DNA of 64,000 nucleotides from Nitrospira japonica. Lineage in GTDB: Bacteria; Nitrospirota; Thermodesulfovibrionia; UBA6902. Location of the stretch: positions 10,564 to 74,563 of the forward strand of contig DYJL01000008.1 of assembly GCA_020723105.1 (NCBI GenBank). Reading direction: 5' to 3'. Each line of letters opens with the position of its first letter. Within the stretch, counting starts at the first letter, position 1. Made by a program: the position numbers and the translations under genes. The notes below the pieces were generated by a model that ran no database searches, was not told the origin of the DNA, and saw only the letters and a list, made by a program, of their open reading frames with translations. Below are positions 1-64,000 of this stretch, in pieces.

Positions 1-1
1 G

Positions 2-1270
2 GGAATAGATGTAAGCGGAAGTATGAAAGGGGTGCCAATAATGGAGGCAAAAAGATCGGCATCAATATTTCTGGATCAGCTTGATAAAAAAGATTTTGTT
101 TCAATCATGAGCTTTGGAAGTAAAGTCATGTTCCTTACCGATTTTACCGAGAAAAAACATGAAGCAAGGGCGAAAATAGAGAGTCTTATTGCCAACGAAC
201 AGTGGACATGGCTGTATCAGGCCACTTATGAAGGGCTGGATAAGGCATCCAGAGCGCCAACCTCAAGAGTTGCTGTAGTGCTTCTCACTGACGGCAAGGA
301 TGAGGGCAGCCATAGGACTGAGGAAGAGGTGGTAGCGAGAATTGGTGGAACGCAGGTGCCTGTGTATACGCTTGGTTTCGGCCAAAATGCGCAGGTGGAA
401 TATCTTAAGAGAATAGCAGGTATAAGTAGGGGATATTTTCTTTTCACTCCAAATGCAGAGGATCTCTCAAAACTATATAGCATGGTGATAGACCAACTGA
501 AAAACCAGTATTTAATCAGATTTAGTCTTACAGGCCCTGCTGGTAACTATACCAGCATCGTAAAGCTTAATTATCGGGGGAAAGTAATAACAGCTCGCAG
601 GGGTTTCATGCATTTTATTGTCGGGCCGGAACCGGGTAGAAGTTTGAATCCGAAATTATGGCTGGGAATAATAACTTTGGTTTTTGTTATTGCAGGTGCG
701 GTCTTTTTTATAGCAAATCGTAAAAAACAAGGACACAAACAACCGCAAGAGAATGGGTCAATACCTGAAGTAAGTATAATGGCAAACAAAAAGATCAATC
801 CGATCGGTTTTTTTTCGGACACCTCGAAAGATTTCACGAAAACAGTTATAACCCCTTCACAGTCAAGGGGTGAGGTGGGTTTTGAAATAGATATACCACC
901 TATTCCGTTCACATTTTCCCTTGCAGACAAAAGAAATAAGAAAGAATATAACGAGGTTATAATAACCCGATATGATAAAGATAAAGAACACTTATTTTCC
1001 AATGAGAAAGTATATCTATTATTTTCAGACAGTTCAGTGTCGCGTCCTGACGAGGGAAGAGAAGGGCATGCCAAGATCTTTGTTGATGAAAGCACACAAA
1101 CATACAAATTGGAAGATCTGGGAAGTGCCTCAGGTACCAGAATCAACAATTACGGGCTGTTAAGGAATGGGGAAGTATGGGTCCTTACAGACGGAGATAT
1201 AGTCATTGTTGGGCATACATCCTTGCAGTTTTATGATAAGAGGCAATTAACTGCTGATACAACATTTTGA
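2..1270 (+). CDS. vWA-TM-FHA protein (5' end outside window)
   Basis: Frame is open from the window edge (nt 2-22 encode GIDVSGS with no stop). GIDVSGSM matches the vWA MIDAS motif DxSxS. A single TM segment follows (LWLGIITLVFVIAGAVFFIA). The C-terminal FHA signature is GSASGTRINNYGL...GDIVIVG. Confidence 0.6.
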   Translation, partial: GIDVSGSMKGVPIMEAKRSASIFLDQLDKKDFVSIMSFGSKVMFLTDFTEKKHEARAKIESLIANEQWTWLYQATYEGLDKASRAPTSRVAVVLLTDGKDEGSHRTEEEVVARIGGTQVPVYTLGFGQNAQVEYLKRIAGISRGYFLFTPNAEDLSKLYSMVIDQLKNQYLIRFSLTGPAGNYTSIVKLNYRGKVITARRGFMHFIVGPEPGRSLNPKLWLGIITLVFVIAGAVFFIANRKKQGHKQPQENGSIPEVSIMANKKINPIGFFSDTSKDFTKTVITPSQSRGEVGFEIDIPPIPFTFSLADKRNKKEYNEVIITRYDKDKEHLFSNEKVYLLFSDSSVSRPDEGREGHAKIFVDESTQTYKLEDLGSASGTRINNYGLLRNGEVWVLTDGDIVIVGHTSLQFYDKRQLTADTTF

Positions 1271-1282
1271 GGAGACAAGCTG

Positions 1283-1921
1283 ATGAATGAAAATGATAAT
1301 AAAACAAACAGAAAATCAGGCAATATTGCTGACTGGATAAATGAACAGAAAAAACACAAGGAACAGCATGGTCGAGGAAAAGATGAAGCAGACAATATCT
1401 GGCCGCCGGAACCGGTAAAACGAAAAGTTGCTGAGAACATGAAGAATCAGAGAACTGAAACAATGCAGGTACACAGCCATGATAAAGAGGATAAAAAAAC
1501 ACCGATCAATAACAGACAAGATGTGGCAGACAATATTGGGCTGCCAACACAGATTGATGGATTACCGCAAGGTATATATGCACATTTTTTGCTGACAAAC
1601 ATATCAGGACTGGGAAGGAAAAAAGGTATACCACGTTATATGAAGCTTGAAAAGACCAAAACGCTTATAGGGAAATATGCAAGTGCCCACATAAGACTTG
1701 ATGACGAAGACACTATTGAAATCAAACATGCAAAAATTATCTTTGAAGATACTGGTGGGAAGAAAGATTTTGTTATTTACCCTATAAATAATGCCAGTTT
1801 GTCTGTAAATGGCAGCACAGTGTCAGATAGCGGCATTGTATTACACAGTGGGGATACGGTAGAAATAGGCAGTGCAGAGCTCATCTTTTTCTATAAAGAT
1901 ATTAAAAGGAACCTATCATGA
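1283..1921 (+). CDS. FHA-domain protein
   Basis: C-terminal FHA motif: GKYASAHIRLDD...SLSVNGSTVSDSGIVLHSGDTVEIG. The polar N-terminal half is low-complexity. A 12-nt gap separates it from the upstream gene, and it overlaps the downstream gene (ATGA). Confidence 0.55.
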   Translation: MNENDNKTNRKSGNIADWINEQKKHKEQHGRGKDEADNIWPPEPVKRKVAENMKNQRTETMQVHSHDKEDKKTPINNRQDVADNIGLPTQIDGLPQGIYAHFLLTNISGLGRKKGIPRYMKLEKTKTLIGKYASAHIRLDDEDTIEIKHAKIIFEDTGGKKDFVIYPINNASLSVNGSTVSDSGIVLHSGDTVEIGSAELIFFYKDIKRNLS

Positions 1922-2643
1922 AAATAGGTCGTATAAGTGACTGTGGCATTGCAAGAGAACAGAACGAAGACTCATATATTATTGACGAAGCGATAGGACT
2001 GTATTTGGTTGCTGACGGGGTAGGAGGACATCAGGCAGGTGAAATAGCCAGCAGAACAGGAGCTGAAACTATTTGCAGAACAATAAAGAATAAACTTGCT
2101 GATCAAGATGGACAGAGTATAGAGTTAATAATAAAAGAGGCTATTGACAGCGCCAATAGGGAAGTATTAAATCAGGCGACAAGTAATTCTAACTTCCACG
2201 GTATGGGTTCTACAGTGGTTTTAGGATTATACAGGAATGACAAACTCTATATTGCACACGTAGGAGACAGCCGGGCCTATTTGATCAATTCTAATGATAT
2301 TATACTTTTGACGGAAGACCATTCTATCGTTGCCAGCCTTGTAAGAGCAGGAAAGATTACAGAAAAAGAGGCAAGAAATCACAACATGCGCCACATCATT
2401 ACACAGTGCCTGGGCAGTCAGGAATATTTTGGTCCTGAAATAAAAATTATTGATTTTAAAAAGGATGATACCCTCCTGTTATGCTCAGACGGGCTTACCG
2501 ATATGGTTGAAGATAGTAAGATTAAAAAGACTGTGCTCAAAAAAAGGAAAGACCTGCAGGATTGTGCCTGGGAATTAGTGAGATTAGCCAACAAGAACGG
2601 CGGACTGGATAATATAACCATTATTTTGGCAGAAAAAAATTAA
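1918..2643 (+). CDS. PP2C-family Ser/Thr protein phosphatase
   Basis: PP2C motifs are present: LYLVADGVGGHQAGEIAS, GMGSTVVLGLY, HVGDSRAYL and LLLCSDGLTDMV. Confidence 0.8.
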   Translation: MKIGRISDCGIAREQNEDSYIIDEAIGLYLVADGVGGHQAGEIASRTGAETICRTIKNKLADQDGQSIELIIKEAIDSANREVLNQATSNSNFHGMGSTVVLGLYRNDKLYIAHVGDSRAYLINSNDIILLTEDHSIVASLVRAGKITEKEARNHNMRHIITQCLGSQEYFGPEIKIIDFKKDDTLLLCSDGLTDMVEDSKIKKTVLKKRKDLQDCAWELVRLANKNGGLDNITIILAEKN

Positions 2644-2655
2644 AGAAATTAAGAA

Positions 2656-3606
2656 ATGTATGGAGGATTCTATATGAATTTTAAAAAGATAAAATTGGAT
2701 TTTGAAAACACTTTTGTGGTGTTTGCTACGGGTGCATTATTAACAGGGTTGATATTCCTGATCTTATACTTTCTACCCAACACTGTTTATTTGCGTATCT
2801 TCTTTTACAGAAGCTGGTATGTACAGTCAATAACAACATGGCTTTTCTGCACAGCAGTCCTATTTGTGATATTTAAATATATGCGTCTTAAGGTAGAAAG
2901 AAGTATCCTTGACAATAAGGTAATTATAGAACGGCTCGACTCCATTACTCTTCAGCACGCAAGAGATGTATTGGAGAAAATACCTGAAAAATACAGGGAT
3001 ACCATCAGTTTCAGACGTATAAGTGAGCTTTTGAGGGGATATATACATAGAGAAGAGGTGGTAAGACTCAATCAGGAACTTTCAAGGAGGGATGTAGAAC
3101 AGATAGAAGGAGGGCATCTTGTTTTAAACTCACTGAAACAGCTTGTCCCGGTACTTGGTTTTCTCGGGACCGTCATTGGTTTATCTTTGGGAATGGTAAA
3201 TTTTTCTGATGTATCCGAAACCGTCGGCAACATAGAAAGTTTGAGGGTTAAATTAAAAGACCTTGCTGCATCCCTCAGCGTTGCCTTTGATACGACACTG
3301 TTAGGACTTGGTTATACGATCGTGCTTGTATTGATTTCATCATTATTAAGACGCAAAGAGGAGTCTTTTATTGCTGATGTAGATAACAAGTCCAGGGCGC
3401 TGATCACGAAATTAAGATATTTTTCAGATGCAGCGGAAAGGTCAGAAGGCAGTCACGATGGTGGTTATGGCAAGGAAATTGTAAATGCTCTCCGTCAGAA
3501 TGGAGACGCCATTTTGAAAAAGTTGGATGAGTTGAAGGACGGCTTACAAAAACCGCCTCACTACGAAATTATTGTTCAGCCTGTAAAAGGAAAAGATGTT
3601 GAATAA
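2656..3606 (+). CDS. MotA/TolQ/ExbB-family proton channel protein
   Basis: There are 2 N-terminal TMs and a cytoplasmic loop. The family-typical motif VPVLGFLGTVIGL sits in TM3, and TM4 has A..L..T..GL..I spacing (LAASLSVAFDTTLLGLGYTIVL). Confidence 0.65.
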   Translation: MYGGFYMNFKKIKLDFENTFVVFATGALLTGLIFLILYFLPNTVYLRIFFYRSWYVQSITTWLFCTAVLFVIFKYMRLKVERSILDNKVIIERLDSITLQHARDVLEKIPEKYRDTISFRRISELLRGYIHREEVVRLNQELSRRDVEQIEGGHLVLNSLKQLVPVLGFLGTVIGLSLGMVNFSDVSETVGNIESLRVKLKDLAASLSVAFDTTLLGLGYTIVLVLISSLLRRKEESFIADVDNKSRALITKLRYFSDAAERSEGSHDGGYGKEIVNALRQNGDAILKKLDELKDGLQKPPHYEIIVQPVKGKDVE

Positions 3607-4546
3607 GAAAGGAAGCATAGAGATACTCATGCTGCTGGGCTGTCTGGTCGGGGTTATTGTCTTTCTGAGCTTTGCAATGGGGGTTTTAAGTCTTGCTTCT
3701 AAAATAGAAAAGGATAATATTCCGGACCATTCCAGATTATTGGAGAAACGGAAGAATTTACTGGAAGAAAAAAAGAAGAAAGAAGAAGATGTTGCGAATC
3801 TTACAAAAGAGAGCGGAGAATTAAGAAATAAAATATCGGAAAAAGAGAAGGATTTTGAAAAAATAAAATTGCCTGAAAAAGAGCAGGAGAAAAAAGAGGA
3901 ATTGATCAGTCTTAAGAAACGGCTCGATGAATTACTTAGACTGATAAAGACTAAACAGGATGAGCTTGAAAAAATCAAACAGGAGTTGGCCGGATTAGAA
4001 GAATATGGAAAAAAAGAAGAAGACCTTAAGAAATTAAGAGAAGAACTGGAGGCATTAAAAAGGAAAAAGAAAGATAAAGAAGAAGAAATAGCAAAAACAT
4101 CTTTTTATAAAAATAATGCAATGATAAAGGAAATAGAAGAACTCAGGAAGGCGATTAAAGAAGCTGAAGAAAAAATGAAAGAGCTGAAAAATAAACTAAA
4201 GGAGGGAAATGATCCCGTATTGGAGGGCATCAGAGGAAGCCTTTCTATAAAAAATCCCCTTTTTGTTGAATGTAAGAATAATATGATTATATTGCACCCG
4301 GATAAAAAAGCCCTGACTGTTTCTGACCTGGGGAAGAACAATACTTTTTCGAATATTAATGTTACGCATAGAGGTATCGTGTTTTTCATAAGGCCGGATG
4401 GTTTTGATACTTTCAACGAAAGTTTTGGACTTGCACAAAAAATAGCAGATAAATCTAATTTGGACCTTGCTTATGAGCCTATTGATTCAGATTATGATCT
4501 TGATTCTTTAATCGAAAAACTGGGGAAAAGAAATGAAAAGAGATGA
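3596..4546 (+). CDS. TolR/ExbD-like single-TM protein with long K/E-rich coiled-coil stalk
   Basis: N-terminal TM (IEILMLLGCLVGVIVFLSFA) is followed by ~190 aa of heptad-like K/E/L repeats. The C-terminal domain (NPLFVECKNNMIILHPDKK...GIVFFIRPDGFDTFNESFGLAQKIADKSNLDL) resembles the ExbD/TolR periplasmic fold pattern. It overlaps the upstream gene by 11 nt. Confidence 0.45.
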   Translation: MLNKKGSIEILMLLGCLVGVIVFLSFAMGVLSLASKIEKDNIPDHSRLLEKRKNLLEEKKKKEEDVANLTKESGELRNKISEKEKDFEKIKLPEKEQEKKEELISLKKRLDELLRLIKTKQDELEKIKQELAGLEEYGKKEEDLKKLREELEALKRKKKDKEEEIAKTSFYKNNAMIKEIEELRKAIKEAEEKMKELKNKLKEGNDPVLEGIRGSLSIKNPLFVECKNNMIILHPDKKALTVSDLGKNNTFSNINVTHRGIVFFIRPDGFDTFNESFGLAQKIADKSNLDLAYEPIDSDYDLDSLIEKLGKRNEKR

Positions 4547-5606
4547 TTTTTCTTTTCTCAAGCTTTTTGAAGACCCGCTTATGACAATCATTGCCATTGT
4601 ACTGTTCAGCACGGTCTGGATGATACTACCCAAAGAGACAAAGCCCGTTGACGCTAAGGTGTATCTTACCCTTGATGAACTTGAAACTCTGAAGAGAGAG
4701 ATTGATTCGCTCGATAAAACAATAAAAAAACTGAAAATGGAAATTAAGCGGCGGAACGAAGAGATCAAATGGATTGAGAGCAGGATAGAAGAAACTGTAA
4801 ATGAGAAAATCAAAGACGTCCAGGGAAAAAATACAGAGCAGTTAAAGAACGAAGCTGCAGCGACAATAGACAGGATCAAGAAAGAAAAAGAGGAACTCAA
4901 CCGCCTGGAAGAGGAATTGGAAAAAGCAAAAATGAAGCTGGCTCAAATTAAAGGTAAAGATAATAGTGAACTTATCATAGAAACAATAAGAATGAAAAAA
5001 GAAATTGAAAAAATTAAAGAAGATATCGGCCTGTTGGAAGAGAGAATAAGACTGGCTTTAAAAGACCTGAAAAAAGAAAAAGACAATAAGAATACCCAGG
5101 AGAATTTGATTGCTCAACTGCAAAATGAATTAAAGACAAAACAGACTGAAGTTGGGCAACTTGAAGAACAGGTAAAAGGAATAGGGACAGGAGGAGGATT
5201 TAAACCAATTGTTAAATCTGAGAAAAACCCTTTCTTTATAGAACTGGTAAACAATCATTTGTTTCCCGTAGATGATGTCCATTATGAAGCTGAATATGGT
5301 TATATAAAAATCAAGGATGGCAGAACAGTGCAGGCATCCAAAAAAATCCGAAAGTCTTCCAGCGGTGAACATATCAGCAAAATTGAGAATTCTGAAAGCA
5401 ACTTCAATAACATATTGAAAAAACTTGATGTTAGTAAAGAACGTATTATCTTCTTAGTCCATAATAATTCTTTTGAGATCTTCAGAAAAGCGAGGGCGAT
5501 AGCTTTAAAAAAGGGGATCGAAACAGGCTGGTGGACACGCGAAGGTGATTCAATAATAATCACTTATGGCGGAGGCGGGACAGACATAGGCTCCTACAAA
5601 GAATGA
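4533..5606 (+). CDS. TolR/ExbD-like single-TM protein with long coiled-coil stalk (paralogue of 3596-4546)
   Basis: N-terminal TM has an acidic residue at its start (FEDPLMTIIAIVLFSTVWMIL), like the conserved Asp of ExbD/TolR. About 200 aa of K/E-rich coiled coil follow. The C-terminal domain (NPFFIELVNNHLFPVDD...ERIIFLVHNNSFEIFRKARAIALKKGIETGW) resembles the ExbD/TolR domain. It overlaps the upstream gene by 14 nt. Confidence 0.5.
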   Translation: MKRDDFSFLKLFEDPLMTIIAIVLFSTVWMILPKETKPVDAKVYLTLDELETLKREIDSLDKTIKKLKMEIKRRNEEIKWIESRIEETVNEKIKDVQGKNTEQLKNEAAATIDRIKKEKEELNRLEEELEKAKMKLAQIKGKDNSELIIETIRMKKEIEKIKEDIGLLEERIRLALKDLKKEKDNKNTQENLIAQLQNELKTKQTEVGQLEEQVKGIGTGGGFKPIVKSEKNPFFIELVNNHLFPVDDVHYEAEYGYIKIKDGRTVQASKKIRKSSSGEHISKIENSESNFNNILKKLDVSKERIIFLVHNNSFEIFRKARAIALKKGIETGWWTREGDSIIITYGGGGTDIGSYKE

Positions 5607-5690
5607 AAATAACTAACAGAGAGCAAGATAAAATACTTTTTCAGGAGAATTAGTCAGTAACAATTTTAATTGGAACAGGAGGGAACAAAA

Positions 5691-7079
5691 ATGAAATTAC
5701 ATCAAATCAAAAAAACAGTTTTCAGAAGCAGTATGCTGGTTTTACTGTTTCTTGTTGCTTTATTTATATTCAACCTTAAAATCTCAAACGCTCAATCCAC
5801 CCTGATAGTAAGTAAAGAAGTTGAGGGCGCAGTCCTTGCTGAAGACTGGGCAAAGGTTGCGAAATTGCTTGATGACGTGAAGGCAGAAACACCCGAACCG
5901 GTACTTCGACTGATCAAAGGACATGCTGATCTGGCATTGAACAGGAACAATGAGTCTTTATGTATGTTCATAAGCGTGGCTTCATCAGATAACGATCTTC
6001 AGGAGTGGGACAAGTGGACACGGGATTTTGCGGGAAGAAATCCAAAAAGCATAATTGCGTATTACTTCAGAGGAGATGCACTGGCAAGAATAAAGAAATG
6101 GGATGAGGCATTGACGGCATTTAACAAGGCTCTGGAACTTAATCCAAAACATGCGATGGTTTTGAATGCGAGAGGGGTTGTGTATGCGGCGAAGAGGGAT
6201 CTGACCCTTGCACGTAATGATTTCGATAATGCTATCAGCATCAACCAGTCTTTCGCAGATGCCTATGCAAATCTCGGTTCAAGATTTATACAGATGAAAG
6301 ACGGAGCGGAAGGAGCGATAAATGAATTTGATAAAGCGCTGAGGATTTCGCCAGGGTTCGCGCTTGCTCTCCATGGAAAGGGGAACGTGGAAGTAATTCT
6401 TTTTCAAATAGAGGAAGCAGAAAAAAATCTTAATAAGGCAAAGGAATATGGGACGTGCGGTAAGGAACTCTTTAATGAAAACATTATTAACATTGCAGCT
6501 TATGTTCATGGAGTGGATAAAAAGGAATTGATTGCAATGATTCCAAAAGATGGAGATGGAATAGGGATGTCATTAAAGAGAACATTTGAAAATCCTGTAG
6601 GTTCATCCGGGTTAAAGCAATTTGAGAATTCATTAAAGAATTTTGAGCGTTTTGGGGGTAAGCCTGGAGTTGGACAGTGGAGTTTTAATAGAGTTGGTGA
6701 AAGTTTCTATCATTTATCTCCTACTGAGAAAATTACAGCCAATAAAATGGTGGATAACTTCCTGGATAAGAATCCAAATTTAAGCAGGCATTTCTATGAA
6801 GGCGCAAAAGATTTCGCACATAATCCTATCAGAAGCTTTGGATACGAAGTAAAAGGGAAAATTGGTGGAACAATGGGTGGGATGGAAGCAGGAGTGAAAA
6901 TTCCCGCCTCTACTTCTGATCAAGCATATAGAGACATCGGCAAGGGGTTCCAAGATAAGGCTATGAATCGTATGAGTAATCTTCCGGAAGGCGTCCTTGC
7001 AAGCCTTGCCGATGCAAATTGGGATGAGGGTCAATGGCCGTTTGTAGAGTACTATGGCCTTATTTACAGCATGAAGTAA
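5691..7079 (+). CDS. Secreted TPR-repeat protein
   Basis: AGGAGGG lies 8 nt upstream of the ATG at 5691, so the longer 5670 start is disfavoured. A signal peptide is present (LVLLFLVALFIFNLKISNAQS). At least 5 TPR-like 34-aa units are visible (AYYFRGDALARIKKWDEALTAFNKALELNP, AMVLNARGVVYAAKRDLTLARNDFDNAISIN and others). Confidence 0.6.
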   Translation: MKLHQIKKTVFRSSMLVLLFLVALFIFNLKISNAQSTLIVSKEVEGAVLAEDWAKVAKLLDDVKAETPEPVLRLIKGHADLALNRNNESLCMFISVASSDNDLQEWDKWTRDFAGRNPKSIIAYYFRGDALARIKKWDEALTAFNKALELNPKHAMVLNARGVVYAAKRDLTLARNDFDNAISINQSFADAYANLGSRFIQMKDGAEGAINEFDKALRISPGFALALHGKGNVEVILFQIEEAEKNLNKAKEYGTCGKELFNENIINIAAYVHGVDKKELIAMIPKDGDGIGMSLKRTFENPVGSSGLKQFENSLKNFERFGGKPGVGQWSFNRVGESFYHLSPTEKITANKMVDNFLDKNPNLSRHFYEGAKDFAHNPIRSFGYEVKGKIGGTMGGMEAGVKIPASTSDQAYRDIGKGFQDKAMNRMSNLPEGVLASLADANWDEGQWPFVEYYGLIYSMK

Positions 7080-7104
7080 TAAATGTTTAATGCGGGGTAT
7101 TGGA

Positions 7105-10100
7105 ATGAAAACAGCTAAATCGAAAACATTGCTTTTTACATTTATTTCCGTCCTGTTTCTCTCTTGCATTGCATATGCGGACCAATTTATTGCCTTTTCC
7201 CTCAATAAAGCAGAAATGGAAATGAGAGAATCAGGACGTTCCCATAAAAACAGGTTATTCGAACTTGGAGGAATAACCCGGCCTGTTGGAATTGTATATG
7301 ATGCCAACCGCAGTGATTTGATTGTAGTTGGGCAGATAAATGAGAAAGAACAAAAAATATCTCTTGATGATTTTGTAGTTGCCTTGAGAGCGATTTCAGT
7401 GTACAAGGAATCTCCGTTGGTGAGCATTGACAGATCTGATGAGACTGAAACAACCAAAAGGCAAAGAGTGCGCTTTGAGGGGGGGATAGAAAATACTAAA
7501 TTCGGAAAAGACTTGCTTGAGGCGGATATCATTCTGAAAAAAATGGGAGTCGGGGAGCTGCGGACCGATATTTGGGGTGTTAAATCCTATGTCGATATGT
7601 CGGCGGAGTATTGGAATAAGACGGGGATTGAGGATTCAGTTTCCAGCCGATTCTGGTTTAAACCTTCAAAAGAAAAATCTTTTGTTGGCGTTCGCGATGG
7701 CGTAGTCATCGTAAAAAAATTAGTAATTGATGTAAAAACGGAAGTTATGGGAGCAATTAATTCACACCGACCTGTGGATGACCGAGCAGGAAGTTATGAT
7801 GAGATCGGAGATAGATTTGCCAGTGCAGTGGCAGCAAATATTGATGATATTGATTCATATTATTCTGAGGTAAAAAGGTTAGACCCTCTTTTTCGATTGG
7901 TTGGTCTGGCTGAGGGTATCAAAAGAGAGGCTTTCAACTTCAAACCTGATATAAATTTCTGGTTGAATGAATATAGAGTAGAACATATAGAAACGCTAAA
8001 GGATTATCCACTGTTAGTGAAAGAAAAGAGACTGGAAAAAAATGGGGAAAACCGTCAAATGACAATTAATGGCGGCATAGAATTAAGACCACTTCTTGTA
8101 GATCTTAATGCTGGTGTTGTAACAGCATTAAGAGATATTGTTATTAAATCCAGACCTGAAGGGAATCCGTTAATATGGAAATTGCCGCTTGAAGGATGGC
8201 AACTACCTGAGGATTCAAAAATAGATATTACTGCATTCGGTAAAAAGTTAAGAGATTCAACTGCGGGGGTAAACGGTATGAGCTTAACTAAGCGGATTTC
8301 CCCTGTTGATTCTCCCGGAAATCAGAAAATAAATTATAAATCATCTCCCCTGTCCGACGGGGGCTCAAACTTCAATTTTACAGATAGATTTTCTCCTCAG
8401 AAATACTCCCCTCACGTCGGCGGAGTTATGCTCCAGGGTGTAGCAAAGGTTTCAGGCGGGGAACAGGCGAAGGTTGATCTCACAAGCGGAAATTTTTCTT
8501 TGATCGTGGGCGGGCAGAATGCGCGGCTTGCACCCGAGGCATACAGAAAATTCATAACAGCGCTATGGTCTGTATATTACAGTCAGAAAGACCCCGGTAT
8601 TTCCATCGATCCGATCGGATGTTTTTATTTTGATCCCTATGACCCTGAAAGGGACAAAAAATTTGCGGAATGCCTGAAACGCTATGAGAAAAAGGAAGAG
8701 AAGCACATGGTCCGCTACATCGGCAAAGTGATCAACACGGACCTTGGGAGAGTCATGCGGGAGGCGGACTACGTGATGAAAAAGTGGTCGGTCGGAACAG
8801 AGAAGCCTGGTATTTCAGGATTCAAAAGCCCGGATGAATACAGGGGCTGGAAAACTACTGATAGCGAAGGATCGAGCCGCTTCTGGTTTGTCCCTGAAGA
8901 TATGAAGTTCAAACGTGGCGGTGACATGCTCCTTTTTGAGGACGGCAGGATGACAGTAAAAACAGAGTATATGTTTAAAAATGATGAAGGTGCACAGGCA
9001 GATCCGTACAACGAAAAGTTTGCCGGGTTCTTTACCGAACACTATGGAGAAATTGCCAATAAATATCCTGTCTATCAGGAACTTTTTGAATATGCGAAAA
9101 TGGTGAGCCTGGCCAAATATCTCAAAGAGCAGGGTCTTCCCATGTTCTGGTTCCTGATGGCTAACAAGGATCTGGTCATTACCGAGGATTCTCCCGGTAC
9201 TGTGGAAGCGCTGGCAAAGGGATCGGATTATTATAAAAACTTATATATAATGGGCGGAGTAGACCTTGGCTTTGATGCCAGACGCGAAGGCAATTATGTG
9301 TATGACCGTGAGGCAGTAAGGGCCATAAATGAAGCTGTTTCCAAGCTCCCTTTAAATGCTTATTCAAAAACCACACTATCTGCAGGGGACATAACTCCTG
9401 CGAGTTCAGAGCCGTTCTCCTTTAACCTTGGAAAGGACAGCTTCACTGTTGTCCCGCAACATTCGCTTACATCAGGCAAGGACAGACATGGGATCAGATA
9501 CCAGACAGACATAGCTTTAAGAGGGACAGGCTTACAACTGACCGGACGGGCGCTTGAGACTATAAAGAACAAAATTATTAGGTGGATGATGGTACAGGAA
9601 CTGAATCCGATATTACGGACTAAAGATACCACTAAATTATCTGAAGCTGAAATTGAAGCCCTTAATAAGAGAATTACAGAAGAAACAGAAAAAGCTAAAA
9701 CGAAAGCAGGAAAGATCATTGAAAAGATGGAGAGTTTAAAAAATATTAAATATACAGATGAAAATAAATTTGTAAAAGCTCTTGAAGAAACCATAGGCCG
9801 GGAAAAAACAGATATTTTTAAGAGAATGGTTATGGAATTTGCCTATTACAACACTAATCTGGACCTCGTACGCTATTTTAAACCGGGACAACAGGACATC
9901 GGAGAGTTCGGTAAAGGCTGGCATTTATTGATACCCTATCGTCTTAAACCCGCAGGCGATGCCAAAAGAAAATTCCTTAATGTGTTGATTCCGGAGAAGA
10001 TGGCTGTAGAAAACCAGCTTACCGGGGATCAAGAGGTGCTCACATTCAGTACAGACCGTTATACAGTTGCAGGTTATGTGCCTGCAAAACTTGAGTCGAG

Positions 10101-10812
10101 TCAGGTGGTGGGACTATTCATGATGTCTGATGCCTCATATCGTCTTGCGGACAAGTTGGGTAATGAGTTTTGGTTTGACCGGGCAGGTTATCTTACCGAC
10201 ATGATCTTTTCTGAGGACCATCATATTCATGTTGAATATGCTGACAGTTTTACTGACGCTTTTGAAGAAATCCCTTATCAGATCCAGCCTGCAGGTAAAG
10301 AGCAAACGGCATTTCTTAATGTCTTCATACCAAGAAAAATGACTGTTAAGAACCTCATCAGTGGAGATAGCGAGATCCTGACCTTCAGTGAAGAAGGCGA
10401 ATTTGCTGGATATGTTCCTGAAAATGCGGAAAAGAGCAGCTATAAAATATTAGCGCTAATGTCAGATGCATCTTTCCATCTGCTTGATAAGAATGGGAAT
10501 GAGACGTCATTCAGTTCCTTGCGGACTTTTGATGGAAAATTTAAAGAGATGGCTTTTTCTTCTGATCGCAGAATGGTGAGATCCGTGTCACAGGGCAATC
10601 AAAAGATCGGTTTTAAATATTCTATAGACAGATCAGGAGAAGTTATGATAGCCAGCGCCAATCTCTCGGAAGGCGAAGAAACAAAACTGAGTTATATAGT
10701 GAAATATAAATATGATAAGGAAGGCAGGCTCTATAGTGTAACTGGGACGGGGAATACAATAGCTAAAACTCAACATCAAAATAATGAAATGCTGATGCAT
10801 GTGAAAAAATAG
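7105..10812 (+). CDS. Large secreted protein (1236 aa), unknown function, internal tandem repeats
   Basis: Signal peptide MKTAKSKTLLFTFISVLFLSCIAYA precedes DQF. An ~100-aa tandem repeat starts at PAGDAKRKFLNVLIPEKM... and repeats at PAGKEQTAFLNVFIPRKM.... A second repeated motif is SSRFWFKPSKEK / SSRFWFVPEDMK. I recognise no known catalytic motif. Confidence 0.7.
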   Translation: MKTAKSKTLLFTFISVLFLSCIAYADQFIAFSLNKAEMEMRESGRSHKNRLFELGGITRPVGIVYDANRSDLIVVGQINEKEQKISLDDFVVALRAISVYKESPLVSIDRSDETETTKRQRVRFEGGIENTKFGKDLLEADIILKKMGVGELRTDIWGVKSYVDMSAEYWNKTGIEDSVSSRFWFKPSKEKSFVGVRDGVVIVKKLVIDVKTEVMGAINSHRPVDDRAGSYDEIGDRFASAVAANIDDIDSYYSEVKRLDPLFRLVGLAEGIKREAFNFKPDINFWLNEYRVEHIETLKDYPLLVKEKRLEKNGENRQMTINGGIELRPLLVDLNAGVVTALRDIVIKSRPEGNPLIWKLPLEGWQLPEDSKIDITAFGKKLRDSTAGVNGMSLTKRISPVDSPGNQKINYKSSPLSDGGSNFNFTDRFSPQKYSPHVGGVMLQGVAKVSGGEQAKVDLTSGNFSLIVGGQNARLAPEAYRKFITALWSVYYSQKDPGISIDPIGCFYFDPYDPERDKKFAECLKRYEKKEEKHMVRYIGKVINTDLGRVMREADYVMKKWSVGTEKPGISGFKSPDEYRGWKTTDSEGSSRFWFVPEDMKFKRGGDMLLFEDGRMTVKTEYMFKNDEGAQADPYNEKFAGFFTEHYGEIANKYPVYQELFEYAKMVSLAKYLKEQGLPMFWFLMANKDLVITEDSPGTVEALAKGSDYYKNLYIMGGVDLGFDARREGNYVYDREAVRAINEAVSKLPLNAYSKTTLSAGDITPASSEPFSFNLGKDSFTVVPQHSLTSGKDRHGIRYQTDIALRGTGLQLTGRALETIKNKIIRWMMVQELNPILRTKDTTKLSEAEIEALNKRITEETEKAKTKAGKIIEKMESLKNIKYTDENKFVKALEETIGREKTDIFKRMVMEFAYYNTNLDLVRYFKPGQQDIGEFGKGWHLLIPYRLKPAGDAKRKFLNVLIPEKMAVENQLTGDQEVLTFSTDRYTVAGYVPAKLESSQVVGLFMMSDASYRLADKLGNEFWFDRAGYLTDMIFSEDHHIHVEYADSFTDAFEEIPYQIQPAGKEQTAFLNVFIPRKMTVKNLISGDSEILTFSEEGEFAGYVPENAEKSSYKILALMSDASFHLLDKNGNETSFSSLRTFDGKFKEMAFSSDRRMVRSVSQGNQKIGFKYSIDRSGEVMIASANLSEGEETKLSYIVKYKYDKEGRLYSVTGTGNTIAKTQHQNNEMLMHVKK

Positions 10813-10906
10813 AATTTAATTTAATTGTTATGATATAAGCTCATTACTGTTCAATCAGGCAAGATAAGATAAAATAAAATTTTTCGGAAACAGAAAGGGA
10901 GACTAT

Positions 10907-11848
10907 ATGAAGAGAATACTCGTAACAGGCGGTGCTGGATTCCTCGGCTCGCATCTTTGCGGGAGGTTGCTGAAAGAGGGGCACGAAGTAATATGTGTTG
11001 ATAATTTCTATACAGGCCGGCGTTCCAACATCGCAGGTTTCTTAGATAACCCTATGTTTGAAGTAATACGACATGATGTTTGTTTCCCTTTATACATTGA
11101 AGCAGATGAAATATATAACCTGGCCTGTCCGGCCTCGCCGATTCATTATCAGTTTGATCCTGTACAGACTACAAAGACCTCGGTTCACGGCGCCATAAAC
11201 ATGCTGGGACTTGCAAAACGGATTAAGGCAAAAATATTTCAGGCCTCAACTTCTGAAGTCTACGGCGACCCGCAGGTTCACCCGCAGCCCGAATCTTATT
11301 GGGGCCATGTAAATCCTATTGGTTTTCGATCCTGTTATGATGAGGGAAAAAGGTGCGCTGAGACCCTTTTCTTTGATTATTACCGACAGCATAAGCTTAA
11401 GATAAAAGTCGCAAGAATATTTAATACGTATGGACCGAGAATGCACCCTAATGACGGCCGGGTAGTGAGCAATTTCATTATGCAGGCCTTGCATGGGGAC
11501 CCTATTACAATTTATGGCAACGGGCAACAGACCCGGAGTTTCTGCTATGCAGATGATATGATAGAGGGCTTTATAAAATTCATGAATTCTCCTGATGATT
11601 TTACGGGCCCGGTAAATCTCGGCAACCCTGGTGAATTTACAATACTGGAGCTGGCTGAAAAGGTTATAAAACTGACCAGGTCCAAGTCCAGGATAGTTTA
11701 TAAACCTCTGCCGTATGATGATCCCTCACAGCGCCAACCCAACATAAAGCTCGCAAAAAGCAAACTCAAATGGGAGCCGAAGGTAAACCTGGAAGAAGGG
11801 CTTAAGGAAACTATCAAATACTTTAAGAAATTAAAAATTGATCCCTGA
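10907..11848 (+). CDS. UDP-glucuronate decarboxylase (UDP-xylose synthase), SDR family
   Basis: The NAD-binding motif [12 protein letters not shown] and catalytic YxxxK (CYDEGKR) are present. There is high overall similarity to UXS/ArnA-type decarboxylases ([15 protein letters not shown]). Confidence 0.85.
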
Positions 11849-11863
11849 AATTTATAATATCGT

Positions 11864-14557
11864 TTGAAAAACATAATTTTAAATATCAACGGCAGAAGTA
11901 TTCAGACTGTTGAAGGCCGAACAGTCCTGAAGGCTGCGAGAGAAAACGGGATCTACATCCCTACCCTTTGTTACCATCCCCGTACAAAACAGGCCGGCAA
12001 GTGCAGAATATGTGTTGTAGAAGTTGAAGGTTTGCCTGGTTTGAGAATATCCTGTTCGCTCGAAGCAAAAGAGAACATGGTCGTGCTTACAAATACAGAG
12101 CGCGTCCTTGAAACCAGAAAGATGATTGTTGAGTTGTATCTGTCAAGCGGCAAACACAACTGTATTTCATGTGAAGCAAACGGCCGTTGTGAACTGCAGG
12201 AAGTTACATACCGTCTTGGCATAGAGAAGTCCACCTTCCCTGTATTGACTAAAGATTATCCGCCTGATACATCCAGCCCGATGATAATCAGGGACCTGAA
12301 TAAGTGCATTCAGTGTTACCGGTGCATTGCCGGATGCAATAATATCGCAGTTAATGAAGTCCTCGATATGGGGTTTCGGGGCAGCAATATGACTGTAGTC
12401 TGCGATACAAACAAGCCGATGGGAAAATCTTCATGCGTGATTTGCGGCGAATGCGTTCAGCTCTGTCCGACAGGCGCGCTGACAGAGAAAAAGGCCTTTG
12501 GCAAGGGAAGGCCCTGGGAGATAAAAAAAATCAAGACCACATGCCCCTACTGCGGTGTCGGCTGTCAGGTTCATCTGCATGTCAAGGATAATGAGATTGT
12601 GAAAGTGACTGGTGTGGAGGAGGTTGCTCCCAATTACGGCAGCTTATGCATAAAGGGAAGGTTCGGATACGATTTTGTTCATTCTCCTGAAAGATTGAAA
12701 ATGCCGCTTTTAAGAAAGAATGGTAAATTTGTTGAAGTCAGTTGGGATGAGGCGCTCGATTTTACTGCAAGCAGGCTCCTTGAAATTAAAAAGGCCCGGG
12801 GGCCGGAATCTATTGTCGGCATCGGCTGCGCAAGGACTACGAATGAGAACAACTATGTTATGATGAAATTCATGCGTGCGGCAGTTGGCACCAACAACGT
12901 AGACCACTGTGCGCGCACCTGACACGCTCCAACTGTAGCCGGTCTGGCTGCAACTCTGGGTGCAGGCGCAATGTCCAATTCCATCAGGGAGATTGAGAAC
13001 AGCCCGGTCCTGTTTGTAATTGGTTCAAATACAACAGAAGCACATCCGGTTATTGCCAACAGTATGAAGAGGGCCGTCAAGAAGGGCAGCATCCTTATTG
13101 TTGCAGATCCGAGAAAAATTCCCCTTACGCGCTGGGCCACAAAACATTATCAGCATAAGGTAGGTTCAGACATTGCCTTGCTGAATTCAGTGATGCATGA
13201 GATTATAAAAAACGGCTGGCACAACAAAGAATTCATCAGCAGCTATACCGAAGGATTTGATGAATTACAAAAGGTCGTCAGCGCTTATCCACCGGAACGC
13301 GCTTCAGAGATATGCGGAGTTTCAGAGGATGGAATCAGAGAACTTGCAATGCTGCTCGGCACGGCTGAGAGAGTTGCGCTTTATTACACACTCGGAATTA
13401 CCGAACACGTTACAGGGACAGACAACGTCAAAACCTGTGCAAACCTGCAAATGCTTCTCGGCAATATCGGCAAGGAATATACCGGCGTTAATCCATTAAG
13501 GGGGCAGAACAATGTTCAGGGAGCCTGTGACATGGGAGTGCTTCCGGATGTGTTTACAGGATATCAGAAGGTGGCTGATGAAACGGTCCGGGAGAAGTTT
13601 GCAACTGCATGGGGTATTAATTCTTTGCCTGAAACCGCAGGCACAAAAATACCGGCCATGTTTGACGGAATGCTTCACGGCGACATTAAGGCGCTCTATC
13701 TTGTTGGTGAAAATGTAGTGATGTCAGAACCCCATCAGGCGCATACAATCAGGGCGCTTGAAAAACTCGAGCTTCTCATTGTGCAGGATATTTTTTTCAA
13801 TGAGACTGCGCAATATGCGCATGTGGTTTTACCGGCTGCGTGCTTTGCCGAGACAGAAGGGACCGTCACCAATACTGAGAGGCGGGTTCAGCGCGTCAGA
13901 AAGGCCGTGGAACCGCCAGGACAGGCTAAGGAAGACTGGTGGATTATCAGTGAGCTTGCAAGAAGGATGGGCTACCTTATGGACTACACGTCAACAGAGC
14001 AGATATGGGAGGAAGTTCGCAAATTAACGCCAAACATTTCCGGTATTACATTTGAAAGGATCGAGCGAGAGGGCCTTCAATGGCCCTGTCCGGATATTAA
14101 TCATGCCGGTACATGTTATCTTTACTGTGACAATATATTTCCCTGCGGCAAGGCCAGGTTTCAACCTGCACAGTGGAAACCGCCGGCAGAGGTTCCTGAC
14201 AGGGAATATCCGTTTGTGCTTACAACAGGCAGAAGGCTCTGGCATTATCACACAGGGACCCAGATACGAAAATCTGCAGGATTTGATGATGTCTTCCCTG
14301 AGGAACTTATCGAGGTAAACAAGGAAGATGCCGGAAGTCTGGGTATAAAAAATGGCGATTATATCCGCGTTGTCTCACGCAGAGGAATGCTGAGAGTAAA
14401 GGCCTGGGTTACGGACCACGTTTCACCAGGCTTGTGCTTTATGACCTTTCACTTTCATGAGGCCTGTGCAAACGCTCTGACGAACAATGCCTTTGACCCG
14501 TTTGCAGGCACTGCCGAATATAAGGCATGTGCAGTGAGGCTGGAGAAAGAGGGATAG
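11864..14557 (+). CDS. fdhA: Formate dehydrogenase alpha subunit, selenocysteine-containing (NAD-type with N-terminal 2Fe-2S/4Fe-4S NuoG-like domain)
   Basis: TTG start. The N-terminus has a 2Fe-2S ferredoxin and 4Fe-4S motifs (CIQCYRCIAGC, CVICGECVQLCP). Context VDHCART-TGA-HAPTVAGLAATLGAGAMSNS places the TGA at 12920-12922 at the conserved Sec position of FdhA/FdhF. The downstream ORF (12971-14557) is in the same frame. A SECIS-like hairpin lies 13 nt after the UGA. Confidence 0.85.
12935..12951 (+). other. SECIS-like hairpin downstream of fdhA UGA
   Basis: GUAGCC-GGUCU-GGCUGC forms a 6-bp stem (including one G-U pair) with a GGUCU apical loop, like the E. coli fdhF SECIS apical loop. Confidence 0.55.
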
Positions 14558-14574
14558 CGTTATGCAGTCCCTGT

Positions 14575-15264
14575 TTATTTCCTTTCTGGCCCCCTCGACC
14601 AAGGCGATTTGTCTCTTACCTCAACTACGTTAATAAGATACCCGAAGGGATAGTCCGGCTGATAAAGATGGAATTTATCGAACTCAAAGAGTTTTCTTGA
14701 GGCCAGGAGGAATCTGTAACAGGGGTTGTCTTTCTGAAGTATTTCCACCTTTCCATTTACCTGAAAGCTTATATACTGCATGCCCTGAGGAGTGTGAGAC
14801 ATTCCAACATAGAGAAGACTTGAATAAGGATTCTCCCTGAGATTCTCAAGGGCCTTTCCTTCAAATATCTCAAGTCCGCCAAGGATGGCTGGATCAAAGT
14901 TGTCTGTATTCTGATAAAGCCTATGAACAGCCTCGATCCTCTTGTGAAGGCTTTCACGCCACGGCATGGCCCGTGCTTCTACTATGGCAGCCTCAAATAT
15001 ATCTGTATAATCCTGAAGATATTTCGCCTTTGGAATGAGGCCGATTCCCTTGACTGTCATATTCACAGGGAACGAATCTCCCTGCCGCCATGTTGCCATC
15101 ACAGGAAGATGCGCAGCAAAGTAACGCATGGGCTGGCCTTCTTTCATATCATTGAGAAATTTAATCCTTGATGATACAAGCCACTCAAGGAAATGTGCCG
15201 GAATTGCATTTAATGTTAAACGTGATGGATGAAACTGTTGTTCTTTTTCTTTTAATTTCATCAT
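14575..15264 (-). CDS. Conserved hypothetical protein (last gene of the molybdoenzyme operon)
   Basis: A 229-aa soluble protein with no recognisable motif. AAGGAGGG RBS lies 6 nt upstream of the ATG. It is co-directional with, and 52 nt downstream of, the gamma subunit gene. Confidence 0.5.
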   Translation of the reverse strand: MMKLKEKEQQFHPSRLTLNAIPAHFLEWLVSSRIKFLNDMKEGQPMRYFAAHLPVMATWRQGDSFPVNMTVKGIGLIPKAKYLQDYTDIFEAAIVEARAMPWRESLHKRIEAVHRLYQNTDNFDPAILGGLEIFEGKALENLRENPYSSLLYVGMSHTPQGMQYISFQVNGKVEILQKDNPCYRFLLASRKLFEFDKFHLYQPDYPFGYLINVVEVRDKSPWSRGPERK

Positions 15265-15315
15265 ACCCTCCTTTACCCTACACCCTCTGCCCTACACCCT
15301 TTTATTTTCTACACC
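15265..15315 (-). promoter_or_regulatory. G-rich (GGGTGTAGGG)n tract immediately upstream of start codon, potential G-quadruplex/regulatory element
   Basis: The minus strand reads GGGGATAAGAAGAAAAAGGGGGTAGGGTGTAGAAAATAAAAGGGTGTAGGGCAGAGGGTGTAGGGTAAAGGAGGG-ATG. That gives at least 5 GGG runs with 1-7 nt loops. Confidence 0.4.
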
Positions 15316-16203
15316 CTACCCCCTTTTTCTTCTTATCCCCATAATTATTCCAGCCTCTATCCCCAGTGTGCCTATGAAAGCAAGCACCGGATAAAAATAT
15401 ATAGTCTCTTTCTCCTCTGTCTCAAGGGCAACATAGTACCATGTAGAGACAACCTTTCTACCGCCCCTGTCACCTTCAGAGCCATTCCATACTGCAAGAG
15501 AAAGTGGGGTGACGCTGCCTTCCCTGAAAACAACGTCGAATTTATCCTGAGATGTCAGGGGCCGCTTAAACACAACAAACCATTTCCCGGACTGCCATTT
15601 TCCGTTACCGCTGATGTTTTGGATATCAGCCTTTTCCAGATCAGTTGCGTTTCCAAAGCCCTGAGCGATTATATTTTCAACAGGTGAAATTCTCGCTCTT
15701 GATACAGGATTGCCGACCTCAAGGCCTCCGGCAAATTCATCTGATGTTGCATAGGTACTATGCATGTCATTTGCATTTTGCCATGAAGCTTTCCAGAACC
15801 AGATATTTACAGGATTGTCTTTGTCGCCCATTGCAAAATGCGGTTTGGATGCAGCAGCAGATGAGGGAAATTCCAATGCCACGGCATCAGAGAACTTATC
15901 TACATCTAATGACGAATCTTCTGAGGCATCACTCCACTCAAGCAGAAAGGCCATTTCTTTTGTGTTGTGCAGGGCCCGGACCTTTAAATTTTTTACAGAA
16001 GATTCATAGGTCCTCGGTTTTGCCATAACCTGTGGAGCGAGGGGAATTTCAATGGCAGATGCATTGTTCCAGGCGCTGTTATCAGCTTCAAGGGGCAGAT
16101 CACCCGATACCTTCTTTGCCATGACAACAAGACCCTGGGAATAGGCATCAAAAGACAGGAGGAAAAAACAGAGAAGAGCGAAAATAGTTATCATTGCGAG
16201 CAT
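15316..16203 (-). CDS. Gamma subunit of type II DMSO-reductase-family enzyme (EbdC/NxrC-like, haem b), membrane-anchored
   Basis: A start at MLAMITIFALLCFFLLSFDAYSQG gives a signal peptide. The longer ORF extending to 16431 consists of REP repeats. The EB_dh-like domain and a C-terminal TM helix (FYPVLAFIGTLGIEAGIIMGI) are present. It is adjacent to the beta subunit. Confidence 0.65.
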   Translation of the reverse strand: MLAMITIFALLCFFLLSFDAYSQGLVVMAKKVSGDLPLEADNSAWNNASAIEIPLAPQVMAKPRTYESSVKNLKVRALHNTKEMAFLLEWSDASEDSSLDVDKFSDAVALEFPSSAAASKPHFAMGDKDNPVNIWFWKASWQNANDMHSTYATSDEFAGGLEVGNPVSRARISPVENIIAQGFGNATDLEKADIQNISGNGKWQSGKWFVVFKRPLTSQDKFDVVFREGSVTPLSLAVWNGSEGDRGGRKVVSTWYYVALETEEKETIYFYPVLAFIGTLGIEAGIIMGIRRKRG

Positions 16204-16210
16204 AGTGTGC

Positions 16211-16301
16211 TGTCCGTAACAGTTCTTTACACTGTCATTGCGAGGGACGAAGTCCCGAAGCAATCTCACTACGAGATTCCTCGCTTCGCTCGGAATGACA
16301 A
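16211..16301. repeat. REP/MITE-like palindromic element, family A (inverted pair of GTCATTGCGAG...GAAGCAATCTC units)
   Basis: The sequence is CTGTCCGTAACAGTTCTTTACAC-TGTCATTGCGAGGGACGAAGTCCCGAAGCAATCTC-ACTAC-GAGATTCCTCGCTTCGCTCGGAATGACA. It lies in the beta-gamma intergenic spacer. Confidence 0.65.
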
Positions 16302-16345
16302 AGCTGTAAAGATATTTAGCTGACAGGACAATAGGAAAGCAATCT

Positions 16346-16396
16346 TTCTTTTGACTACGAGATTGCTTCACACCCTTTGGGTGTTCGCAATGACAT
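16346..16396. repeat. REP family A single unit (reverse orientation)
   Basis: GAGATTGCTTCACACCCTTTGGGTGTTCGCAATGACA has an internal palindrome CACCC(T/A)AAGGGTG. Confidence 0.55.
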
Positions 16397-16440
16397 CTGA
16401 ACTTGTCTTCATAAATTTGAAATTTTCTCATTATCCCCTC

Positions 16441-17637
16441 CTATGTTATGTTATGCCTGTAGACTTGCAGTTTTTCATCATGGAAGGGCCTGATAAAGAC
16501 AGGCTCTTTTAAGGGCACCTTTACCAACTCTTTACCCTTTTCACCATAACCAGTAACAATGCCCTTTGATACCCTGAATTTTGCGGACCAGAACTCTGTT
16601 GAACCAAATAGCGTCAGAGCCCCCAGCAGGGTTTCATCTTTATGGGCATTTTTGTATGCCGCGACCGCATTCGCAGCATCCGGCCCGAACATCTGTATCA
16701 GATAAGGAAGTGGAACATGTATAGGCGGAATATAATATATATTAGGCTCCAGGCCAAGCTGCGGGTAGAGGGGTAACGCAATCTTCTTGATGTGAACCAG
16801 ATAGTCCACAGGATTTGCAGGGTCCGGCTTATCAGGGGTATGCAGCCAGCCATTAAGTCGTATCCTTCCGATGCAGGTTGTCACACACTGAGTCTGGTGT
16901 CCCTGTTCTGCAAGCGGATAGCAACCAATACATTTTTCAGCTATCTTTGTCGTGTTATTGAAAAGAACTTTTTTATAGGGACAGGCCCTTACGCATTCTC
17001 TGTAGCCTCTGCACCTTTTCTGATCCACAAGGACTATGCCGTCTTCCTCTCTCTTATAGATAGCCTTTCTCGGACAGGCTCCCACACAGGCTGGATATGT
17101 GCAATGGTTGCAAATGCGGGCGAGATAGAAATGCCATACCTTATGAGGCATTGTTATAAAATCACCCTTATCTATTGAGCCAGATGGTTCGTCTTCACCG
17201 ATGTTTGGATGGGCCCAGTCAATTTCCTCAGGGATATAGCCCTGAGCCACCTGCCCCTTTGGTGCAGCCTCAAATATTGTATTGCCTTTATAAACTTTCC
17301 CTTCCCATTTTTGAGGGCCCAGTAAATCCAGTATCTTCACGTCCCACGCCAGCGGATAAAACCCATACGGCTTTGACTCAACATTGTTCCAGAACATATA
17401 CTCCTGCCCCTTGCCCGTGGTCCATGTGTGTTTGCATGCCATGGTGCAGGTCTGGCAGGCAATGCACTTGTTGATGTCGAATACCGCGGCAAACTGTTTC
17501 TGCGGCCTTACTTCTTCGTATGGATAATACATCTCCCTCTGAATCTGCCAGTTCTTTACTTTATTTTTAGCCATTAATCCCTTACCTCCGTAGATTGCTT
17601 CGTCATCCCGAAGAATCGGAATTCCTCGCAATGACAA
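16441..17637 (-). CDS. Beta (Fe-S) subunit of Nar/Nxr-type oxidoreductase (NarH/NxrB-like)
   Basis: CIACQTCTMACKHTWTTGKGQEYMFWNNVESKPYGFYP matches the NarH N-terminus. Further ferredoxin motifs are CNHCTYPACVGACP and CRGYRECVRACP, plus CIGC...C. Confidence 0.9.
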   Translation of the reverse strand: MSLRGIPILRDDEAIYGGKGLMAKNKVKNWQIQREMYYPYEEVRPQKQFAAVFDINKCIACQTCTMACKHTWTTGKGQEYMFWNNVESKPYGFYPLAWDVKILDLLGPQKWEGKVYKGNTIFEAAPKGQVAQGYIPEEIDWAHPNIGEDEPSGSIDKGDFITMPHKVWHFYLARICNHCTYPACVGACPRKAIYKREEDGIVLVDQKRCRGYRECVRACPYKKVLFNNTTKIAEKCIGCYPLAEQGHQTQCVTTCIGRIRLNGWLHTPDKPDPANPVDYLVHIKKIALPLYPQLGLEPNIYYIPPIHVPLPYLIQMFGPDAANAVAAYKNAHKDETLLGALTLFGSTEFWSAKFRVSKGIVTGYGEKGKELVKVPLKEPVFIRPFHDEKLQVYRHNIT

Positions 17638-17671
17638 TCATGTTATATGTCATTGCGAGCGAAGCAATCTC
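17591..17671. repeat. REP family A inverted pair in alpha-beta intergenic spacer
   Basis: The sequence is GTAGATTGCTTCGTCATCCCGAAGAATCGGAATTCCTCGCAATGACA-ATCATGTTATATG-TCATTGCGAGCGAAGCAATCTC. Confidence 0.6.
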
Positions 17672-17688
17672 AATTTGAAATTTTAAAT

Positions 17689-20600
17689 TTAAATTACGTA
17701 TCCTCCAATCAGATACTTCTTCATTGCCTCATTTTCATAAGTCGGGCGGTAACCAAGTGAAGCAGGCCTCCAGAGGCCTTTACCCCCGATTCCTCCTTCT
17801 TCTGCCTTTGTGATTTTTACAAAGGCCTCTCTTGGAGCCCCTACAGGACAGTGAATGTCAGGGGCGAAGCCTTTGCCGATCAGTTGCCCAAAGGTCTCTT
17901 TTCTTATCATTGTATCTGTCATTAATGTAGGACCCAGCCAGGCGCGGGTGCAGCTCTGATGACCGCCGTAGCGGAACATGGCCTGATAGTTTGTTTCCCT
18001 GTTTTTTGCAAGTCCGTCAGGATTGCTTTCATGCGCCTTTACTGTGCCGTGGCTGGCCTGATATAAATTGAACCACATAAGCAACACGCCCCGCGGTATG
18101 CCTGCATAATACCTGGCCCGGCACATCATACGGCTTACTTTATAATCTTCATCACCCTTCTTCCATCCTCTGTACGGCCTGTCTTCGGGATCCGCATCTA
18201 TCCAGATATAGTCTCCGTCGTTTATATTCAAATCTCTTGCATCTTTTGGGTTGATATTTACATACGCCTCGCCAACCCAGGGCATTCTCTTGTCGTGCCT
18301 CTTCAGATCCCCGAACGGTCCAAAATATACAGATATGACGTCAATATCAATGGGCGTTGTATGAGCGCCGTGCCTGTATTTTGGGGTGATGAACTGAAAG
18401 GTCATGCCGTCTTTTACCCTGGGATGTCTGGTCTTCTTAAGTTCAGCCCATGTTTTTACAATATTTCTTACCTGCCGAACTTCAACAGAGAGGTCGTCTC
18501 TCTTAAGTCCGTATGTTTCAGGAGATGAGGGCTTAAGATAATCCAGTTGTTTACTCACAATTACATTCGGCTCATAGAAGGTTGCATCAATAGGCTCTCG
18601 ATAAACAGGCAGGTTCTCGCCATGCTCAATGAACTCAGGCTCTTCCCTGTAAAACTCAAGCCTTCCTGTCTTTGTATACCATGGTTTGCTTTCCTGATGC
18701 TGTTCCCACCCTGGAACCTTTGGATAGGTCCTGAAAAGCACAAGCGCAGGTATGCCTTCCTTTGCTTTGTTCTCAAGTTCCTCTATCTTATATCCCCTGA
18801 GAGAGGTGCTTGCATTGATTATTCTCTGTAAGTAAACCTCTACTTTTTTCTCGTAAACGAATTTCCAGTAATCCTCAAATCTCTTTTCTCCTGTAAGCGC
18901 TGCAAGCTGTTTTGCAACGCCCGCCATTGTTTCTATGTCCGCAACGGTATCATGTATTCTTTTAAGCGGGGTCCTTGGATATACGAGCGCAAAGGGATTG
19001 GTAACAGATGCCGTCAAATCCGGATATTTAAATTCGGCCCATGAGTCCACCCCGAACACTATATCAGCATACTCACAGGAAAGCGTCCACCACCATTCAT
19101 TAACTATTACAGTCTCCATTTTCGGGAGCGTATTGTGCATTACATCATAAAACCATTTGGCATTTCCAATCAGGGAATTACTGTTGACGACCCAGAGCAG
19201 TTTCGTAGGTGTTGGTGTATGTGTCCTGCCTGTAAATAATTTATTTCCTACTCTTAAGGGCCTGTCGCCGTAGTTGTAGTAATGGGCTGATTCAAATTTA
19301 AAATACCCCTTTGGCTTTATGGGCTTTGCAGGGTCCATTTCCGGATTAAACGGGTCCTCCATAAGATACTGGGGTGCGCCATTAAATATCGCTATCCTGT
19401 AATTGCCCGCATAACTGCCGGGGCTGCCTCCAAGATTTCCGATATTTCGCGTCATGGCAGATATGAGGTATAAACCTCTGTCTTTCAGAGCGGCGTTAAA
19501 GAACTGGTTGGGCCCCATGCCAACAGCAAAGAGCGTATTACCCTTGTTTTTCGCAATCTGTCTTGCAAGGCTGACAATGGCTTCTTTGGGAGCGCCTGTC
19601 AACTCTGCAGTATTGTCAGGCGTAAACTCCTCCAGATATTCTTTAACAACATCAAAAACCGGTCTCACTTCTATCTCTTTACCGTCAATGGTGCGGACCA
19701 TAAACCTTCCTTCGAGGGCGATGTCTTTCTTCAAATCGCTGAAGTGCTTGCCGACCTGGTCCCTTGAAATAACTGTCGGGGCCTTCTCGTTTTTATCCCA
19801 CATGACAAAATCGCCCCAGTCATTTCTCAATGCTTCGGGCAGATATTGTTCCTTGTGCTGAGGCATTGGCGGAGGGGTCTCTCCCTGCTGCAATACCTTC
19901 ACATAATTGCTCAACTGCACAGGCTTATAGTCAGGTATAATATCGGATGCCTTGAGATATTGAAGGTTGTCAGTTCTCAGGAGCACAGGCAAGTCAGTAA
20001 AGGCTTTCAGATAATCCGGATCATAAAGATTTTCCTTTATGAGAATATGCGCAATGCCCAGAGCCAGCGCCTGATCTGTGCCGGGCCTTATGATGATTAC
20101 TTCGTCAGCTTTGTTAGCAGTGGATTGATATTCAATAGTTATGTCTATAACCTTTATCCCTCTTAGCCGGGCCTCTGTAAGCCAGTGGCTGTCGGGCATC
20201 TTTGTGCTTATCCAGTTCATACCCCAGATGGTAATAAGGTTTGCATTCTCAGTGGCATGAAGCTCAAAGTCTATGGTCTGCTGTCCCGTGACCATCGGAT
20301 GTCCTGGCGGCAAGTCAGTATGCCAGCTATAGTTATCCCAGTACCTGCCGCCAACGGCCTTGTCAGGACCGGCTTTTCTTATATTTTCATCGAGAAGGGC
20401 AAGCATATTTGAGAAACGGCCCATGCCCGCAACCCTTGTTATTCCGAGAAAATGCATGCCTCCCCTGTGTTTGAGAGTCAGGGTGCCGACTCCTTTCATC
20501 CAGTCAATCATTGATTGATCGTAACCCTGAGCCTTAAGATATGCAGCTCCCTTTTCACCGGTATAAGTCCGTGCAATATTTATATACGCCTTTGCTGCAA

Positions 20601-21132
20601 GTCCGTATGCCTCTTCGTATGGCAGTTTAAGCCACTTGTCTTTTCCTCTCTGGAAAAATTTCACATGCGGTTTCCCTGTCTCAGGGTCCCTCGGGAAGCC
20701 CTCCTTAGCCCAGTCGTAAAAACCCTTTCTCACCATGGCGCCCTTGACCCTTCTGTCTCCATAAAATTTCCTTGCAAGTGCCAGTCCCTTCTGGCAGCAC
20801 CTCGGCTCCCATCTGTGAGTCGGCATATTTCCGTAAGGATCTACAGTTTTTCCATATCCATAAGTAGGCATGATTCTCATAATGACGCCATTCTTTACAT
20901 AAGCCCGTAAAAGACAATTATGTGTGTCATTCGGGGCGCAGGTAAAGACAAAGGTATCATCATATTTGAATTTATCCCGGTATAGTTTTTCCCACTCCCG
21001 ATCCGGATATTCTCCCATCGGATTGTCAATACTCACGGGCTGAAGGAATGCAAGCCTTGGAGAGTTTACTGCCAAACCTGCTGCGCCTGCCAGAGACCAT
21101 TTTAAAAAATCCCTCCTGCTGAAGCTTTTCAT
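17689..21132 (-). CDS. Molybdopterin alpha subunit, type II DMSO reductase family (NarG/NxrA-like), TAT-exported
   Basis: 1147 aa. Twin-arginine signal [17 protein letters not shown] is present. An N-terminal Cys/His cluster ([11 protein letters not shown]...CC) fits an FS0-type site. Size and architecture match NarG/NxrA/EbdA-type enzymes. It is followed by the NarH-like beta subunit. Confidence 0.85.
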
Positions 21133-21833
21133 GCGTTAGCCTCCCCTAAACAAAATTGATTTTCTTCTTCTACTTCTTCGATCTTGAAACCAGCCACTTT
21201 TTGCGGCGAAACAGACAGGTATTTACATTCAGCATCAAGCCACTCAATCAGAAACAGGGCGATAGTATGATAAAAGGAGCTTCCATGAAAACTCAGCGCC
21301 TCTGCAAATACGTTTACCCATCTGCCGAGATGGTCCTCTAAAAATTTCTTTTCCGCAGAGATGCAAAGCGCTGCATTTTCATTTTCACTTTTCAGCAGCG
21401 CCTCAGCCTCTTTCATTGTCACGAGATGCATAAACTCAAGTTCTGTTGCAATCTGGTCCGGCCTGTCTTTTATAAAATCCATTCCCCACGCCCTGTAGAA
21501 TCCGGCGATATCAGCCATTTCACCAGTTGAAAATACAGAGGCTGCAGCCCTGTAGTATTCAGTCTCATAAGGAGGACAATTGCTTTTAAGTGTTAAAAAT
21601 CTCACATGCTCATCCACGGCCTGATCTACATTGAAAGCCTGCAGCTTCCTCAGATTTACGACAGGCCCTGCGAGTTCCGTTTCAAGAGGGTATCGTTTCA
21701 GCGCACTCTCTATTTCATTAAAAAATGTCTTGCTCTTCAGGAAATCTGCAAGTTCTTCATCAGGATAAAAAAAACAGTAACTGAGGAGCCGGTACATCTT
21801 TGATCTGTTAAAAGCTGTTTCAGCGTTATTCAT
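21129..21833 (-). CDS. TorD/NarJ/DmsD-family redox enzyme maturation chaperone
   Basis: A 234-aa acidic helical protein lies immediately upstream of the alpha subunit and overlaps it by 4 nt. YETEYYRAA / GFYRAWG-type motifs fit the TorD-like family. Confidence 0.6.
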
Positions 21834-21885
21834 TTAAACCTTCCCTTTCTTAGCAGTTTTTCTACTCCTTACCCTACACCCTGTC
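21834..21885 (-). promoter_or_regulatory. G-rich TAGGG-type tract upstream of chaperone/nxr-like operon start
   Basis: The minus strand reads CGAGGACGTGGGAGTAAGACAGGGTGTAGGGTAAGGAGTAGAAAAACTGCTAAGAAAGGGAAGG. Confidence 0.35.
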
Positions 21886-22614
21886 TTACTCCCACGTCCT
21901 CGGCTTTACACCGGCCTTGTGATATGTATACATGATTACCTTCCACATCTCATCATCTTCCAGTTCCTCGCCCCAGCCCGGCATTGCACTGTTGAACTGC
22001 TTGTCAAATATGCCGCCGTCCCTAACCCTCCAATACACATATGCAAGCGGAAGCTGAGCGATAGTCCCGGGTTCTTTGAAATTGGTTGGCGCAGCAGGAT
22101 ATCTTATGGCATGCGCAACAGGCCCTTTGCCATCAGCCTCTTTCCCATGACAGGGGAGGCAGTTATCTTCATATATAATTCTGCCTTCCTCAATAAGTTT
22201 TGCATCCCATTTGTCAGGGGCTGCAGCCCATTCAGGGACTTTTAAATCTACAACCCATTGAGGAGGTGTTACGTGAGGCTGAAAGAGTTCGCCGGGAGGC
22301 GAGTATGTAACCTTTTCCTTTGAATAGACATTGTATGCAATAAAAACCGGTAGAAGCACCAAGACAGCTACTCTAAGAGTACTCCATATAATGGGAAGTG
22401 AAGACCTGAAAGAGATGAAATCAAGAAATTCCTCAATCCTCTGGTCCTCCAGAGTTATATGGATAATCACCCCAGCTATAACAAACATCATAAAAAAATT
22501 TGTGAGAGTTGAAGGCAGCGGCGGCTCTGCAACAAACCTCATAAGCACATAAGAACCGATGACTATTAATACAGCAAGTACAGCAGAAGGTATGCCTTTG
22601 TTATGATCGCTCAT
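21886..22614 (-). CDS. Membrane-anchored monohaem c-type cytochrome
   Basis: Two N-terminal TM helices precede a single CxxCH motif (CLPCHG). Confidence 0.6.
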   Translation of the reverse strand: MSDHNKGIPSAVLAVLIVIGSYVLMRFVAEPPLPSTLTNFFMMFVIAGVIIHITLEDQRIEEFLDFISFRSSLPIIWSTLRVAVLVLLPVFIAYNVYSKEKVTYSPPGELFQPHVTPPQWVVDLKVPEWAAAPDKWDAKLIEEGRIIYEDNCLPCHGKEADGKGPVAHAIRYPAAPTNFKEPGTIAQLPLAYVYWRVRDGGIFDKQFNSAMPGWGEELEDDEMWKVIMYTYHKAGVKPRTWE

Positions 22615-23036
22615 TCTAATCCTCCACTTTTTATATCCCCTATCTTCACCTTTGGTCTTCCACCAAGGCTTTGCATATACGCAACAACAGCCGTTATCTC
22701 TGCATCGTTGAGATATGCAGGCGCTTTATTTGCTGCAGGCATAACATCGGTGCCGTTATAAAGTATTGCTGCCATTATCTCTGCATCCCTTTCAGCGCCT
22801 ATCCTGGAGAGGTCAGGCCCTCTCAATGTTTCACCTCTGACACTATGACAAACGCCGCAGCCGGCTCGTTTAAAGATATCCCTCCCTGCCTCTGCCAGCT
22901 CTGCTGGTTTCATATCAGGAGTCAGGACTTTTTTCTGAGGGGCTTCCCACGCAGACTGTGGAATGGAATTGCCAAACCAGGCGTAGAGTCCTGTAACTAT
23001 CAGGGCCACAATTATCAGTTTCGTACCTCCACTCAT
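22611..23036 (-). CDS. Membrane-anchored monohaem c-type cytochrome
   Basis: An N-terminal TM (LIIVALIVTGLYAWF) precedes a single CxxCH motif (CGVCHS) with a distal Met-rich region. It overlaps both neighbours by 4 nt. Confidence 0.65.
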   Translation of the reverse strand: MSGGTKLIIVALIVTGLYAWFGNSIPQSAWEAPQKKVLTPDMKPAELAEAGRDIFKRAGCGVCHSVRGETLRGPDLSRIGAERDAEIMAAILYNGTDVMPAANKAPAYLNDAEITAVVAYMQSLGGRPKVKIGDIKSGGLE

Positions 23037-24724
23037 CTTGCACCTCCCTTTTCCGCTCCTGTAAATCTGAATACCAGGCCTATGAGAAAAAGAAATAACA
23101 GAGTTATCCCTGATATGACCAGAGTTGCATTACCCAGGGCCGGAAGCCCTGCATATTTTGACGTATCTTCAAGGACCCCGTAGACATGCCAGTTGAGCCT
23201 TGCTGCTGCACGGCCATATCCAAGAAGGGCCATGGCCCAGACATTAGATACCGCAACTGCAATCAGGGCATATTGAGACCTCGGAGGCATATGTCCCCAC
23301 CGTATCTCGCCAGTCCTCGGAGCGTTTTTTAACAGCAGGCCGTCAAGGAGATATATTAAGCCGATAGCAGGCACCATAAATATGAAGGTGTAGATAGACA
23401 GCCTTATTCTCGTTGTAGAAGGAACCGTGTAACTGTAATAAAGCACCACAAGGTTTACTGCAATGATAAGCAGGATAATAAGCCACTGGATAAATGAATA
23501 AGCCTTTCGGCCTTCGGGAATAATCCGGCCGGCCCGCCTGTTAAGCAGAAATGTAAGGATTACACCAAGGATTGCGATATTTACCGCAGCGATTTTTGGC
23601 GCCATTATGCCAACGGTGCCGAATATCGGATGGGTCCCTCCTGCCATGTCTTCAAGAGAAGCAACCCAGGCTCTTGGGGTAGCCCATACTGCAAAGGCAA
23701 TAATCAGTCCCCAGCTAAGATAGGGAATATATTTTTTATATTTTTCCGAACCGGGGATTCTCTCAAGCCCGAGCCAGAGGTAATAACATATTCCAATAAA
23801 TACTACTGCAATAACTATGGCCTGAAGCAGCCATATCTTGGAAAGCGCCCCGCCCATGAAGGTGATACCCATCTGTGCATTAAACCTGTAAATCTCCATT
23901 CCGAAATAGTATCCGGCAAAGGGAAGGAATATCATTGTGACCACGCCGACAAAGGTGCCGGTATATCCCATCCAGTCATAGTGGGCCTTTTCATTATCTG
24001 TTTCTGCGGAGAGATATTTATATGCAGCATAGGCCGCGCATATGAAACCGCCAAAGGAAACATTGGCAATAAACCTGTGTATGTTTATGGGCCAGAAGGT
24101 CAGATTGAATATCGCATCTTTAAGGCTTACAAACTTGCCTGCGGAATCAACGCCTGCAGGGCTCAGGTGAAAGGACCCCCACATGTTAGCTGTTATCATC
24201 ACAAGGGTTCCAAGTATATTCAGGACCAAACCAAGCAGTATGTGCTGCATCTTTTTTTCGCACTGAAGCTTATCCCATGTAGTCCAGTAAATATAGACTG
24301 CTGTAGACTCGAGAAACACAAGCGCTGCAAAGAGAGCATATGTTGGTTTGAAGGCGACTGTCATGTAATTCATAAATTTCGGGAACAGCGTGCAGCTTAC
24401 AAGAGTGAACAGACCGCCCAGAATAGCTGTAATGGAATAAGAAGGCGGAAGGAGCCTCGCAAAATCCTTTGCAAGCTTATCGAGCTTTTCGTCTTTTTTA
24501 ACATAACCTGCAATTTCAATTATCATGACAAAGACAGGCACAGCCAGTATAAAGGCAGCAAAAAGAAGCATGGTCTGTGCCACAATCCATACTGCATTTC
24601 TGGCGCCGATTACGGGGAATTCTTTGTAGTCAACACCTGCCTGGCCTCCAATATATATACCTGCTGCTGCTATGGCCAAACCAGCCAAGAGAATAAACTG
24701 CTTTTTAATCCAGCCTCCCATCAA
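23033..24724 (-). CDS. Polytopic integral membrane protein (about 13-14 TM), possible cytochrome bd-like/quinol-interacting subunit
   Basis: 563 aa with many hydrophobic helices. It is co-operonic with the cytochromes c and the Nxr-like enzyme. It lacks canonical CydA N-terminal His and Q-loop motifs, so the assignment rests on context only. Confidence 0.4.
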   Translation of the reverse strand: MMGGWIKKQFILLAGLAIAAAGIYIGGQAGVDYKEFPVIGARNAVWIVAQTMLLFAAFILAVPVFVMIIEIAGYVKKDEKLDKLAKDFARLLPPSYSITAILGGLFTLVSCTLFPKFMNYMTVAFKPTYALFAALVFLESTAVYIYWTTWDKLQCEKKMQHILLGLVLNILGTLVMITANMWGSFHLSPAGVDSAGKFVSLKDAIFNLTFWPINIHRFIANVSFGGFICAAYAAYKYLSAETDNEKAHYDWMGYTGTFVGVVTMIFLPFAGYYFGMEIYRFNAQMGITFMGGALSKIWLLQAIVIAVVFIGICYYLWLGLERIPGSEKYKKYIPYLSWGLIIAFAVWATPRAWVASLEDMAGGTHPIFGTVGIMAPKIAAVNIAILGVILTFLLNRRAGRIIPEGRKAYSFIQWLIILLIIAVNLVVLYYSYTVPSTTRIRLSIYTFIFMVPAIGLIYLLDGLLLKNAPRTGEIRWGHMPPRSQYALIAVAVSNVWAMALLGYGRAAARLNWHVYGVLEDTSKYAGLPALGNATLVISGITLLFLFLIGLVFRFTGAEKGGAR

Positions 24725-24761
24725 TTCCTCCTTTTAACAGGCTGCTGAAAAAGTCTGTTAG

Positions 24762-25982
24762 CTATACGCTTTTCTTATTTCCATGTACTCCCAAAGACCC
24801 CTTCAGCTCACCAATCAGTTCAGATGTTATGATTTTGATTCCTCTTTCCTTTGCCTTTGCTTCAATCATTTTTACAATCATGCCTTTCATGAATACCGGA
24901 ATATTTCGCACCCTGTTTTTTGCAGATTCATCCCATTCAAGCTCTGACTGTAACTCAATGTTCAGGCCTACTTTTTCTTTTCCAGAGGGGCTATAAGTGC
25001 ATAACGAATCCTCTCCCATGAAATCACCGGTATCTGAAAGCGCCCTGGCCCTGCAGCCTCCGCATATCTCTGTATATTCACAGATACCGCATCTGCCGTT
25101 ATACATTTCCTGTCTTAACTGCTGCAAAGACGACCCATTTTCCCAAATACTCACTAAAGACCTTTCTTTTATATTTCCCACGACTGCCGGCATATAGGGA
25201 CAGGGAGTTATATTCCCTTCAGGAGTTATCCTCATGTAATGCCTTCCGGCAAGACATCCCCGCGTGCCTTCTGGAATATTGAAATCTTCTTCATAAAGCA
25301 GTCTGTATATATGCGGCGCGCACCTGGCTCTGACCATTACTCTCTTTTCTGAGCGTGACAATTCCACAATTTTTTTCAAGGCTGCTTCATAGTTATAACC
25401 GGATATATTTGTTTTCATAGCCCGGCCCGTGCAGACCAAAAAAAAGAAATTTACTGCCTTGACCGACAAGGCCACGCCTGCCTCTATAACATCTTTAATC
25501 TCATGTACGTTTTCATCAGTCAGGGTCACATCCACCTGTGTTTCAAGGCCCAGTTCTTTTGCGTTTCTGAGCGCACTGACAGACAGCTCCCAGGCGCCGT
25601 CAAGTCCGCGAAATGCATCATGGTATTTGCTGGTTGCAGAATCAATACTTATCCCGACACCTTTTAATCCTGCCTTCTTTAAGGTCTTTAAATTTTTGTA
25701 TGTAAGAAGTGTGCCATTAGACCCCAGGACCGTAATAAAACCTGCTTTTGAAGAATAACCGATGATGTCAACAAGGTCTTTTCTCAGCATTGGTTCCCCT
25801 CCGCTCAGAATAAGCATAAGGCGATTGTTCAGATAAGAGAGTTCGTCTATAACAAATTTTGCCTCTTTTCCTGTAAGTTCAGCCGAAGCCTCTGAGTCAG
25901 CACTGAGATAACAATGAGGGCAGGAAAGGTTGCACCTTTTTGTTATATTCCATGAAACTAAATAAGGCCTGTAATCTTCCAT
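24762..25982 (-). CDS. Radical SAM/SPASM-domain protein with C-terminal PCP_red-like domain
   Basis: The CNLSCPHC radical-SAM motif is present. A downstream Cys cluster (CGICEYTEICGGC) fits SPASM. The C-terminal segment IPVFMKGMIVKMIEAKAKERGIKIITSELI resembles the PCP_red (protochlorophyllide reductase 57 kD) domain. It may be NirJ/AhbCD-like. Confidence 0.75.
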   Translation of the reverse strand: MEDYRPYLVSWNITKRCNLSCPHCYLSADSEASAELTGKEAKFVIDELSYLNNRLMLILSGGEPMLRKDLVDIIGYSSKAGFITVLGSNGTLLTYKNLKTLKKAGLKGVGISIDSATSKYHDAFRGLDGAWELSVSALRNAKELGLETQVDVTLTDENVHEIKDVIEAGVALSVKAVNFFFLVCTGRAMKTNISGYNYEAALKKIVELSRSEKRVMVRARCAPHIYRLLYEEDFNIPEGTRGCLAGRHYMRITPEGNITPCPYMPAVVGNIKERSLVSIWENGSSLQQLRQEMYNGRCGICEYTEICGGCRARALSDTGDFMGEDSLCTYSPSGKEKVGLNIELQSELEWDESAKNRVRNIPVFMKGMIVKMIEAKAKERGIKIITSELIGELKGSLGVHGNKKSV

Positions 25983-26015
25983 CTACCCCTACCCCCTATT
26001 CCCTATGCCCTGTTT
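25983..26015 (-). promoter_or_regulatory. G-rich TAGGG-type tract abutting radical SAM start codon
   Basis: The minus strand reads GTGAAAACAGGGCATAGGGAATAGGGGGTAGGGGTAG-ATG. Confidence 0.35.
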
Positions 26016-27092
26016 TCACAGTTTCCATCCTTTATACTCTTCATGGCTTGCAACATAGACACTGCAGGGAGCAAACCTCACAACGTTTTCTGCAGTGGAA
26101 CCGATATCCATCCCTTCAGTAAAGTGCCTGCCGGTTCTTCCGACAAATATCATGTCTGCGTCTATATCAGAGGCATAATCGCATATCTTTTTGTAAATGT
26201 GACCTTCAAGTACCCGCTTTGTCCGTGGTGAAGAATCAGTCTCGCCAGCAAGCCCCCATCCATTTGTAAGCACAGGATTCACCGTCACAGCACCAAAGAC
26301 CTCCTGCTCTGCCTTATCAAGTATCATATGGCCTACACGTGCAAGCCCTTTATCAATGAATTCATCGTGGATATTCTCCTGCTGTTTCGAATTAAAAGAA
26401 AAGCCTTCCCTGTTGATCAGCGATTCTTTCAATCTCATAAATAGATTCTTGTGCAGTTCTGAATCAAAGCCATAAACAAGATGTATCTGAGCTTCAAATT
26501 TATTGGCTAACAGACGAGCCATTTTCAAGGCGCTGATTGCAGAAGAACTACCGTCCAGACAGACCACGAATTTGGGCTGCTTCAAGGCAACAGGCTTCTT
26601 GAAAATCAGGAAGTTTCTGTCATTACTTCTTAATACCCTTATGCATACGCTCCCTATAAAGCCCTTGCCGTTTCCGTTAAAACCCGAGGACCCAATCAGG
26701 ACCAGATCGCCGCCTTCTTCCTGCAGGATTGAATTGATTGTATTGAAGTTTTTTCCTTCTTTGACTCTGGACCTGTAGCAGATTTCAGCGGCTGAGAAAG
26801 AGTCTTCAACTGGTTTAAGATATGACAGCGATATTTTTTCCATCCCGACATTTATAAGCGTGCTGTGCACATCTCTCTGTTTCTGCAGAATCTCTTCTTT
26901 TTGATAGGCTGCCGGAAGAGTGGGCTCCATAATCCTGAAAGCGCCCTCATGCATGAAGGCGTTGTATGCATGTACCCCGACAACCTCAGAGCCGAAGGCA
27001 CCGGCTAATACAAGCGCTGTTTCAGAGGCCTGAATAGACAGATCGCTATTATCAAAACATAGGATGATCTTTCTAATTGCTTTGTTCATCAT
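26016..27092 (-). CDS. Tandem universal stress protein (2x UspA domain)
   Basis: Two USP-like halves are visible (VVGVHAY...LVLIGSSG and IHLVYGF...MIFVGRTGRHF...GSTAENVVRFAPCSVYV). The start is uncertain: M27, M32 or M33 of the longer ORF are all possible. Confidence 0.7.
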   Translation of the reverse strand: MMNKAIRKIILCFDNSDLSIQASETALVLAGAFGSEVVGVHAYNAFMHEGAFRIMEPTLPAAYQKEEILQKQRDVHSTLINVGMEKISLSYLKPVEDSFSAAEICYRSRVKEGKNFNTINSILQEEGGDLVLIGSSGFNGNGKGFIGSVCIRVLRSNDRNFLIFKKPVALKQPKFVVCLDGSSSAISALKMARLLANKFEAQIHLVYGFDSELHKNLFMRLKESLINREGFSFNSKQQENIHDEFIDKGLARVGHMILDKAEQEVFGAVTVNPVLTNGWGLAGETDSSPRTKRVLEGHIYKKICDYASDIDADMIFVGRTGRHFTEGMDIGSTAENVVRFAPCSVYVASHEEYKGWKL

Positions 27093-27148
27093 AACCTCGT
27101 TATACATGTTGCTTGTAATCCATAAAATTACTCTGTTCCAATATTTAC

Positions 27149-27310
27149 AGACATGGAAGGCTGTCTCAGAATTTCTATACGACACCTTTGAAAAGGGATT
27201 AGGGGATAGGGAGTAGGGGGTAGAAGAAAAGAAATAAGAAAAACAGCTTGAGGCAAAAATGTAATATGCCTTTTGTCGTTTATAGAAATTCTGAGACAGT
27301 CTTCCATGTC
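27149..27310. repeat. Family B palindromic element (162 bp) with 35-bp inverted arms and G-rich core
   Basis: The arms are GACATGGAAGGCTGTCTCAGAATTTCTATACGACA ... TGTCGTTTATAGAAATTCTGAGACAGTCTTCCATGTC. The core contains AGGGATTAGGGGATAGGGAGTAGGGGGTAG. Confidence 0.65.
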
Positions 27311-27447
27311 AGAAAAAGATCTTAAATATCTTTTAAGATGTTTGATTAATAACATAAATATTACCCCTGAGAAAGTATGGCTCAGAAGCAATGAATTTAT
27401 AATTGCCTGAGCTTTTGATGAAATGATAATTTAAAAAAGAGTGGAAG

Positions 27448-28200
27448 TCAGTAACTTAAGTTACAGGACTTTTCTGAGATGGATCCGGAGAGTTTTCTTT
27501 TGTCTATTTTGAAACCTTTTATATTGCTGTCAATGATGATGCCCTGTTTTTTCAGCCTTGACATGGCGCGGGAGACAACTTCCCGGACCGTTCCTGTCAT
27601 TGCGGCAATATCCTGATGGGTTACAGTAAGTACCACTGTGTTGTTATCAGGCGCTTTTTCCTCTGCTAAACGTAAAAGTGAAACCATTATTCTTTGTTCT
27701 ACGTCTTTAAATGAAAGGTCTTCTACAAGCCCCGACATGTATTTTATCCTGCTGCATAACCCGGTTATGATTTTCATGCCCATTTCACTGATGCCGGCCA
27801 TGATTAATTCCTTGAATTCCTTTACAGGTATGACAACAAGTTCGGAATCTTCAAGCGCCACAGCGCTGACAGAATATGTCTTATCGAGATAAAGCGGGGC
27901 GCAGCAGAAGTAGTCATGAACGCCCATGATTTTAATTAAAAGCTCTCTTCCCTCAGGTGAAGTCTTAAAGAGCTTTATCCGTCCTGACTTGATTACAAAA
28001 AGAAATTTTACAGAGTCAGCTTCCCGGAACAGGATATCATTTTTTGCAAACCGTTTCAGGCCGGCTTGTCCCCCGATGACGGCAAGTTCATCGTCTTTCA
28101 GTCCTGACAGACAGGGAAGTTTGCGCAGATCCTGAAATGTTTTTGAAACAGGTTTCGACATGGATGCATTAGCGTATATATTTAATGCCGTTTCTGTCAA
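27448..28200 (-). CDS. Crp/Fnr-family transcriptional regulator
   Basis: A cNMP-binding beta-roll (ILFREADSVKFLFVIKSGRIKL) is followed by a C-terminal HTH (HQDIAAMTGTVREVVSRAMSRLKKQGII). Confidence 0.8.
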   Translation of the reverse strand: MTETALNIYANASMSKPVSKTFQDLRKLPCLSGLKDDELAVIGGQAGLKRFAKNDILFREADSVKFLFVIKSGRIKLFKTSPEGRELLIKIMGVHDYFCCAPLYLDKTYSVSAVALEDSELVVIPVKEFKELIMAGISEMGMKIITGLCSRIKYMSGLVEDLSFKDVEQRIMVSLLRLAEEKAPDNNTVVLTVTHQDIAAMTGTVREVVSRAMSRLKKQGIIIDSNIKGFKIDKRKLSGSISEKSCNLSY

Positions 28201-28248
28201 CCCTCTTTCTCCTTGAAAAAGCAGGGATAAAAGAGGTTAAATACACAA

Positions 28249-28722
28249 GTGGACAACAAGGCAAAGCGGCATATCATTAAATTAGTCAGCAGGTTTCCCT
28301 CAAAAGAATCGGCTCTCCTGCCAGCGCTTGCTCTGCTTCAGAAAAAATACGGGTATATCGCCGAAGACGATTTAGTTGAGCTGTCAGAGATAATGAATCT
28401 TCCAGAGGCCCGCGTATTCAGCACGGCCAGTTTTTATTCGATGTTAAGTTTAAAAAAAACGGGCAGATACCATATACAGGTTTGCATGAATGTGGTCTGC
28501 TCTCTTCTCAATGGTGCATCCCTGCTGAGTTACATTTCAGAGAAGCTCGGCATCAGGGAGGGTGAAGTAACCCCTGACGGACTGTTCAGCCTTGCCTCTG
28601 TTGAATGTCTCGGTTCCTGCGGTTATGCCCCGGCGATCCAGATCAATATGGAACATTATGAAAATATAAGTATTGAAAAAGTGGATGGGCTAATCGAGGC
28701 GATAAAGAAAAAGGAAAGATAG
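28249..28722 (+). CDS. NuoE/FdsG/HoxE-like 2Fe-2S subunit
   Basis: GTG start. The thioredoxin-like 2Fe-2S motif C-x4-C...C-x3-C is present (QVCMNVVCS ... ECLGSCGYAP). Confidence 0.8.
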   Translation: MDNKAKRHIIKLVSRFPSKESALLPALALLQKKYGYIAEDDLVELSEIMNLPEARVFSTASFYSMLSLKKTGRYHIQVCMNVVCSLLNGASLLSYISEKLGIREGEVTPDGLFSLASVECLGSCGYAPAIQINMEHYENISIEKVDGLIEAIKKKER

Positions 28723-28723
28723 C

Positions 28724-29962
28724 TTGGAAAAAATATTATCAAGAAACATAAACGTACCTGATTCTCAATCTCTTGACGTATACATAAAACGCGGCGGATA
28801 CGACGCCCTGAAAAAAGCCCTCTCACTTCCCTCTGAAAAAGTTATTTCAATTGTTGCAGAGTCCGGACTGAGGGGCCGGGGCGGAGCGGGTTTTCCAGCA
28901 GGCATGAAATGGAAATTGCTGCCTGCAGACAGAACCGCTGCAAGATATCTCATATGCAATGCAGATGAGGGAGAGCCCGGCACTTTTAAGGACCGGCAGA
29001 TAATAGAATTGGATCCGCATCTCCTGATCGAAGGGATGACCATTGCCGCATATGCAATTGGAGCCTGCAGGGGGTTTATCTATATCAGGGGAGAATATGA
29101 CTGGATAGCCAGGGTTCTCGTCAGGGCGCTTAGAGAGGCTGAGGATAAGGGTTTCAGTGGTGTTGATATATTAAATTCAGGCCATCAGTTTTGCATAGAT
29201 GTGTTCAGAGGAGCCGGATCTTATATATGCGGAGAAGAAACAGCCCTTATTGAATCCCTCGAAGGCAAGGCCGGGAGACCGAGATTAAAACCGCCGTTTC
29301 CGGCTGCCTTTGGACTTTATGGCCAGCCGACTGTAGTGCAGAACGTTGCAACTCTTGCATCTATCCCGTTTATCATTAACATGGGACCGGATGTCTTCAA
29401 GTCTTTCGGAAAGCCCCGAAGCTACGGAACAATGCTGTTTGGCATTTGCGGGCACGTAAATAAATCCGGCGTGTATGAATATCCGATGGGTACGTCTCTC
29501 AAAAAATTAATATATGAGGTTGCGGGCGGAATCAAAGATAACAAAAAATTAAAGGCCGTTATTCCCGGAGGACTTTCAGCCCCGATACTGAAGGCAGATG
29601 AGATAGACATCGAAATGGATTTTGATTCTCTTATTGCCGCAGGTTCTATACTCGGGACCGGCGGTATTATTGTATTGGATGAGGACGTTTCCATACCCTT
29701 TGTGGCACAGAAGGCAGCCAGGTTTTTTGCCCATGAATCCTGCGGGCAGTGCACCCCCTGCCGGGAGGGGACCAGCATGCTTAAACTTCTGATAGACCGG
29801 ATAGCTGCAGCTGAGGGAAGTTTGGCAGACATTGAACAGGTACTGAGATTGTGCCGCTATATCAAAGGTTCAACCCTGTGCGCCATGGGCGACGCCGCAG
29901 CCTTCTCAGTCGGGACGATGGTGAAGAAATTCAGGGAGGAGTTTGAGGCGTTGGTGAAATGA
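28724..29962 (+). CDS. NuoF/FdsB/HoxF-like NAD(H)-binding FMN/4Fe-4S subunit
   Basis: TTG start. GRGGAGFPAGMKW matches the FMN/NADH site. C-terminal ESCGQCTPCREG is the 4Fe-4S motif. Confidence 0.85.
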   Translation: MEKILSRNINVPDSQSLDVYIKRGGYDALKKALSLPSEKVISIVAESGLRGRGGAGFPAGMKWKLLPADRTAARYLICNADEGEPGTFKDRQIIELDPHLLIEGMTIAAYAIGACRGFIYIRGEYDWIARVLVRALREAEDKGFSGVDILNSGHQFCIDVFRGAGSYICGEETALIESLEGKAGRPRLKPPFPAAFGLYGQPTVVQNVATLASIPFIINMGPDVFKSFGKPRSYGTMLFGICGHVNKSGVYEYPMGTSLKKLIYEVAGGIKDNKKLKAVIPGGLSAPILKADEIDIEMDFDSLIAAGSILGTGGIIVLDEDVSIPFVAQKAARFFAHESCGQCTPCREGTSMLKLLIDRIAAAEGSLADIEQVLRLCRYIKGSTLCAMGDAAAFSVGTMVKKFREEFEALVK

Positions 29963-29994
29963 AACATAACCAATAATAATATTTGACAGGAGAT

Positions 29995-30133
29995 CGAAAA
30001 ATAGAGATAGAGGGTTGTCATTGCGAGCAAAGCGAAGCAATCTCGTCTTTTTCAATGAGATTGCCACGAACCCTTCGGGTTCTCGCAATGACAGGTAGAA
30101 TATAGTGTTTCTCATTCTATCTCTATTTTTCGG
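29995..30133. mobile_element. MITE-like element: 17-bp terminal inverted repeats flanking a REP-family-A hairpin pair
   Basis: Left TIR is CGAAAAATAGAGATAGA (29995-30011). Right TIR CCGAAAAATAGAGATAGAA is the reverse complement at 30116-30134. The interior is GTCATTGCGAGCAAAGCGAAGCAATCTC...GAGATTGCC...CTCGCAATGAC. It produces the spurious ORF 29906-30115 (RLLRFARNDN). Confidence 0.6.
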
Positions 30134-30150
30134 AGGAGAGGTAATAAAAA

Positions 30151-30339
30151 ATGTGTGAATCCAATGTGTATATTGAAAAAGACGGTAAGGAAGAGCTCTA
30201 TCTGGAAAACGTTGACATTCTAAAACCCGGGGATGGAAAAATATTTATGAGAAATCTCTTTGGGGAACAAAAGATTTTTGAAGGCGTAATAAAAGAGATA
30301 TCCCTTATCAAGCACAAGATAGTTCTGACGAAGGGCTGA
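30151..30339 (+). CDS. CooT-family small protein (putative Ni-binding/accessory)
   Basis: It is 62 aa and begins MCESNVYI, where the conserved Cys2 matches the CooT-family N-terminal signature. It lies 11 nt upstream of the next gene. Confidence 0.5.
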   Translation: MCESNVYIEKDGKEELYLENVDILKPGDGKIFMRNLFGEQKIFEGVIKEISLIKHKIVLTKG

Positions 30340-30345
30340 CGGCGC

Positions 30346-31131
30346 ATGCAGTTCATGCGTATTATTACACAGGGCGCACATCAGGCCTTCTTTAACATGG
30401 CGCTTGATGAAGCCATATCAGAGGCTGTAAGGCAGAACCTTTCTCCTGCCACGCTGAGATTATATCAATGGGACCGGCCGTCAGTTACACTGGGATATTT
30501 TCAGAAGATATCAGAGATTAACATGCCTTACTGCATTGAAAAGGGATATCCTGTCGTAAGAAGGGCCACAGGAGGCAGGGCTATCCTGCATGATGCAGAA
30601 CTCACCTACAGCCTTTCCTCATCAAAAAACTTTCCTCTGTTTAAGGGCAGCCTGCTTGAAAATTATGCTGTCATCAGTAAGGCGCTTGTATGCGGACTGA
30701 ACCATGCAGGGATAAAGGCGCAGGTTTCTTTTACAAGGAAACGGGGCCTCAATCAAAGAAATCCTGCATGTTTTAAATCTGTTTCCTTCGGAGAGGTAAT
30801 GCTTGATGGCAGAAAAGTAATCGGCAGCGCCCAAAGACGTTATCACAATGGATTTCTACAGCAAGGCTCTGTTCTCCTGAACTTTCATCCGCGGGAATTA
30901 TGTAACGTGCTGAATGCAGGGAAGGAAGAAGATTTCAACGGGATCGGTTCAATCAGTAATACAGACAGGGAAGTGAGTTTTAATGATTTGACAGGCCCGT
31001 TAAAAGAGGCCTTTGAAAAAAAATTAAATATTAAATTGATTTCTGACAGGCCCTCTAAATTTGAACTCAGCCTTGCCGGAGAGCTTGAGGAGAAAAAATA
31101 TTCGACCCGGGAGTGGAATTTCCTGCGGTAG
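30346..31131 (+). CDS. Lipoate-protein ligase / octanoyltransferase family (LplA/LipM-like)
   Basis: The BPL_LplA_LipB catalytic motifs RRATGGRAILHD and GRKVIGSAQRR are present. Confidence 0.7.
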   Translation: MQFMRIITQGAHQAFFNMALDEAISEAVRQNLSPATLRLYQWDRPSVTLGYFQKISEINMPYCIEKGYPVVRRATGGRAILHDAELTYSLSSSKNFPLFKGSLLENYAVISKALVCGLNHAGIKAQVSFTRKRGLNQRNPACFKSVSFGEVMLDGRKVIGSAQRRYHNGFLQQGSVLLNFHPRELCNVLNAGKEEDFNGIGSISNTDREVSFNDLTGPLKEAFEKKLNIKLISDRPSKFELSLAGELEEKKYSTREWNFLR

Positions 31132-31143
31132 GTTTATTGGGTA

Positions 31144-32058
31144 CTATATATCATATGTTGCTGTATAGACAGGCGGTTTGACAGTCTTTATGTAATAAAC
31201 GATCAGCGCGCTCCAAGCCACGAGGGAGAGATAATTCTGAAAAATAATGCTTATGACAGACAGCGGGATATTGATAAAAGGCAGCATGCCAAGAGGCATT
31301 ATGCTTATGAGGAAGATAAGGTTTATTGCAATTGCGCCCATGAATATCGCCATGAAAAATAAAAAAGCCTGAGGAGTTCTCTTTAAAAAATTAAACGTAT
31401 TCTTTATAGCATCCACAGCCCCTTTCTCCTCCATGACTGCCGATAAAATAGAGTAAACCATGAACATGAGCCAGGCCAAAAAAATTATGGTGCCAAAAAT
31501 CAAGATGAACAACCTGATGAACGAACTGAAAAATGCTTCAACCGGTGTCTCGGCCCCTGAAAAGCCCTGTGTAAAACCGACGATAAGTCCTCCGGATATG
31601 ATAACGGCAGCAAATAATATAATAAAAAGGAGAAGCTGAATTGCAGTCACCCGGAACAAACAGGAGAAAGTTTTATGGGCTTCTCTGAAAAAGGAAGAAA
31701 GACTGAACCTGTACTGGATGTTGACAGCAGAATTTTTTAATACTCCAAGGGTCCCGCCGAGTGAATACAGGATTATTGTGAATACAAATATTGAATAAAT
31801 AATAAATGAAATTCCGATGAGGAAGACAAAGCCGAGATATTTTGATAAAAGGTTGAACGGATCATCCATAAAATCAGGCAGTAAATCCATAGTATGAGAC
31901 AGGTCCCATCCGAGATATGTAACAGCGGCAATCAGCGGCAGTCCCAGAAAAAAAAGAAGGCTTAGAAAATTAATTATCACTACAGCAATCCGCAGGAATA
32001 CGAGCTGATAATTCCTGTTGGCGAGGGTAAAACCTTCTTTAAGGCAGTCAATTAGCAT
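31144..32058 (-). CDS. Polytopic membrane protein, unknown function
   Basis: 304 aa with at least 6 hydrophobic helices and no recognisable motif. Confidence 0.5.
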   Translation of the reverse strand: MLIDCLKEGFTLANRNYQLVFLRIAVVIINFLSLLFFLGLPLIAAVTYLGWDLSHTMDLLPDFMDDPFNLLSKYLGFVFLIGISFIIYSIFVFTIILYSLGGTLGVLKNSAVNIQYRFSLSSFFREAHKTFSCLFRVTAIQLLLFIILFAAVIISGGLIVGFTQGFSGAETPVEAFFSSFIRLFILIFGTIIFLAWLMFMVYSILSAVMEEKGAVDAIKNTFNFLKRTPQAFLFFMAIFMGAIAINLIFLISIMPLGMLPFINIPLSVISIIFQNYLSLVAWSALIVYYIKTVKPPVYTATYDI

Positions 32059-32135
32059 AATGGTTTTTTAGTTTAGGATGACATGGTCCAAAAGTCAATT
32101 CTTGAAAAACATTCTGATTAACTATAGAATCTTAT

Positions 32136-32927
32136 TTGATGAGTATTCTTAATGAAATTATTAAAAACAAAAGGGAAGAGTTGCAGGCTGTTAAAAGTTC
32201 TGTGCCCCTCGCTGAACTGAAAGCCAGGATTAAAGATGCTGCGGCTACAAGGTCCTTCAAGGCTGCGATTAAGAGAGAGATAAACAGCCCTGTTAAACTT
32301 ATCGCCGAGCTCAAAAAAGCCTCCCCTTCAAAGGGATTGATAAGGAAGGATTTCAACCTGTCGGAGATAGTATCTGTTTACAACAGGAAGGATGTGGCTG
32401 CCATATCAGTCCTTACGGAGGAACGATTTTTTTCCGGCAAACTTGACTATCTTAACAGGGCGAGGAAGAGGACGCTGAAGCCCTTATTGCGGAAGGATTT
32501 TATCTTCGATAATTATCAGATTTATGAATCCAGGGTGCATAATGCTGACGCAGTCCTGCTTATAGTGGCAGCTCTGGAGAAAGTTCAACTCAGCGACCTT
32601 TATGAATTATCCAGGGAACTGGATCTGGACTGCCTTGTAGAAATTCACGACTGGAAAGAGCTTGATACAGCGCTGTACTGCGGGGCGGAAATAATCGGGA
32701 TAAATAACAGAGATCTGAAGACCTTGAATATAAGTTTAAGAAACACGCTGGACCTCTTAAAGGATATTCCGGATGACAGGATTGTGGTAAGTGAAAGCGG
32801 AATAGACAAGAGGTCTGATGTTGAAGCCCTTGAGGCTACAAGGACAGATGCAATGCTTATTGGTACGGCTATAATGAAGGCTGAGGATATAGGGGAAAAA
32901 ATTAATGAACTGACGGGCAAATCATAG
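32136..32927 (+). CDS. trpC: Indole-3-glycerol phosphate synthase
   Basis: TrpC motifs are present: LIAELKKASPSKG, DAVLLIVAAL, LVEIHD and IGINNRDL. Confidence 0.85.
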   Translation: MMSILNEIIKNKREELQAVKSSVPLAELKARIKDAAATRSFKAAIKREINSPVKLIAELKKASPSKGLIRKDFNLSEIVSVYNRKDVAAISVLTEERFFSGKLDYLNRARKRTLKPLLRKDFIFDNYQIYESRVHNADAVLLIVAALEKVQLSDLYELSRELDLDCLVEIHDWKELDTALYCGAEIIGINNRDLKTLNISLRNTLDLLKDIPDDRIVVSESGIDKRSDVEALEATRTDAMLIGTAIMKAEDIGEKINELTGKS

Positions 32928-32955
32928 GCGTGGATGGTCATTCCCACGAAAGTGG

Positions 32956-33046
32956 GAATCCGGAAGAAAATGGATTCTCGCCACGGCGAGTCGCTGTGGT
33001 GACCGCATCAGGTGCGGAATGACAGAGAATGGAATCATTAGAAGGA
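32956..33046. repeat. Diverged member of REP-family-A palindrome
   Basis: GTCATTCCCACGAAAGTGGGAATCC ... GGATTCTCGCC...GCGGAATGACAG is an inverted pair with an internal palindrome. Confidence 0.45.
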
Positions 33047-33053
33047 GAAACAC

Positions 33054-33935
33054 ATGAAAACTCTCATCGAAAAAGCAAATATACTTATTGAGTCTCTGCC
33101 TTTCATAAAAAAGTTTTACGGTAAAACGTTTGTTATCAAATACGGCGGGGCTGCCATGGTAGATGAGGATTTAAAACAGGCCTTTGCACAGGATGTGGTA
33201 CTCCTGAATTTTATTGGCATCAAGCCGGTCATAGTGCATGGCGGAGGGCCGAAGATAAACAAGGTTATGGAGCAAATGGGGAAAAAGCCCACATTCATTC
33301 ACGGGCAGCGTTTTACTGACAGTGAGACTATAGATATTGTAGAGATGGTGCTTGGAGGCCTTATCAACAAGCAGATTGTTTCCCTGATAAACAGGCATGG
33401 TGGACGTTCTATCGGATTGAGCGGAAAAGACGGCAACCTTATAAAGGCAAAGAAAAAGGTGATCAGAAAAGTTTTGCCTGAAACAGGAGCGCCGGAGATT
33501 ATTGATCTGGGGCTCGTAGGAGAGGTTGAAAAGGTAAACCCTCAGATCCTTTTTTCAATGGAGAGAGACGGTTTTATTCCTGTAATCGCCCCGATCAGCG
33601 CAGGGCGGAACAATGAGACGCTCAACATCAATGCAGATTATGTGGCCGGATCAGTCGCCTCAGCATTAAAGGCGGAGAAACTGATTCTGCTGACAGATGT
33701 TGAAGGAATCAAAGACAGGAAAAACAAACTGCTCCCAACATTGGATACAAAGAAAATCAAATCCCTCGTCTCAAACGGCACGATATCAGGAGGCATGCTC
33801 CCAAAAGTTCAGGCCTGCCAGAGCGCTATTGAAGGAGAAGTCAGGAAGACACATATAATAGACGGACGGGTGCCTCACGCATTACTGCTTGAGATATTTA
33901 CTGAAAAAGGAATCGGGACGGAGATAGTGAAGTAG
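33054..33935 (+). CDS. argB: Acetylglutamate kinase
   Basis: ArgB motifs are present: FVIKYGGAAM, PVIVHGGGPKI, GQRFTD and LTDVEG. Confidence 0.9.
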   Translation: MKTLIEKANILIESLPFIKKFYGKTFVIKYGGAAMVDEDLKQAFAQDVVLLNFIGIKPVIVHGGGPKINKVMEQMGKKPTFIHGQRFTDSETIDIVEMVLGGLINKQIVSLINRHGGRSIGLSGKDGNLIKAKKKVIRKVLPETGAPEIIDLGLVGEVEKVNPQILFSMERDGFIPVIAPISAGRNNETLNINADYVAGSVASALKAEKLILLTDVEGIKDRKNKLLPTLDTKKIKSLVSNGTISGGMLPKVQACQSAIEGEVRKTHIIDGRVPHALLLEIFTEKGIGTEIVK

Positions 33936-33958
33936 AGTCTGATGGAGCAAATTCCTGC

Positions 33959-34573
33959 TTAATACAGCTTCCAGTAAACCGGCACGATACTGTGTCTGTG
34001 CAATGATTCCACAAGTGCAAGCAGGCCTATAAGCCACATAAACCAGAGGGAATCAGTAAATCTTCCCCTGAGAAATCCGGGTTTTATAGTGTATTCTTCC
34101 GGTTCGCCGAAGTTCAGCAGGGAGGGAATAAACCGGGGGGTTTTTCTCCGGTAATTTTCAAAGGCCTCGTGGTGAATTCCGGCAAGACGTTTTTCTTCCC
34201 TTCTGATTACAAAGGGATAATAGAGTGCAAAGAGGATAAATATAATGAGGGGTATTGCAAATGTTTTTGTAGCCAAACCAACGCCGACAGCGCCCATCAG
34301 GCTGAAAAAATATAACGGGTTTCTGCATATTGAATAAGGGCCGGTGGTTACCAGTAAATTTTTCTTGTATCCGGAGATATACACGGAACACCACATACGT
34401 CCCACAGTTGCAATGCCTGCCAGTATTGCTCCGATTAAAAACAACACCCCGCCGACAACGCTGTTGTCCTCCCAATAACTTCCGGTGAACAGGATCACAA
34501 TCCCGAGACATAAAATAACAAACTGTCCCAGCCTTACCCGCCATTTTGCCAGAGCTTTGTTGGTTTCCATCAC
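33959..34573 (-). CDS. Isoprenylcysteine carboxyl methyltransferase/phospholipid methyltransferase-family membrane protein
   Basis: It has multiple TMs. The C-terminal motif RNPLYFFSLMG...EEKRLAGIHHEAFENY fits the ICMT/PEMT family. Confidence 0.6.
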   Translation of the reverse strand: MMETNKALAKWRVRLGQFVILCLGIVILFTGSYWEDNSVVGGVLFLIGAILAGIATVGRMWCSVYISGYKKNLLVTTGPYSICRNPLYFFSLMGAVGVGLATKTFAIPLIIFILFALYYPFVIRREEKRLAGIHHEAFENYRRKTPRFIPSLLNFGEPEEYTIKPGFLRGRFTDSLWFMWLIGLLALVESLHRHSIVPVYWKLY

Positions 34574-34611
34574 AAGTTCTCCACGTTAAATTTATTTAAG
34601 ATATGTTATCC

Positions 34612-34772
34612 GACATGGCAGCCTGTTTCAGAATTTCTATAATCGACAAACGGCATATTACATTTTTGCTTCAAGCTGTTTTTCTTATTTCTTCTTGACT
34701 ACCCCCTACTCTCTATCCCCTAATCCCTCTTCAAAGGTGTCGTATAGGAATTCTTCTACAGCCTCCCATATC
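34612..34772. repeat. Family B palindromic element, second copy (core inverted, about 90% identical)
   Basis: The sequence CGACATGGCAGCCTGTTTCAGAATTTCTATAATCGACAAACGGCATATTACATTTTTGCTTCAAGCTG...CCCCTAATCCCTCTTCAAAGGTGTCGTATAGGAATTC is the reverse complement of the 27149-27310 core. Confidence 0.65.
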
Positions 34773-34879
34773 TGCTAACTATTAGAACAGAGTTCGCTAT
34801 GAATAGTCGTGACTAAGAATATTAGTGATGAGTATAATCTTTTGTCAATAAGCAGTATTCTATTTGTTATAATCTCTCT

Positions 34880-36586
34880 ATGAATCTTTCTGAAAATGCC
34901 CTCAAAGTTTTGGAAACCCGCTATCTCCTCAGGGATGAACAGGGACATATCAAAGAGACACCGGAGGAGATGTTTCACAGGGTGGCCGAAGCTGTTGCAT
35001 CTGCTGAACTGCTTTATGGAGGAGATGTAGAGGCATGGGCGGCGAAATACTACGATGCAATGAGCAATCTGCTCTTTCTCCCCAACACCCCTACCCTGAT
35101 AAATGCAGGCAAGGAGCTCGGACAGCTTGCTGCATGTTTCGTCCTTCCTGTTGACGATTCCATGAAGAGCATCTTTGATTCTCTGAAGAATGCCGCACTT
35201 ATACTTCAGAGCGGCGGCGGCACCGGATTTTCATTTTCACATCTGAGGCCGCGGGCTGATGTAGTGAAATCAACCGGCGGCATTGCCAGCGGCCCGGTCT
35301 CATTCATGAGAATTTATAACACGGCTACGGAGGTAATAAAACAGGGCGGCGCCAGAAGAGGCGCAAACATGGGCATCCTGAGAATTGACCACCCGGATAT
35401 CCTGGAATTCATCAAAATAAAGCGGCATGAAGAAGAACTGTCAAACTTTAATATTTCAATATCTGTAACCGATGCCTTCATGCAGGCGCTGAAAAATGCT
35501 TCTGAATATAATTTGATAAATCCCCGAAGCAACCAGATTACAGGCCGTTTGAAAGCCACAGACGTTTTCAATGAAATTGTAGAAAGCGCCTGGGAAACAG
35601 GGGACCCCGGCCTTGTCTTTATTGACAGAATCAACAGGGACAATCCCACTCCGCACTTAGGCACAATTGAAAGCACCAATCCCTGCGGAGAGCAGCCCCT
35701 TTTACCTTACGAATCCTGTGTGCTGGGTTCTATTAATTTGTCAAAAGTTACAAAAGGGAGAGAGATAGATCGGGACTTGCTGAAAGACCTCGTTTATACC
35801 GGAGTCCGTTTTCTGGATAACGCTATTGATGTAAATAAATATCCTGTGCCTGAGATAGAGAAGATGCACAAGGGCAACAGGAAAATAGGCCTTGGAGTCA
35901 TGGGCTGGGCGGACCTGCTTATACAGCTTGGAATAAGATACAGCTCTTCAAAGGCGTATGAACTTGCGCGTGAGGTAATGGGTTTCATAAGAAATAATGC
36001 GAGGGCTGCATCAGCAGAGCTTGCAAAACAGAGAGGTATTTTCCCGAATTTCAGGGGTTCCATATATGATACGCCGGACTTTTCTTCAAAAGGCGGATTA
36101 CGTAATGCCACCACAACAACTATAGCTCCGACAGGCACTTTATCATTAATTGCAGACTGTTCAAGCGGCATCGAGCCGCTTTTTGCAATAGCCTACAAAA
36201 GGCTTGTTCTTGAAACAGAGCTTTATGAAATTCATCCTTATTTTATTGAAATTGCAAAACAGAGAGGATTTTATAGTCCTGAACTTATTGAACGTATCAG
36301 CAAAAAGGGCCGTCTGAGGGGCTTCAAAGAAATCCCCAACGATGTCAAAAGGATTTTCCTGACTGCGCATGAAATATCTCTGGAGGCGCATATAGAGGTT
36401 CAGGCTGCATTCCAGGAATTTACGGACAATGCTGTCTCAAAAACAATAAATCTGAAACACAATGCGGGAAGGGATGATGTGGCAAAGGCCTTCATGCTTG
36501 CATATGAAAAAGGCTGCAAGGGGATAACTGTATTCAGATATGGTTCAAAACCCGGGACCCTGGTGAAGCTGGATGAGGTGGACTGA
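34880..36586 (+). CDS. nrdJ: Adenosylcobalamin-dependent ribonucleotide reductase (class II)
   Basis: N-terminal LSENALKVLETRYLLRDEQG matches class II RNRs. The active-site region NPCGEQPLLPYESCVLGSINL is present, and the C-terminus has TVFRYGSK. Confidence 0.85.
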   Translation: MNLSENALKVLETRYLLRDEQGHIKETPEEMFHRVAEAVASAELLYGGDVEAWAAKYYDAMSNLLFLPNTPTLINAGKELGQLAACFVLPVDDSMKSIFDSLKNAALILQSGGGTGFSFSHLRPRADVVKSTGGIASGPVSFMRIYNTATEVIKQGGARRGANMGILRIDHPDILEFIKIKRHEEELSNFNISISVTDAFMQALKNASEYNLINPRSNQITGRLKATDVFNEIVESAWETGDPGLVFIDRINRDNPTPHLGTIESTNPCGEQPLLPYESCVLGSINLSKVTKGREIDRDLLKDLVYTGVRFLDNAIDVNKYPVPEIEKMHKGNRKIGLGVMGWADLLIQLGIRYSSSKAYELAREVMGFIRNNARAASAELAKQRGIFPNFRGSIYDTPDFSSKGGLRNATTTTIAPTGTLSLIADCSSGIEPLFAIAYKRLVLETELYEIHPYFIEIAKQRGFYSPELIERISKKGRLRGFKEIPNDVKRIFLTAHEISLEAHIEVQAAFQEFTDNAVSKTINLKHNAGRDDVAKAFMLAYEKGCKGITVFRYGSKPGTLVKLDEVD

Positions 36587-36609
36587 TACTTATTGCTCCA
36601 GGAAAATAT

Positions 36610-37263
36610 CTATTCTGCAGCGCCTGCTTTTTTGAGGAGCTGTACTATATCATCATGGCCGTTCTGAGCAGCATATATTAACGCAGTACCGCCAAAGTTA
36701 TTTTTCAGATTCACATCAGCTCCTTTATCAAGTAAGGCTTTTACTATGTCGTCATGGCCCTCCTGAGAAGCGATGAACAGGGCTGTTCCGCCGTTATTAG
36801 TCCTTGCATTTACATTGGCGCCTCTGTCCAGCAGTACTTTCACAACATCGCCATAAGCTGTAGCAGAAGCAAAAATCAAAGGACTTTCCCCATTACTGGC
36901 TTTTGCATTTACATCCGCGCCATGATCCAATAAGGTCTTCACAATTTTGACATGTCCTCTGGAAGAAGCAAACATTAAAGCGGTTGTGCCCTTATTGGCT
37001 TTTGCATTTACATCCGCGCCTTTTTTAAGCAGGACCTCAACTATTTTGTCATGGCCTTCCAGGGAAGCATACATCAGGGCTGTTATGCCGTTACTGTTTT
37101 TTGCATTCACATCCGTCTTATTATCCAGCAAAGCCTGCACGCCGTCGTAGTCGCCTCTGAGAGCGGCTTCAGTTAATGTTGTCGTTATTTGCCGGCTGGT
37201 TGCACAGTTAATGAATAATATTGATAACAGCATTATTGACAGCATCTTTAAAGTTCGCAGCAT
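36610..37263 (-). CDS. Secreted ankyrin-repeat protein
   Basis: A signal peptide precedes at least 5 ankyrin repeats (TALMYASLEGHDKIVEVLLKKGADVNAK...). Confidence 0.8.
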   Translation of the reverse strand: MLRTLKMLSIMLLSILFINCATSRQITTTLTEAALRGDYDGVQALLDNKTDVNAKNSNGITALMYASLEGHDKIVEVLLKKGADVNAKANKGTTALMFASSRGHVKIVKTLLDHGADVNAKASNGESPLIFASATAYGDVVKVLLDRGANVNARTNNGGTALFIASQEGHDDIVKALLDKGADVNLKNNFGGTALIYAAQNGHDDIVQLLKKAGAAE

Positions 37264-37320
37264 ATTAATATCTCCATACCTTTATATATCACAATTGGCC
37301 TGATGAAACCAGTTAAATTT

Positions 37321-38730
37321 TTACTTTTCAAGTTTTCCGATAATCCGGTCTTTATCAGCCAGAATTCCCCTTGTGCTGATGAGCACGTATGCCGTATCGT
37401 TCTCAACAGCGCATTGAATTCTGTACCAGGCTCCAAGGCTCCTGACAAAGAGGCCGAGAAAGACAAACAAACATGCAAAACCCACGAGCCAGACCCCGGG
37501 GTCCTTTCTGTAACTCAGAACAGAGCCTTCTTCATAAGCCTTAAATTCAAAAACAACATCTTTTGCTTTAAGCCGTTCGCTGAGCCTGATTTCCCCAAGC
37601 GCCTCTTTTTCTGAAGGCTTATCTTCGGGTGTGTAATAAAGGGTGGTAAGAGGAGTTATTTTTTCTTCTGAACCGTCTTTCTTGAAAAGGGTCCCTGTCT
37701 TTAAATGGTCCACAAAAAACTTCCCTTTTATATCTTTAATCTGAAAAGGCACCCGCGCCTCTGCTATAATTTCTTCTCCATTTACCAGTAAGTTAACCTT
37801 CTGTTCATAACCCATCTGATAAAGCGTAAGAGCTCCGGTCCTGAAGGGTTTGTTTACCCATAATCTTGCATCAAGTATTTCGCCATCAGGTTTTTTTACA
37901 TCGAGATGCGTCAGCCACATCCTGGGCATGTAAGAGAACCCTTTTGTCGAGGGCTCAAGTTTCTTCAGTCCCACACCAAGTTTAAATTTTTCCATCTTTT
38001 CCTTCGGATAATCTATCTTCAGTCCCTGATAATATTCGGTGCGAAACTCTTTAAGAGTAAGAAGGTATTTATCTTCTGCTGTTTCTTCCCGCACTTTCAT
38101 GCCGAATTTTCTGACGTATTGGTTCCACCTTGTTTTGCTGCTGCGAAGTGATATCGTGTCAGGTTTGCCGGGATAAAGAACTATATAATTTTCAAATGCA
38201 AATAACGCTGTCAGGAAAAAACCTGCAATGGCCAGTATTATTCCGATGTGATAAAACCATGAAAGCCACCAGAAGGGCAGGCCTTTCTCAAATATCTTTA
38301 CAGCAGGATGTGGATAATTTTGAATCTCTGCCTTCAGTTTGAATCCGATATTTCTCAGGCGCTTTTCGATATCAATATCAGTGGAAGGCGCAGATGAGAA
38401 GGTATGCTTGAAGGTTACAACATTCGGATTTATTTTTAAGCTCTCAAATTCAACCGGCTTTCTCTTAATCTTTAAGTATATCTTAAGCCTGTCATACAGG
38501 CATACTGAAAGATTTACAATGAGAAAGACAGTAGAGATAATAAACAGAGGCGACATGAAGATGTCGAGAAAATCCAGGGCTCTTACAAAAGAAACATATT
38601 TCCCGCCAGCTTTTATATAGTCTTCAATTTTTTCTCCCTGTGGAAAGATAGTGCCTGCCAAAAAAATGAGGCTCATAACTATAATGATATAGACAGAGGT
38701 TCTGAGTGACGAAAAGAACTTATACAGCAT
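37321..38730 (-). CDS. ccsB: Cytochrome c biogenesis protein ResB/CcsB (system II)
   Basis: The ResB-like N-terminus (FFSSLRTSVYIIIVMSLIFLAGTIFPQ) is followed by a large periplasmic domain and a C-terminal TM. Confidence 0.75.
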   Translation of the reverse strand: MLYKFFSSLRTSVYIIIVMSLIFLAGTIFPQGEKIEDYIKAGGKYVSFVRALDFLDIFMSPLFIISTVFLIVNLSVCLYDRLKIYLKIKRKPVEFESLKINPNVVTFKHTFSSAPSTDIDIEKRLRNIGFKLKAEIQNYPHPAVKIFEKGLPFWWLSWFYHIGIILAIAGFFLTALFAFENYIVLYPGKPDTISLRSSKTRWNQYVRKFGMKVREETAEDKYLLTLKEFRTEYYQGLKIDYPKEKMEKFKLGVGLKKLEPSTKGFSYMPRMWLTHLDVKKPDGEILDARLWVNKPFRTGALTLYQMGYEQKVNLLVNGEEIIAEARVPFQIKDIKGKFFVDHLKTGTLFKKDGSEEKITPLTTLYYTPEDKPSEKEALGEIRLSERLKAKDVVFEFKAYEEGSVLSYRKDPGVWLVGFACLFVFLGLFVRSLGAWYRIQCAVENDTAYVLISTRGILADKDRIIGKLEK

Positions 38731-39619
38731 ATGTATGCATACTGGGAATGTCCAGAAGTTTCACAAGCCAGTTGACTCCCAGAAAAGTCATTATCATACA
38801 GATGAAACCTATTATATTTAAAACCGAAGCAGGCCTGTCTTTCCATCTGCCGATGGTCTTTGTGTGAAGATATATAGCGTAGACAGTCCAGGTGATGAGG
38901 GACCAGGTCTCTTTCGGGTCCCAGGACCAGTATCGGCCCCAGGCGTCATTGGCCCATGCAGCGCCTGAGAAGATTGCAAATGTAAGAAAGGGGAAACCGA
39001 GGAGGACAAGCCTGTGAGTCCATCTGCGGAAGTGTTCGTCTATAATGCCGAAGGCCCTTCTATTATTATGTTGCAGGGACCAAGCAGCTTCGCTCCCTTT
39101 TTTTATTCCGAACCCCAGATAACACACCTCTACTGAGAAACTTACAACAAAAACTGCATATGACAGAAAGGCTGCTATCACATGCACCTCATACCACGGA
39201 CTTTGAAGAGGAGGAGGCACAGGAGCTATTACAGGGTCGCGGCTCAGCAGGCTGTAAAGACATGCTGCCATTGAGATGCCCGCAACAATGAATCCGGGCA
39301 AGTGTACATTTTTCCATCTGCTCTGAGCATACAGGTAAGTTGCGCTTGCAAACCACGCAAACCATGAAAGCGTTTCATATAAGGTCTGAAAAGGCGGTCT
39401 CATCCCCTCGACAGTCCTGAACAGAATGAGTATTGTATGGAGAATTACAGTTATCCAGAGGCCTCTTGTAAGCGTTCTGCCGAGACTTTCTTTTGATGAA
39501 AGCAGATATGCAAGGCCGGTTATAAAACAAATTCCGTAGAGTAATGCAACAAGCCAGAAGAGTTTAAGTTCAAGGCTCAAAAGCAGTGCATCCCGTGAAA
39601 GTAACTGTTCCGGCGTCAT
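38720..39619 (-). CDS. ccsA: Cytochrome c biogenesis protein CcsA/ResC (system II)
   Basis: The WWD domain W-x-WDPKETWSLITW is present and the protein is polytopic. It overlaps ccsB by 11 nt. Confidence 0.8.
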   Translation of the reverse strand: MTPEQLLSRDALLLSLELKLFWLVALLYGICFITGLAYLLSSKESLGRTLTRGLWITVILHTILILFRTVEGMRPPFQTLYETLSWFAWFASATYLYAQSRWKNVHLPGFIVAGISMAACLYSLLSRDPVIAPVPPPLQSPWYEVHVIAAFLSYAVFVVSFSVEVCYLGFGIKKGSEAAWSLQHNNRRAFGIIDEHFRRWTHRLVLLGFPFLTFAIFSGAAWANDAWGRYWSWDPKETWSLITWTVYAIYLHTKTIGRWKDRPASVLNIIGFICMIMTFLGVNWLVKLLDIPSMHTYAV

Positions 39620-40971
39620 GGGTTAAAATCTTCCTTAAGGCGTGTCTTTTCCTGGTCTGCCACGACGACAAGAACAATATTTTCAGGTTCGAGATATTTT
39701 TTCGCAACCCGTAAAACATCTTCTTTTGTCACGCTGTTTATATAAGAAGCATATTTATCAATATAGTCCGTTCCAAGTCCGTAGTATTCAACTGCTAATA
39801 GAAAGCTGGCTATACGTTGGCCTGTTTCCAGTCTCAGGGGAAAACTTCCGGTCAGAAAGGACTTTGCATCAGACAGTTCTGTGTCTGATACCGGCTTGTC
39901 TCTGAGCATCTTTATTTCTTTCAGGATTTCCTCTATTGCTGTATTGGCAGATTCATTTTTAGTCTGAACGCCGACTTCAAAAAGGCCCCCATATTTATTT
40001 GCATCAAAAAAACTGTGAATATCATAAGCGAGACCTTTTTCTTCTCTTACATTCTGCATAAGCCTGGACTCAAAGCCGCCTCCGCCGAGGATGTAATTCA
40101 TAACTGATATAGCGTAAAAATCAGGGTTGTCTCTGCTGACACCTGCGTGCCCCATTATAATGCTGGCCTGAGACAATTCTTTATCTACTGAAATAATCTT
40201 TTTCCCCTTAGCTCCCGCTGAAATCAGGGAAGTGGAACCTTTAATTTCTTTTTTATGCCATTCTGAGAAATATTGTTTAAGCAGATGTTTCACCTCTTCT
40301 GCTGTTATATCTCCTACAACAGACATTATTGCATTGTTGGGAGCATAGTATGCAGAATGAAAATCAGCAATATCGTCTTTATTAATCGTATCGAGTGTTT
40401 CTGGGGCGCCCTGAATCAGTCTGCCGTATGGATGTGTGCCAAATACTGCTTTCTTAAATTCCCGTGAGGCAACAAATTCAGGATTCTCTTCCTGGGCCTT
40501 TAAGCCGCCTTTTATGCGTTCTCTTTTTTTGCTAAGCTCATCTTCCGGAAATGAGGGGTTGAGGATTATATCTGAAAGCAGTTCGAAACCAAGGGTGATA
40601 TCTTTTTTCAGAATGGAAAGAGATACCGTTACATAATCATCATCTGCAGAGGCTCCAAGTGAGGCCCCTACAAATTCTGTTTCCTCGCTGATTTGGCGGG
40701 AAGTTCTGTTTTTGGTTCCCCCTGTCAGGAGACTCGCAGTAAAGTTGGCAAGGCCTGCCTTTTTTTCAGGCTCGATTATGCTGCCTGCCTTGACAGCAAC
40801 AACGACTTTGACTATGGGAAGGTTATGCTTTTCAACAGTCATAAGCGTTAGCCCGTTTTCGAGTACTTCTCTTTTGAGGTCAAGGGCATAAGCATCAGTA
40901 AACAGTGAACAGTGAACAGTAAACAGTAGAAAAACAGTAACGAGTATTATTCCCGGCTTCTCACTCCTCAC
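39616..40971 (-). CDS. M16-family peptidase, non-catalytic partner subunit
   Basis: The M16 fold is present, but the HxxEH position reads GLANFTASLLTGGT, so it has no zinc ligands. It overlaps the upstream M16 gene by 4 nt. Confidence 0.7.
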   Translation of the reverse strand: MRSEKPGIILVTVFLLFTVHCSLFTDAYALDLKREVLENGLTLMTVEKHNLPIVKVVVAVKAGSIIEPEKKAGLANFTASLLTGGTKNRTSRQISEETEFVGASLGASADDDYVTVSLSILKKDITLGFELLSDIILNPSFPEDELSKKRERIKGGLKAQEENPEFVASREFKKAVFGTHPYGRLIQGAPETLDTINKDDIADFHSAYYAPNNAIMSVVGDITAEEVKHLLKQYFSEWHKKEIKGSTSLISAGAKGKKIISVDKELSQASIIMGHAGVSRDNPDFYAISVMNYILGGGGFESRLMQNVREEKGLAYDIHSFFDANKYGGLFEVGVQTKNESANTAIEEILKEIKMLRDKPVSDTELSDAKSFLTGSFPLRLETGQRIASFLLAVEYYGLGTDYIDKYASYINSVTKEDVLRVAKKYLEPENIVLVVVADQEKTRLKEDFNP

Positions 40972-42335
40972 TTTTCACTCCTCACTTTCACAGGGATCAG
41001 GATTCCAACTGTTCGTTTATCTTCAATGAGATATTTCCGGGCCACGCTCTGAACATCAGCAGGGGTAACCTTTCTTATCCCTTCAAAATATCTGTCTTTT
41101 AGTTTCTGGTCTCCGAGCATCTCAAACATCGCTACAATTTCTGCCTGAAAGAAAAGAGAATCCTGCCCCATAAGAAAACTCGCCTCAATCTGGTTTTTTG
41201 CCTTCTGAACTTCACGTTCACTCGGCGGTTCTTTTTTGATTTTTTCAACCTCTGCATATAAAGCCATTTCAACTTCGTCAAGCGCTTTGCCCGGTAAAGT
41301 TGTCGCATCAAGATAGAAAAGCGAAGGGTACTTTCCAAGACTGCTGTAGGATGCGTCTGCTGACAGAGCGATCCGCTTTTCATCAATTAAACTTTTGTAG
41401 ATCCTTGAACTTTTTCCACCTGAAAGCACACCAGCCAGCACCTCAAGAGCGAAGCTGTCATCATTGAAGATATTTGGAGCCTTATAGGCGCAAAGCACAT
41501 ACGGTAATTCGGCCTCCTTTTTTACATACAGCCTTCTTTCTCCCATTTGCTCAGGTTCTGCAATATCGGGATTCCTTATCTCTTCCCCCTTAGGAATGCT
41601 GCCGAATTCATTTCGGATCTTTTTCATCAAAGAGCCTGTGTCAATATTGCCGGCAATAATAATTGTTGCATTATTCGGCACATAATGTTTCCTGTAATAA
41701 TTATAGAGGTCCTCTCTCGTTATTCTCTGTAAATCCTGCATCCAACCGATTACAGGCCATCTGTAAGGAATATTTTTAAATGCAGTTGAAATTACCTCTT
41801 CATATACGAGGCTCTGAGGGTCGTCTTCATAACGCATTCTGCGCTCTTCCATTACGACGTCTCTCTCTGCGAGTGTCTCCTTGGGATCCATTATTAAATT
41901 GCGCATCCTGTCTGCCTCGAGTTCTATTGAGAGATGCAGTTGGTCCGGTGCGAGCTTCTGATAGTAAAATACATAGTCTCTGCTTGTTCCTGCGTTATCA
42001 ACCCCGCCGGCTCTGCTGATAATTTTTGAAAACATCTTTGGGCCATGTTTGGGAGTGCCTTTAAACATCAGGTGTTCAAGCAAATGACTGAGCCCTGTCT
42101 TGCCGACCTGCTCATTGATCGAGCCTGCGTTGTACCAGATCTGAAAAACAGCAAGAGGCGCATTCGGGTCTTTAAGGGCATAAACTTTAAGTCCGTTAGG
42201 GAGTATTTCTTTGTAAAGCGCCCCGTTTTTTTCGGTTGTTACATTAGTAACCGGATGAGCACAGTTAAAGACGGCAAACAATAGCGGCAACAACATAATG
42301 ATGAAATATTTTTTCATTGTCATAAATGCTAACAA
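40968..42335 (-). CDS. M16-family zinc peptidase (inverzincin), catalytic subunit
   Basis: The inverzincin motif HLLEHLMFKGT is present. A signal peptide starts from M7 (MKKYFIIMLLPLLFAVF), so the true start is probably 42317. Confidence 0.8.
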   Translation of the reverse strand: MLAFMTMKKYFIIMLLPLLFAVFNCAHPVTNVTTEKNGALYKEILPNGLKVYALKDPNAPLAVFQIWYNAGSINEQVGKTGLSHLLEHLMFKGTPKHGPKMFSKIISRAGGVDNAGTSRDYVFYYQKLAPDQLHLSIELEADRMRNLIMDPKETLAERDVVMEERRMRYEDDPQSLVYEEVISTAFKNIPYRWPVIGWMQDLQRITREDLYNYYRKHYVPNNATIIIAGNIDTGSLMKKIRNEFGSIPKGEEIRNPDIAEPEQMGERRLYVKKEAELPYVLCAYKAPNIFNDDSFALEVLAGVLSGGKSSRIYKSLIDEKRIALSADASYSSLGKYPSLFYLDATTLPGKALDEVEMALYAEVEKIKKEPPSEREVQKAKNQIEASFLMGQDSLFFQAEIVAMFEMLGDQKLKDRYFEGIRKVTPADVQSVARKYLIEDKRTVGILIPVKVRSEK

Positions 42336-42427
42336 AAATAAAGTTATAGGTCAATTATGCTTCATTCCAAAAAAAGGGGGCAGCCAGGAAATCCCGGCTG
42401 CCAGGACGGAGGAAGTGAAAAATATAT

Positions 42428-42799
42428 TTACCAGCACCTGCAATTGCTGCATCCTTTCATGGCAGTGTGCGGGGCTTTTTCAGAAATCTTTTCCTTCAAG
42501 GCTATAATGTCTTTCTCGAGCATTGACAGTACATCAGGAGATGTCCTGGAATCACGAACGGCCTCACGATATTCAAATTTCTTGTCATGAAGCTGTTTTC
42601 TTAAGTCTTTTGTTTCATTAAGAAACTTCTGATCTAACATCGGTTGGCACATTTCTGTCATTTCATGCATCATGGCGGATCCGCAGCCATGTTTCATCAT
42701 ATTATCCTGCCCCCCTTTGTGCTCAGGGCCATGTGCAAAAACAAGCGCTGCAAATGCAAAGAGTGATATGACAGCTATTGTGATGAATATTTTTTTCAT
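42428..42799 (-). CDS. Periplasmic Met/His-rich protein, Spy/CpxP/ZraP-like
   Basis: A signal peptide is followed by the HGPEHKGG...MMKHGCGSAMMHEMTEMCQPM metal-binding-like stretch. The C-terminal helical LxxxQ-type region is LRKQLHDKKFEYREAV. Confidence 0.45.
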   Translation of the reverse strand: MKKIFITIAVISLFAFAALVFAHGPEHKGGQDNMMKHGCGSAMMHEMTEMCQPMLDQKFLNETKDLRKQLHDKKFEYREAVRDSRTSPDVLSMLEKDIIALKEKISEKAPHTAMKGCSNCRCW

Positions 42800-42963
42800 A
42801 GTATCTCCTTTTTAAGTGGTTTTTACTGATTTGTTGATAACATGTTACCTGATAACTTTGAAGAGAAAATGAATAAAATATGAAGATTATGTGAAGATTG
42901 TGAGTCCATGATATTTTTTTGCCCGGATGAAATGATATACTATTGTCCTGTCAGCTAAATATC

Positions 42964-43064
42964 TTTACAGCTTTGTCATTCCGAGCGAAGCGAGGAATCT
43001 CGTAGTGAGATTGCTTTGGGATTTCGTCCCTTGCAATGACAGTGTAAAGAACTGTTACGGACAG
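42964..43064. repeat. REP-family-A palindromic element (mirror copy of 16211-16301)
   Basis: The sequence is CTTTACAGCTTTGTCATTCCGAGCGAAGCGAGGAATCTC-GTAGT-GAGATTGC...CTTGCAATGACAGTGTAAAGAACTGTTACGGACAG. The terminal 21 nt is the reverse complement of 16211-16231. Confidence 0.6.
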
Positions 43065-43104
43065 CACACTAGCCAAAAATAATTTTAGAAGGAGTTATGA
43101 ATAG

Positions 43105-43686
43105 ATGAAAATAACCAGAACTGCTGCCGGCATGGTTGTTATTTTATTTTCCCTCGGCATATTTCTGTCCGGATGCACAAAGGATAAAAGCAATCATGAG
43201 CTTACTGAAAAAACCCCAATTGCTGAATTAATGGCAGCAATGAATATCAAGCATATTACACAACCAACAGGCGCCCCTGATTTTGAGCTGTTTTCTGTAA
43301 AAGGCCAAAAGGTAAGTCTCAGTCAATATCGCGGCAAGGTTGTTTTACTGAGTTTTTGGTCTACATGGTGACCCTGGTGCAGGAAGGAGTTGCCTTCCCT
43401 GGAAAAGCTTAATCAGATTTTCAAAAACGATAAATTTGTACTTTTAGGTATTGATATAGGAGAAAACAGAGACACCGTCTTAAGCCAGGTTCAGCAATAC
43501 GGGCTTACTTTTGATAATTTACTGGATGAAACAGGTGAAGTTAGCGCTGGTTATGCAGTCCGTTCCACCCCGGTGAAATTTATTATTGATGCTAAAGGAA
43601 ATCTGATTGGGTTTTCACTTGGCTATAATGAATGGGATAGTAACGAGATGCAGTCCTTAATCCGGCGGTTAATGGAGGCAGGCTAA
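43105..43686 (+). CDS. TlpA/ResA-like thiol:disulfide oxidoreductase lipoprotein, selenocysteine in active site (UxxC)
   Basis: Lipoprotein signal ...FLSGC is present. The thioredoxin-fold context VVLLSFWSTW-TGA-PWCRKELPSLEKL puts the TGA at 43369-43371 exactly at the first Cys of the WCxxC motif. ORF 43390-43686 is in the same frame and continues the Trx fold. A SECIS-like hairpin lies 9 nt downstream. Confidence 0.7.
43380..43401 (+). other. SECIS-like hairpin downstream of UGA in tlpA-like gene
   Basis: CAGGAAGG-AGUUG-CCUUCCCUG forms an 8-9 bp stem with a one-nt bulge and a 5-nt loop containing GU. Confidence 0.45.
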
Positions 43687-44015
43687 TAAATAGACCTGAT
43701 ACGCCCTGTTCGGCGGTCAAAAATAATAATATCGACTATTCCTATTTCATCATATATTCTGGCTCTGATAAATCTCTCACCTCTTTTCTCGAGCATAACA
43801 GACAGTCCTTTTCTATTATAGTAGTCTTTTAAGGCCTTCTCAGCATCGTAATCAGTCATTACTGTATTACAAGTGCCGTAGTCCACGCATTTTTTTGGAC
43901 AGGAATCACCATACGGAGTTACCGGTTTACCTCTGGGCCAGGCATAGGTGTCTGAAACTGAAAAGCATAACAATGATACGGACACAATCAGTATGGAGAA
44001 GATAACCTGTTTCAT
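43683..44015 (-). CDS. Small secreted hypothetical protein
   Basis: A 110-aa protein with an N-terminal signal peptide (ILIVSVSLLCFSVSDTYA) and a Cys-containing mature part. It is convergent with, and overlaps by 4 nt, the tlpA-like gene. Confidence 0.4.
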   Translation of the reverse strand: MKQVIFSILIVSVSLLCFSVSDTYAWPRGKPVTPYGDSCPKKCVDYGTCNTVMTDYDAEKALKDYYNRKGLSVMLEKRGERFIRARIYDEIGIVDIIIFDRRTGRIRSIY

Positions 44016-44058
44016 TTCTCAGCCTTCATGCTATTAATCATCAAACATCTATTTAAAA

Positions 44059-44081
44059 TCTTTCAGTTGACATGGCAGCCT
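44059..44081. repeat. Family B minimal/solo-TIR remnant
   Basis: GACATGGCAGCCTGTTCCATGTC consists of the left-arm start and right-arm end only. Its downstream flank (AAACAAAGTTCGCCATGAAT) resembles the flank of the 34612-34772 copy (AACAGAGTTCGCTATGAAT). Confidence 0.4.
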
Positions 44082-44175
44082 GTTCCATGTCAGCAAACAT
44101 TTAAACAAAGTTCGCCATGAATTTATTATACGATAACAAAACAACTTGAAGAAAATATGAATTCATCTACGACAA

Positions 44176-45531
44176 TCAAAATATAACGGTGAATTTTGAC
44201 CCTTCAAGGGGTTTGCTTACAACATCTATTTTACCGCCCATTACCTCAGTCAGTTCTTTTACTATGGCAAGCCCCAACCCTTGTCCGGACGACTCCCGGC
44301 CTTTATAAAATCTTTCAAAAATCTTTGAAAGGTCTTCATGTTCAATTCCTTTCCCTGTATCTTCAACACTAAGGTAAAACCCCTCAATATTATCCTGTCT
44401 GTGTTTTCCCCATCGTATGGTTATCATCCCCTGCTCCGTATTTTTATAAGCATTTGTCAGCAGATTCTTTAAAATGATATGCAGCTTTTCAGGATAGGTT
44501 TTTACAGTAATTGAAGGGCCGCTGGTCATTAAAGAAAGCCCTTTTTCTTCAATCAGCTTTCTCATTCCTTCGGCTGCTGCTTTTACAAATGCTCCGAGTT
44601 CGATTTCTTCCACATCCCCTCTTTTAAAAAAACTTGCCTCAGCCCGTGTCATATCCTCTATCCCTTCAACAAGAGAAATCATCCTGTGGACTTCTGAATT
44701 TATGTTTTTAATTACTTCATGAAGATCTGAAATTACTCCATCTTCAACTGCTTCGAGATTCCCCTTGATAATAGTTAAAGGCGTTCTTAACTCATGTGTA
44801 ATATTGGATGTAAGATGCTTTCTTAACAGGTCCTCCCTTTTAAGCGCCTCAGCCATAAAAGTGAAAGTTTCTGTCAGTTTGTCAATCTCGTCTTTATATT
44901 TACGGGGCTTCTTTGGTGTCTGGATAGTAAACTCTCCTCTCGCTATTTTTTCGGCGGCAGACGTTAAACGTCTGACAGGTGTAGAGATCAATACAGTAAA
45001 CAAAATTGATAAGAACAAAGCTCCAGCACTGGCTATCAGGAAGGAAATAATAAGAAACTCCCTTCCTCTTTTTCTGAATATTTCTTCCTTGAGCGGAATG
45101 GCTCCGAGTCTTTCAAGTGGCCTTATATACAGTTTGCCTATTTCGTGGCCTTCGACGTATAGCGGATACCATGTAAAGTCTCCTTTTCCTGTAGGCAGTT
45201 TCAGGAATGAATGCATTCTGTGCAGCATGTATGAATCCATTAAAAAAATAACATCGGTAGACGATAGTATCCTGCTGCCGGAGGAATCCTCCAGATAACT
45301 CTCGAAACCGAGCATTAAACCCCAGTGGAGCGTTTCATGGAGGGTAGCATGATGCCAGATGCCGTTTTTATAGCTTCCCTCTATAGATGCCAGAATCCAG
45401 TAGATATGATCCTCTTTCGTGCCTTTAACAAAGACCTCGAAATCTTTCATGATAAGTTTTTCAAAAACGATGTTTGAGAAGAGGGCGAGAAGGATGATGA
45501 ATATGAATGCAAAAAATAATTTAGTCCTCAT
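44176..45531 (-). CDS. Sensor histidine kinase (TM-HAMP-HisKA-HATPase)
   Basis: The H-box NITHELRTPLT and N/G-box LLTNAYKNT...GQGLGLAIV are present. The start is set at MRTKLFFAFIF (TM1). The longer 45606 start would overlap the RR gene by 86 nt. Confidence 0.8.
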   Translation of the reverse strand: MRTKLFFAFIFIILLALFSNIVFEKLIMKDFEVFVKGTKEDHIYWILASIEGSYKNGIWHHATLHETLHWGLMLGFESYLEDSSGSRILSSTDVIFLMDSYMLHRMHSFLKLPTGKGDFTWYPLYVEGHEIGKLYIRPLERLGAIPLKEEIFRKRGREFLIISFLIASAGALFLSILFTVLISTPVRRLTSAAEKIARGEFTIQTPKKPRKYKDEIDKLTETFTFMAEALKREDLLRKHLTSNITHELRTPLTIIKGNLEAVEDGVISDLHEVIKNINSEVHRMISLVEGIEDMTRAEASFFKRGDVEEIELGAFVKAAAEGMRKLIEEKGLSLMTSGPSITVKTYPEKLHIILKNLLTNAYKNTEQGMITIRWGKHRQDNIEGFYLSVEDTGKGIEHEDLSKIFERFYKGRESSGQGLGLAIVKELTEVMGGKIDVVSKPLEGSKFTVIF

Positions 45532-46231
45532 CAGGCTGACCGATAAATTTATATCCTGCGCCGTAAACTGTTTTGATATACGAGGGGTTCCTTGGATCTT
45601 CTTCAATCTTGTGGCGGATATTCTTTATATGCGCATCAATGGTCCTGTCGTATCCTTCAAAGTCATACCCCAGGATTACATTAACAAGCTGCAGTCTTGA
45701 GAAGATTTGCCCGGGATGTTCTGCAAGGCATTGCAAAAGCTTAAACTCAGTAGGTGTGAAAGTAACGGGTGAGCCGTCTTTTCTTATTTCAAAACGGAAA
45801 GAATCAATAACAAGGACGCCGTTATTAAAACTTATGCTCTGTTTCGATCCTTTGAATCTTCGCAATAATGCCTTAACTCTTGCAACAAGTTCTCTCGGAC
45901 TGAAGGGTTTAATTACATAATCATCAGCGCCCATGCCGAGGCCTTTTATCCTTTCCTCTTCTTCACTCTTTGCGGTTAACATAATGATAGGTATGTCGGA
46001 GTCTTTACGGATGGTCTGGCAAATGTCCTCTCCATCCATATCCGGAAGCATGAGATCGAGGATTATAAGATCAAATCCTTCCTTCAGCGCTGATAGGGCT
46101 TTCTGTCCGGTATGTGCAACTGTTACCGTAAAACCCTCTTTTTCAAGATAGGCTTTCACGATACTTGCTATTTTTTCTTCATCATCAACGACGAGTATTC
46201 TGCCCCTGTGCATGGTAAAATGATACCACAA
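45521..46231 (-). CDS. OmpR-family response regulator
   Basis: The REC domain (ILVVDDE...DLIILDLMLPDMDG) is followed by a winged-helix domain (LTPTEFKLLQCLAEHPGQIFSR...VYGAGYKF). Confidence 0.85.
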   Translation of the reverse strand: MWYHFTMHRGRILVVDDEEKIASIVKAYLEKEGFTVTVAHTGQKALSALKEGFDLIILDLMLPDMDGEDICQTIRKDSDIPIIMLTAKSEEEERIKGLGMGADDYVIKPFSPRELVARVKALLRRFKGSKQSISFNNGVLVIDSFRFEIRKDGSPVTFTPTEFKLLQCLAEHPGQIFSRLQLVNVILGYDFEGYDRTIDAHIKNIRHKIEEDPRNPSYIKTVYGAGYKFIGQPDED

Positions 46232-46235
46232 AAGA

Positions 46236-46300
46236 GGGCAGAAAGTAGGGGGGGTGAAGAAAGGGAATAGTGTGTAGGGAAGTATGGGGTAGTCTCGATA
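46236..46300 (+). promoter_or_regulatory. G-rich TAGGG-type tract upstream of yggS
   Basis: The plus strand reads AGGGCAGAAAGTAGGGGGGGTGAAGAAAGGGAATAGTGTGTAGGGAAGTATGGGGTAG, ending about 30 nt before the ATG at 46331. Confidence 0.35.
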
Positions 46301-46330
46301 CTTGTTTATCTTGTAAATAAAAAATCGAAA

Positions 46331-47041
46331 ATGTTAGGCTTCTATACAATGGGGATTTTGCAAAACCTCGCAACGGTTCAGGAAAGAATTAATAGTGCAG
46401 CTATTAAAGCTAATAGAAATCCTCAGGACATAAAACTTATAGCTGTCACCAAGACAGTTGACTTGCCGGAAATTATTGAAGCAGTAAAGGCAGGTATATT
46501 GATTTTAGGTGAAAGCAGGGTGCAGGAAGCGCAGAGAAAAGTTGCAAGTTACAAGGTGCAAGGGGTAAGTGAAAGAATTGAGTGGCATTTGGTCGGGAAT
46601 TTACAGAAAAATAAGGTTAAAAATGCCATTCAGTTGTTTGATCTGATACACTCGATTGATTCAATATCATTGGCAGAAGAAATAAATACGCAGGCAAAAA
46701 AGATAAACAAGACACAAAGAGTTCTTGTTCAGGTAAAGATCTCGAAAAAAGAAACAAAACGTGGAGCAGATGAAAAGGACTTAATGGCATTGGTTACGGA
46801 AATTACTGAAACGTCCAACCTCAAACTTGAAGGACTGATGACTATTCCGCCATATTTTGAAGATGCGGAACAAGCAAGGCCCTATTTCAGGAGATTGAGA
46901 GAGTTAAGAGACGAAGCGGAGATGGCAGGGTTTAAACTACCGGAGCTTTCAATGGGAATGTCGAATGATTTTGAAATAGCAATAGAAGAAGGCGCGACAA
47001 TGGTAAGAATCGGAACCGCGATATTCGGGGAGAGGAAATAA
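46331..47041 (+). CDS. yggS: YggS-family PLP-binding protein (PLP homeostasis)
   Basis: The alanine racemase N-terminal-like fold is present: IKLIAVTKTV, HLVGNLQKNK and TIPPY. Confidence 0.85.
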   Translation: MLGFYTMGILQNLATVQERINSAAIKANRNPQDIKLIAVTKTVDLPEIIEAVKAGILILGESRVQEAQRKVASYKVQGVSERIEWHLVGNLQKNKVKNAIQLFDLIHSIDSISLAEEINTQAKKINKTQRVLVQVKISKKETKRGADEKDLMALVTEITETSNLKLEGLMTIPPYFEDAEQARPYFRRLRELRDEAEMAGFKLPELSMGMSNDFEIAIEEGATMVRIGTAIFGERK

Positions 47042-47841
47042 TGAAAATAGGTTTTATCGGCGGTGGTAACATGGCAGAGGCCCTTATAAAAGGGATAAGG
47101 GACAAGGGACAAGGGGTAAGAGAAAATATCTTTGTGTCGGAACCGAGGGATGACAGACGAAGATATTTAGAGCAAACACACGGGATAAAAACAACATCAT
47201 CCAACAAAGAGGTAGCATATTCATGTAATATAATAATCCTTGCTGTCAAGCCGCAGAATATGGAAGCTGTGCTTGATGAAATTAGTCCGGATATTACTGT
47301 AGAGAAGACCGTGGTTTCAATCGCCGCGGGCATTACGCTGGCATATTTATCATCAAAGCTGAAGACTAAAAAACTGATAAGGATTATGCCCAACACTCCT
47401 GCGCTTGTTCAGAAGGGGATGTCAGTCATGTCTCTTTGTGAATGTTTTTCTGATAATGATATATTGGTTGTGAGAGAAATTTTTATGTCAGTAGGCGAAG
47501 TTCTCACCCTGCCAGAGAAGTATATGGATGCTGTGACTGCTGTTTCTGGGAGCGGCCCTGCTTTTATTGCTTTTTTTATTGAAGCGATGATAGAAGCTGG
47601 GGTAAAATTAGGCCTTAGTGAAGAGAATGCATTTACCCTTGCGGTGCAGACTACAGTTGGCACAGCAAGATTATTGGAAACAGGAATGCCACCATCAAAG
47701 CTCAGAGAAATGGTAACATCACCCGGAGGCACTACCGCAGCAGGATTGAAAGCGTTTGACGATAAAGGATTTAAAAAAATTGTGTCAGATGCAATAATGG
47801 CAGCAAAAAACAGGGCTGAAGAGTTAGGGAGAAAGGAATAA
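47041..47841 (+). CDS. proC: Pyrroline-5-carboxylate reductase
   Basis: The NADP-binding N-terminus IGFIGGGNMAEAL and the ProC C-terminal dimerisation region (SPGGTTAAGL) are present. Confidence 0.85.
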   Translation: MKIGFIGGGNMAEALIKGIRDKGQGVRENIFVSEPRDDRRRYLEQTHGIKTTSSNKEVAYSCNIIILAVKPQNMEAVLDEISPDITVEKTVVSIAAGITLAYLSSKLKTKKLIRIMPNTPALVQKGMSVMSLCECFSDNDILVVREIFMSVGEVLTLPEKYMDAVTAVSGSGPAFIAFFIEAMIEAGVKLGLSEENAFTLAVQTTVGTARLLETGMPPSKLREMVTSPGGTTAAGLKAFDDKGFKKIVSDAIMAAKNRAEELGRKE

Positions 47842-48146
47842 TGTTTGTCTTTGGAGATTTGATAATATCAATTGCAAAAATTATTGATATGCTGCTTGAT
47901 ATCTACAAGTGGATTATAATTATTTCAGCGCTTATAAGCTGGGTTAATCCGGATCCTTATAATCCTATCGTACGGTTTCTTCATACAGTTACAGATCCGG
48001 TATTGAGGCCTGTCAGGCGGTTCATTGGTTACAGACTTGGGCCCCTTGATATTTCACCTCTCGTCGTGATAGTCGCTATTATATTCGTGCAATCATTTTT
48101 GATAAAGACTTTAATAAAAATTGGTTTTCGGTTTGGAGGAGGATAA
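47841..48146 (+). CDS. yggT: YggT-family membrane protein
   Basis: A 101-aa protein with 2 TMs and the conserved YggT motif WVNPDPYNPIVRFLHTVTDPVLRPVRR. Confidence 0.7.
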   Translation: MFVFGDLIISIAKIIDMLLDIYKWIIIISALISWVNPDPYNPIVRFLHTVTDPVLRPVRRFIGYRLGPLDISPLVVIVAIIFVQSFLIKTLIKIGFRFGGG

Positions 48147-48147
48147 C

Positions 48148-48621
48148 ATGAGAATAACGCCGCTTGATATTCAGCAAAAACAGTTTTCAACGAGGTTCAG
48201 AGGTTTTGACATGGAAGAAGTGGATTCATTCCTCGAACTCATCAGGGAGGAAATGGAAGAACTGCTGAGAGAAAATGCCAATCTGAGAGAAGAAGCCAGG
48301 AGATACGAAAAACAATTAAAAGAATATAAAAATATTGAGACTACACTGAAAGACACGCTTGTCAGCACACAGCAAATGGTAGAAGAATACAGAAATACCG
48401 CAAAAAAGGAAGCAGAGCTTATTATAAAGGAAACTGAATTAAAGGCAGATGATATGTTAAGAGAAGCTCAGGAAAAAGTTATAAAAATTCACGAAGATAT
48501 TACAGACCTGAAGGGAGTCAGGAGGCATTTCAAAGAGGAGTTGACAAGGCTGATAGAGAGTCATCTCAGAATGATGGAATTCGATAAAGAACGCGAGGCA
48601 GAAACGCCAAATGAAATATAA
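48148..48621 (+). CDS. divIVA: DivIVA-domain protein
   Basis: The canonical N-terminus is MRITPLDIQQKQFSTRFRGFDMEEVDSFLELIREE, followed by a coiled coil. Confidence 0.8.
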   Translation: MRITPLDIQQKQFSTRFRGFDMEEVDSFLELIREEMEELLRENANLREEARRYEKQLKEYKNIETTLKDTLVSTQQMVEEYRNTAKKEAELIIKETELKADDMLREAQEKVIKIHEDITDLKGVRRHFKEELTRLIESHLRMMEFDKEREAETPNEI

Positions 48622-49861
48622 GACGCTGAAAGGCCTCCAGGATATTTTGCCGCCTGATATTCTGATCTGGCAGCATATCGAAACAATATCAAGAGATATC
48701 TTCAAGATATACGGCTATCAGGAAATAAGACTTCCCATACTCGAATCTACTGACATTTTTATCAGAAGCATTGGTGAAACTTCTGATATTGTAGAAAAAG
48801 AAATGTATACATTCCAGGATAAAGGCGGCCGCAGTATAACGTTACGACCCGAGGGAACAGCATCTTTTGTAAGAGCCTATGTCGAACATCATCTATATAA
48901 CAATGCGGTTCCCCAAAAATACTACTATATGGGCCCGATGTTCCGCTACGAAAGGCCACAGGCTTATAGATACAGACAGTTCTATCAGATAGGAGCCGAG
49001 GCTATGGGTATTGAAGATCCAAAACTTGATGCTGAGTTAATCTCCATGCTTGCAAGAATTCTTAATGGTGCGGGCCTTGAAAATCTTAATTTTGAAATAA
49101 CATCAATAGGCTGCAAGCATTGCCGTCCTGCTTACAAAAATGCACTTAAGAACTTTTTACAAAGCAAATTGAACGGGTTCTGCGGCGATTGTCAGAGACG
49201 CTTTGAAATCAATCCGTTAAGAATACTTGATTGCAAGGTCCCTGATTGCATTGCATCAAGACACGGTTCTCCACCCGTGATAGATTATCTCTGTGAGGAA
49301 TGCAAAGGCCATTTTGACGGTCTTAAACATTATCTTAAAATGCTTAGAGTCCCTCATACCATTAACCCCAATCTCGTCAGGGGACTGGATTATTACACGA
49401 AAACGGCCTTTGAAGTAACCAGCGAGTCTCTGGGAAGCCAGAAAGCTGTGGCAGCAGGCGGACGATATGACGGACTTGTAAATGAATTTGGAGGGCCGCC
49501 AGCTCCAGGGATTGGCTTTGCCATAGGCATGGAACGGATTGTCCCGCTTATAAAAGATTCTCTGAAGAAGTCTGAATATCCTGACCTTTTTATATGTCCT
49601 ATTGGTCCGGAAGAATCTGAGGAAGCTCTAATCCTTGCTGAGCAATTACGCGAAAACGGACTGTGGATTGAGATTAATTACGACAAATCTTCCCTTAAAA
49701 GCCAGATGCGCAAAGCAGGCCGACTCGGTGCAAGAAACGTCATTGTTCTTGGTGAGGATGAGTTAAAAAAAAGAGAAGTTGTGGTTAAAGACATGATGAG
49801 TGGGACAGAAGTAAAAACTTCCATTGATATACAGGAATTGATAAAGGCAATTAAAGCATGA
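48611..49861 (+). CDS. hisS: Histidyl-tRNA synthetase
   Basis: Class II aaRS motifs and HisS signatures are present (YRYERPQAYRYRQFYQIGAE, GGRYDGL). Confidence 0.9.
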   Translation: MKYKTLKGLQDILPPDILIWQHIETISRDIFKIYGYQEIRLPILESTDIFIRSIGETSDIVEKEMYTFQDKGGRSITLRPEGTASFVRAYVEHHLYNNAVPQKYYYMGPMFRYERPQAYRYRQFYQIGAEAMGIEDPKLDAELISMLARILNGAGLENLNFEITSIGCKHCRPAYKNALKNFLQSKLNGFCGDCQRRFEINPLRILDCKVPDCIASRHGSPPVIDYLCEECKGHFDGLKHYLKMLRVPHTINPNLVRGLDYYTKTAFEVTSESLGSQKAVAAGGRYDGLVNEFGGPPAPGIGFAIGMERIVPLIKDSLKKSEYPDLFICPIGPEESEEALILAEQLRENGLWIEINYDKSSLKSQMRKAGRLGARNVIVLGEDELKKREVVVKDMMSGTEVKTSIDIQELIKAIKA

Positions 49862-49884
49862 GATTTTAAGAACAGGCATAAACC

Positions 49885-50565
49885 ATGGATAACTTCATTG
49901 AAAATTGCACTGGCGTGATTCTCGCAGGCGGTGAGAATAAAAGAATGCCCGTATTGAAAGGTTTTATTGAGGTTGAGGGGAAGAGAATTATAGAGAGAAA
50001 TCTTGAGACGATGAAACAACTTTTTCACGAGGTTTTCATTGTCACCAACCAGCCTGAGCTTTATTCATATCTTGGGGTTTCTCTGTTAGGTGATATTTAC
50101 AATATACGAGGTCCAATGACGGGTATATTTACTGCATTGCTGAATTCTTCAACTCCCTGGATATTTGTATCTGCATGTGACATGCCGTTTCTAAACGCAG
50201 AACTTATCAGAGCTATGGCTTCGTTTCTGAAATATAAAGCGAACAGATATAGTATTGTTGTGCCAGCTTACCATAAGCATGCTGAGCCGCTTTTTGCATT
50301 TTATTCAAAATCAATTTTAACTTCTTTGGAACATCTTATTTTAACTGGCAATAAAAGCATAAATGATTTTTTACTTAATTGTGAAAAAAGTGTAAAATAT
50401 ATAACAAAGGCTGAAGTCAAACATATTGAGAATGATGCAAGGTCTTTTATTAACCTCAATACGCCGGAGGACGTTAGTTTATATTTACAGCCTGAGGACA
50501 GGTTGAAATTTAAAAAAGGACTAATAAGGAGGAAAAAATGTTCGGACTTGGAACAACAGAACTGA
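49885..50565 (+). CDS. MobA-like molybdenum cofactor guanylyltransferase (NTP-transferase fold)
   Basis: The N-terminal motif GVILAGGENKRM and overall size fit MobA. Confidence 0.6.
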   Translation: MDNFIENCTGVILAGGENKRMPVLKGFIEVEGKRIIERNLETMKQLFHEVFIVTNQPELYSYLGVSLLGDIYNIRGPMTGIFTALLNSSTPWIFVSACDMPFLNAELIRAMASFLKYKANRYSIVVPAYHKHAEPLFAFYSKSILTSLEHLILTGNKSINDFLLNCEKSVKYITKAEVKHIENDARSFINLNTPEDVSLYLQPEDRLKFKKGLIRRKKCSDLEQQN

Positions 50566-50744
50566 TAATAATTTTGGTAATTATAGTAATACTTTTTGGC
50601 TCAACCAGATTGCCACAGATTGGTAAAGGAATAGGGGAAGCTATAAAAAACTTCAAAAAATCATCTTCTGCAGTTGATGAAATTGATGTTACTCCTGAAA
50701 AAAAAGCTGAAGGATCTGAGGCAAGTAAAGAAAGTAAGTCATAA
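50538..50744 (+). CDS. tatA: Twin-arginine translocase subunit TatA/E
   Basis: MFGLGTTELIIILVIIVILFGSTRLPQIGKGIGEAIKNFKK gives a TM and amphipathic helix typical of TatA. Confidence 0.8.
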   Translation: MFGLGTTELIIILVIIVILFGSTRLPQIGKGIGEAIKNFKKSSSAVDEIDVTPEKKAEGSEASKESKS

Positions 50745-51833
50745 GTGGAATTGCAGAACACTTTTGCTGAAGTTGACCTCAAAGCCCTCTCTTGCAACCT
50801 GAGAGTTGTCAAAAAAAAAACCGGCAATAAAAGCATAATAGCCGTTGTGAAGGCTAATGCTTATGGGCATGGTGCAGCAGAAGTCTCAAAATATTTAATT
50901 AAACACGGCGTTTCAAACCTTGGAGTTGCATTCACAAACGAGGCTATTCAGCTCAGAGAAGCAGGAATTACCAATCCTATACTTGTATTCTTCGACAGGA
51001 ACCATATTGAAGAGTATTTCAATTTTAATCTCACGCCTGTTGTCTTTGATTTAAATACCGCTGTTAAATTTTCTAAGGAAGCAGGCAGGCGCAACTGCAA
51101 GATAGCTATACATATCAAAATTGATACAGGGATGGGACGCGTTGGATTTACTCTTGATAGGGCATTAGTCGAAATTCCCAAAATAGCCAGCCTGAAAAAC
51201 ATATTTCTTGAAGGGCTTATGAGCCATTTCTCAGACGCAGACCTGCAGGACAAAGAATTTGCCAATCAGCAATTGAAAAAATTCCTTTTACTCAAAGAAA
51301 ATCTGAACCAAAAAAAAATTGCTTTCAAATACACTCATATCGCTAACAGTGCTGCGGTGTTAACTATGCCGAATGCGCACCTCAACATGGTGAGGCCCGG
51401 TATCATGCTTTACGGTTATGATGCAGATAATCTCAAACCCGCATTAAGCCTTAAAAGCAGAATTTTACTGATTAAGAAAGTCCCTTCCGGCACCCCAATA
51501 AGTTATGCAAGAACCTTTATAACAAAAAGAAAAAGTGTCATAGCGACAATTCCTGTCGGCTATGCTGACGGATACAACAGAAAACTCTCAAACAACGGAG
51601 AAGTGCTTATTAATGGGAAGCGGGCTCCTGTTATAGGCAGAGTCTGTATGGATACCATAATGGTTGATGTAACAGATATATCCGGTGTGAACATGGATTC
51701 CGAAGTAGTATTAATAGGTTGTCAGGGAAAAGAAAAGATTACTGCAGTAGATGTTGCAAGCAGGACCGGCACAATTCCTTATGAAGTACTAACAGCTATA
51801 GGACAGAGAGTTAAAAGGGGGTATAGATACTAA
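50745..51833 (+). CDS. alr: Alanine racemase
   Basis: GTG start. The PLP-Lys motif AVVKANAYGHGA and the C-terminal beta domain are present. Confidence 0.85.
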   Translation: MELQNTFAEVDLKALSCNLRVVKKKTGNKSIIAVVKANAYGHGAAEVSKYLIKHGVSNLGVAFTNEAIQLREAGITNPILVFFDRNHIEEYFNFNLTPVVFDLNTAVKFSKEAGRRNCKIAIHIKIDTGMGRVGFTLDRALVEIPKIASLKNIFLEGLMSHFSDADLQDKEFANQQLKKFLLLKENLNQKKIAFKYTHIANSAAVLTMPNAHLNMVRPGIMLYGYDADNLKPALSLKSRILLIKKVPSGTPISYARTFITKRKSVIATIPVGYADGYNRKLSNNGEVLINGKRAPVIGRVCMDTIMVDVTDISGVNMDSEVVLIGCQGKEKITAVDVASRTGTIPYEVLTAIGQRVKRGYRY

Positions 51834-53464
51834 GAAGCAGACACGACATCTCTGCTAATTTCTTTTATTAAAGTTATTTTTGTTCCGCTCATTATATTTT
51901 CTACAGTTAAGTTATCGAGGTATGTCCTTAGGCGTATATCATCGTTGCCTGACAAGACAAAGTTTTTCTGCGGTATTGTAATTTCTGTTAAAAAAACATT
52001 ATCCTTTAACTTGAATAATAAATGATAGTCTTCGAGACCAGTTTCAACAGTTTTAATGGCATTTGCAAATAAGTCGGTTAGCGCTATTTGCAATGGACCG
52101 ATAACGTCTGGAGGAATATTGAAATTTTCAGCAATATGTTCAATAGTTTTAACAGCCACGAGTTCAGCTTTTGTTGTAGCCGGAATTGTTATATTAAAAG
52201 ATGGTGTTTTGTGAAGACCCGAACATTGGTATTTCTCTCCTATTATTGCATCCTTGATACTATTCCAGGGTGCTTTCTCAATTTCTCTGAAATATAACCC
52301 TTTAATTACATCAATTAATACATTATCGTCAGCGGGTTTAAGTTCACTGAATCCTGTTTCAACAGTTCCGGAAGCCTGTAGAAGGTTTATTATATTTTCA
52401 ATTTCTTCTTGTCGGATGGATAAACTCTCAGATGGAGTCAATAAAACAGCATTAGAACGGTCCTGATAGAGTTGGTAGAGAAAAATGAGGGAAGGTTTTC
52501 TCAGATCAAAATGAGGTACATATGTTTTTAAAATTGAAGTCCAATACATAAATGTCTTGCCTTTTGTAACTTCACTAAGATATATCAGCCAGAAGTTGTC
52601 TTCAGAAAGGACCTTTGATGCTTGCCTTGCAGAGTGAATATAATTTTTTATATAAAAAGGATTTCCATGGAATAGTTCAATGTAATCAAACAGATTTACC
52701 TTTATATTTAATCCAAAAGCCTGACAAGATGTTGTAAATAACTTAAGAGAATCCTCACGCGCAAGCCCTGTAAGGTTAAATAATTCCAGATATTCACCGA
52801 ATAAGGAATCTTCAAAAAACATTTTGTTGAGTTCAGCCTGATATCCCGAGAAAATGTGAGGAGTATAGGGGGACTTTACAGAACTTTCAAATAACATCCA
52901 AAAATTCGAGTTATTGTTTGTTGTGTTTATTTCACAGAACTTTCGCATTTTATGAAAATCATCTATCATGGCGACCACTGGAATGCCTGTCGTAAGATAA
53001 CTGCGGGATGGAGCTGATATGGCAAATAAAAACAAATTTAACGGGTCCGAGTTTTTCTTAACTTCCAAAAAGCTGTTCATAGCATCAATAATCCATTGCA
53101 CGCCTGATTCTTTTGCAAGAAGGACTATATCTTCCAGTGAATAGATGCATGCATTCATCATTGAAATATCTTTTTTCAGGAAGGCAAGGCTTTGAACTAT
53201 AAAAGTGCAGAAATAATCTTTTGAAATATTTTCTATAGAAGTAAAGGCAGTCTTGATTGTATAGAAGAACGGAATAACTTCATTTTGGCTGGTAAAGAGA
53301 TGATAAAACGTTTGTCTTAGAATCTCTGTCTTGCCAATTCCATTTCTTCCGGAAAGAAAAATCCCGGTGGCATTGCCGGACAGTGCCTCTGAATGGATAT
53401 TCCTGAGAATCTCAAGCTCATTATCCCTTCCAAAAAAATTCTTTATAGTAAGCTGTGAATACAT
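51830..53464 (-). CDS. P-loop NTPase (AAA_16/Arch_ATPase-like) fused to putative GHKL-type ATPase domain
   Basis: The N-terminus has FFGRDNELEILRN followed by Walker A GRNGIGKT. The C-terminus LQIALTDLFANAIKT...GLEDYHLLFKLKD resembles an RsbW/anti-sigma-type GHKL N-box. It is co-directional with, and downstream of, the GGDEF gene. Confidence 0.5.
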   Translation of the reverse strand: MYSQLTIKNFFGRDNELEILRNIHSEALSGNATGIFLSGRNGIGKTEILRQTFYHLFTSQNEVIPFFYTIKTAFTSIENISKDYFCTFIVQSLAFLKKDISMMNACIYSLEDIVLLAKESGVQWIIDAMNSFLEVKKNSDPLNLFLFAISAPSRSYLTTGIPVVAMIDDFHKMRKFCEINTTNNNSNFWMLFESSVKSPYTPHIFSGYQAELNKMFFEDSLFGEYLELFNLTGLAREDSLKLFTTSCQAFGLNIKVNLFDYIELFHGNPFYIKNYIHSARQASKVLSEDNFWLIYLSEVTKGKTFMYWTSILKTYVPHFDLRKPSLIFLYQLYQDRSNAVLLTPSESLSIRQEEIENIINLLQASGTVETGFSELKPADDNVLIDVIKGLYFREIEKAPWNSIKDAIIGEKYQCSGLHKTPSFNITIPATTKAELVAVKTIEHIAENFNIPPDVIGPLQIALTDLFANAIKTVETGLEDYHLLFKLKDNVFLTEITIPQKNFVLSGNDDIRLRTYLDNLTVENIMSGTKITLIKEISRDVVSAS

Positions 53465-53550
53465 AGTAAATTAAAGTTAAAAGTTAAAAATATAAAACTA
53501 ATATGGTAATTGTCTTAAGAACATTTTCTCCATAGTTCTGATTGTTAACC

Positions 53551-55590
53551 CTATAAATAAACCACCTTGTTTCCCCCTCCTCTTTTGGCAAGATAGAGCG
53601 CTTGATCAGTTTTTTCAAGGAGTTCTCCAACAGAAGATGCATCATCCGGATAGGTAGCGAGCCCCATGCTGACGGTCAGGGGCATTTCTAATAATTCTTG
53701 TTGCAGGGCTTTATCAATCTTCTCCTTCAGCCGGTTCGTGATATGTATTGCATCGGGTTTTGCAGTTTGAGGAAATATGGCGACAAACTCATCACCACCG
53801 AATCTTGCAGCAATATCAACATTTCTCAGTGATTTTTCCATGATAATTGCTAAAGCTTTTATAAGCCTGTCACCGGTAATATGCCCGAAGGTATCGTTAT
53901 ACTCTTTGAACTTATCTAAATCAAGCATCATGAAACTAAAAGGATGCTTATATCTATTGTAGCGGGTAATCTCTTCAGTAAGTCTGGTGTTAAGATAACG
54001 CCTGTTGTAAATACCTGTTAATGGGTCTGTTATTGATAATTGTTTTAATTCTTCGGACTGCCTGTATAAAAGACTTCTTTCAATTGCAATTGCAGCGTTG
54101 TTGACAAAAGACTGCAATAGTTTTAAGTCTTCTTCAGTGAACGCATCGCCTTTGATTTTATCTGATACATTAAGTACCCCCGTTACCCGGTCGTCAATTC
54201 TTATCAGTATAGTGATAAACGACTTTGTTTTGTAACGTGGTCTGTTTTCACGTTTTACTCTTGGGTCTTTTTCAATATCATTTACGAGAAGAGGTTCTCC
54301 CCTGTCAAGAACTATTCCCGCTATGCTCTCTTCCTTTTTAAGCCTCATCCTTTCCTGTACGGCTTCATCTGGACTCTTTTGAGCTTCCACTACAAGTTCA
54401 GAGGTTTCTTTATCCAGAAGCATGAGAGACGCCTTCTCAGCATTAAGAAGTTGTAAAGATTTTTCAATAAGAACATTAAACAGTTTTTCTTTGTTCAGAA
54501 CTGATATTATGGAATTGGAAAAATCTGCAAAATATGCCAATCTTTCGTCTGCCTCCTTAAACTTCTTTGCAGAAAAACGCAGATTTTGATTTTCAGAGTG
54601 AAGCTGCAGATAATCCCTAAAAGCGCTCATTATTTTTAAATCTTCTTTTGAAAGAAGCCGGTCAAAAATCCCAATAATTTTCCCAATCGTATCACCAAAA
54701 AAAATCGGGAAAAAATAAAAATTTGCAACCTCTTTGAACGAAGTTTCGGGTATAAGTTTTTCTGCGTTAACAGAAGATATATATGATTTTGTATGATACA
54801 TCTCTTGAATAAAAGGGTTCCCTGCATTAAGGCGCAGCTCTGCAAGAGCATCCTTAAGTTTGCCGATACTGTAGGAATTGTTATATGTCAGACTATCACT
54901 ATTAAACACCATTAACGTGGCTGATGTGTTGCCAAAAATAAACTCAACAGTATCTAATATATATCTGTGCAATAATTCCGGATTTCTTGATAACGTCTTA
55001 AAGGTATCACTGTCGAAAAGCGACATAACACGGAAGAATTTTTCTTCAAGTCTGTATCTCTCATCATAATTCAATAATAACCGGTTTATCGTCAGAAAAA
55101 CATATTGCGCAATTGTCTTTGCATGATCTTCTCCTGTGAAATGCAGTGCAATAGCAGATGGAACAGGAGAAAGGTTGTTTGCTTTAACCAACTTCAAGTA
55201 TTTATGCAGATCTTCATAAGAAGCGAAACCCTCTCTTCCCCCTATATATACCTTTTCGCCAAACCGTTCAATGGAGAAGGCAAAATTTATTATTCCAGCG
55301 TCACATTTAAATACTGAAATTTCTTCTGTCTGCAAAGATTCAGCCATTATTTTTTTGCATGAATCAGGACATCTTACACTATCTATCTTTGCTGATTCTA
55401 TTAACTTACAAAAAGGATTCTCTTTGGTAAAAAATAATTCTTCATTGTCTCCACATACGTACAAGTTAAAATTAATTGTTTTTGATAGAACAGTTAAGTA
55501 GTCTGTCCACTCTTTTGAGGATAAAAATTGTGAAAGTGTTTTAGTAATCATTATTGTAATTGATATGTTAAGCAATAACTGCCAGCTCAA
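53551..55590 (-). CDS. Diguanylate cyclase with N-terminal Cys-rich sensor region and GAF domain
   Basis: The GGDEF active site RFGGDEF and the I-site RxxD region are present. A GAF-like middle domain precedes it. The N-terminal ~110 aa contain 5 Cys (CGDNE, CKLIE, CPDSC, CDAG). Confidence 0.8.
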   Translation of the reverse strand: MSWQLLLNISITIMITKTLSQFLSSKEWTDYLTVLSKTINFNLYVCGDNEELFFTKENPFCKLIESAKIDSVRCPDSCKKIMAESLQTEEISVFKCDAGIINFAFSIERFGEKVYIGGREGFASYEDLHKYLKLVKANNLSPVPSAIALHFTGEDHAKTIAQYVFLTINRLLLNYDERYRLEEKFFRVMSLFDSDTFKTLSRNPELLHRYILDTVEFIFGNTSATLMVFNSDSLTYNNSYSIGKLKDALAELRLNAGNPFIQEMYHTKSYISSVNAEKLIPETSFKEVANFYFFPIFFGDTIGKIIGIFDRLLSKEDLKIMSAFRDYLQLHSENQNLRFSAKKFKEADERLAYFADFSNSIISVLNKEKLFNVLIEKSLQLLNAEKASLMLLDKETSELVVEAQKSPDEAVQERMRLKKEESIAGIVLDRGEPLLVNDIEKDPRVKRENRPRYKTKSFITILIRIDDRVTGVLNVSDKIKGDAFTEEDLKLLQSFVNNAAIAIERSLLYRQSEELKQLSITDPLTGIYNRRYLNTRLTEEITRYNRYKHPFSFMMLDLDKFKEYNDTFGHITGDRLIKALAIIMEKSLRNVDIAARFGGDEFVAIFPQTAKPDAIHITNRLKEKIDKALQQELLEMPLTVSMGLATYPDDASSVGELLEKTDQALYLAKRGGGNKVVYL

Positions 55591-55895
55591 TCTCTTAACA
55601 TTCTACACCCCTTCTTTGCTATGCAATAAACAAGCCAAAAGTTAACATATTGAAATAATTAGTTTTTTTCATTTAAGGTACAACAAAACATGTAAAAAAT
55701 AGCGACATATTTTCAGCAGGAAAATTAAATTATTGTTTGAAATTATATAGTTTAGCTCTGTTAACTTATTTTACATTAATTAACTCTAATTATAAATAGG
55801 CAATTTGAAGCCATTAACAAGAAAAAATAACATGTCATAAAAAATAAAGTCTATCGCGGTAATTATCATGACCAAAAAAGCAGAATCACCAGGGA

Positions 55896-57275
55896 TTATT
55901 TTCCTGTCAGCTTCAAAGGGTCAAGAATCCGGGATGCCTCTGTTCTATCTAACATACTTTTCTCAATAACAATCTGCTTCACAGATTTTCCAGTCCGGTA
56001 TGCTTCTTTTGAAATCTCAGCAGCGGCTGCATAACCGATTAGTGGATTCAGTGCAGTCGCCATAGCAAGGGTATTATCAGCGAAAACCATACACTTCTCA
56101 GGATCAGGTTCAATCCCTTTCAGACACTTATGGATAAATACATCCACACCATTGGTTAGAATATCAACAGAGGAGAGCAGATTATATGCTATAAGCGGCA
56201 TCATCACATTGAGTTCAAGTTGTGAAGCCTGAGTCGCGTAAGCGATTGCTGTATCGTTTCCTATAACCTGAAAACAAACCATATTTAGCATTTCTGCCAT
56301 TACTGGATTTACCTTGCCCGGCATTATTGATGAACCAGGTTGTACGGCAGGAAGCTTTATCTCTGCAAAACCTGTACGCGGTCCGGAACTTAGCAAACGG
56401 ATATCATTAGCTATTTTAGTCAGTGTTATTGACACCCCTCTAAGCGATGCACTGAGTTCAAGTGCAGGGTTTACATTCTGAATGCCTTCAAAGAGATTTT
56501 TGCATTTTTTAAATTTAATGCCAGTAATTTTTATTATTTCTCTGATAATATAATTCCGGAAGCCGGGTTTGGCGTTTATGCCAGTGCCAACTGCATTGCC
56601 GCCAATCGGCAGATAAAGAAGTGATTCAGAAGCACGGGAGATACGGTGGATATCGTTTTTAATCGCTTCTGCATAGCCGCTGAATTCTTGCCCAAGCCTT
56701 ATAGGTACAGCATCTTGCAGGTGCGTTCTTCCTGCTTTTACAATCGAATCGAACTCCCTGGATTTGTGGAATAGTGTATTTTCTAAAGTTTTTAAGACAG
56801 GAAGCAGATCGTCTCGTACAGCTTCAAACGCTGAAATGTATATTGAAGCAGGAATTGTATCATTTGTTGACTGGGCCATATTTATATGATCATTCGGATG
56901 AATTATTTTATAATCGCCTTTCTCGCCTTTTAAAATTTCAATCGCTCTGTTTGCGATCACTTCATTGGCATTCATATTCTGGGAAGTTCCTGCCCCCGCC
57001 TGGTAAACATCAACAACAAAATGACTGTCATGTCTGCCATCTGTTACTTCCTGAGCGGCTTGCTCAATAGCCTTTAATAATTTTTTCTCAATAAGACCCA
57101 ACCCGCCATTAGCCCGCGCTGCAGCCAGTTTAATTATCCCCTGTGCTCTGATAAATCGTCTTGGAAGTTTCATGCCGCTTATGGGAAAATTTTCCATGGC
57201 CCTTTTCGTTTGAGCGCCATAATAAACATTATCGGGAAGCTTTACTTCCCCAAGGGTATCTTTCTCAATTCTCAC
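55896..57275 (-). CDS. Aspartate ammonia-lyase / class II fumarase family (aspartase-like)
   Basis: The signature GSSIMPGKVNP is present. The N-terminus MRIEKDTLGEVKLPDNVYYGAQTKRAMENF is closer to AspA than FumC. Confidence 0.85.
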   Translation of the reverse strand: MRIEKDTLGEVKLPDNVYYGAQTKRAMENFPISGMKLPRRFIRAQGIIKLAAARANGGLGLIEKKLLKAIEQAAQEVTDGRHDSHFVVDVYQAGAGTSQNMNANEVIANRAIEILKGEKGDYKIIHPNDHINMAQSTNDTIPASIYISAFEAVRDDLLPVLKTLENTLFHKSREFDSIVKAGRTHLQDAVPIRLGQEFSGYAEAIKNDIHRISRASESLLYLPIGGNAVGTGINAKPGFRNYIIREIIKITGIKFKKCKNLFEGIQNVNPALELSASLRGVSITLTKIANDIRLLSSGPRTGFAEIKLPAVQPGSSIMPGKVNPVMAEMLNMVCFQVIGNDTAIAYATQASQLELNVMMPLIAYNLLSSVDILTNGVDVFIHKCLKGIEPDPEKCMVFADNTLAMATALNPLIGYAAAAEISKEAYRTGKSVKQIVIEKSMLDRTEASRILDPLKLTGK

Positions 57276-57290
57276 TTGTATTTCTCCTTT

Positions 57291-57767
57291 TCATTTGAAC
57301 TTGTTACACAGGTCCTCAATAAACGCCTGAAGTTCATTAGGACTGATGAGTTGTTCTGGCAACTGAATCTCAGTCATCCCCATTGCCTTAAACGTTTTTT
57401 TCAGAAGGTGTATAACGCAGTGGCTGATTATCTCGTCAGGCAGTGAATCGGACGCATTTTCTATCAGCAGCATTTCCTTGTACCAGCCATTGCCTGGAGG
57501 AATAATCCCTGTGCAGTGCTCTCCTTTTATTGCCTTTGGGGTCGCTCCTCTTGATAACGCTATGGCGCGAGCATCGAGATTTACCAGTTGTAATCCTCTC
57601 ATGACAGGGTTGGACATCGGGCGGTGCCGTCCTTTTGTGATGGGCATGAAACGAAACAAATCAACTCCGGTGCAGTAAACAAAAGTACCCTTATTCCTGC
57701 TTTCATCAGGCCTGAATACAAAATATAGAAAACTGTTTATATATTCGTATGATTTTTGTGCAGTCAT
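57291..57767 (-). CDS. Hypothetical protein
   Basis: 158 aa with no recognisable motif. It is co-directional with, and 15 nt downstream of, the aspartase-like gene. Confidence 0.4.
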   Translation of the reverse strand: MTAQKSYEYINSFLYFVFRPDESRNKGTFVYCTGVDLFRFMPITKGRHRPMSNPVMRGLQLVNLDARAIALSRGATPKAIKGEHCTGIIPPGNGWYKEMLLIENASDSLPDEIISHCVIHLLKKTFKAMGMTEIQLPEQLISPNELQAFIEDLCNKFK

Positions 57768-57942
57768 GAAAAGTTAAAAGGTATTAACTAAAGAACACTC
57801 ATAGTTATTCAAAAAAGTTTTGCTATATTATATCGAATTATTTATAAAGAATGTTATAACGATTTTTTTAAAGACGCTTCTTACAGTTTTTGATTTAAAA
57901 TATTTTGACAGTGTTGATATTGCTTCTTTATAATGATTCATT

Positions 57943-58617
57943 ATGATCCCTGTTTATGAAATAATAATAAGACTTCTTCTGGGAGCAATTATAGGCGGAA
58001 TCGTCGGCTTTGAGAGGGAAATTCATGGAAGGGCTGCGGGTTTTAGAACACAGTTAATTGTTTGCGTTGCTTCAGTATTAATAATGATTGTTTCTGAAAA
58101 TTATTATTTCCGAATTCACAGTCTCGATTCAACGCTTCGAATTGACCCTGCAAGGATTGCAGCAGGCGCATTAATAGGAATCGGCTTTTTGGGTGCAGGG
58201 GTAATTATTAAGAGCGGTTTCGCAATAAGGGGGTTAACAACAGCTGCATCCATCTGGATCATCTCCGCAATCGGACTGGCCATCGGCGGAGGACTCTATT
58301 TAGAAGGAATCTCTACCTTTATCATTACCATTATTGCACTTATGTCTCTACGTACCCTTGAGAAAAAAATTAAAGTGCTCAGATATAAAAATATTACTGT
58401 TTCAACGCCATTGTCTCCGGACCATGAAGAAAATATTGCCTCATTGCTTGAGAATTACGGATTTCATATCCATTCAATTAATTACGAAAAAAATCCAGCA
58501 GGAAATGAATTTATATATAATTTTACTGTTTCTTCACGAGATAAAAACTCAATAAGGGAAATATTTCTGAAGTTGAGCTCTATGGACTTTGTTAAGACAC
58601 TGAAAATTAGCGGTTAA
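57943..58617 (+). CDS. MgtC/SapB-family membrane protein
   Basis: The MgtC N-terminal signature is LLLGAIIGGIVGFEREIHGRAAGFRTQLIVCVASVL. A C-terminal ACT-like soluble domain follows. Confidence 0.75.
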   Translation: MIPVYEIIIRLLLGAIIGGIVGFEREIHGRAAGFRTQLIVCVASVLIMIVSENYYFRIHSLDSTLRIDPARIAAGALIGIGFLGAGVIIKSGFAIRGLTTAASIWIISAIGLAIGGGLYLEGISTFIITIIALMSLRTLEKKIKVLRYKNITVSTPLSPDHEENIASLLENYGFHIHSINYEKNPAGNEFIYNFTVSSRDKNSIREIFLKLSSMDFVKTLKISG

Positions 58618-58630
58618 TGATTAACAAAAA

Positions 58631-59545
58631 TTATTGCGCAGTTAACAGTTTATTGAAAGGGTATCTTCTTAAAAAACCCACAAACTGTTCAATGGTATGT
58701 GAAGGTTCTTTTGATTTTCTATAGACAAGAGAAAAATCTCTTACGAACTTCTCCTCTTTAAAGACTGCCGTCTTAAGGCTTCCATAACGGCACTCTTTCC
58801 TGGCGGCCCATCTTGAAAGTACTGAAATACCAAGGCCTTCTTCCACAGCGCTTTTTATGGATTCTGTACTGCCCATGATAATTGATATCTTTAGATTTTG
58901 CTGTGTGATGCCATGCTTTGATAGATATTTCTCTATAGCTTCTCTTGTGCCAGAGCCCTCTTCTCTGAAGATTAGGGGTTCCTTTGCAAGTTCCATGATG
59001 GAAACACTCGATTTTTTAGCAAGGTGATGATAAGGCGACATTATAAGTACCATTTCATCTGGTATGAGTTTTTCAAGAAGAAGTTTTTGCTTATTAACTT
59101 CTCCCTCTACAAGTCCGATGTCAACACTGCCGGCGTTCAGAAAATCTATAACGCCCTTTGTATTACCGACATGTATATGGACGCCAACTTTTGGAAATTT
59201 TTTCTTAAAATCAGATACGACGTGGGGGAGTATATAGTTGCCGATTGTAGAACTTGCTCCGACTGTAATTACACCTTTTACGAGACCAGTGATGCCACCT
59301 ATTTCCTTTTCTGCAGCTTCATAAAGCGAATTAATTTCTTTTGCATACCGATATAGCAGTTCGCCGGCATTTGTTAGAGTGATGACGCATCCGGAACGAT
59401 TAAAAAGTTTGGTGCCATACATCTCTTCAAGCGCTTGAATCTGAAGGCTGACAGCGGGTTGGGTTAAACGAATTATTTCTGAAGCCCTTGAAAAGCTTTT
59501 TGTTTCTGCGACGATGCAAAATACCTTTAACTTGTGATCATCCAT
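58631..59545 (-). CDS. LysR-family transcriptional regulator
   Basis: An N-terminal HTH (FSRASEIIRLTQPAVSLQIQALEEMYGTKLFNR) precedes a periplasmic-binding-protein-like effector domain. The start is set at MDDHKLKVF. Confidence 0.8.
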   Translation of the reverse strand: MDDHKLKVFCIVAETKSFSRASEIIRLTQPAVSLQIQALEEMYGTKLFNRSGCVITLTNAGELLYRYAKEINSLYEAAEKEIGGITGLVKGVITVGASSTIGNYILPHVVSDFKKKFPKVGVHIHVGNTKGVIDFLNAGSVDIGLVEGEVNKQKLLLEKLIPDEMVLIMSPYHHLAKKSSVSIMELAKEPLIFREEGSGTREAIEKYLSKHGITQQNLKISIIMGSTESIKSAVEEGLGISVLSRWAARKECRYGSLKTAVFKEEKFVRDFSLVYRKSKEPSHTIEQFVGFLRRYPFNKLLTAQ

Positions 59546-59700
59546 AATGGTAAGTAATAGTAACTTTAACAAATTGTAAAAGTCAATTCAACCATTTCGT
59601 ATTTCGTTTCGTATTTTCGTATAGATTTTTACGTGAGGCAACAGGTTCATCGAATTACACTTTACACGATTGTCCGATTTTTGGGGGCCACCTCTTAACA

Positions 59701-60807
59701 TTATATTTTTATCAAGATTCTCTTCTTATATAACCAATAACAAAGATACCATTCAAGTCCCAGTATTGTTACATAAGTCATCAGATTTGTAATGCCTTCT
59801 GACGTATTAAGCTGCCTCAATAATCCTTTAGTAAACATAGCTACTGTTTCGTATAGCCACATCTTTCCTATGGTTCTGCTGAAAATATAGATAAAAATAG
59901 GATTTATCCCAATAATGACAAAAGCCATAGCCCACTTTTGGTAACCTTTTATATCAGTCAACCAGTAAAGAAACGCATAAGTAATTAAACACCAACCACC
60001 AGAAGCAATAATAAATGGGCTTGTACTTAAGTGTTTGTTTATGGGAGATATATTTACTAAATCAATTCCATGACCAACTACAACACCTACGATACCAAAC
60101 AGGAGAAGGATTTTAAGCTTCTCAGTAGCATTACGCTGACTCATTAATAGATTTCCTACCACCACCCCCCATATCGCATGTGCCGTTGTGGGAAGAAAAT
60201 TGATAAAAACCCACCCGGCAGGATGAGTTTTTCCCATTAAAACTAAATCAATAAATGTGCCAAAATTTTGTCCTTTTACAAAAAGCTGATCGAAACCGTC
60301 AATTGCAGAAAACCTGTATAATATCTCCGTAATAAGTAGTAGCGAAAAAGAGAAAATCAGTTTAGTGGAATTACGAAACCTGAGAATCAAAAATGTTATG
60401 AATATATTAAGAGATAGTATCGTTAGAATATTCCATAATTCCCACACCAATTTTTGACGAACGCAACATGATAGAACAAGTCCAAGAACAAACAAAATAA
60501 TACTGCGAAATGAAATATGTTTGAACGTTTGTATGTAACTTTCACCCCGGTTCCATCTTCTGTTTATTGAAAGAGCCATTGCAACACCAAGAATAAAGGT
60601 GAAATACGGCTGTATAAGATCCCAAAAATACATGCCATGCCATTCATGATGAAAGAATTGTTTAACGAGTCCGTTAATGAAAGGCTTTTCTGGAGCTACA
60701 AAAGTTAGTAAATAAAAAATATCTACATGTTCCGCCAAAAGAAGGAACATTACTATTCCACGAAAGAGATCAATAGATACTAAACGTTCATTATCTAATC
60801 TGGCCAT
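59701..60807 (-). CDS. Polytopic membrane protein, acyltransferase-3/HGSNAT-like (DUF1624/DUF5009-type)
   Basis: It has about 10 TMs. The N-terminus SIDLFRGIVMFLLLAEHVDIF is typical of this family. Confidence 0.45.
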   Translation of the reverse strand: MARLDNERLVSIDLFRGIVMFLLLAEHVDIFYLLTFVAPEKPFINGLVKQFFHHEWHGMYFWDLIQPYFTFILGVAMALSINRRWNRGESYIQTFKHISFRSIILFVLGLVLSCCVRQKLVWELWNILTILSLNIFITFLILRFRNSTKLIFSFSLLLITEILYRFSAIDGFDQLFVKGQNFGTFIDLVLMGKTHPAGWVFINFLPTTAHAIWGVVVGNLLMSQRNATEKLKILLLFGIVGVVVGHGIDLVNISPINKHLSTSPFIIASGGWCLITYAFLYWLTDIKGYQKWAMAFVIIGINPIFIYIFSRTIGKMWLYETVAMFTKGLLRQLNTSEGITNLMTYVTILGLEWYLCYWLYKKRILIKI

Positions 60808-61152
60808 GTCTGTGTCATATTATTTACTGCATAATTTTCATTAAATTAATTTTATAATCTGCCCCCTCTTGAACTATAAACTTAATTTACAACCATGTGA
60901 TATAGCCTACATTACACCATATCTATATTCATATACTACAACAACCCTATTGTAAAAATAAATGACACTACATGAAAACAAATACAATAGATTACAAATA
61001 CATTTCTTAACGTATTTAAAAAATGACCATCTCAGCAGAAGATCTAAGATACAGCGGTGTAGCTCATATTTCTCTATTCAACATATTTTATTATTAATGG
61101 AGTAGACTATACTTACGCTTACAATTCTTAAACGTTTTATTATAAACCATGT

Positions 61153-62175
61153 TTGGTTGACACAAGAAGTACTATGAAGTTTACTGGAAAAGTATTAACC
61201 ATAGTATTAATAAACGTTATTCTTTTCCTTCTCGTTATTTTTCTGGCAGAAGGTATTTTCCGGATAGCTGGCATTCCATATAACGTCAAATATACCCCTG
61301 ATGAAAATTCATTTGCCAGATTTGATTCGGAACTTGGTTGGTCTTATATTCCCGATAGATCATCAATACACAATACGGAATATACACCGAAACCTGTATA
61401 TCTCGATGAGAACGGCATTCGTGTCCCTTATCCTAGTTTTAAATTTGATTACACTAAACCATCCATACTATTTATAGGATGTTCTTTTACAATGGGGCAT
61501 GGGCTATCATATGAAGAGAGTTTTGTAGGTAAATTTGCTGCTCTTAAGGAACTGCAATATCAGGTAGTCAACTTAGGAGTGCAAGGATATGGATCAGACC
61601 AGGCACTACTCGCATTAAAGAGATATTTACCAAAGTTCAATACTAAAGTTGTTGTATATACTTTTATAGAAGACCACATATTAAGGAATGGAAATTATGA
61701 TCGCCGTATGCTAAATCCTAATGCCAGATTTTTAGGGACTAAGCCTCTATTTGCTCTAAACAGCAACAACGAATTATTCCTTGCTCGAAAAGCGCTCCTT
61801 TATGATGACTATTTCAATTCGTACTTAGTTGATTTCCTAAAGATACGCATTGGCACTCTATTGGGCAACTTCCCCCATTATCCTGATGTGTTAACAAAGG
61901 CCATTATTAAGGACATGAAACAATACAGCAATGAACATGGTGCTGATTTTATTGTTCTTAATTGGAGATGGAACCCAAAAGATTATGATAAGTTATTCCG
62001 ACGTGTAGCAGACATCAATGTTATTGATACAATGGAAGATGCTCCCACCAACTGGGAGAAAATGGTCCTCATAGGAGGAAAACATCCAAATGCCGAAGCA
62101 GGTGAACATGCTGCACAGCTTCTTATTAAGCATTTCCATAAAAAAGGCCTGTTACAGAGTCAGCTTACAAAGTAA
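61153..62175 (+). CDS. Membrane-anchored SGNH/GDSL-like hydrolase-fold protein (putative polysaccharide O-acetylation accessory)
   Basis: An N-terminal TM is followed by a block-I-like motif ILFIGCSFTMG and a later GSDQ block. It is divergent from the AT3-like gene. Confidence 0.4.
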   Translation: MVDTRSTMKFTGKVLTIVLINVILFLLVIFLAEGIFRIAGIPYNVKYTPDENSFARFDSELGWSYIPDRSSIHNTEYTPKPVYLDENGIRVPYPSFKFDYTKPSILFIGCSFTMGHGLSYEESFVGKFAALKELQYQVVNLGVQGYGSDQALLALKRYLPKFNTKVVVYTFIEDHILRNGNYDRRMLNPNARFLGTKPLFALNSNNELFLARKALLYDDYFNSYLVDFLKIRIGTLLGNFPHYPDVLTKAIIKDMKQYSNEHGADFIVLNWRWNPKDYDKLFRRVADINVIDTMEDAPTNWEKMVLIGGKHPNAEAGEHAAQLLIKHFHKKGLLQSQLTK

Positions 62176-62299
62176 TAATCCTTTATAGTTAGTCAGAATT
62201 AGGCCAGTTCTTCTCAATTATTATTCAGTAGACATTTTTATATGTTAGCCAATCTACATATAAATATTTTATAATTAAAAAATTAGCGATAGGAGAATT

Positions 62300-63349
62300 A
62301 TGAAAGATTTTTATAAGGGCAAAAAAATTCTGGTCACGGGTGCTGCTGGCACGGTTGGGAAAGAGATAGTAAAGCAGCTGAACTCATTTACCCCGGCAGA
62401 ACTTCGGTTGATGGACAACAATGAAACAGAGATGTTCTTCCTTATGGAAGCATACAGGGATAAAAATGTTTTTTGTTTTCTCGGTGATGTGAGGGACCGG
62501 GACAAATTAGAAAAATTATCTAAAGATATTGATATAATTATTCACTCAGCGGCTTTCAAACATGTATATCTTTCCGAATATAATCCTTTTGATGTTGTAC
62601 AGACTAATATTATAGGCGTTGAGAATATTATAAGAGCAGCAACAGCATGCAATATAAAACAACTTCTCTTTACGAGCAGTGATAAAGCCGTAAATCCCAC
62701 AAATGTTATGGGGACCTCAAAGCTTATGGGTGAAAGACTGATAACTGCAGCCAATGCTGTACGAAATAATAATAAAACCATTTGCAGCAGCACAAGGTTC
62801 GGCAATGTTCTTGGCTCCAGAGGTTCGGTAGTGCCTCTATTCATGAAACAGATCAAAAATGGTGGTCCAGTAACTATCACGGACCGAAGAATGACAAGAT
62901 TCGTTATGACAATAGAAGAAGCTGCAAGACTGGTGTTGCAATCAGTCCTGATTTCAAAAGGAGGCGAAGTTTTTGTAACAAAGATGCCTGTAGTAAGGAT
63001 TCCGGATCTTGCAGAAGTGATGATAAAACTACTTGCCCAGAAGTATGGCTATAACCCATCGGATATAAAAACTGTTGAAATCGGAGCAAAACCCGGCGAG
63101 AAGTTATATGAGGAGCTCATGACGGATCAAGAAGTTCATCGCTCATTAGAGTTAAAGGACATGTTTGTAGTCACGCCGGCATTTAAATCTCTCTTTCAAT
63201 CCATAACATATGAATATCCTGACATCATTTCCACTCAAATACAAAAATCTTATATTTCTGAAAATGAAACCCCTTTAAATAGAGATGATCTTGAAATGTA
63301 TCTTATTGAAAATAGAGTGCTTGAAAAAGTCGAAGAATCTTATTATTAA
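62300..63349 (+). CDS. UDP-N-acetylglucosamine 4,6-dehydratase (PseB/CapD/FlaA1 family, Polysacc_synt_2)
   Basis: The N-terminus KILVTGAAGTVGKEI is present. The catalytic region reads FTSSDKAVNPTNVMGTSKLMGERL. Confidence 0.8.
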   Translation: MKDFYKGKKILVTGAAGTVGKEIVKQLNSFTPAELRLMDNNETEMFFLMEAYRDKNVFCFLGDVRDRDKLEKLSKDIDIIIHSAAFKHVYLSEYNPFDVVQTNIIGVENIIRAATACNIKQLLFTSSDKAVNPTNVMGTSKLMGERLITAANAVRNNNKTICSSTRFGNVLGSRGSVVPLFMKQIKNGGPVTITDRRMTRFVMTIEEAARLVLQSVLISKGGEVFVTKMPVVRIPDLAEVMIKLLAQKYGYNPSDIKTVEIGAKPGEKLYEELMTDQEVHRSLELKDMFVVTPAFKSLFQSITYEYPDIISTQIQKSYISENETPLNRDDLEMYLIENRVLEKVEESYY

Positions 63350-63360
63350 GTTTCAGCATG

Positions 63361-64000
63361 TCAGGAACGAACTATTAACCTTCTAACATATTCATCCATT
63401 CTTCCAAATCTGAAGTTATCTAAGAGTTTTTTAAACTTTTTCCCGCATCCCTTTTGGTTAGTATACATGATAATTCTTTCCTTAAACCCTTTGATTATTC
63501 TGGGTTGCTCCGGATCCATATCATAAGGATGTAAATAAACGACTGCCGGATATCCTTCAGTATTGATTCTCTTTATCCCTCTTTTTATAAAAGCATATGG
63601 CAGTATTCTGAAATAAAATCCCCCCGAGAAAGGAATTCTAAAGTCTGCATACTCAAGAATAGCTGGTGGAATCTCATAAATTGAGACTCCACCTTCAACA
63701 TTTAAGATATTCGGATGACGAAAAGCTTTATCATCTCCATATTGAAAGGTTTTGAAAGGGAAAATACTCGAGTCATAAAGAAATCCATATTTCTTGAGTA
63801 TCCTCACTACAAAGTCCTTATTCTTATCATTCACCGACCAGTAGGGCGCCCGAAATCCCACGATTTTCTGTTGAGAAATTGATGAGAAAATATCAAGAGA
63901 TTTGTTTAAATCTCTTTCGAACTCTTCAGCAGTCTGTTCAGTAAGCATTTTATGTGAGTAACTGTGATAAGCTAATTCGTGGCCTTCACTGACAATACGT
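63361..64000 (-). CDS. Polysaccharide deacetylase (NodB-domain) protein, 5' part of gene beyond window edge
   Basis: The frame stays open upstream of the annotated Met to the window end. The extension encodes ...IVSEGHELAYHSYSHKML..., which contains NodB motif 2 (HExxxHSxxH). Confidence 0.65.
   Translation of the reverse strand, partial: RIVSEGHELAYHSYSHKMLTEQTAEEFERDLNKSLDIFSSISQQKIVGFRAPYWSVNDKNKDFVVRILKKYGFLYDSSIFPFKTFQYGDDKAFRHPNILNVEGGVSIYEIPPAILEYADFRIPFSGGFYFRILPYAFIKRGIKRINTEGYPAVVYLHPYDMDPEQPRIIKGFKERIIMYTNQKGCGKKFKKLLDNFRFGRMDEYVRRLIVRS

Follow-up and report, generated by a model that had tools for sequence, protein, structure and literature searches.

The window, by which we mean the whole 64-kb stretch of DNA analysed here, carries two full copies and one short form of a palindromic repeat. 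Copy 1 lies upstream of a USP gene, and copy 2 separates the start of a divergent PEMT-like gene from nrdJ. Each full copy is built around a palindromic core of about 160 bp (hereafter P; 161 bp in both window copies), and this core sits in a larger unit of about 250 bp in the order A-P-B. Module A starts with an ATG, continues into an AT-rich hairpin and reaches about 50 nt beyond one arm of P. Module B reaches about 35 nt beyond the other arm and contains a Shine-Dalgarno-like GGAG, a spacing of 7-8 nt and then an ATG; it can be written GGAACGGAGTTCGCC-ATGAAT or TTGGAACGGAGTTCGCC-ATGAAT. The short form keeps both flanking modules and, of P itself, only the outer stem, as a 23-bp remnant (GACATGGCAGCCTGTTCCATGTC). 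The coordinates of all parts are collected in Table 1.

Table 1. Parts of the three repeat units in the window (positions count from the first letter of the window).
Feature	Position	Strand	Description
Module A, copy 1	27311..27355	-	ATG at 27355-27353 (minus), then TTATTAATCAAACATCTTAAAAGATATTTAAGATCTTTTTCT with AT-rich hairpin
Core P, copy 1	27150..27310	-	near-perfect ~35-bp stem; G-free, C/T-rich loop
Module B, copy 1	27118..27149	-	TGTAAATATTGGAACAGAGTAATTTTATGGAT; profile match 27128-27150
Truncated module A, copy 2	34586..34611	+	GTTAAATTTATTTAAGATATGTTATCC; adjoins divergent PEMT-like gene start
Core P, copy 2	34612..34772	+	degenerate right arm; profile E=3e-37
Module B, copy 2	34773..34808	+	TGCTAACTATTAGAACAGAGTTCGCTATGAATAGTC
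Module A, short-form unit	44028..44068	+	ATGCTATTAATCATCAAACATCTATTTAAAATCTTTCAGTT; profile match 44027-44066
Mini-P remnant	44069..44091	+	GACATGGCAGCCTG-TTCCA-TGTC; outer stem only, 9-bp hairpin, loop GCCTG
Module B, short-form unit	44092..44122	+	AGCAAACATTTAAACAAAGTTCGCCATGAAT; ATG 44117-44119; profile match 44092-44122

Both full copies are real and stand far above chance. A 30-nt arm pattern, allowing up to three mismatches, matched the window three times against 0.00 matches expected from 100 shuffles, and a 15-nt arm-end pattern matched five times against 0.32 expected. The family profile of P recovered copy 1 on the minus strand with E=4e-37. An earlier note on this DNA had described two palindromes with arms of about 35 bp, and these are confirmed by the comparison with shuffles, the arms of copy 1 measuring 36 nt with a complementarity of 92%. 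The same note located copy 2 exactly, and missed the start of copy 1 by one position and the remnant by ten. Its view of copy 2 as an element whose core is inverted between fixed arms proved wrong. A repeat search found 27148-27316 and 34606-34774 to be 88% complementary across the entire 169 nt, and the bulge asymmetry of the arms (TATACGACA vs TATAAnCGACA) moves together with the core between the two copies. Copy 2 is therefore a complete element on the opposite strand, and the apparent flipped core is an illusion arising from near-palindromic arms. Although they lie on opposite strands, the two copies are oriented alike with respect to their own conserved flanks and downstream genes, and the flanks at all three window sites align when read in element-relative orientation. 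The suggestion of independent insertions in both orientations is thus essentially right for the window. The flank that copy 2 and the short form had been said to share is also genuine (AGTTCGCYATGAAT, at 34791-34804 and 44109-44122) and belongs to the family-wide right-flank module.

The individual units differ in their state of preservation. Module A of copy 1 was matched by its profile at 27315-27353 on the minus strand and fits the family consensus ATGnnATTAATCATCAAAGATCTTAAAA..TTTAAGATC. Folded as RNA, the whole unit of copy 1 reached -71.8 kcal/mol (z = -5.3), with a very stable stem homogenised between the arms; the unit of copy 2 folded no better than shuffled sequences (z = -1.05). The ATG of module B opens only a very short frame at both sites, a 7-codon mini-ORF in copy 1 (27123-27121) whose end is 10 nt short of the USP start (27092), and a 5-codon ORF in copy 2 (34799-34801) that lies 78 nt upstream of the nrdJ start (34880). 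The 3' half of module B in copy 1 (ACAGAGTAAT..ATGG) is also present in a relative, L096, that has no P. The boundaries of copy 2 can be read from both sides: alignments of other units to it begin at 34586-34588, and in an element-free orthologous nrdJ spacer (L094) the homology with the window resumes at GTGACTAAG (34809), which means that the ATGAAT belongs to the element and not to the host.

A search for the arm sequence beyond the window revealed a family. A metagenome scan with a 21-nt left-arm pattern yielded 83 loci from groundwater and sediment, of which about 71 contain a complete P, besides roughly ten further loci that are chance matches; a genome scan added two copies in the Nitrospiraceae MAG SURF_45. 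In family alignments the conservation begins at TATGTTATTAATC (TATG-TTATTAATCATCAAAGATCTTAAAA..TTTAAGATCTTTCAGCC, module A) and ends at CTGCAACCATTGGAACGGAGTTCGCC-ATGAATA (module B), the sequence beyond the unit not being conserved, and profile scans found A and B almost only beside P. Like a classical MITE, the unit is small (below about 500 bp), non-coding, multicopy and dispersed. A second subfamily with GATAGGG arms has conserved flanks of its own that differ from these. The window itself is assigned to the Nitrospirae/Nitrospirota by the homologues of its nrdJ. Against Rfam 15 the window produced no match at gathering score, nor did eight loci at E <= 1, searches of plasmids, phages and viral contigs returned no match to the repeat family, and literature searches found no relevant described repeat of Nitrospirota. 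The family is real and constitutes a previously undescribed group of composite palindromic repeats of uncultured Nitrospirota. That all units form one family of non-coding, non-autonomous repeats of about 250 bp, spread in a clade of these organisms, is the reading we consider probable.

In the palindrome itself, whose consensus reads GACATGGAAGCCTGTTCCAGAATTTCTATAATCGACA ... TGTCGTATAGAAATTCTTCCACAGCCTTCCATGTC, a G-poor loop of about 90 nt closes a stem of about 35 bp that is interrupted by a conserved internal mismatch and by a 2-nt bulge. Of the stem cells in 63 distinct copies, 93% are paired. In the outer helix, double (compensatory) changes occur at 11 of the 14 pairs, amounting to 44 compensatory cells against 8 +/- 2.3 in shuffles, a value that none of 500 shuffles attained. 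No variation is seen in the inner helix, in part because it contains the search pattern. The internal mismatch reads TTCCA on both strands and, together with the bulge, gives the arms their asymmetry: 59 of the 63 copies owe to the bulge a TATAAT in the left arm, the other arm having TATACG. The 5' part of the loop is conserved, and a variable part is made up of differing short repeats (CTGACTA, CCATAAC, CTTAACTC, CCCTAATCC), the latter remaining poor in G in every case when read from A to B (8% G, 74% pyrimidine). Besides the long main stem, RNAalifold predicted no conserved structure, and the hairpins of A and B are mostly pairable with no significant covariation.

Several functions were considered for this structure. 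A candidate promoter in copy 2 matches the sigma-70 consensus at 10 of 12 positions, but the family consensus -35 (ATGGAA) matches at only 3 of 6. With the TATAAT of its left arm, the unit may carry a weak outward promoter. The G-poor loop and the presence of TATAAT in 59 of 63 copies hint at a function beyond that of selfish DNA. An intrinsic terminator was rejected, as none was predicted at copies 1 or 2 and the stem is not followed by a U-tract. Four tracts of three or more G, as a G-quadruplex on the core's antisense strand would need, occur only in copy 1, the others carrying CTGACTA or CCATAAC repeats, so that the family as a whole does not share this feature. Finally, the 5-bp TTCCA repeats around the inner inverted repeat could be taken for the duplication left by an inner MITE nested in P. 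As an account of how P arose the idea is appealing, but since TTCCA flips with the core in inverted copies and shows no covariation, it says nothing about present-day mobility.

Module B has a more direct bearing on the neighbouring genes. Among 21 B modules with a recognisable ATG, this codon opens a long ORF in eight distinct loci, near-identical copies of one locus (L023 = L084 and L064 = L069) having been counted once per pair. The genes begun in this way encode CobO, a BioD-like protein, a response regulator, HdrA-like and NuoF-like proteins, UDG and a DUF2064 protein. In four of them the Pfam domain starts at residue 2 (CobO), 3 (AAA_26 of the BioD-like protein), 8 (response-regulator receiver) and 12 (Pyr_redox_2), and no alternative start codon is possible. 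In at least eight loci the ATG of B is the true start codon of unrelated genes, and in many loci B joins directly to the opening codons of such a gene; a ribosome-binding site with an ATG that starts downstream ORFs is also what characterizes elements of the REP2 type. The clearest case is L030, where the unit lies exactly between a NuoE-like and a NuoF-like gene. In the window the corresponding genes abut with no unit between them (stop 28722, start 28724). The ATG of A in L030 aligns with the native NuoF-like start, the ATG of B starts the NuoF-like protein, and the length of this protein before its conserved GGY(D/E)AL motif is equal in L030 and the window. In another locus (L002) a full unit directly follows the ATG of an older short-form unit. 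We infer that the unit would replace the native initiation region of a gene with its own Shine-Dalgarno sequence and ATG; as it supplies an initiation region of its own, insertion at gene starts would be tolerable.

Units lie mostly in sense orientation upstream of genes, at gene starts or within operons. By a manual tally of the locus listing, about 22 are co-oriented with the downstream gene and about 7 are not; the latter, roughly a quarter, are antisense or stand before a convergent gene. L081 and L091 lie between convergent genes. The downstream genes have no common functional theme (nrdJ, USP, CobO, BioD-like, NuoF-like, UDG, response regulator). A common regulon or riboswitch, for which B12 had been suspected from nrdJ and CobO, was rejected because of this heterogeneity, which does not resemble a riboswitch-like regulon.

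Within the family, the palindrome does invert. L008 and L036 are orthologous to L026, with both flanks 87-88% identical and with A and B collinear, and nevertheless P has the opposite orientation; L042 and L075 form a second orthologous pair in which P is opposite relative to A and B. Opposite orientations at orthologous loci show that arm-to-arm inversion does occur. Inversion also turns round the asymmetric features inside the stem, TTCCA motifs among them, which places the breakpoints in the outer 14 bp. By profile, 41 copies have P in the standard orientation and 4 have it flipped, with about three more judged flipped by eye. Two flipped copies (L012 and L070) share this state at 83% identity, which speaks for an inversion that is rare and stable and not for a fast switch, and the pairs with opposite orientation are only 86-88% identical, so that inversion looks sporadic and not programmed. 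The hairpin-mediated inversion put forward in the earlier note therefore holds for the family, at these two sets of orthologous loci, but not for the two copies in the window.

Decay by deletion is equally apparent. A series in the spacer between an AA-kinase and a PAP2 gene runs from a full P (L081, L091) through the right arm with B (L093) to the left half only (L068), and L028 and L035 have a P without the right arm. The window remnant, which retains both flank modules and the outer stem, is explained by a deletion between the TTCCA at left-arm positions 15-19 of the family consensus and the TTCCA in the right-arm end CCTTCCATGTC. The earlier note had suggested an excision footprint; the remnant is indeed a footprint of loss, but not necessarily of excision by a transposase. 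The mini-P of L002 has a junction different from that of the window remnant, which indicates that these short forms arose by separate deletions and do not represent one shared empty site. Once inserted, the long palindrome acts as an unstable structure in the DNA. P is inverted when its arms recombine, the arms become homogenised, as in copy 1, and slippage between short direct repeats removes the interior, which gave rise to the window remnant and other short forms.

Turnover is also visible between close relatives. One Logan contig (L096) matches the window at 96% identity along 12 kb, but where the window has 243 nt comprising A, P and the first part of module B of copy 1, it has 48 unrelated nt, and the family profile finds no match anywhere on it. 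The absence of copy 1 from a relative of 96% identity makes this turnover recent. What separates the two sequences is a replacement that includes 24 nt of non-family sequence and not a clean insertion, so recombination or gene conversion is as compatible with it as transposition. Elsewhere in the same comparison, a different repeat at 29994-30133 shows clean presence and absence between the window and L096; its 6-bp AGGAGA duplication is the Shine-Dalgarno sequence of the next gene.

As to how the unit spreads, no transposase, integrase or invertase/recombinase domain was found in 50/55 window ORFs (at least 110 aa), and no cognate autonomous IS with matching ends was found in the window or at about 90 loci. 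No target-site duplication flanks either P (..CAGCC/GACATGG...CCATGTC/TGCAA..) or the whole unit, and only ATG recurs at both unit junctions. Whereas P has its 35-bp inverted arms, the outer ends of the unit (TATGTTATTAATC..., ...GCCATGAATA) are not convincing inverted repeats. The lack of convincing terminal inverted repeats and of a target duplication, the hairpin in A, the ATG at both the left flank and the right end, and the sense bias would be compatible with an element derived from the IS200/IS605 type, but hairpin covariation is weak and no TnpA was found. Taking together the missing inverted repeats and duplication, the subterminal hairpins and the ATG at both junctions, our preferred guess is mobilisation in trans, for which a single-strand enzyme of the HUH type or recombination at SD-ATG-like sequences would fit. 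A bolder proposal makes the unit a mobile, portable translation-initiation cassette that would insert at or just after start codons by single-strand or site-specific recognition of SD-ATG and replace the native initiation region, bringing with it a promoter-like arm, a C/U-rich leader, a Shine-Dalgarno sequence and ATG-AAT, with the flipping core as an orientation-dependent rheostat over dozens of housekeeping genes. As a joint reading of all these elements we hold it to be decidedly doubtful.

Other explanations give the unit a function in the transcript. It might be a cis-acting regulatory RNA leader, co-transcribed with the downstream gene and controlling translation from B, in which the long hairpin would be an RNase III target or thermosensor, the ATG of A would open a uORF, and translation of this uORF and of the gene would be coupled at the overlapping TAA/ATG (ATGAATAA). 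The sense bias of the manual tally (~22 to 7) and the use of the ATG of B as a genuine start codon in at least eight loci agree with this, as do a G-poor, unstructured loop of the kind that S1 would favour and the covariation of the stem. The reading frames agree in part: of 37 copies, 21 can be read from the ATG of A through P without a stop, the other two frames allowing this in 5 and 0; in 17 of these 21 the frame closes 4-32 nt past P, in six of them at the TAA of ATGAATAA. On the other hand, stops occur inside P in 43% of the copies, about 7 units of the tally are antisense or precede a convergent gene, L081 and L091 lie between convergent genes, the downstream genes share no functional theme, and conserved structure ends with the main stem, the hairpins of A and B lacking significant covariation. 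Stem covariation can also be produced by arm-to-arm gene conversion in DNA, and copies in the same genome that are 88% identical over their full length behave like repeats, unlike a riboregulator, of which only the motif would be conserved. We therefore regard a dedicated regulatory leader as rather unlikely, though a translated-through leader with some selection for translatability is possible. The same open frame might instead denote a multicopy gene for a small protein of about 75-90 aa (MLLIIKDLKIYLRSFSRHGSLFQNFYNRQ...), and in several loci an SD-like sequence does precede the ATG of A. Against the 21 of 37 open frames stand, however, substitution values at codon positions 1/2/3 of 0.29/0.27/0.29 in A and 0.31/0.25/0.25 in B, i.e., no codon periodicity and no third-position excess, length differences of P that are not multiples of 3, internal stops in 16 of 37 copies, the conservation of both arms at the nucleotide level irrespective of frame, and a single match to the peptide among 5.8e9 predicted proteins. 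A conserved small protein is thus effectively refuted and hardly credible.

Two further explanations concern the DNA. If P were a programmed inverton flipped by a site-specific recombinase, its TATAAT arm and C/U-rich leader would face the gene in the ON state and face away from it in the OFF state, giving phase variation of USP, nrdJ and others. Such a device would account for the two orientations of P against collinear A and B at two orthologous pairs, for the roughly 4 to 8 of about 45 classifiable copies that are flipped by profile, for breakpoints confined to a defined outer 14-bp inverted repeat and for the conserved asymmetry of TATAAT in one arm (59/63) and TATACG in the other. Yet opposite orientations occur only between lineages 86-88% identical, the predicted consensus -35 is weak (3/6), copies decay freely by deletion, and the stem of copy 2 is no better than shuffled sequence. 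The inverted state is stable, being common to L012 and L070 at 83% identity, and no recombinase is encoded among 50 window ORFs, both of which speak against an invertible promoter under programmed control. We consider such a switch unlikely, and phase variation by a dedicated recombinase highly improbable. Alternatively, the arms may be inverted REPs of a REPIN-like element whose doublet is spread as single-stranded DNA by a domesticated RayT whose gene lies elsewhere in the genome. The REPIN design is reproduced by the pair of inverted arms, each about 35 nt, that fold across a spacer into one long hairpin; the unit is without a target duplication, and RayT-like genes are abundant in metagenomes of related Nitrospirota, one of them, in L048, directly abutting an arm of P. 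This last association was rejected, as the L048 fragment belongs to a 23-bp inverted-repeat unit of its own, itself multicopy (L087-L089), that is nested in P. No RayT (Y1_Tnp) was found in the window or beside any other copy, and the conserved unit, unlike a REPIN, extends past the arms into A and B. A RayT-driven origin is hence quite improbable. We read the family most readily as repetitive DNA that is non-autonomous and for the most part neutral, that can sit at gene starts because its own Shine-Dalgarno sequence and ATG come with it, and that undergoes palindrome-driven inversion and deletion.

Comparison with known systems places this repeat between several of them. Neisseria REP2 and the IR sequences of Borrelia plasmids have no terminal inverted repeats, carry internal stem-loops and fuse a promoter, RBS and ATG to downstream ORFs, and REP2 elements, reviewed together with the Borrelia IRs by Delihas 2011, are contact-regulated promoter elements (PMC3184786). 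The present units are likewise dispersed, longer than 100 bp, without convincing inverted repeats at the unit ends, and equipped with internal stem-loops and translated-looking ORFs of their own. Unlike REP2, they occur in another phylum and show no sequence relationship to it, measure about 250 bp instead of 120-150 bp, have only a weakly predicted promoter and no evident coordinated regulon, and contain a very long palindrome (35-bp stem, 160 bp) able to invert and delete. P recalls the palindromic MITEs Correia (CREE/NEMIS) and ERIC, which are about 100-160 bp long with long inverted arms, occur on either strand, lie mostly between genes and are transcribed together with their neighbours; variants with internal deletions and outward promoter-like hexamers in the arms are further points of likeness (PMC3184786).

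Correia and ERIC elements have a TA target duplication and terminal inverted repeats at their true ends. Here, in contrast, no target duplication was found and the unit extends past the arms to non-palindromic ends. REPINs share with P the two inverted arms, the single long hairpin, the high chromosomal copy number and the lack of target duplication, but no cognate RayT was found beside the units, whose arms have no classic short GC-rich REP hairpin and possess flank modules with SD and ATG. Invertons of the fimS type or of Bacteroides also present a segment of about 130 bp between inverted repeats, in both orientations upstream of genes; unlike these, the present elements have no adjacent recombinase, differ in orientation only between diverged lineages, and are multicopy and decaying. 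In functional terms the whole unit is closest to REP2 and the Borrelia IRs, whereas P resembles the palindromes of Correia, ERIC and REPINs. The unit has the complete set of defining features of none of these families and is homologous to none of them.

Well-studied pathogens have yielded small palindromic repeats, but uncultured subsurface phyla have provided hardly any. The family described here joins two behaviours that are usually separate, namely those of an unstable long palindrome and of a built-in ribosome-binding site and start codon for unrelated housekeeping genes. It also has practical consequences for the study of these organisms, since units break assemblies, with Logan contigs ending at P (among them the contig end of L096), and create spurious or misplaced start-codon calls in the annotation of MAGs. 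As copy 1 differs between genomes of 96% identity, the units can serve as strain-level markers. Moreover, if the leader, the promoter or the inversion should prove functional, the unit would be a genome-wide modifier of gene expression in Nitrospirota.

The 140-bp repeat unit upstream of the CooT-like gene (ATG at 30151) carries an internal palindrome, GTCATTGCGAG...CTCGCAATGACA, and is missing from L096, the contig of a relative 96% identical to the window, where the empty site consists of GACAGGAGA followed directly by GGTAAT. At the filled site AGGAGA flanks the unit on either side, and we therefore recognized in it a 6-bp target duplication, the duplicated hexamer being the Shine-Dalgarno sequence of the CooT-like gene. 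The outer inverted-repeat sequence of this unit also borders the 'GATAGGG' subfamily (named for its arms) of P, the ~160-bp palindromic core of the A-P-B repeat unit, at loci L061, L077, L080 and L048 from other genomes and metagenomes.

Coordinates of repeat units and hairpin-family sites
Feature	Source	Coordinates	Inverted repeats at ends
140-bp repeat unit	window	29994-30133	perfect, 17 bp, CGAAAAATAGAGATAGA / TCTATCTCTATTTTTCG
RayT-like fragment unit	L087	300-700	23 bp, GGGTCAGGTCTTGTTTCTTGCAT / ATGCAAGAAACAAGACCTGACCC
RayT-like fragment unit	L088	2450-2800	
RayT-like fragment unit	L089	2080-2420	
RayT-like fragment unit	L048	1-260	
Hairpin family	window	16186-16398	
Hairpin family	window	17617-17667	
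Hairpin family	window	30016-30093	
Hairpin family	window	42933-43071	

Separate from A-P-B, the window contains a repeat family built on hairpins GTCATTGCGAG(G/C)...GAAGCAATCTC, presumably the 'Family A' of the earlier note, in which the stretches 16203-16341 and 42933-43071 share 96% identity across 139 nt in inverse orientation. Adjoining the latter repeat, an AhpC/TSA-type peroxiredoxin is split between two neighbouring ORFs (43105-43371 and 43390-43686, covering profile positions 5-37 and 45-121), a split that could mark a pseudogene disrupted by a frameshift or stem from an error in sequencing. Another unit (L087, L088, L089 and L048), bordered by 23-bp inverted repeats, contains a 73-aa RayT-like (Y1_Tnp) gene fragment; it is multicopy on its own in groundwater metagenome 3300045072, and most protein-database homologues of the fragment are likewise short (70-123 aa).

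Within copy 1 of P, upstream of the USP gene, the plus strand at 27188-27216 reads GGGATTAGGGGATAGGGAGTAGGGGG, a canonical G-quadruplex motif of four G3+ tracts lying antisense to the copy, whose sense strand is the minus. Only three such tracts occur in copy 2, in the PEMT-like/nrdJ spacer, and none in other family members; thus the motif is not conserved, and we ruled it out as a family feature. Several P copies (L015, L038/L045, L024, the first copy of L005, and L041) bear small GC-rich hairpins inserted in the core or right arm, e.g., GTAAGGGCGTATTGCAATACGCCCCTAC, CCTGCCTGCCGGCAGGCAGG and ATCCCGAAGAATCGGGAT, which are additional, nested short palindromic repeats.

An additional palindromic unit of ~105 nt (GGTACAAGTGGCAAAGT...ACTTGCCCCTTGCTACTTGTACC) in L096 (11300-11405), related in style to window repeats 46526-46574 and 47077-47125, is missing from the window at 22626-22641. 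In L030, where an A-P-B unit lies between NuoE-like and NuoF-like genes (compared with window 28234-29230), the orthologue of window 13655-14552 precedes the NuoE-like gene; the 13.7 kb separating these points in the window, comprising a nitrate-reductase-like cluster, the genes for a Crp-family regulator and USP, and copy 1, is absent or relocated in that lineage. At the place of copy 2, the orthologous PEMT/nrdJ spacer of GCA_016213945.1 (L094, 1535-1769) holds GTCATTCCGGCTTGTCCGGAATC / GATTCCCGACAAGCGGGAATGACAG hairpins instead, and this spacer thus hosts different repeat families in different lineages.

Follow-up and report, generated by a model that had tools for sequence, protein, structure and literature searches.

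[quoted passage not shown] According to the same sources, they contain no transposase gene, lie mostly between genes and give stably folding transcripts. Small palindromes can occur inside such a frame: in Coxiella burnetii, the MITE QMITE2 harbours a repetitive extragenic palindrome of the GTAG type (PMC10969869). Here we describe a 140-nt block at 29994-30133 of the window (the whole 64-kb stretch of Thermodesulfovibrionia DNA that was analysed), located in the spacer between NuoF and cooT. We identify it with high confidence as a non-autonomous DNA transposon of the MITE type that duplicated the 6-nt sequence AGGAGA. Its termini, its target duplication, its copies at many unrelated loci and its presence or absence between ~96%-identical strains are all directly visible.

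An inverted-repeat search returned 17-nt arms, CGAAAAATAGAGATAGA at 29995-30011 and TCTATCTCTATTTTTCG at 30116-30132, which are complementary at 17/17 positions across a gap of 104 nt. No other inverted repeat in the window with arms of 14 nt or more lying within 400 nt is 100% complementary. From outer end to outer end the 17-mers span 138 nt, or 140 nt when the family's terminal C and G positions are included. Allowing up to 3 mismatches, the 17-mer occurs at two sites in the 64-kb window, both of them arms of the element, versus 0.23 expected from shuffles; as this is also the only such repeat in the window, pairing of the arms by chance can be excluded. Within the NuoF-like/cooT spacer the arms enclose a double hairpin, GTCATTGCGAG...CTCGCAATGAC, whose inner pair, TGTCATTGCGAG (30016-30027) and CTCGCAATGACA (30082-30093), is 12 nt long and 100% complementary. 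The original prediction had called perfect 17-bp TIRs around an inner hairpin pair, and both are present, the right-hand arm given there as about 30116-30134 being at most 2 bases off. The features of the element and its target are as follows.

29988-29993, plus strand: left target-site duplication AGGAGA, single in the L119 empty site, where two blastn high-scoring pairs (HSPs) overlap (L119 2983-2988)
29994-30011, plus strand: left TIR of 18 nt, TCGAAAAATAGAGATAGA (family consensus CCGAAAAATAGAGATAGA)
30012-30016, plus strand: short left linker GGGTT, which is AAGTT or AAATT in most copies of the oriented-element layout
30017-30045 (the unit itself 30017-30043), plus strand: family-A hairpin unit 1, GTC-ATTGC-GAG..GAA-GCAAT-CTC, with a 5-bp stem that covaries across 77 distinct units
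30046-30055, plus strand: inter-unit spacer TCTTTTTCAA
30056-30092, minus strand: family-A hairpin unit 2, inverted, with an inner hairpin GAACCC-TTC-GGGTTC
30093-30115, plus strand: long right linker AGGTAGAATATAGTGTTTCTCAT, a subfamily marker common to L061 and L126
30116-30133, plus strand: right TIR of 18 nt, TCTATCTCTATTTTTCGG, an end also found in the independent assembly L001
30134-30139, plus strand: right target-site duplication AGGAGA, which with the next GG forms the putative cooT Shine-Dalgarno sequence (ATG at 30151)

The outermost left base is T in the window copy and C in the consensus, and the junctions of the window copy read, in order, AGGAGA / T-CGAAAA...TTTTCG-G / AGGAGA. 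The only ORFs that run into the element are short, at 40-69 aa, and it is non-coding, in agreement with the original prediction. The computed RNA fold has a dG of -61.6 kcal/mol (z = -6.7) and the single-stranded DNA fold a dG of -37.9 kcal/mol (z = -8.7). Consensus scans revealed no promoter or terminator inside the element, and Rfam gave 0 matches for the whole window at gathering scores and 0 over 29940-30200 at E up to 10.

The genes on either side are identifiable from their domains. The ORF at 28724-29962 matches Complex1_51K and NADH_4Fe-4S and is therefore NuoF-like; its upstream neighbour is a NuoE-like 2Fe-2S gene. On the other side, the ORF at 30151-30339 matches CooT (PF10133), with an LplA-type ligase gene next downstream. 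These matches confirm the predicted position between a nuoF-like and a cooT-like gene.

A closely related contig provides the empty site. L119 (Logan contig SRR22387929_2594252) encodes a CooT that is 97% identical to that of the window and has the same gene order (Usp, Crp, NuoE-like, NuoF-like, CooT, LplA, a gene of unknown function and IGPS), with a NuoF-cooT spacer of 43 nt versus 188 nt in the window. In blastn, L119 375-2988 aligned with window 27380-29993 at 96.4% identity and L119 2983-6189 with window 30134-33365 at 96.0% identity. The overlap between these HSPs is exactly 6 nt, AGGAGA, and exactly 140 nt of the window, 29994-30133, stay unmatched. Without the element and with one AGGAGA, the L119 junction reads ...TTTGACAGGAGAGGTAAT..., or in a longer reading ...ATATTTGACAGGAGAGGTAATAAAAAAATG. 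The sequence of the empty site had been predicted from the duplication ahead of L119, and the sole mismatch is an extra A in the downstream poly-A, outside the junction. A difference of this form between L119 and the window is what a transposon typically leaves when it inserts and duplicates a 6-nt target. The filled site was also recovered in a second, independent assembly (Logan SRR13164373, contig L001), which runs from window position 30103 through the right arm into cooT.

The insertion is recent and landed on the cooT ribosome-binding site. Together with the terminal CGG of the element, the right-hand AGGAGA gives CGGAGGAGAGG, followed by 11 nt and then the ATG; the original distance to the ATG is kept. 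Because the target AGGAGA is the presumptive cooT Shine-Dalgarno sequence, its duplication would regenerate the ribosome-binding site, and since it is the right-hand duplicate that restores this site, the translation signals of cooT are left intact. To judge from these signals in the DNA, cooT is probably still translatable, with AGGAGA probably acting in its translation. As a separate observation, cooT follows mscL in other Nitrospirota (L120 at 2870-2930, L130 and L131), where it has its own promoter-like TTGACTGCATCAG... followed by TATACT, whereas in the window and L119 it lies directly after nuoF, with a 43-nt spacer in the empty state. This difference in neighbours marks the nuoEF-cooT adjacency as a lineage-specific rearrangement.

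The empty site also bears on a different reading of the 140 nt, as a conserved cis-regulatory RNA (attenuator, riboswitch or processing site) of the nuoF-cooT operon. Such an RNA would suit the very stable fold (z = -6.7) and the location on the sense strand of a probably co-transcribed spacer, directly upstream of the ribosome-binding site. The orientation of other family members adds a weak hint in the same direction: among the matches listed, 10 of the 12 copies lying between co-directional genes and having a clear polarity are oriented as the genes are, which hints weakly at orientation-dependent selection. However, L119, ~96% identical, has the same spacer with a single AGGAGA and no element, and the spacer is therefore not a conserved regulatory region. 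Furthermore, the element occurs at dozens of unrelated loci, and Rfam has no match to it at E up to 10. The cooT homologues of other species (L120, L121, L123-125 and L129-131) likewise have no such element, with different genes upstream; because those genes differ, the homologues are uninformative for the NuoF-cooT junction itself. We consider a conserved regulatory RNA very improbable: as a regulator specific to this operon it is refuted, and a secondary, co-opted effect on the mRNA is possible.

Copies elsewhere identify the 140-nt block as a member of a family. An exact-match scan of the GTDB species genomes (596 Gb) with the 17-mer returned at least 117 stretches, and at least 77 of the 117 matches listed carry the label Nitrospirota, Thermodesulfovibrionia or similar. 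Single MAGs hold many of them, with at least 16 loci in JBBIIV01 and at least 9 in JBEPZQ01 among the matches listed. The remaining 40 matches listed are singles across unrelated phyla, which is roughly at chance level given an estimate of ~70 for the full collection. A C precedes the 17-mer in 81/85 Nitrospirota loci versus 7/40 other hits among the matches listed, and in the aligned hits of this set the flanks are unrelated between copies, with homology beginning at (C)CGAAAAATAG.

Requiring a second arm with at most 3 mismatches, we counted at least 45 complete copies of 93-675 nt, with a mode of 136-140 nt. Among the matches listed, the complete copies have a C before the 17-mer in 43/45 cases and a G after it in 36/45, and 42/45 are intergenic. 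Nearest to the window copy among the matches listed are L061 (90%), L034 (86%) and L126 (82%), all three from other genomes or metagenomes and from other loci; L126 was the one further copy found by a metagenome scan with a subfamily-specific 22-base pattern. Viral contigs do not contain the 18-mer. The copies share a polarity: one 18-nt end is followed by a linker of ~5 nt (AAGTT or similar), then by unit 1 and, beyond a short spacer, by the inverted unit 2, from which a ~22-nt linker leads to the other 18-nt end. Each genome has its own subfamilies, which points to amplification within lineages. The window contains a single copy in its 64 kb. Overall, the family is abundant in Nitrospirota and apparently undescribed.

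The target duplication was also examined across the family. When the element is taken as C+17-mer...17-mer+G, one base longer at both ends, exact direct repeats of 6 nt flank 13/45 of the complete copies among the matches listed, with 7 nt in 4/45 and 5 nt in 5/45. With 0-2 extra bases per end, 29/45 of them are flanked by exact direct repeats of 5 nt or more. As a control, left flanks were compared with the right flanks of other copies, and an exact 6-mer was shared in 0/1980 comparisons. The duplications thus have a length of 5-8 nt and a varied sequence, and about one third of the copies among the matches listed lack an exact one; this fits old copies, and the length rule is imprecise.

Both the dispersal of the family and the direct duplication speak to the possibility that the block arose on the spot, as a local inverted duplication or fold-back produced by replication template switching at a pre-existing hairpin, and is not mobile. 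Perfect arms around a centre that is already a hairpin could be read in this way, as could the small palindromes nested in the hairpin loops of L126 and L023. In contrast, the same arms, linkers and layout recur at unrelated loci of many genomes, and the 6-nt target duplication is direct, not inverted. Together, the multi-locus family and the direct duplication exclude a fold-back origin, to which we give a negligible probability. The original prediction of a MITE is upheld by the TIRs, the AGGAGA duplication, the multi-locus family and the empty site. Its proposed checks gave an exact 6-nt AGGAGA on both sides of the 140-nt element, an orthologous spacer in ~96%-identical L119 with a single AGGAGA and no element, and a TIR that recurs as the terminus of a multi-copy family at unrelated loci in Nitrospirota/Thermodesulfovibrionia genomes.

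Between the termini of this MITE lie two family-A hairpin units, of which 77 distinct examples were found in the window and the retrieved loci. There are 76 units in 498 kb of Nitrospirota loci versus 0 in 278 kb of other DNA. The 5-bp stem, A-N-T-N-C / G-N-A-N-T, covaries. Stem position 4 is G-C in 38 of the 77 units, C-G in 15, T-A in 7 and A-T in 4, affording 64 Watson-Crick pairs versus 28.9 expected for independent sides, and at stem position 2 the pair is T-A in 57 units and C-G in 10. The unpaired GTC, CGAG, GAAG and CTC are constant across the units. L061 illustrates the pattern, with compensatory ATTCC/GGAAT in unit 1 and ATTGC/GCAAT in unit 2; as the two stems differ, pairing is conserved within units and not between them. 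In these respects the units behave like REP sequences. They form inverted doublets of both kinds, with heads outward at 30017-30092 and inward at 17592-17670.

The units and the termini also occur apart from one another. In the window, family-A units without the 17-mer TIRs lie at 16190-16396, 17592-17670 and 42975-43040. Conversely, nine complete copies among the matches listed (L030, L023, L005, L060, L083, L098, L078, L042 and L082) have the same termini and no family-A unit; their interiors hold G-rich hairpins, CCCCTCCC...GGGGAGGGG, with different linkers. Similarity between subfamilies is limited to the TIRs. In longer copies (L057, L039, L014, L054, L045, L090 and L094), additional units are nested within the original ones or lie between them. 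Because the same termini enclose unrelated interiors and the units are found elsewhere without these termini, the element is composite, the very term used in the original prediction. One tentative extension, which we regard as possible but doubtful, is that the 18-nt termini act as a carrier frame into which hairpin modules with a mobility of their own (family-A units and G-rich CCCCTCCC/GGGGAGGGG hairpins) have moved time and again, replacing or invading its interior. If so, the units would be a separate mobile system that prefers sites in or beside existing hairpins and also rides inside MITE frames. Separately, in two subfamilies we observed a small palindrome in the loop of the inner hairpin, TCTACGACTCGTAGA in L126 (~905-920) and the related TCGATGACTCGTAGA in L023 (within 46-166), which hints at a process by which hairpin tips gain such palindromes.

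The likeness of the units to REP sequences raises the question of whether the whole 140 nt could be a doublet of the REP/BIME/REPIN type, copied as single-stranded hairpins by a RAYT (HUH, Y1), with the 17-nt stem as an extension of the hairpin. The inner units do resemble REPs in their conserved unpaired bases, in a 5-bp stem with compensatory changes and in their arrangement as inverted doublets, both ways round and inside operon spacers. The complete element, however, ends in conserved 18-nt TIRs with ~6-nt duplications, one of which is exact and confirmed by the empty site. Single-strand transposition of the HUH/Y1 kind (IS200/IS605, RAYTs) is not known to leave a target duplication, and a RAYT/REPIN mechanism is on that account unfit for the complete element. 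The same TIRs also enclose interiors that lack a family-A unit. Finally, no small RAYT-like ORF flanked by hairpin units occurs in the window or the retrieved loci, a small sample. We therefore judge the REP-type reading of the whole block to be improbable; for the inner units, such a mechanism is possible.

Several further repeats were observed in the window. Two copies, ~98% identical, of a framed element of ~134 nt, TAGTGTGCTGTCC...family-A doublet...GACAGGACAATAG, lie at 16203-16336 and at ~42937-43073 (minus strand), both with TAG at each end. The copy in 16190-16396 interrupts another family-A doublet, so that a hairpin lies in a frame that itself lies in a hairpin. This 207-nt nested repeat block contributes 69 in-frame codons to the 5' end of the ORF at 15316-16431 (minus strand), which encodes the gamma subunit, of EB_dh type, in a DMSO-reductase-family operon. 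The gamma subunit has 371 aa in the window versus 311 aa in a distant orthologue on L127, where the beta subunit is 85% identical. Its start could be an ATG inside the CTCGCAATGAT of the repeat, near 16196, just before a signal-peptide-like ITIFALLCFFLL.

In the same operon, the inward-headed family-A doublet at 17592-17670 fills the spacer between alpha and beta. The beta ORF at 16441-17637 (minus strand) has a spurious, repeat-derived N-terminal extension, MSLRGIPILRDDEAI..., and its real start is likely the ATG at 17574 (MAKNKVKNWQ). In the related operon of L127 the alpha-beta spacer holds a different hairpin repeat, GCTGAGGTCGCCAAGGACGCAGAGG...CTCTGCATTCTCTGCGGTGAAGG (2377-2500), which indicates that this spacer collects different repeat families in each lineage. 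An empty site for other family-A repeats was sought by way of the beta-subunit gene, and the best homologue, 85% identical, is too distant for base-level comparison. The Usp-Crp spacer holds a second MITE-like element of another family at 27144-27316 (27137-27379 in wider limits), with 36-nt arms TTTACAGACATGGAAGGCTGTCTCAGAATTTCTATA that are 92% complementary and 101 nt apart around a G-rich interior. This spacer comprises 48 unrelated nt in L119 versus 243 nt in the window, a polymorphism and not a clean insertion.

For the 140-nt MITE, the data suggest a mechanism of transposition. A transposase supplied in trans would bind the 18-nt ends and make target cuts staggered by ~6 nt, with repair of the gaps producing the duplication; the conserved 18-nt ends and ~6-nt duplications imply both steps on general DDE/MITE biology (PMC10969869, PMC11602168). 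The enzyme would probably be of the DDE type, from a family that gives 5-8 nt duplications. In the element's modular make-up, the termini would serve as the mobility signals, and the inner hairpins are a separable module that also occurs alone and in other frames. A read-through transcript of nuoEF-cooT would gain a very stable predicted hairpin of 140 nt, which could alter mRNA processing or stability, by analogy with Correia and REP elements.

The partner enzyme was sought in ~0.5 Mb of Nitrospirota DNA around the matches listed, and no autonomous IS with these TIRs was found there. No TIR-like pair (at most 5 mismatches) spaced 0.6-4.5 kb apart in the ~0.5 Mb searched encloses a transposase, and an all-against-all blastp of the ORFs in or near unpaired TIRs of this DNA gave no shared ORF. 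The sole candidate with a relaxed TIR pair, L018, was rejected, as it contains an ORF of ordinary appearance, with nothing in it to suggest a transposase, beside the end of a separate element. Literature searches with sequence strings (GTCATTGCGAG, GAAGCAATCTC, the TIR and others) returned only unrelated primer matches, and searches by topic found no MITE report for Nitrospirota/Nitrospirae or Thermodesulfovibrio. The main text of the large prokaryotic MITE survey PMC11602168 mentions neither Nitrospirae nor Thermodesulfovibrio.

The locus offers a base-resolved example of recent MITE activity in Thermodesulfovibrionia, a largely uncultured lineage. An insertion on a ribosome-binding site that the duplication probably restored illustrates how such elements can be tolerated in operons. 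There are practical consequences as well. The family breaks short-read assemblies, as where the Logan contig L001 ends inside the element, and repeats create spurious ORFs such as that at 16441-17637. The termini CCGAAAAATAGAGATAGA and the ~6-nt duplication are usable for masking or as strain markers. The modular frames and covarying REP-like units also provide material for the study of how small hairpin repeats spread.

Set beside known systems, the element agrees with MITEs in its 140-nt length, 17-18-nt TIRs, 6-nt duplication, lack of coding capacity and intergenic location, and also in its multiple copies, strong predicted fold and presence/absence polymorphism. It has every structural feature of a MITE, and a known partner IS alone is missing. 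With no related IS known, it differs from typical MITEs and behaves on present data as a 'type II' or orphan MITE. Correia elements of Neisseria (CREE/NEMIS) have 26-nt TIRs and duplicate TA, whereas the element described here has 18-nt TIRs, a ~6-nt duplication of no fixed sequence and an unrelated sequence. The likeness to Correia elements lies in a size of ~100-155 nt, TIRs, a position beside or between genes, co-transcription and a long hairpin in the mRNA (PMC10969869). BOX elements of Streptococcus pneumoniae (boxA-boxB-boxC; PMC3049150) are similar in having conserved end modules and internal modules that vary in number and kind; the BOX end modules, in contrast to those of the present element, do not amount to simple TIRs accompanied by a ~6-nt duplication, and there is no sequence relationship.

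The inner units alone resemble the REP/BIME/REPIN sequences of Gammaproteobacteria: they are imperfect palindromes of small size, in which the unpaired bases are conserved and the stem covaries, arranged as inverted doublets in intergenic and intra-operon spacers. The classical GTAG head of REPs is absent from the family-A units, and the complete element, unlike REPINs, has TIRs and a target duplication. Overall, the element is ordinary in kind and leaves the current understanding of MITEs unchanged. Its least ordinary aspect, as far as the data allow, is a modular frame with exchangeable hairpin units that apparently spread independently. QMITE2 provides a precedent, as a MITE frame with a REP-like palindrome inside, the palindrome being a separate functional or target module; the sequences and the phylum are different here, and the inner module consists of two inverted units bearing the signature GTC...CTC.

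Follow-up and report, generated by a model that had tools for sequence, protein, structure and literature searches.

A UGA-interrupted TlpA/ResA-like redoxin gene of Nitrospirota is a probable selenoprotein gene with relatives in Desulfobacterales

One reading frame interrupted by a single TGA

Does the reading frame at positions 43105-43686 (+), which is broken once by TGA, represent one gene whose UGA is read as selenocysteine (Sec), a decayed gene, or a shorter gene that starts behind the stop, and what would its product do? The locus lies in the window, that is, the whole 64-kb stretch of Nitrospirota DNA analysed here. The initial annotation had described two abutting same-frame ORFs split by a TGA at 43369-43371 (+), and reading of the sequence agrees with this: the TGA is the sole break in the frame, and the junction VVLLSFWSTW-[TGA]-PWCRKELPSLEKL matches the earlier description exactly. 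Read through, the coding sequence of this TlpA/ResA-like redoxin comprises 193 codons including UGA-89, followed by the stop codon TAA, and a Shine-Dalgarno (SD)-like AAGGAG at 43089-43094 (+), read directly from the sequence, lies 10 nt before the ATG. We consider it very probable that 43105-43686 is one functional Sec gene coding for a periplasmic thiol-disulfide reductase, a judgement that covers this core claim and leaves the client aside.

Positions 43105-43176 (+) read as a signal peptide with the lipobox L-S-G-C, whose Cys24 codon lies at 43174-43176. In line with the lipoprotein initially proposed, this lipobox predicts a membrane-tethered, periplasm-facing product; orthologues carry sequences ending in AC, SC or GAC at the same place. 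The gene was also suspected to be missed or split by gene callers, and this is the case: it is represented by ORFs of 88 and 98 aa in the Logan assembly and by fragments in GenBank, where RJQ51315.1, MBI5058000.1, MBI4849058.1 and UCD80235.1 are 98-103-aa entries labelled 'TlpA family protein disulfide reductase' without the active site.

The TGA falls on the catalytic position of a thioredoxin-fold protein

The assignment to a TlpA/ResA-like thioredoxin fold was upheld by Pfam, NCBIfam, PDB sequence matches, an AlphaFold model and fold matches, which all agree. AhpC-TSA was the top Pfam match (93.9 bits, E 9e-27) and extended across the TGA in one frame over residues 57-181, and Redoxin (E 2e-21) was likewise continuous over the TGA (residues 57-181). 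In the AlphaFold model (pLDDT 90), residue 89 is located between a strand (79-85) and a helix (91-105). The best structural matches were the Geobacter Trx-family protein 3KCM, TlpA (4TXO and 1JFU) and ResA (1SU9), with TM values up to 0.92; structure comparison gave TMq values of 0.71-0.73 against TlpA 1JFU and 4TXO. PDB sequence matches included 3HDC (4e-25), ResA (5e-21), TlpA (2e-13) and CcmG/DsbE 1KNG (1e-9), the closest solved structures by sequence being the Cys-type Geobacter metallireducens proteins 3HDC and 3KCM.

When the protein is aligned with 19 Cys homologues, the TGA falls on the first Cys of the CxxC motif (a column with at least 90% Cys), and the second Cys is invariant. This supports the proposed U-x-x-C active site, U89-P-W-C92 in the context FWSTW-U-PWCRKE, in which Sec89 (43369-43371) would be the first residue of the redox motif, aligned with the catalytic Cys of homologues, and Cys92 (TGC, 43378-43380, +), an invariant column in both alignments used (A1 and A2), the resolving Cys. 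Pro156 of a T-P motif (43570-43572, +), nearly invariant in A1, is taken by us to be the cis-proline that a thioredoxin fold is expected to have opposite the active site.

Among full-length relatives, the nearest are Cys forms with WCSPC, WCPPC or WCPNC and at most 46% identity, while every match with at least 50% identity is a fragment, about 81-99 aa long. Searching with the full-length protein returned Cys homologues only (at most 44% identity), since the database entries for the orthologues are split ORFs; the orthologues were recovered by searching with the C-terminal ORF instead. A scan of genome contigs with the C-substituted protein detected just two Cys proteins, distant relatives from Gemmatimonadales and Iainarchaeum.

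Conservation of the TGA codon in two phyla

Sec-containing orthologues, whose existence the initial annotation had left to be checked, were searched for and found in Nitrospirota and Desulfobacterales. More than 80 independent orthologous loci with 38-69% identity carry TGA at exactly the same codon, and in none of them was Cys found at this position. Among metagenomic relatives with at least 38% identity, TGA occupied this codon in 76/76 cases, in a scan whose pattern left the codon free, and it did so in about ten further loci (L005-L008, L090-L096), some of which (L090-L096, including U-T-W-C variants) were found solely via the C-terminal fragment. Stops at varied positions, the expected sign of a pseudogene, were absent from all 76 close metagenomic relatives and the additional loci. 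Since TGA is present in that many independent assemblies, sequencing error is excluded.

The C-terminal ORF search yielded 151 protein clusters, all of 95-116 aa, i.e. split at the TGA, and 103-112 open codons follow the TGA in 75/75 complete loci. Downstream of the TGA, pN was 0.19-0.36 compared to a pS of 0.59-1.0, with similar values for the upstream half; both halves of the gene are under purifying selection. The Pro codon directly following the UGA is represented by all four synonymous codons with the amino acid unchanged. As judged from their sequences, the members form a clade with three defining features: the motif W-U-[PT]-W-C-R-K-E, an anchor of the lipoprotein or signal type, and a single predicted SECIS element that hardly varies.

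A bSECIS-like hairpin downstream of the UGA

The hairpin initially proposed, CAGGAAGG-AGUUG-CCUUCCCUG (43380-43401, +), does begin at the ninth nucleotide after the TGA, and both comparative evidence and the fit to a published model mark it as bSECIS-like. Its 6-bp core stood up to comparison, whereas the two outer pairs did not: 39% and 14% of the sequences are unpaired there, and the element was therefore trimmed to the conserved 17-nt core GGAAGG-AGUUG-CCUUCC at 43382-43398 (+), with the loop AGUUG at 43388-43392. The minimum free energy (MFE) is -8.6 kcal/mol for the 22-nt version and -7.6 kcal/mol for the core. At each of the six core pairs, 98-100% of the sequences can pair, and a single compensatory change, from G-C to A-U, was observed.

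In 68 unique sequences, synonymous sites are frozen over exactly the hairpin codons. The Lys codon is AAG in 68/68 compared to 48 AAG and 62 AAA at control Lys codons, Glu is encoded by GAG in 68/68 compared to 20 GAG and 31 GAA at the control Glu codon, and Pro by CCT in 67/68, with all four codons occurring at the control Pro (Fisher p 1e-15 to 1e-29, values that are uncorrected for phylogeny). The bSECIS model specifies a loop of 3-9 nt, a stem of 4-16 bp, a G in the first two loop positions, a UGA-to-loop distance of 16-37 nt and an MFE of at most -7.5 kcal/mol (PMC13188914). With its 5-nt loop, 6-bp stem, G and U at loop positions 2 and 3, a loop that begins 16 nt after the UGA and the energies given above, the hairpin fits this model, at its lower bounds.

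By itself the hairpin was modestly better than shuffled sequences (z -2.0 to -2.8); in a context of 62-121 nt it was no more stable than shuffles (z +0.5 and 0.0). Lacking thermodynamic significance in the longer context, we therefore relied on the comparative evidence. Rfam assigned no SECIS or other RNA family, either in the whole window in gathering mode or to 43300-43480 in E-value mode. Support from covariation is minimal, the score being equalled by 13/500 shuffles and exceeded when the 3' partners were slid by +1. An SD-like AAGGAG motif in the 5' arm could account for some of the nucleotide conservation.

The element resembles the E. coli fdhF-type SECIS and the bSECISearch consensus in being a small hairpin that lies within the coding region directly 3' of the UGA, with apical loop G and U at positions 2-3 and all limits observed. 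It differs in its minimal dimensions (6 bp, 16 nt, -7.6 to -8.6 kcal/mol) and, compared to the fdhF-type SECIS, in that no bulged U is evident.

This arrangement bears directly on the view that no recoding takes place, i.e. that translation stops at the TGA and re-initiates at a TTG or ATG seven codons on, or that the gene is a nonsense-mutated pseudogene. The AAGGAG in the 5' arm is followed by TTG or ATG, which is why gene callers predict an ORF of 97-103 aa here, but the spacing between this SD-like motif and the start is 0 nt. Moreover, the residues P-W-C-R-K-E between the TGA and the putative start are kept as amino acids while synonymous change is free at Pro and Cys, the resulting fragment would be devoid of both redox residues and of a signal peptide, and CCUUCC in the 3' arm is just as constrained, for which an SD site offers no explanation. 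A pseudogene would not be expected to share an identical stop, an intact frame and a pN much smaller than pS across two phyla. We regard the absence of recoding as extremely improbable.

Sec decoding in the window and the putative recoding mechanism

A Sec-FdhA in the same region, noted initially, was verified. This NuoG-fused formate dehydrogenase alpha subunit is encoded at 11864-14557 (+), with a TGA at 12920-12922 in the canonical context DHCART-U-HAPTVAG, and possesses its own hairpin (12934-12952, +; loop GGUCU) 11 nt downstream of the TGA. The two hairpins have the same architecture, a 6-bp stem that carries a 5-nt loop with GU at its second and third positions. Use of Sec by the source genome is thus supported by the sequence of a second predicted selenoprotein gene. 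Neither selA, selB, selC nor selD was located within the 64-kb window, where no tRNA and, in the scanned ORFs, no SelA, SelB or SelD domains were detected. Another frame considered as a Sec-FdhA, at 55896-57773 (-), was rejected, since it consists of an unrelated ORF and, behind it, an aspartase/fumarase-type gene, and other TGA-joined frames in the window were antisense or adjacent-gene artefacts.

Reading of the UGA as Trp, Gly or Cys through an alternative genetic code or a suppressor tRNA is likewise extremely improbable: the ENA protein prediction P0001 does have Trp at the UGA position but is an annotation artefact (the DNA has TGA, and locus and protein mismatch under table 11), long ORFs densely cover the window under table 11, convincing in-frame TGAs occur only here and at the FdhA Sec codon, and they lie precisely on redox-active Cys positions.

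With Sec insertion as the preferred reading, SelB-GTP-Sec-tRNA(Sec) would bind the GGAAGG-AGUUG-CCUUCC hairpin and insert Sec at codon 89, and the lipobox L-S-G-C24 would target the protein to the membrane, on its periplasmic side. There, Sec89 at the N-terminus of helix alpha-1 would attack the disulfide of a client, Cys92 would resolve the mixed selenenylsulfide, and a CcdA/DsbD-type membrane transporter would re-reduce the U-x-x-C pair. No such CcdA/DsbD-type partner was among the window ORFs scanned.

Relation to known selenoproteins and thiol-disulfide reductases

The novelty implied by the initial annotation did not hold. Selenoproteins with UxxC, termed 'Prx-like thiol:disulfide oxidoreductase' or 'thiol:disulfide interchange' proteins, have been catalogued since 2004-2006, and the 'Prx-like' family (PF00578, UxxC or UxxU) was first predicted in Geobacter, Desulfotalea, Syntrophus and ocean metagenomes; its function is listed as unknown (PMC1088965, PMC1794560, PMC9312934, PMC13188914). 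The family is defined by the thioredoxin-like UxxC motif (PMC1088965, PMC9312934). Reviews assign members by a shared domain together with a shared Sec motif; by this rule, with PF00578 as its best domain match and UxxC instead of TxxU, the gene belongs to this kind, as judged by domain and motif rather than by alignment to the reference member WP_010940744.1 of Geobacter sulfurreducens. It shares with the 'Prx-like' selenoproteins the distant AhpC/TSA-type match, the U-x-x-C motif and the occurrence in anaerobic Deltaproteobacteria-type lineages; the clade described here stands apart by W-U-[PT]-W-C-R-K-E, the lipoprotein or signal anchor and the nearly invariant SECIS. The Nitrospirota branch and the gene neighbourhoods are not described in the cited family literature (PMC1088965, PMC1794560, PMC9312934, PMC13188914). 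The novelty is therefore modest, that of a new member or clade within a known selenoprotein kind. Membership in another Sec-containing family, characterized by WAxxUGC and a 354-position profile, was tried and rejected (41 bits compared to a cut-off of 300); it belongs to the same TlpA-like superfamily, while the motif here is W-U-P-W-C and the length is different.

Three groups of Cys-based reductases were compared. ResA of B. subtilis is the System II apocytochrome c disulfide reductase. This membrane-tethered, extracytoplasmic protein of TlpA-like fold (1ST9/1SU9) is the best characterised sequence match (E 5e-21, about 30% identity), its C-[KR]-K-E-[FL]-P segment aligns, and resB/resC homologues are situated nearby in the window. 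The conserved residues E95 and E120 align with residues of ResA that we take to be Glu80 and Glu105. Differences are Sec instead of Cys74, the dipeptide P-W in place of E-P, and the position of the gene outside a resABC operon, on the opposite strand and three genes away. TlpA of Bradyrhizobium, the reductant of ScoI and CoxB, is likewise a periplasmic membrane-anchored reductase (1JFU, 4TXO, 4TXV). Of the fold matches, those to TlpA cover the largest number of columns (about 160), including the N-terminal extension, and both proteins are linked to copper-centre and metal-handling proteins; identity is only 26%, TlpA has Cys, and there is no sco or coxB beside the gene analysed here. CcmG/DsbE of System I (1KNG) is comparable in that Desulfobacterales relatives directly precede ccmF, and ccmE follows farther along this strand, whereas the organism of the window has System II genes nearby and not ccm. 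The scores for the respective NCBIfam models remained below the cut-offs for ResA (NF002854, the best NCBIfam match, 96 bits, cut-off 170), for the rhizobial equivalog TlpA (NF047696, 78 bits, cut-off 230) and for CcmG/DsbE (TIGR00385, 55 bits, cut-off 123); therefore, no characterised orthologue group can be assigned.

Gene neighbourhood and candidate roles

Divergently oriented to the Sec gene lies a gene for a secreted, His/Met-rich ZraP/CpxP-like protein (42428-42799, -) that ends in C-x-x-C-x-C-W and weakly matches NCBIfam ZraP (E 2e-5). It is followed downstream by a string of minus-strand genes (37321-42335, assigned by Pfam/NCBIfam) for two M16 peptidases (40968-42335 and 39616-40971), ccsA/resC (38720-39619) and resB/ccsB (37321-38730). 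The ccsB-ccsA pair, initially placed about 4 kb upstream, is indeed located 3.5-5.8 kb upstream of the Sec gene. At the other end, a convergent gene for a 110-aa secreted protein with C-x-x-C-x-x-Y-G-T-C (43683-44015, -; no family match) overlaps the 3' end by 4 nt, followed by a two-component system that is conserved beside the gene and consists of a HAMP-HisKA-HATPase sensor kinase and an OmpR-type response regulator (44176-46231, -). Neither Pfam nor NCBIfam assigned the 110-aa neighbour, a 174-aa neighbour or the ZraP-like protein to a family with confidence.

Across the orthologous loci the neighbourhoods are heterogeneous, with Bat-like, Rieske/cytochrome b and copper-resistance genes and, identified by reading alone, Rnf-like genes; the assignment of a client therefore stays inferential. 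One reading, plausible though short of probable, is that the Sec protein serves a metal and envelope-stress module, where it would keep Cys motifs reduced or repair copper-catalysed disulfides, the candidate clients being the ZraP-like protein, PCYCGC-type proteins and the 110-aa C-x-x-C protein. The most recurrent neighbours in both phyla are metal and envelope-stress genes: homologues of the ZraP-like protein adjoin the gene in 16 loci, with Pfam Metal_resist in those of Desulfobacterales, homologues of the 110-aa protein lie downstream in 27, a PCYCGC-like protein adjoins in 18, and kinase and regulator are present in 27 and 18, respectively. Further loci contain Metal_resist, DUF2933, PCYCGC, HMA, YHS, multicopper oxidase, OEP and HK/RR genes, most of these being additions from Desulfobacterales, whose contigs also carry a sigma-54 ZraR-like regulator. 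The TlpA-ScoI complex 4TXO is among the best fold matches. By analogy, the role might be akin to that of TlpA on ScoI or to that of Salmonella ScsD, a membrane-bound reductase of the periplasm that is induced by Cu and binds Cu(I) via its active-site thiols (bioRxiv 10.64898/2026.05.22.727170; PMC10907172), and the U-x-x-C motif itself may bind soft metals. Likened by description, ScsD shares the membrane-anchored thioredoxin-like architecture and the copper/envelope-stress context; it is Cys-based and has ScsB as its partner, whereas no ScsB/DsbD homologue was seen in the window. Weighing against a metal-stress role, the family matches are below threshold for both the ZraP-like protein (Pfam Metal_resist, E 0.07) and the PCYCGC-like protein (E 9e-4), no copper exporter or multicopper oxidase is encoded within the window, and the argument is one of guilt by association.

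The initial annotation had favoured an apocytochrome disulfide reductase. Linkage to ccs and ccm genes was indeed found, but it is weaker than that to metal and envelope-stress genes, and we rate it as plausible, if slightly less so than the metal-stress role, that the Sec protein performs a dedicated ResA/CcmG step, in which it would reduce the disulfide of the apocytochrome CXXCH before haem attachment. The order ccsBA-M16-M16-ZraP-like, divergent from the Sec gene, recurs in two further loci (L031 and L033), and c-type cytochrome genes occur in the window at 21886-23036. In Desulfobacterales, relatives in five loci (L069, L072, L078, L079 and L081) lie directly upstream of ccmF, the usual position of CcmG; in L079, the sole locus with confirmed ccmE, one strand carries Metal_resist, DUF2933, Sec-TlpA, CcmF, two unassigned ORFs and CcmE. 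Rank of ResA as the best-characterised sequence relative and the alignment of the two Glu residues point in the same direction. However, the gene is not co-transcribed with ccsBA, which is on the opposite strand with three genes between and is missing from the surroundings of the L006 and L007 orthologues; the ccmF loci hardly differ from each other and stand for one or two lineages; independently sampled long contigs contain metal-resistance neighbours and no ccm or ccs genes; and the scores are below the ResA and DsbE cut-offs.

The two roles may coincide if apocytochromes are kept reduced under copper stress, and copper stress has been reported to target cytochrome c assembly (PMC4600104). 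More speculatively, and in our estimate unlikely, the proteins might form an obligately Sec-dependent TlpA-like clade linking metal/copper envelope stress to cytochrome c maturation, a copper-tolerant ResA/CcmG that would keep both apocytochrome CXXCH motifs and neighbouring Cys-motif metal proteins reduced.

That the protein is a peroxidase of the peroxiredoxin/GPx-like type, acting through a thiol or selenol, is very unlikely. AhpC-TSA is the best Pfam match, many fragments are labelled 'peroxiredoxin' by JGI, and Sec serves peroxide reduction in GPx and Sec-Prx, but the Prx signature P-x-x-x-T/S-x-x-C(U) is absent, with Leu at position -7 and Ser, Thr or Ala at position -3 (Ala in 47/68 unique sequences). 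In addition, U-x-x-C is a motif of the thioredoxin type, the best relatives with solved structures, ResA and TlpA, are reductases, and the UxxC 'Prx-like' family is kept apart from the TxxU Sec-peroxiredoxins (PMC1088965).

Implications for annotation and physiology

The practical value of a predicted periplasmic Sec reductase at this locus lies in the annotation of a routinely truncated selenoprotein gene. In every public record examined, the gene and its relatives are split or truncated, with over 150 clusters of fragments among the examples; the selenoproteins of Nitrospirota and Desulfobacterales are therefore undercounted, and an active redox enzyme goes unrecognised. The clade offers a clear-cut case of a selenoprotein without a close Cys counterpart, and its SECIS is frozen at the nucleotide level because of a double constraint, coding plus structure. 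Together, these two properties make the clade well suited for testing how SelB recognises a SECIS outside Proteobacteria. The neighbourhoods, comprising ccsBA, ccmF-ccmE and the ZraP-like, PCYCGC, DUF2933 and copper-resistance genes, yield concrete hypotheses on the client. If the proposed link to cytochrome c maturation were true, cytochrome c biogenesis, or its protection from metal stress, would be selenium-dependent in these anaerobes.

An in-frame TGA replaces the first redox cysteine codon of a TlpA/ResA-like protein

The gene at 43105-43686 (+) consists of 193 sense codons and a TAA in one frame, whose sole interruption is a TGA at 43369-43371; the junction reads ...RGKVVLLSFWSTW-[TGA]-PWCRKELPSLEKL.... 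With this TGA set to Cys, Pfam AhpC-TSA (E 9e-27) and Redoxin (E 2e-21) matched residues 57-181 unbroken across it, bearing out the initial annotation of same-frame ORFs split by a TGA. A table 11 ORF list breaks the gene at the TGA, into an N-terminal ORF of 88 aa (43105-43371) and a C-terminal one of 98 aa (43390-43686, TTG start), and it is likewise called as 88 + 98 aa in the Logan assembly of SRR13164373, which has the source contig. Aligning the protein with 19 homologues from databases put the TGA in the column of the first Cys of CxxC (at least 90% Cys), with the second Cys invariant, as expected from the proposed replacement of the first redox Cys. NCBIfam ranked ResA at the top (96 bits), followed by TlpA, StoA and DsbE, and since none of their curated cut-offs was reached, the gene product, here called Sec-TlpA, lies outside the curated ResA, TlpA and DsbE groups.

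The TGA codon and the downstream frame are conserved among relatives

Searching with the C-terminal 98-aa ORF retrieved three relatives of 98-99 aa and 60-69% identity, from the Nitrospirota MAGs GCA_003599505.1 and GCA_016214845.1 and one ENA contig, and at DNA level the upstream ORF stops in all three at a TGA at the same codon as in the Sec gene. The best full-length match, P0001 (41-44% identity), has a Trp at the Sec position but its DNA reads TGA; this Trp was rejected as a translation-table artefact, the gene (L005, 1-572, ENA ERZ25074855) having been decoded under a table in which TGA stands for Trp. The final ~40 nt at the end of this contig resemble sequencing-adapter sequence.

A scan of JGI metagenomes, based on an alignment of five orthologues and the patterns WxPWCRKE (x free) plus an N-terminal motif, yielded 80 loci. 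Stops at varied positions, named in the initial annotation as a sign of a pseudogene, were not found: TGA occupied the Sec codon in 76/76 loci with at least 38% identity, and only four relatives of 27-28% identity, one of them reading WCPWCRKE, were without it. Moreover, a Desulfobacterales C-terminal fragment matched 151 protein clusters, all of 95-116 aa and hence split, and the loci retrieved via these matches, a set independent of the scan patterns, again carried TGA, some as U-T-W-C. Among 1.84 billion representatives searched exhaustively with HMMER, all matches of at least 50% identity were fragments of ~81-99 aa; full-length proteins reached at most 46% identity, and the nearest of them were Cys forms such as WCSPC, WCPPC and WCPNC. 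Concordantly, the GenBank entries RJQ51315.1, MBI5058000.1, MBI4849058.1 and UCD80235.1 comprise only the C-terminal 98-103 aa, annotated as "TlpA family protein disulfide reductase" without an active site.

Past the TGA, 103-112 codons are open in 75/75 complete loci. Expressed as Nei-Gojobori proportions, pN was 0.09-0.23 versus a pS of 0.47-0.97 upstream of the TGA, and 0.19-0.36 versus 0.59-1.0 downstream. The shared TGA codon, the open downstream frames and pN below pS on both sides therefore exclude a pseudogene or a sequencing error. In one locus (L078, ~2637-2651) the codon for the conserved Trp in F-W reads TAG (DF*ATW-U-PWC), through a fault of sequencing or assembly or else because the gene is a genuine pseudogene in the population concerned.

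A minimal bSECIS-like hairpin follows the TGA

The hairpin reported just 3' of the TGA spans 43380-43401, with a core GGAAGG/CCUUCC in which 43382-43387 pair with 43393-43398. Across relatives this part of the proposal stood, the six core pairs being paired in 98-100% of sequences with G-U wobbles at one pair, whereas the two outer pairs are poorly kept. Synonymous sites of the hairpin codons are frozen, while neighbouring codons of equally conserved residues vary freely (68 unique sequences). Lys+5 is AAG in 68/68 (other Lys codons: 48 AAG, 62 AAA), Glu+6 is GAG in 68/68 (Glu+11: 20 GAG, 31 GAA) and Pro+8 is CCT in 67/68 (Pro+1: all four codons); Arg+4 is AGG or CGG with one AGA (Arg-13: all six codons), and Ser+9 is TCC or TCT only. 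Fisher p values for hairpin versus control codon usage ranged from 1e-15 to 1e-29, which are indicative only as phylogeny is ignored. Together with the conserved TGA and the open frame, these frozen codons substantiate the selenoprotein call. One locus (L083) carries a compensatory G-C to A-U change in the core stem; covariation support was weak in a formal test, as expected for a stem whose two arms also encode protein.

The loop reads A-G-(U/A)-U-N, with A, G and the second U invariant. Compared to the published limits of the bSECIS model (PMC13188914, Fig. 2 legend), the hairpin lies within all of them, at the minimal end, with a 5-nt loop, a 6-bp stem, G then U at loop positions 2-3 and 16 nt from UGA to loop. 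Its MFE is -8.6 kcal/mol (22 nt) or -7.6 (17-nt core); in longer sequence context the fold was indistinguishable from shuffles, and no Rfam model matched it. The reported Sec-FdhA, a formate dehydrogenase alpha subunit, was also recovered, at 11864-14557 (+), fused to a NuoG-like 2Fe-2S/4Fe-4S N-terminus and with a TGA at 12920-12922 in the canonical context DHCART-U-HAPTVAG; the hairpin 11 nt past this UGA (GUAGCC-GGUCU-GGCUGC) has the same architecture. As the second selenoprotein gene of the window, fdhA would be split by an ORF caller into 352 + 528 aa.

Alternatively, AAGGAG followed by TTG/ATG could form an internal start site. We reject this explanation: the spacing from AAGGAG to the start is zero, the six codons from TGA to TTG/ATG change in the manner of coding sequence, the 3' arm of the hairpin is frozen just as much, and a fragment begun there would have neither of the redox residues and no export signal.

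Sec-TlpA is predicted to be a lipoprotein with a thioredoxin fold

Read by eye, the N-terminus has a basic n-region, a hydrophobic core and a lipobox L-S-G-C24, whose Cys is at the same place in orthologues except for one with a plain signal or anchor. The AlphaFold model, built from the homologue alignment (mean pLDDT 90), places residue 89 between strand 79-85 and helix 91-105, the classical active-site position of the thioredoxin fold. Foldseek against the PDB ranked Geobacter metallireducens thioredoxin-family proteins first (3KCM, TM 0.92, target-length normalised), then Bradyrhizobium TlpA (1JFU, 4TXO) and B. subtilis ResA (1SU9), in agreement with the PDB sequence search (3HDC 4e-25, ResA 5e-21, TlpA 2e-13, CycY/CcmG 1e-9). 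With the ResA active site numbered Cys74/Cys77, E95 and E120, which are conserved in orthologues, correspond to ResA Glu80 and Glu105. Sec89 would act as the attacking nucleophile, Cys92 would resolve the mixed selenenylsulfide, and a CcdA/DsbD-type transporter, absent from the window, may recycle the protein.

Gene neighbourhoods point to metal stress and cytochrome c maturation

In the window and in Nitrospirota-type loci the Sec gene is monocistronic. Its divergent neighbour (42428-42799, -) encodes a ZraP/CpxP-like, His/Met-rich periplasmic protein ending in G-C-S-N-C-R-C-W, and homologues adjoin the Sec gene in both Nitrospirota-type and Desulfobacterales loci (as Pfam Metal_resist in the latter). 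It heads a minus-strand string that continues (36610-42335) with two M16 (insulinase-type) peptidases, ccsA/resC (38720-39619), resB/ccsB (37321-38730) and a five-repeat ankyrin protein, confirming the annotated upstream ccsB-ccsA; ccsBA recurs upstream in L031 and L033 and is absent in L006 and L007. The M16-M16-ccsA-ccsB order is unusual and is seen again in L031 and L033. Convergent to the Sec gene, with a 4-nt overlap at its 3' end, lies the gene of a secreted 110-aa protein with C-P-x-x-C-x-x-Y-G-T-C (43683-44015, -); it is conserved on the downstream side of the orthologues in 27 loci, has no family in Pfam or NCBIfam, and may be a client or partner. The third flanking element consists of genes for a sensor kinase and a response regulator.

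In one Desulfobacterales lineage a single strand carries Metal_resist, DUF2933, Sec-TlpA, CcmF, two unassigned ORFs and CcmE, so that the gene occupies the CcmG slot. The CcmE haem chaperone in this strand-run (L079, 9290-9682, +) has a C-x-x-x-Y C-terminus (MPKCASKYE), of the Cys type instead of the usual His. On other long contigs the neighbours include Metal_resist, DUF2933, PCYCGC, HMA, YHS, multicopper oxidase and OEP genes, along with sigma-54 two-component systems and further Cys-type redoxins; on one, the Sec gene adjoins Rieske/cytochrome b genes. Full-length Cys-type redoxin paralogues (187-195 aa) abut it in L091 (7414-7977), L093 (5759-6346) and L095 (5260-5826), so that several Desulfobacterales loci may have a Sec/Cys pair of paralogues within a single operon. 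In a few loci the neighbours are unrelated, being Rnf-like or Bat-like by eye; in L026 and L038 five same-strand genes, RnfD/G/E/A/B-like by eye and ~0.3-4.4 kb upstream of the TGA, stand immediately before the Sec gene.

Given these copper and metal genes, a metal/envelope-stress module is the most recurrent association of the Sec gene, and metal-stress proteins are possibly its clients. Cytochrome c maturation genes occur nearby in two arrangements (System II, System I) and in fewer lineages; apocytochrome c as client is a slightly less probable reading, and the cytochrome c biogenesis role initially proposed is still one of two hypotheses in contention. The two are reconcilable, because copper stress has been reported to target periplasmic c-type cytochrome assembly (PMC4600104) and reductases of the type of ScsD, a Cu-induced membrane-bound reductase (bioRxiv 10.64898/2026.05.22.727170), exist. 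That Sec-TlpA is a peroxidase is very improbable, and the peroxiredoxin motif PxxxTxxC is absent from it.

Other features of the window

A cluster at 15316-24724 (-) encodes a type-II periplasmic molybdoenzyme like nitrite oxidoreductase or nitrate reductase, with an EB_dh haem-b subunit (15316-16431), a 4Fe-4S subunit (16441-17637), a 1147-aa molybdopterin subunit with TAT signal (17689-21132) and a NarJ-like chaperone (21129-21833); next to these come genes for two c-type cytochromes (21886-23036) and one for a cytochrome bd-like oxidase subunit (23033-24724), all on the minus strand. A 1240-aa ORF at 7090-10812 (+) had no Pfam match at E <= 1e-5.

A new member, or clade, within a known selenoprotein kind

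UxxC "Prx-like" selenoproteins (PF00578) have been reported from Geobacter, Desulfotalea, Syntrophus and marine metagenomes, beside related entries such as "thiol:disulfide interchange protein", "Redoxin family protein (UxxC)" and UGC-type TlpA proteins, with functions listed as unknown; in these papers we found no description of a Nitrospirota branch, of a lack of close Cys counterparts, of a nearly invariant SECIS or of the gene neighbourhoods (PMC1088965, PMC1794560, PMC9312934, PMC13188914). By the criteria of these reviews the Sec gene belongs to the "Prx-like" UxxC kind and is a new member or clade within it. The finding is useful chiefly for annotation and as a pointer to what the family does.
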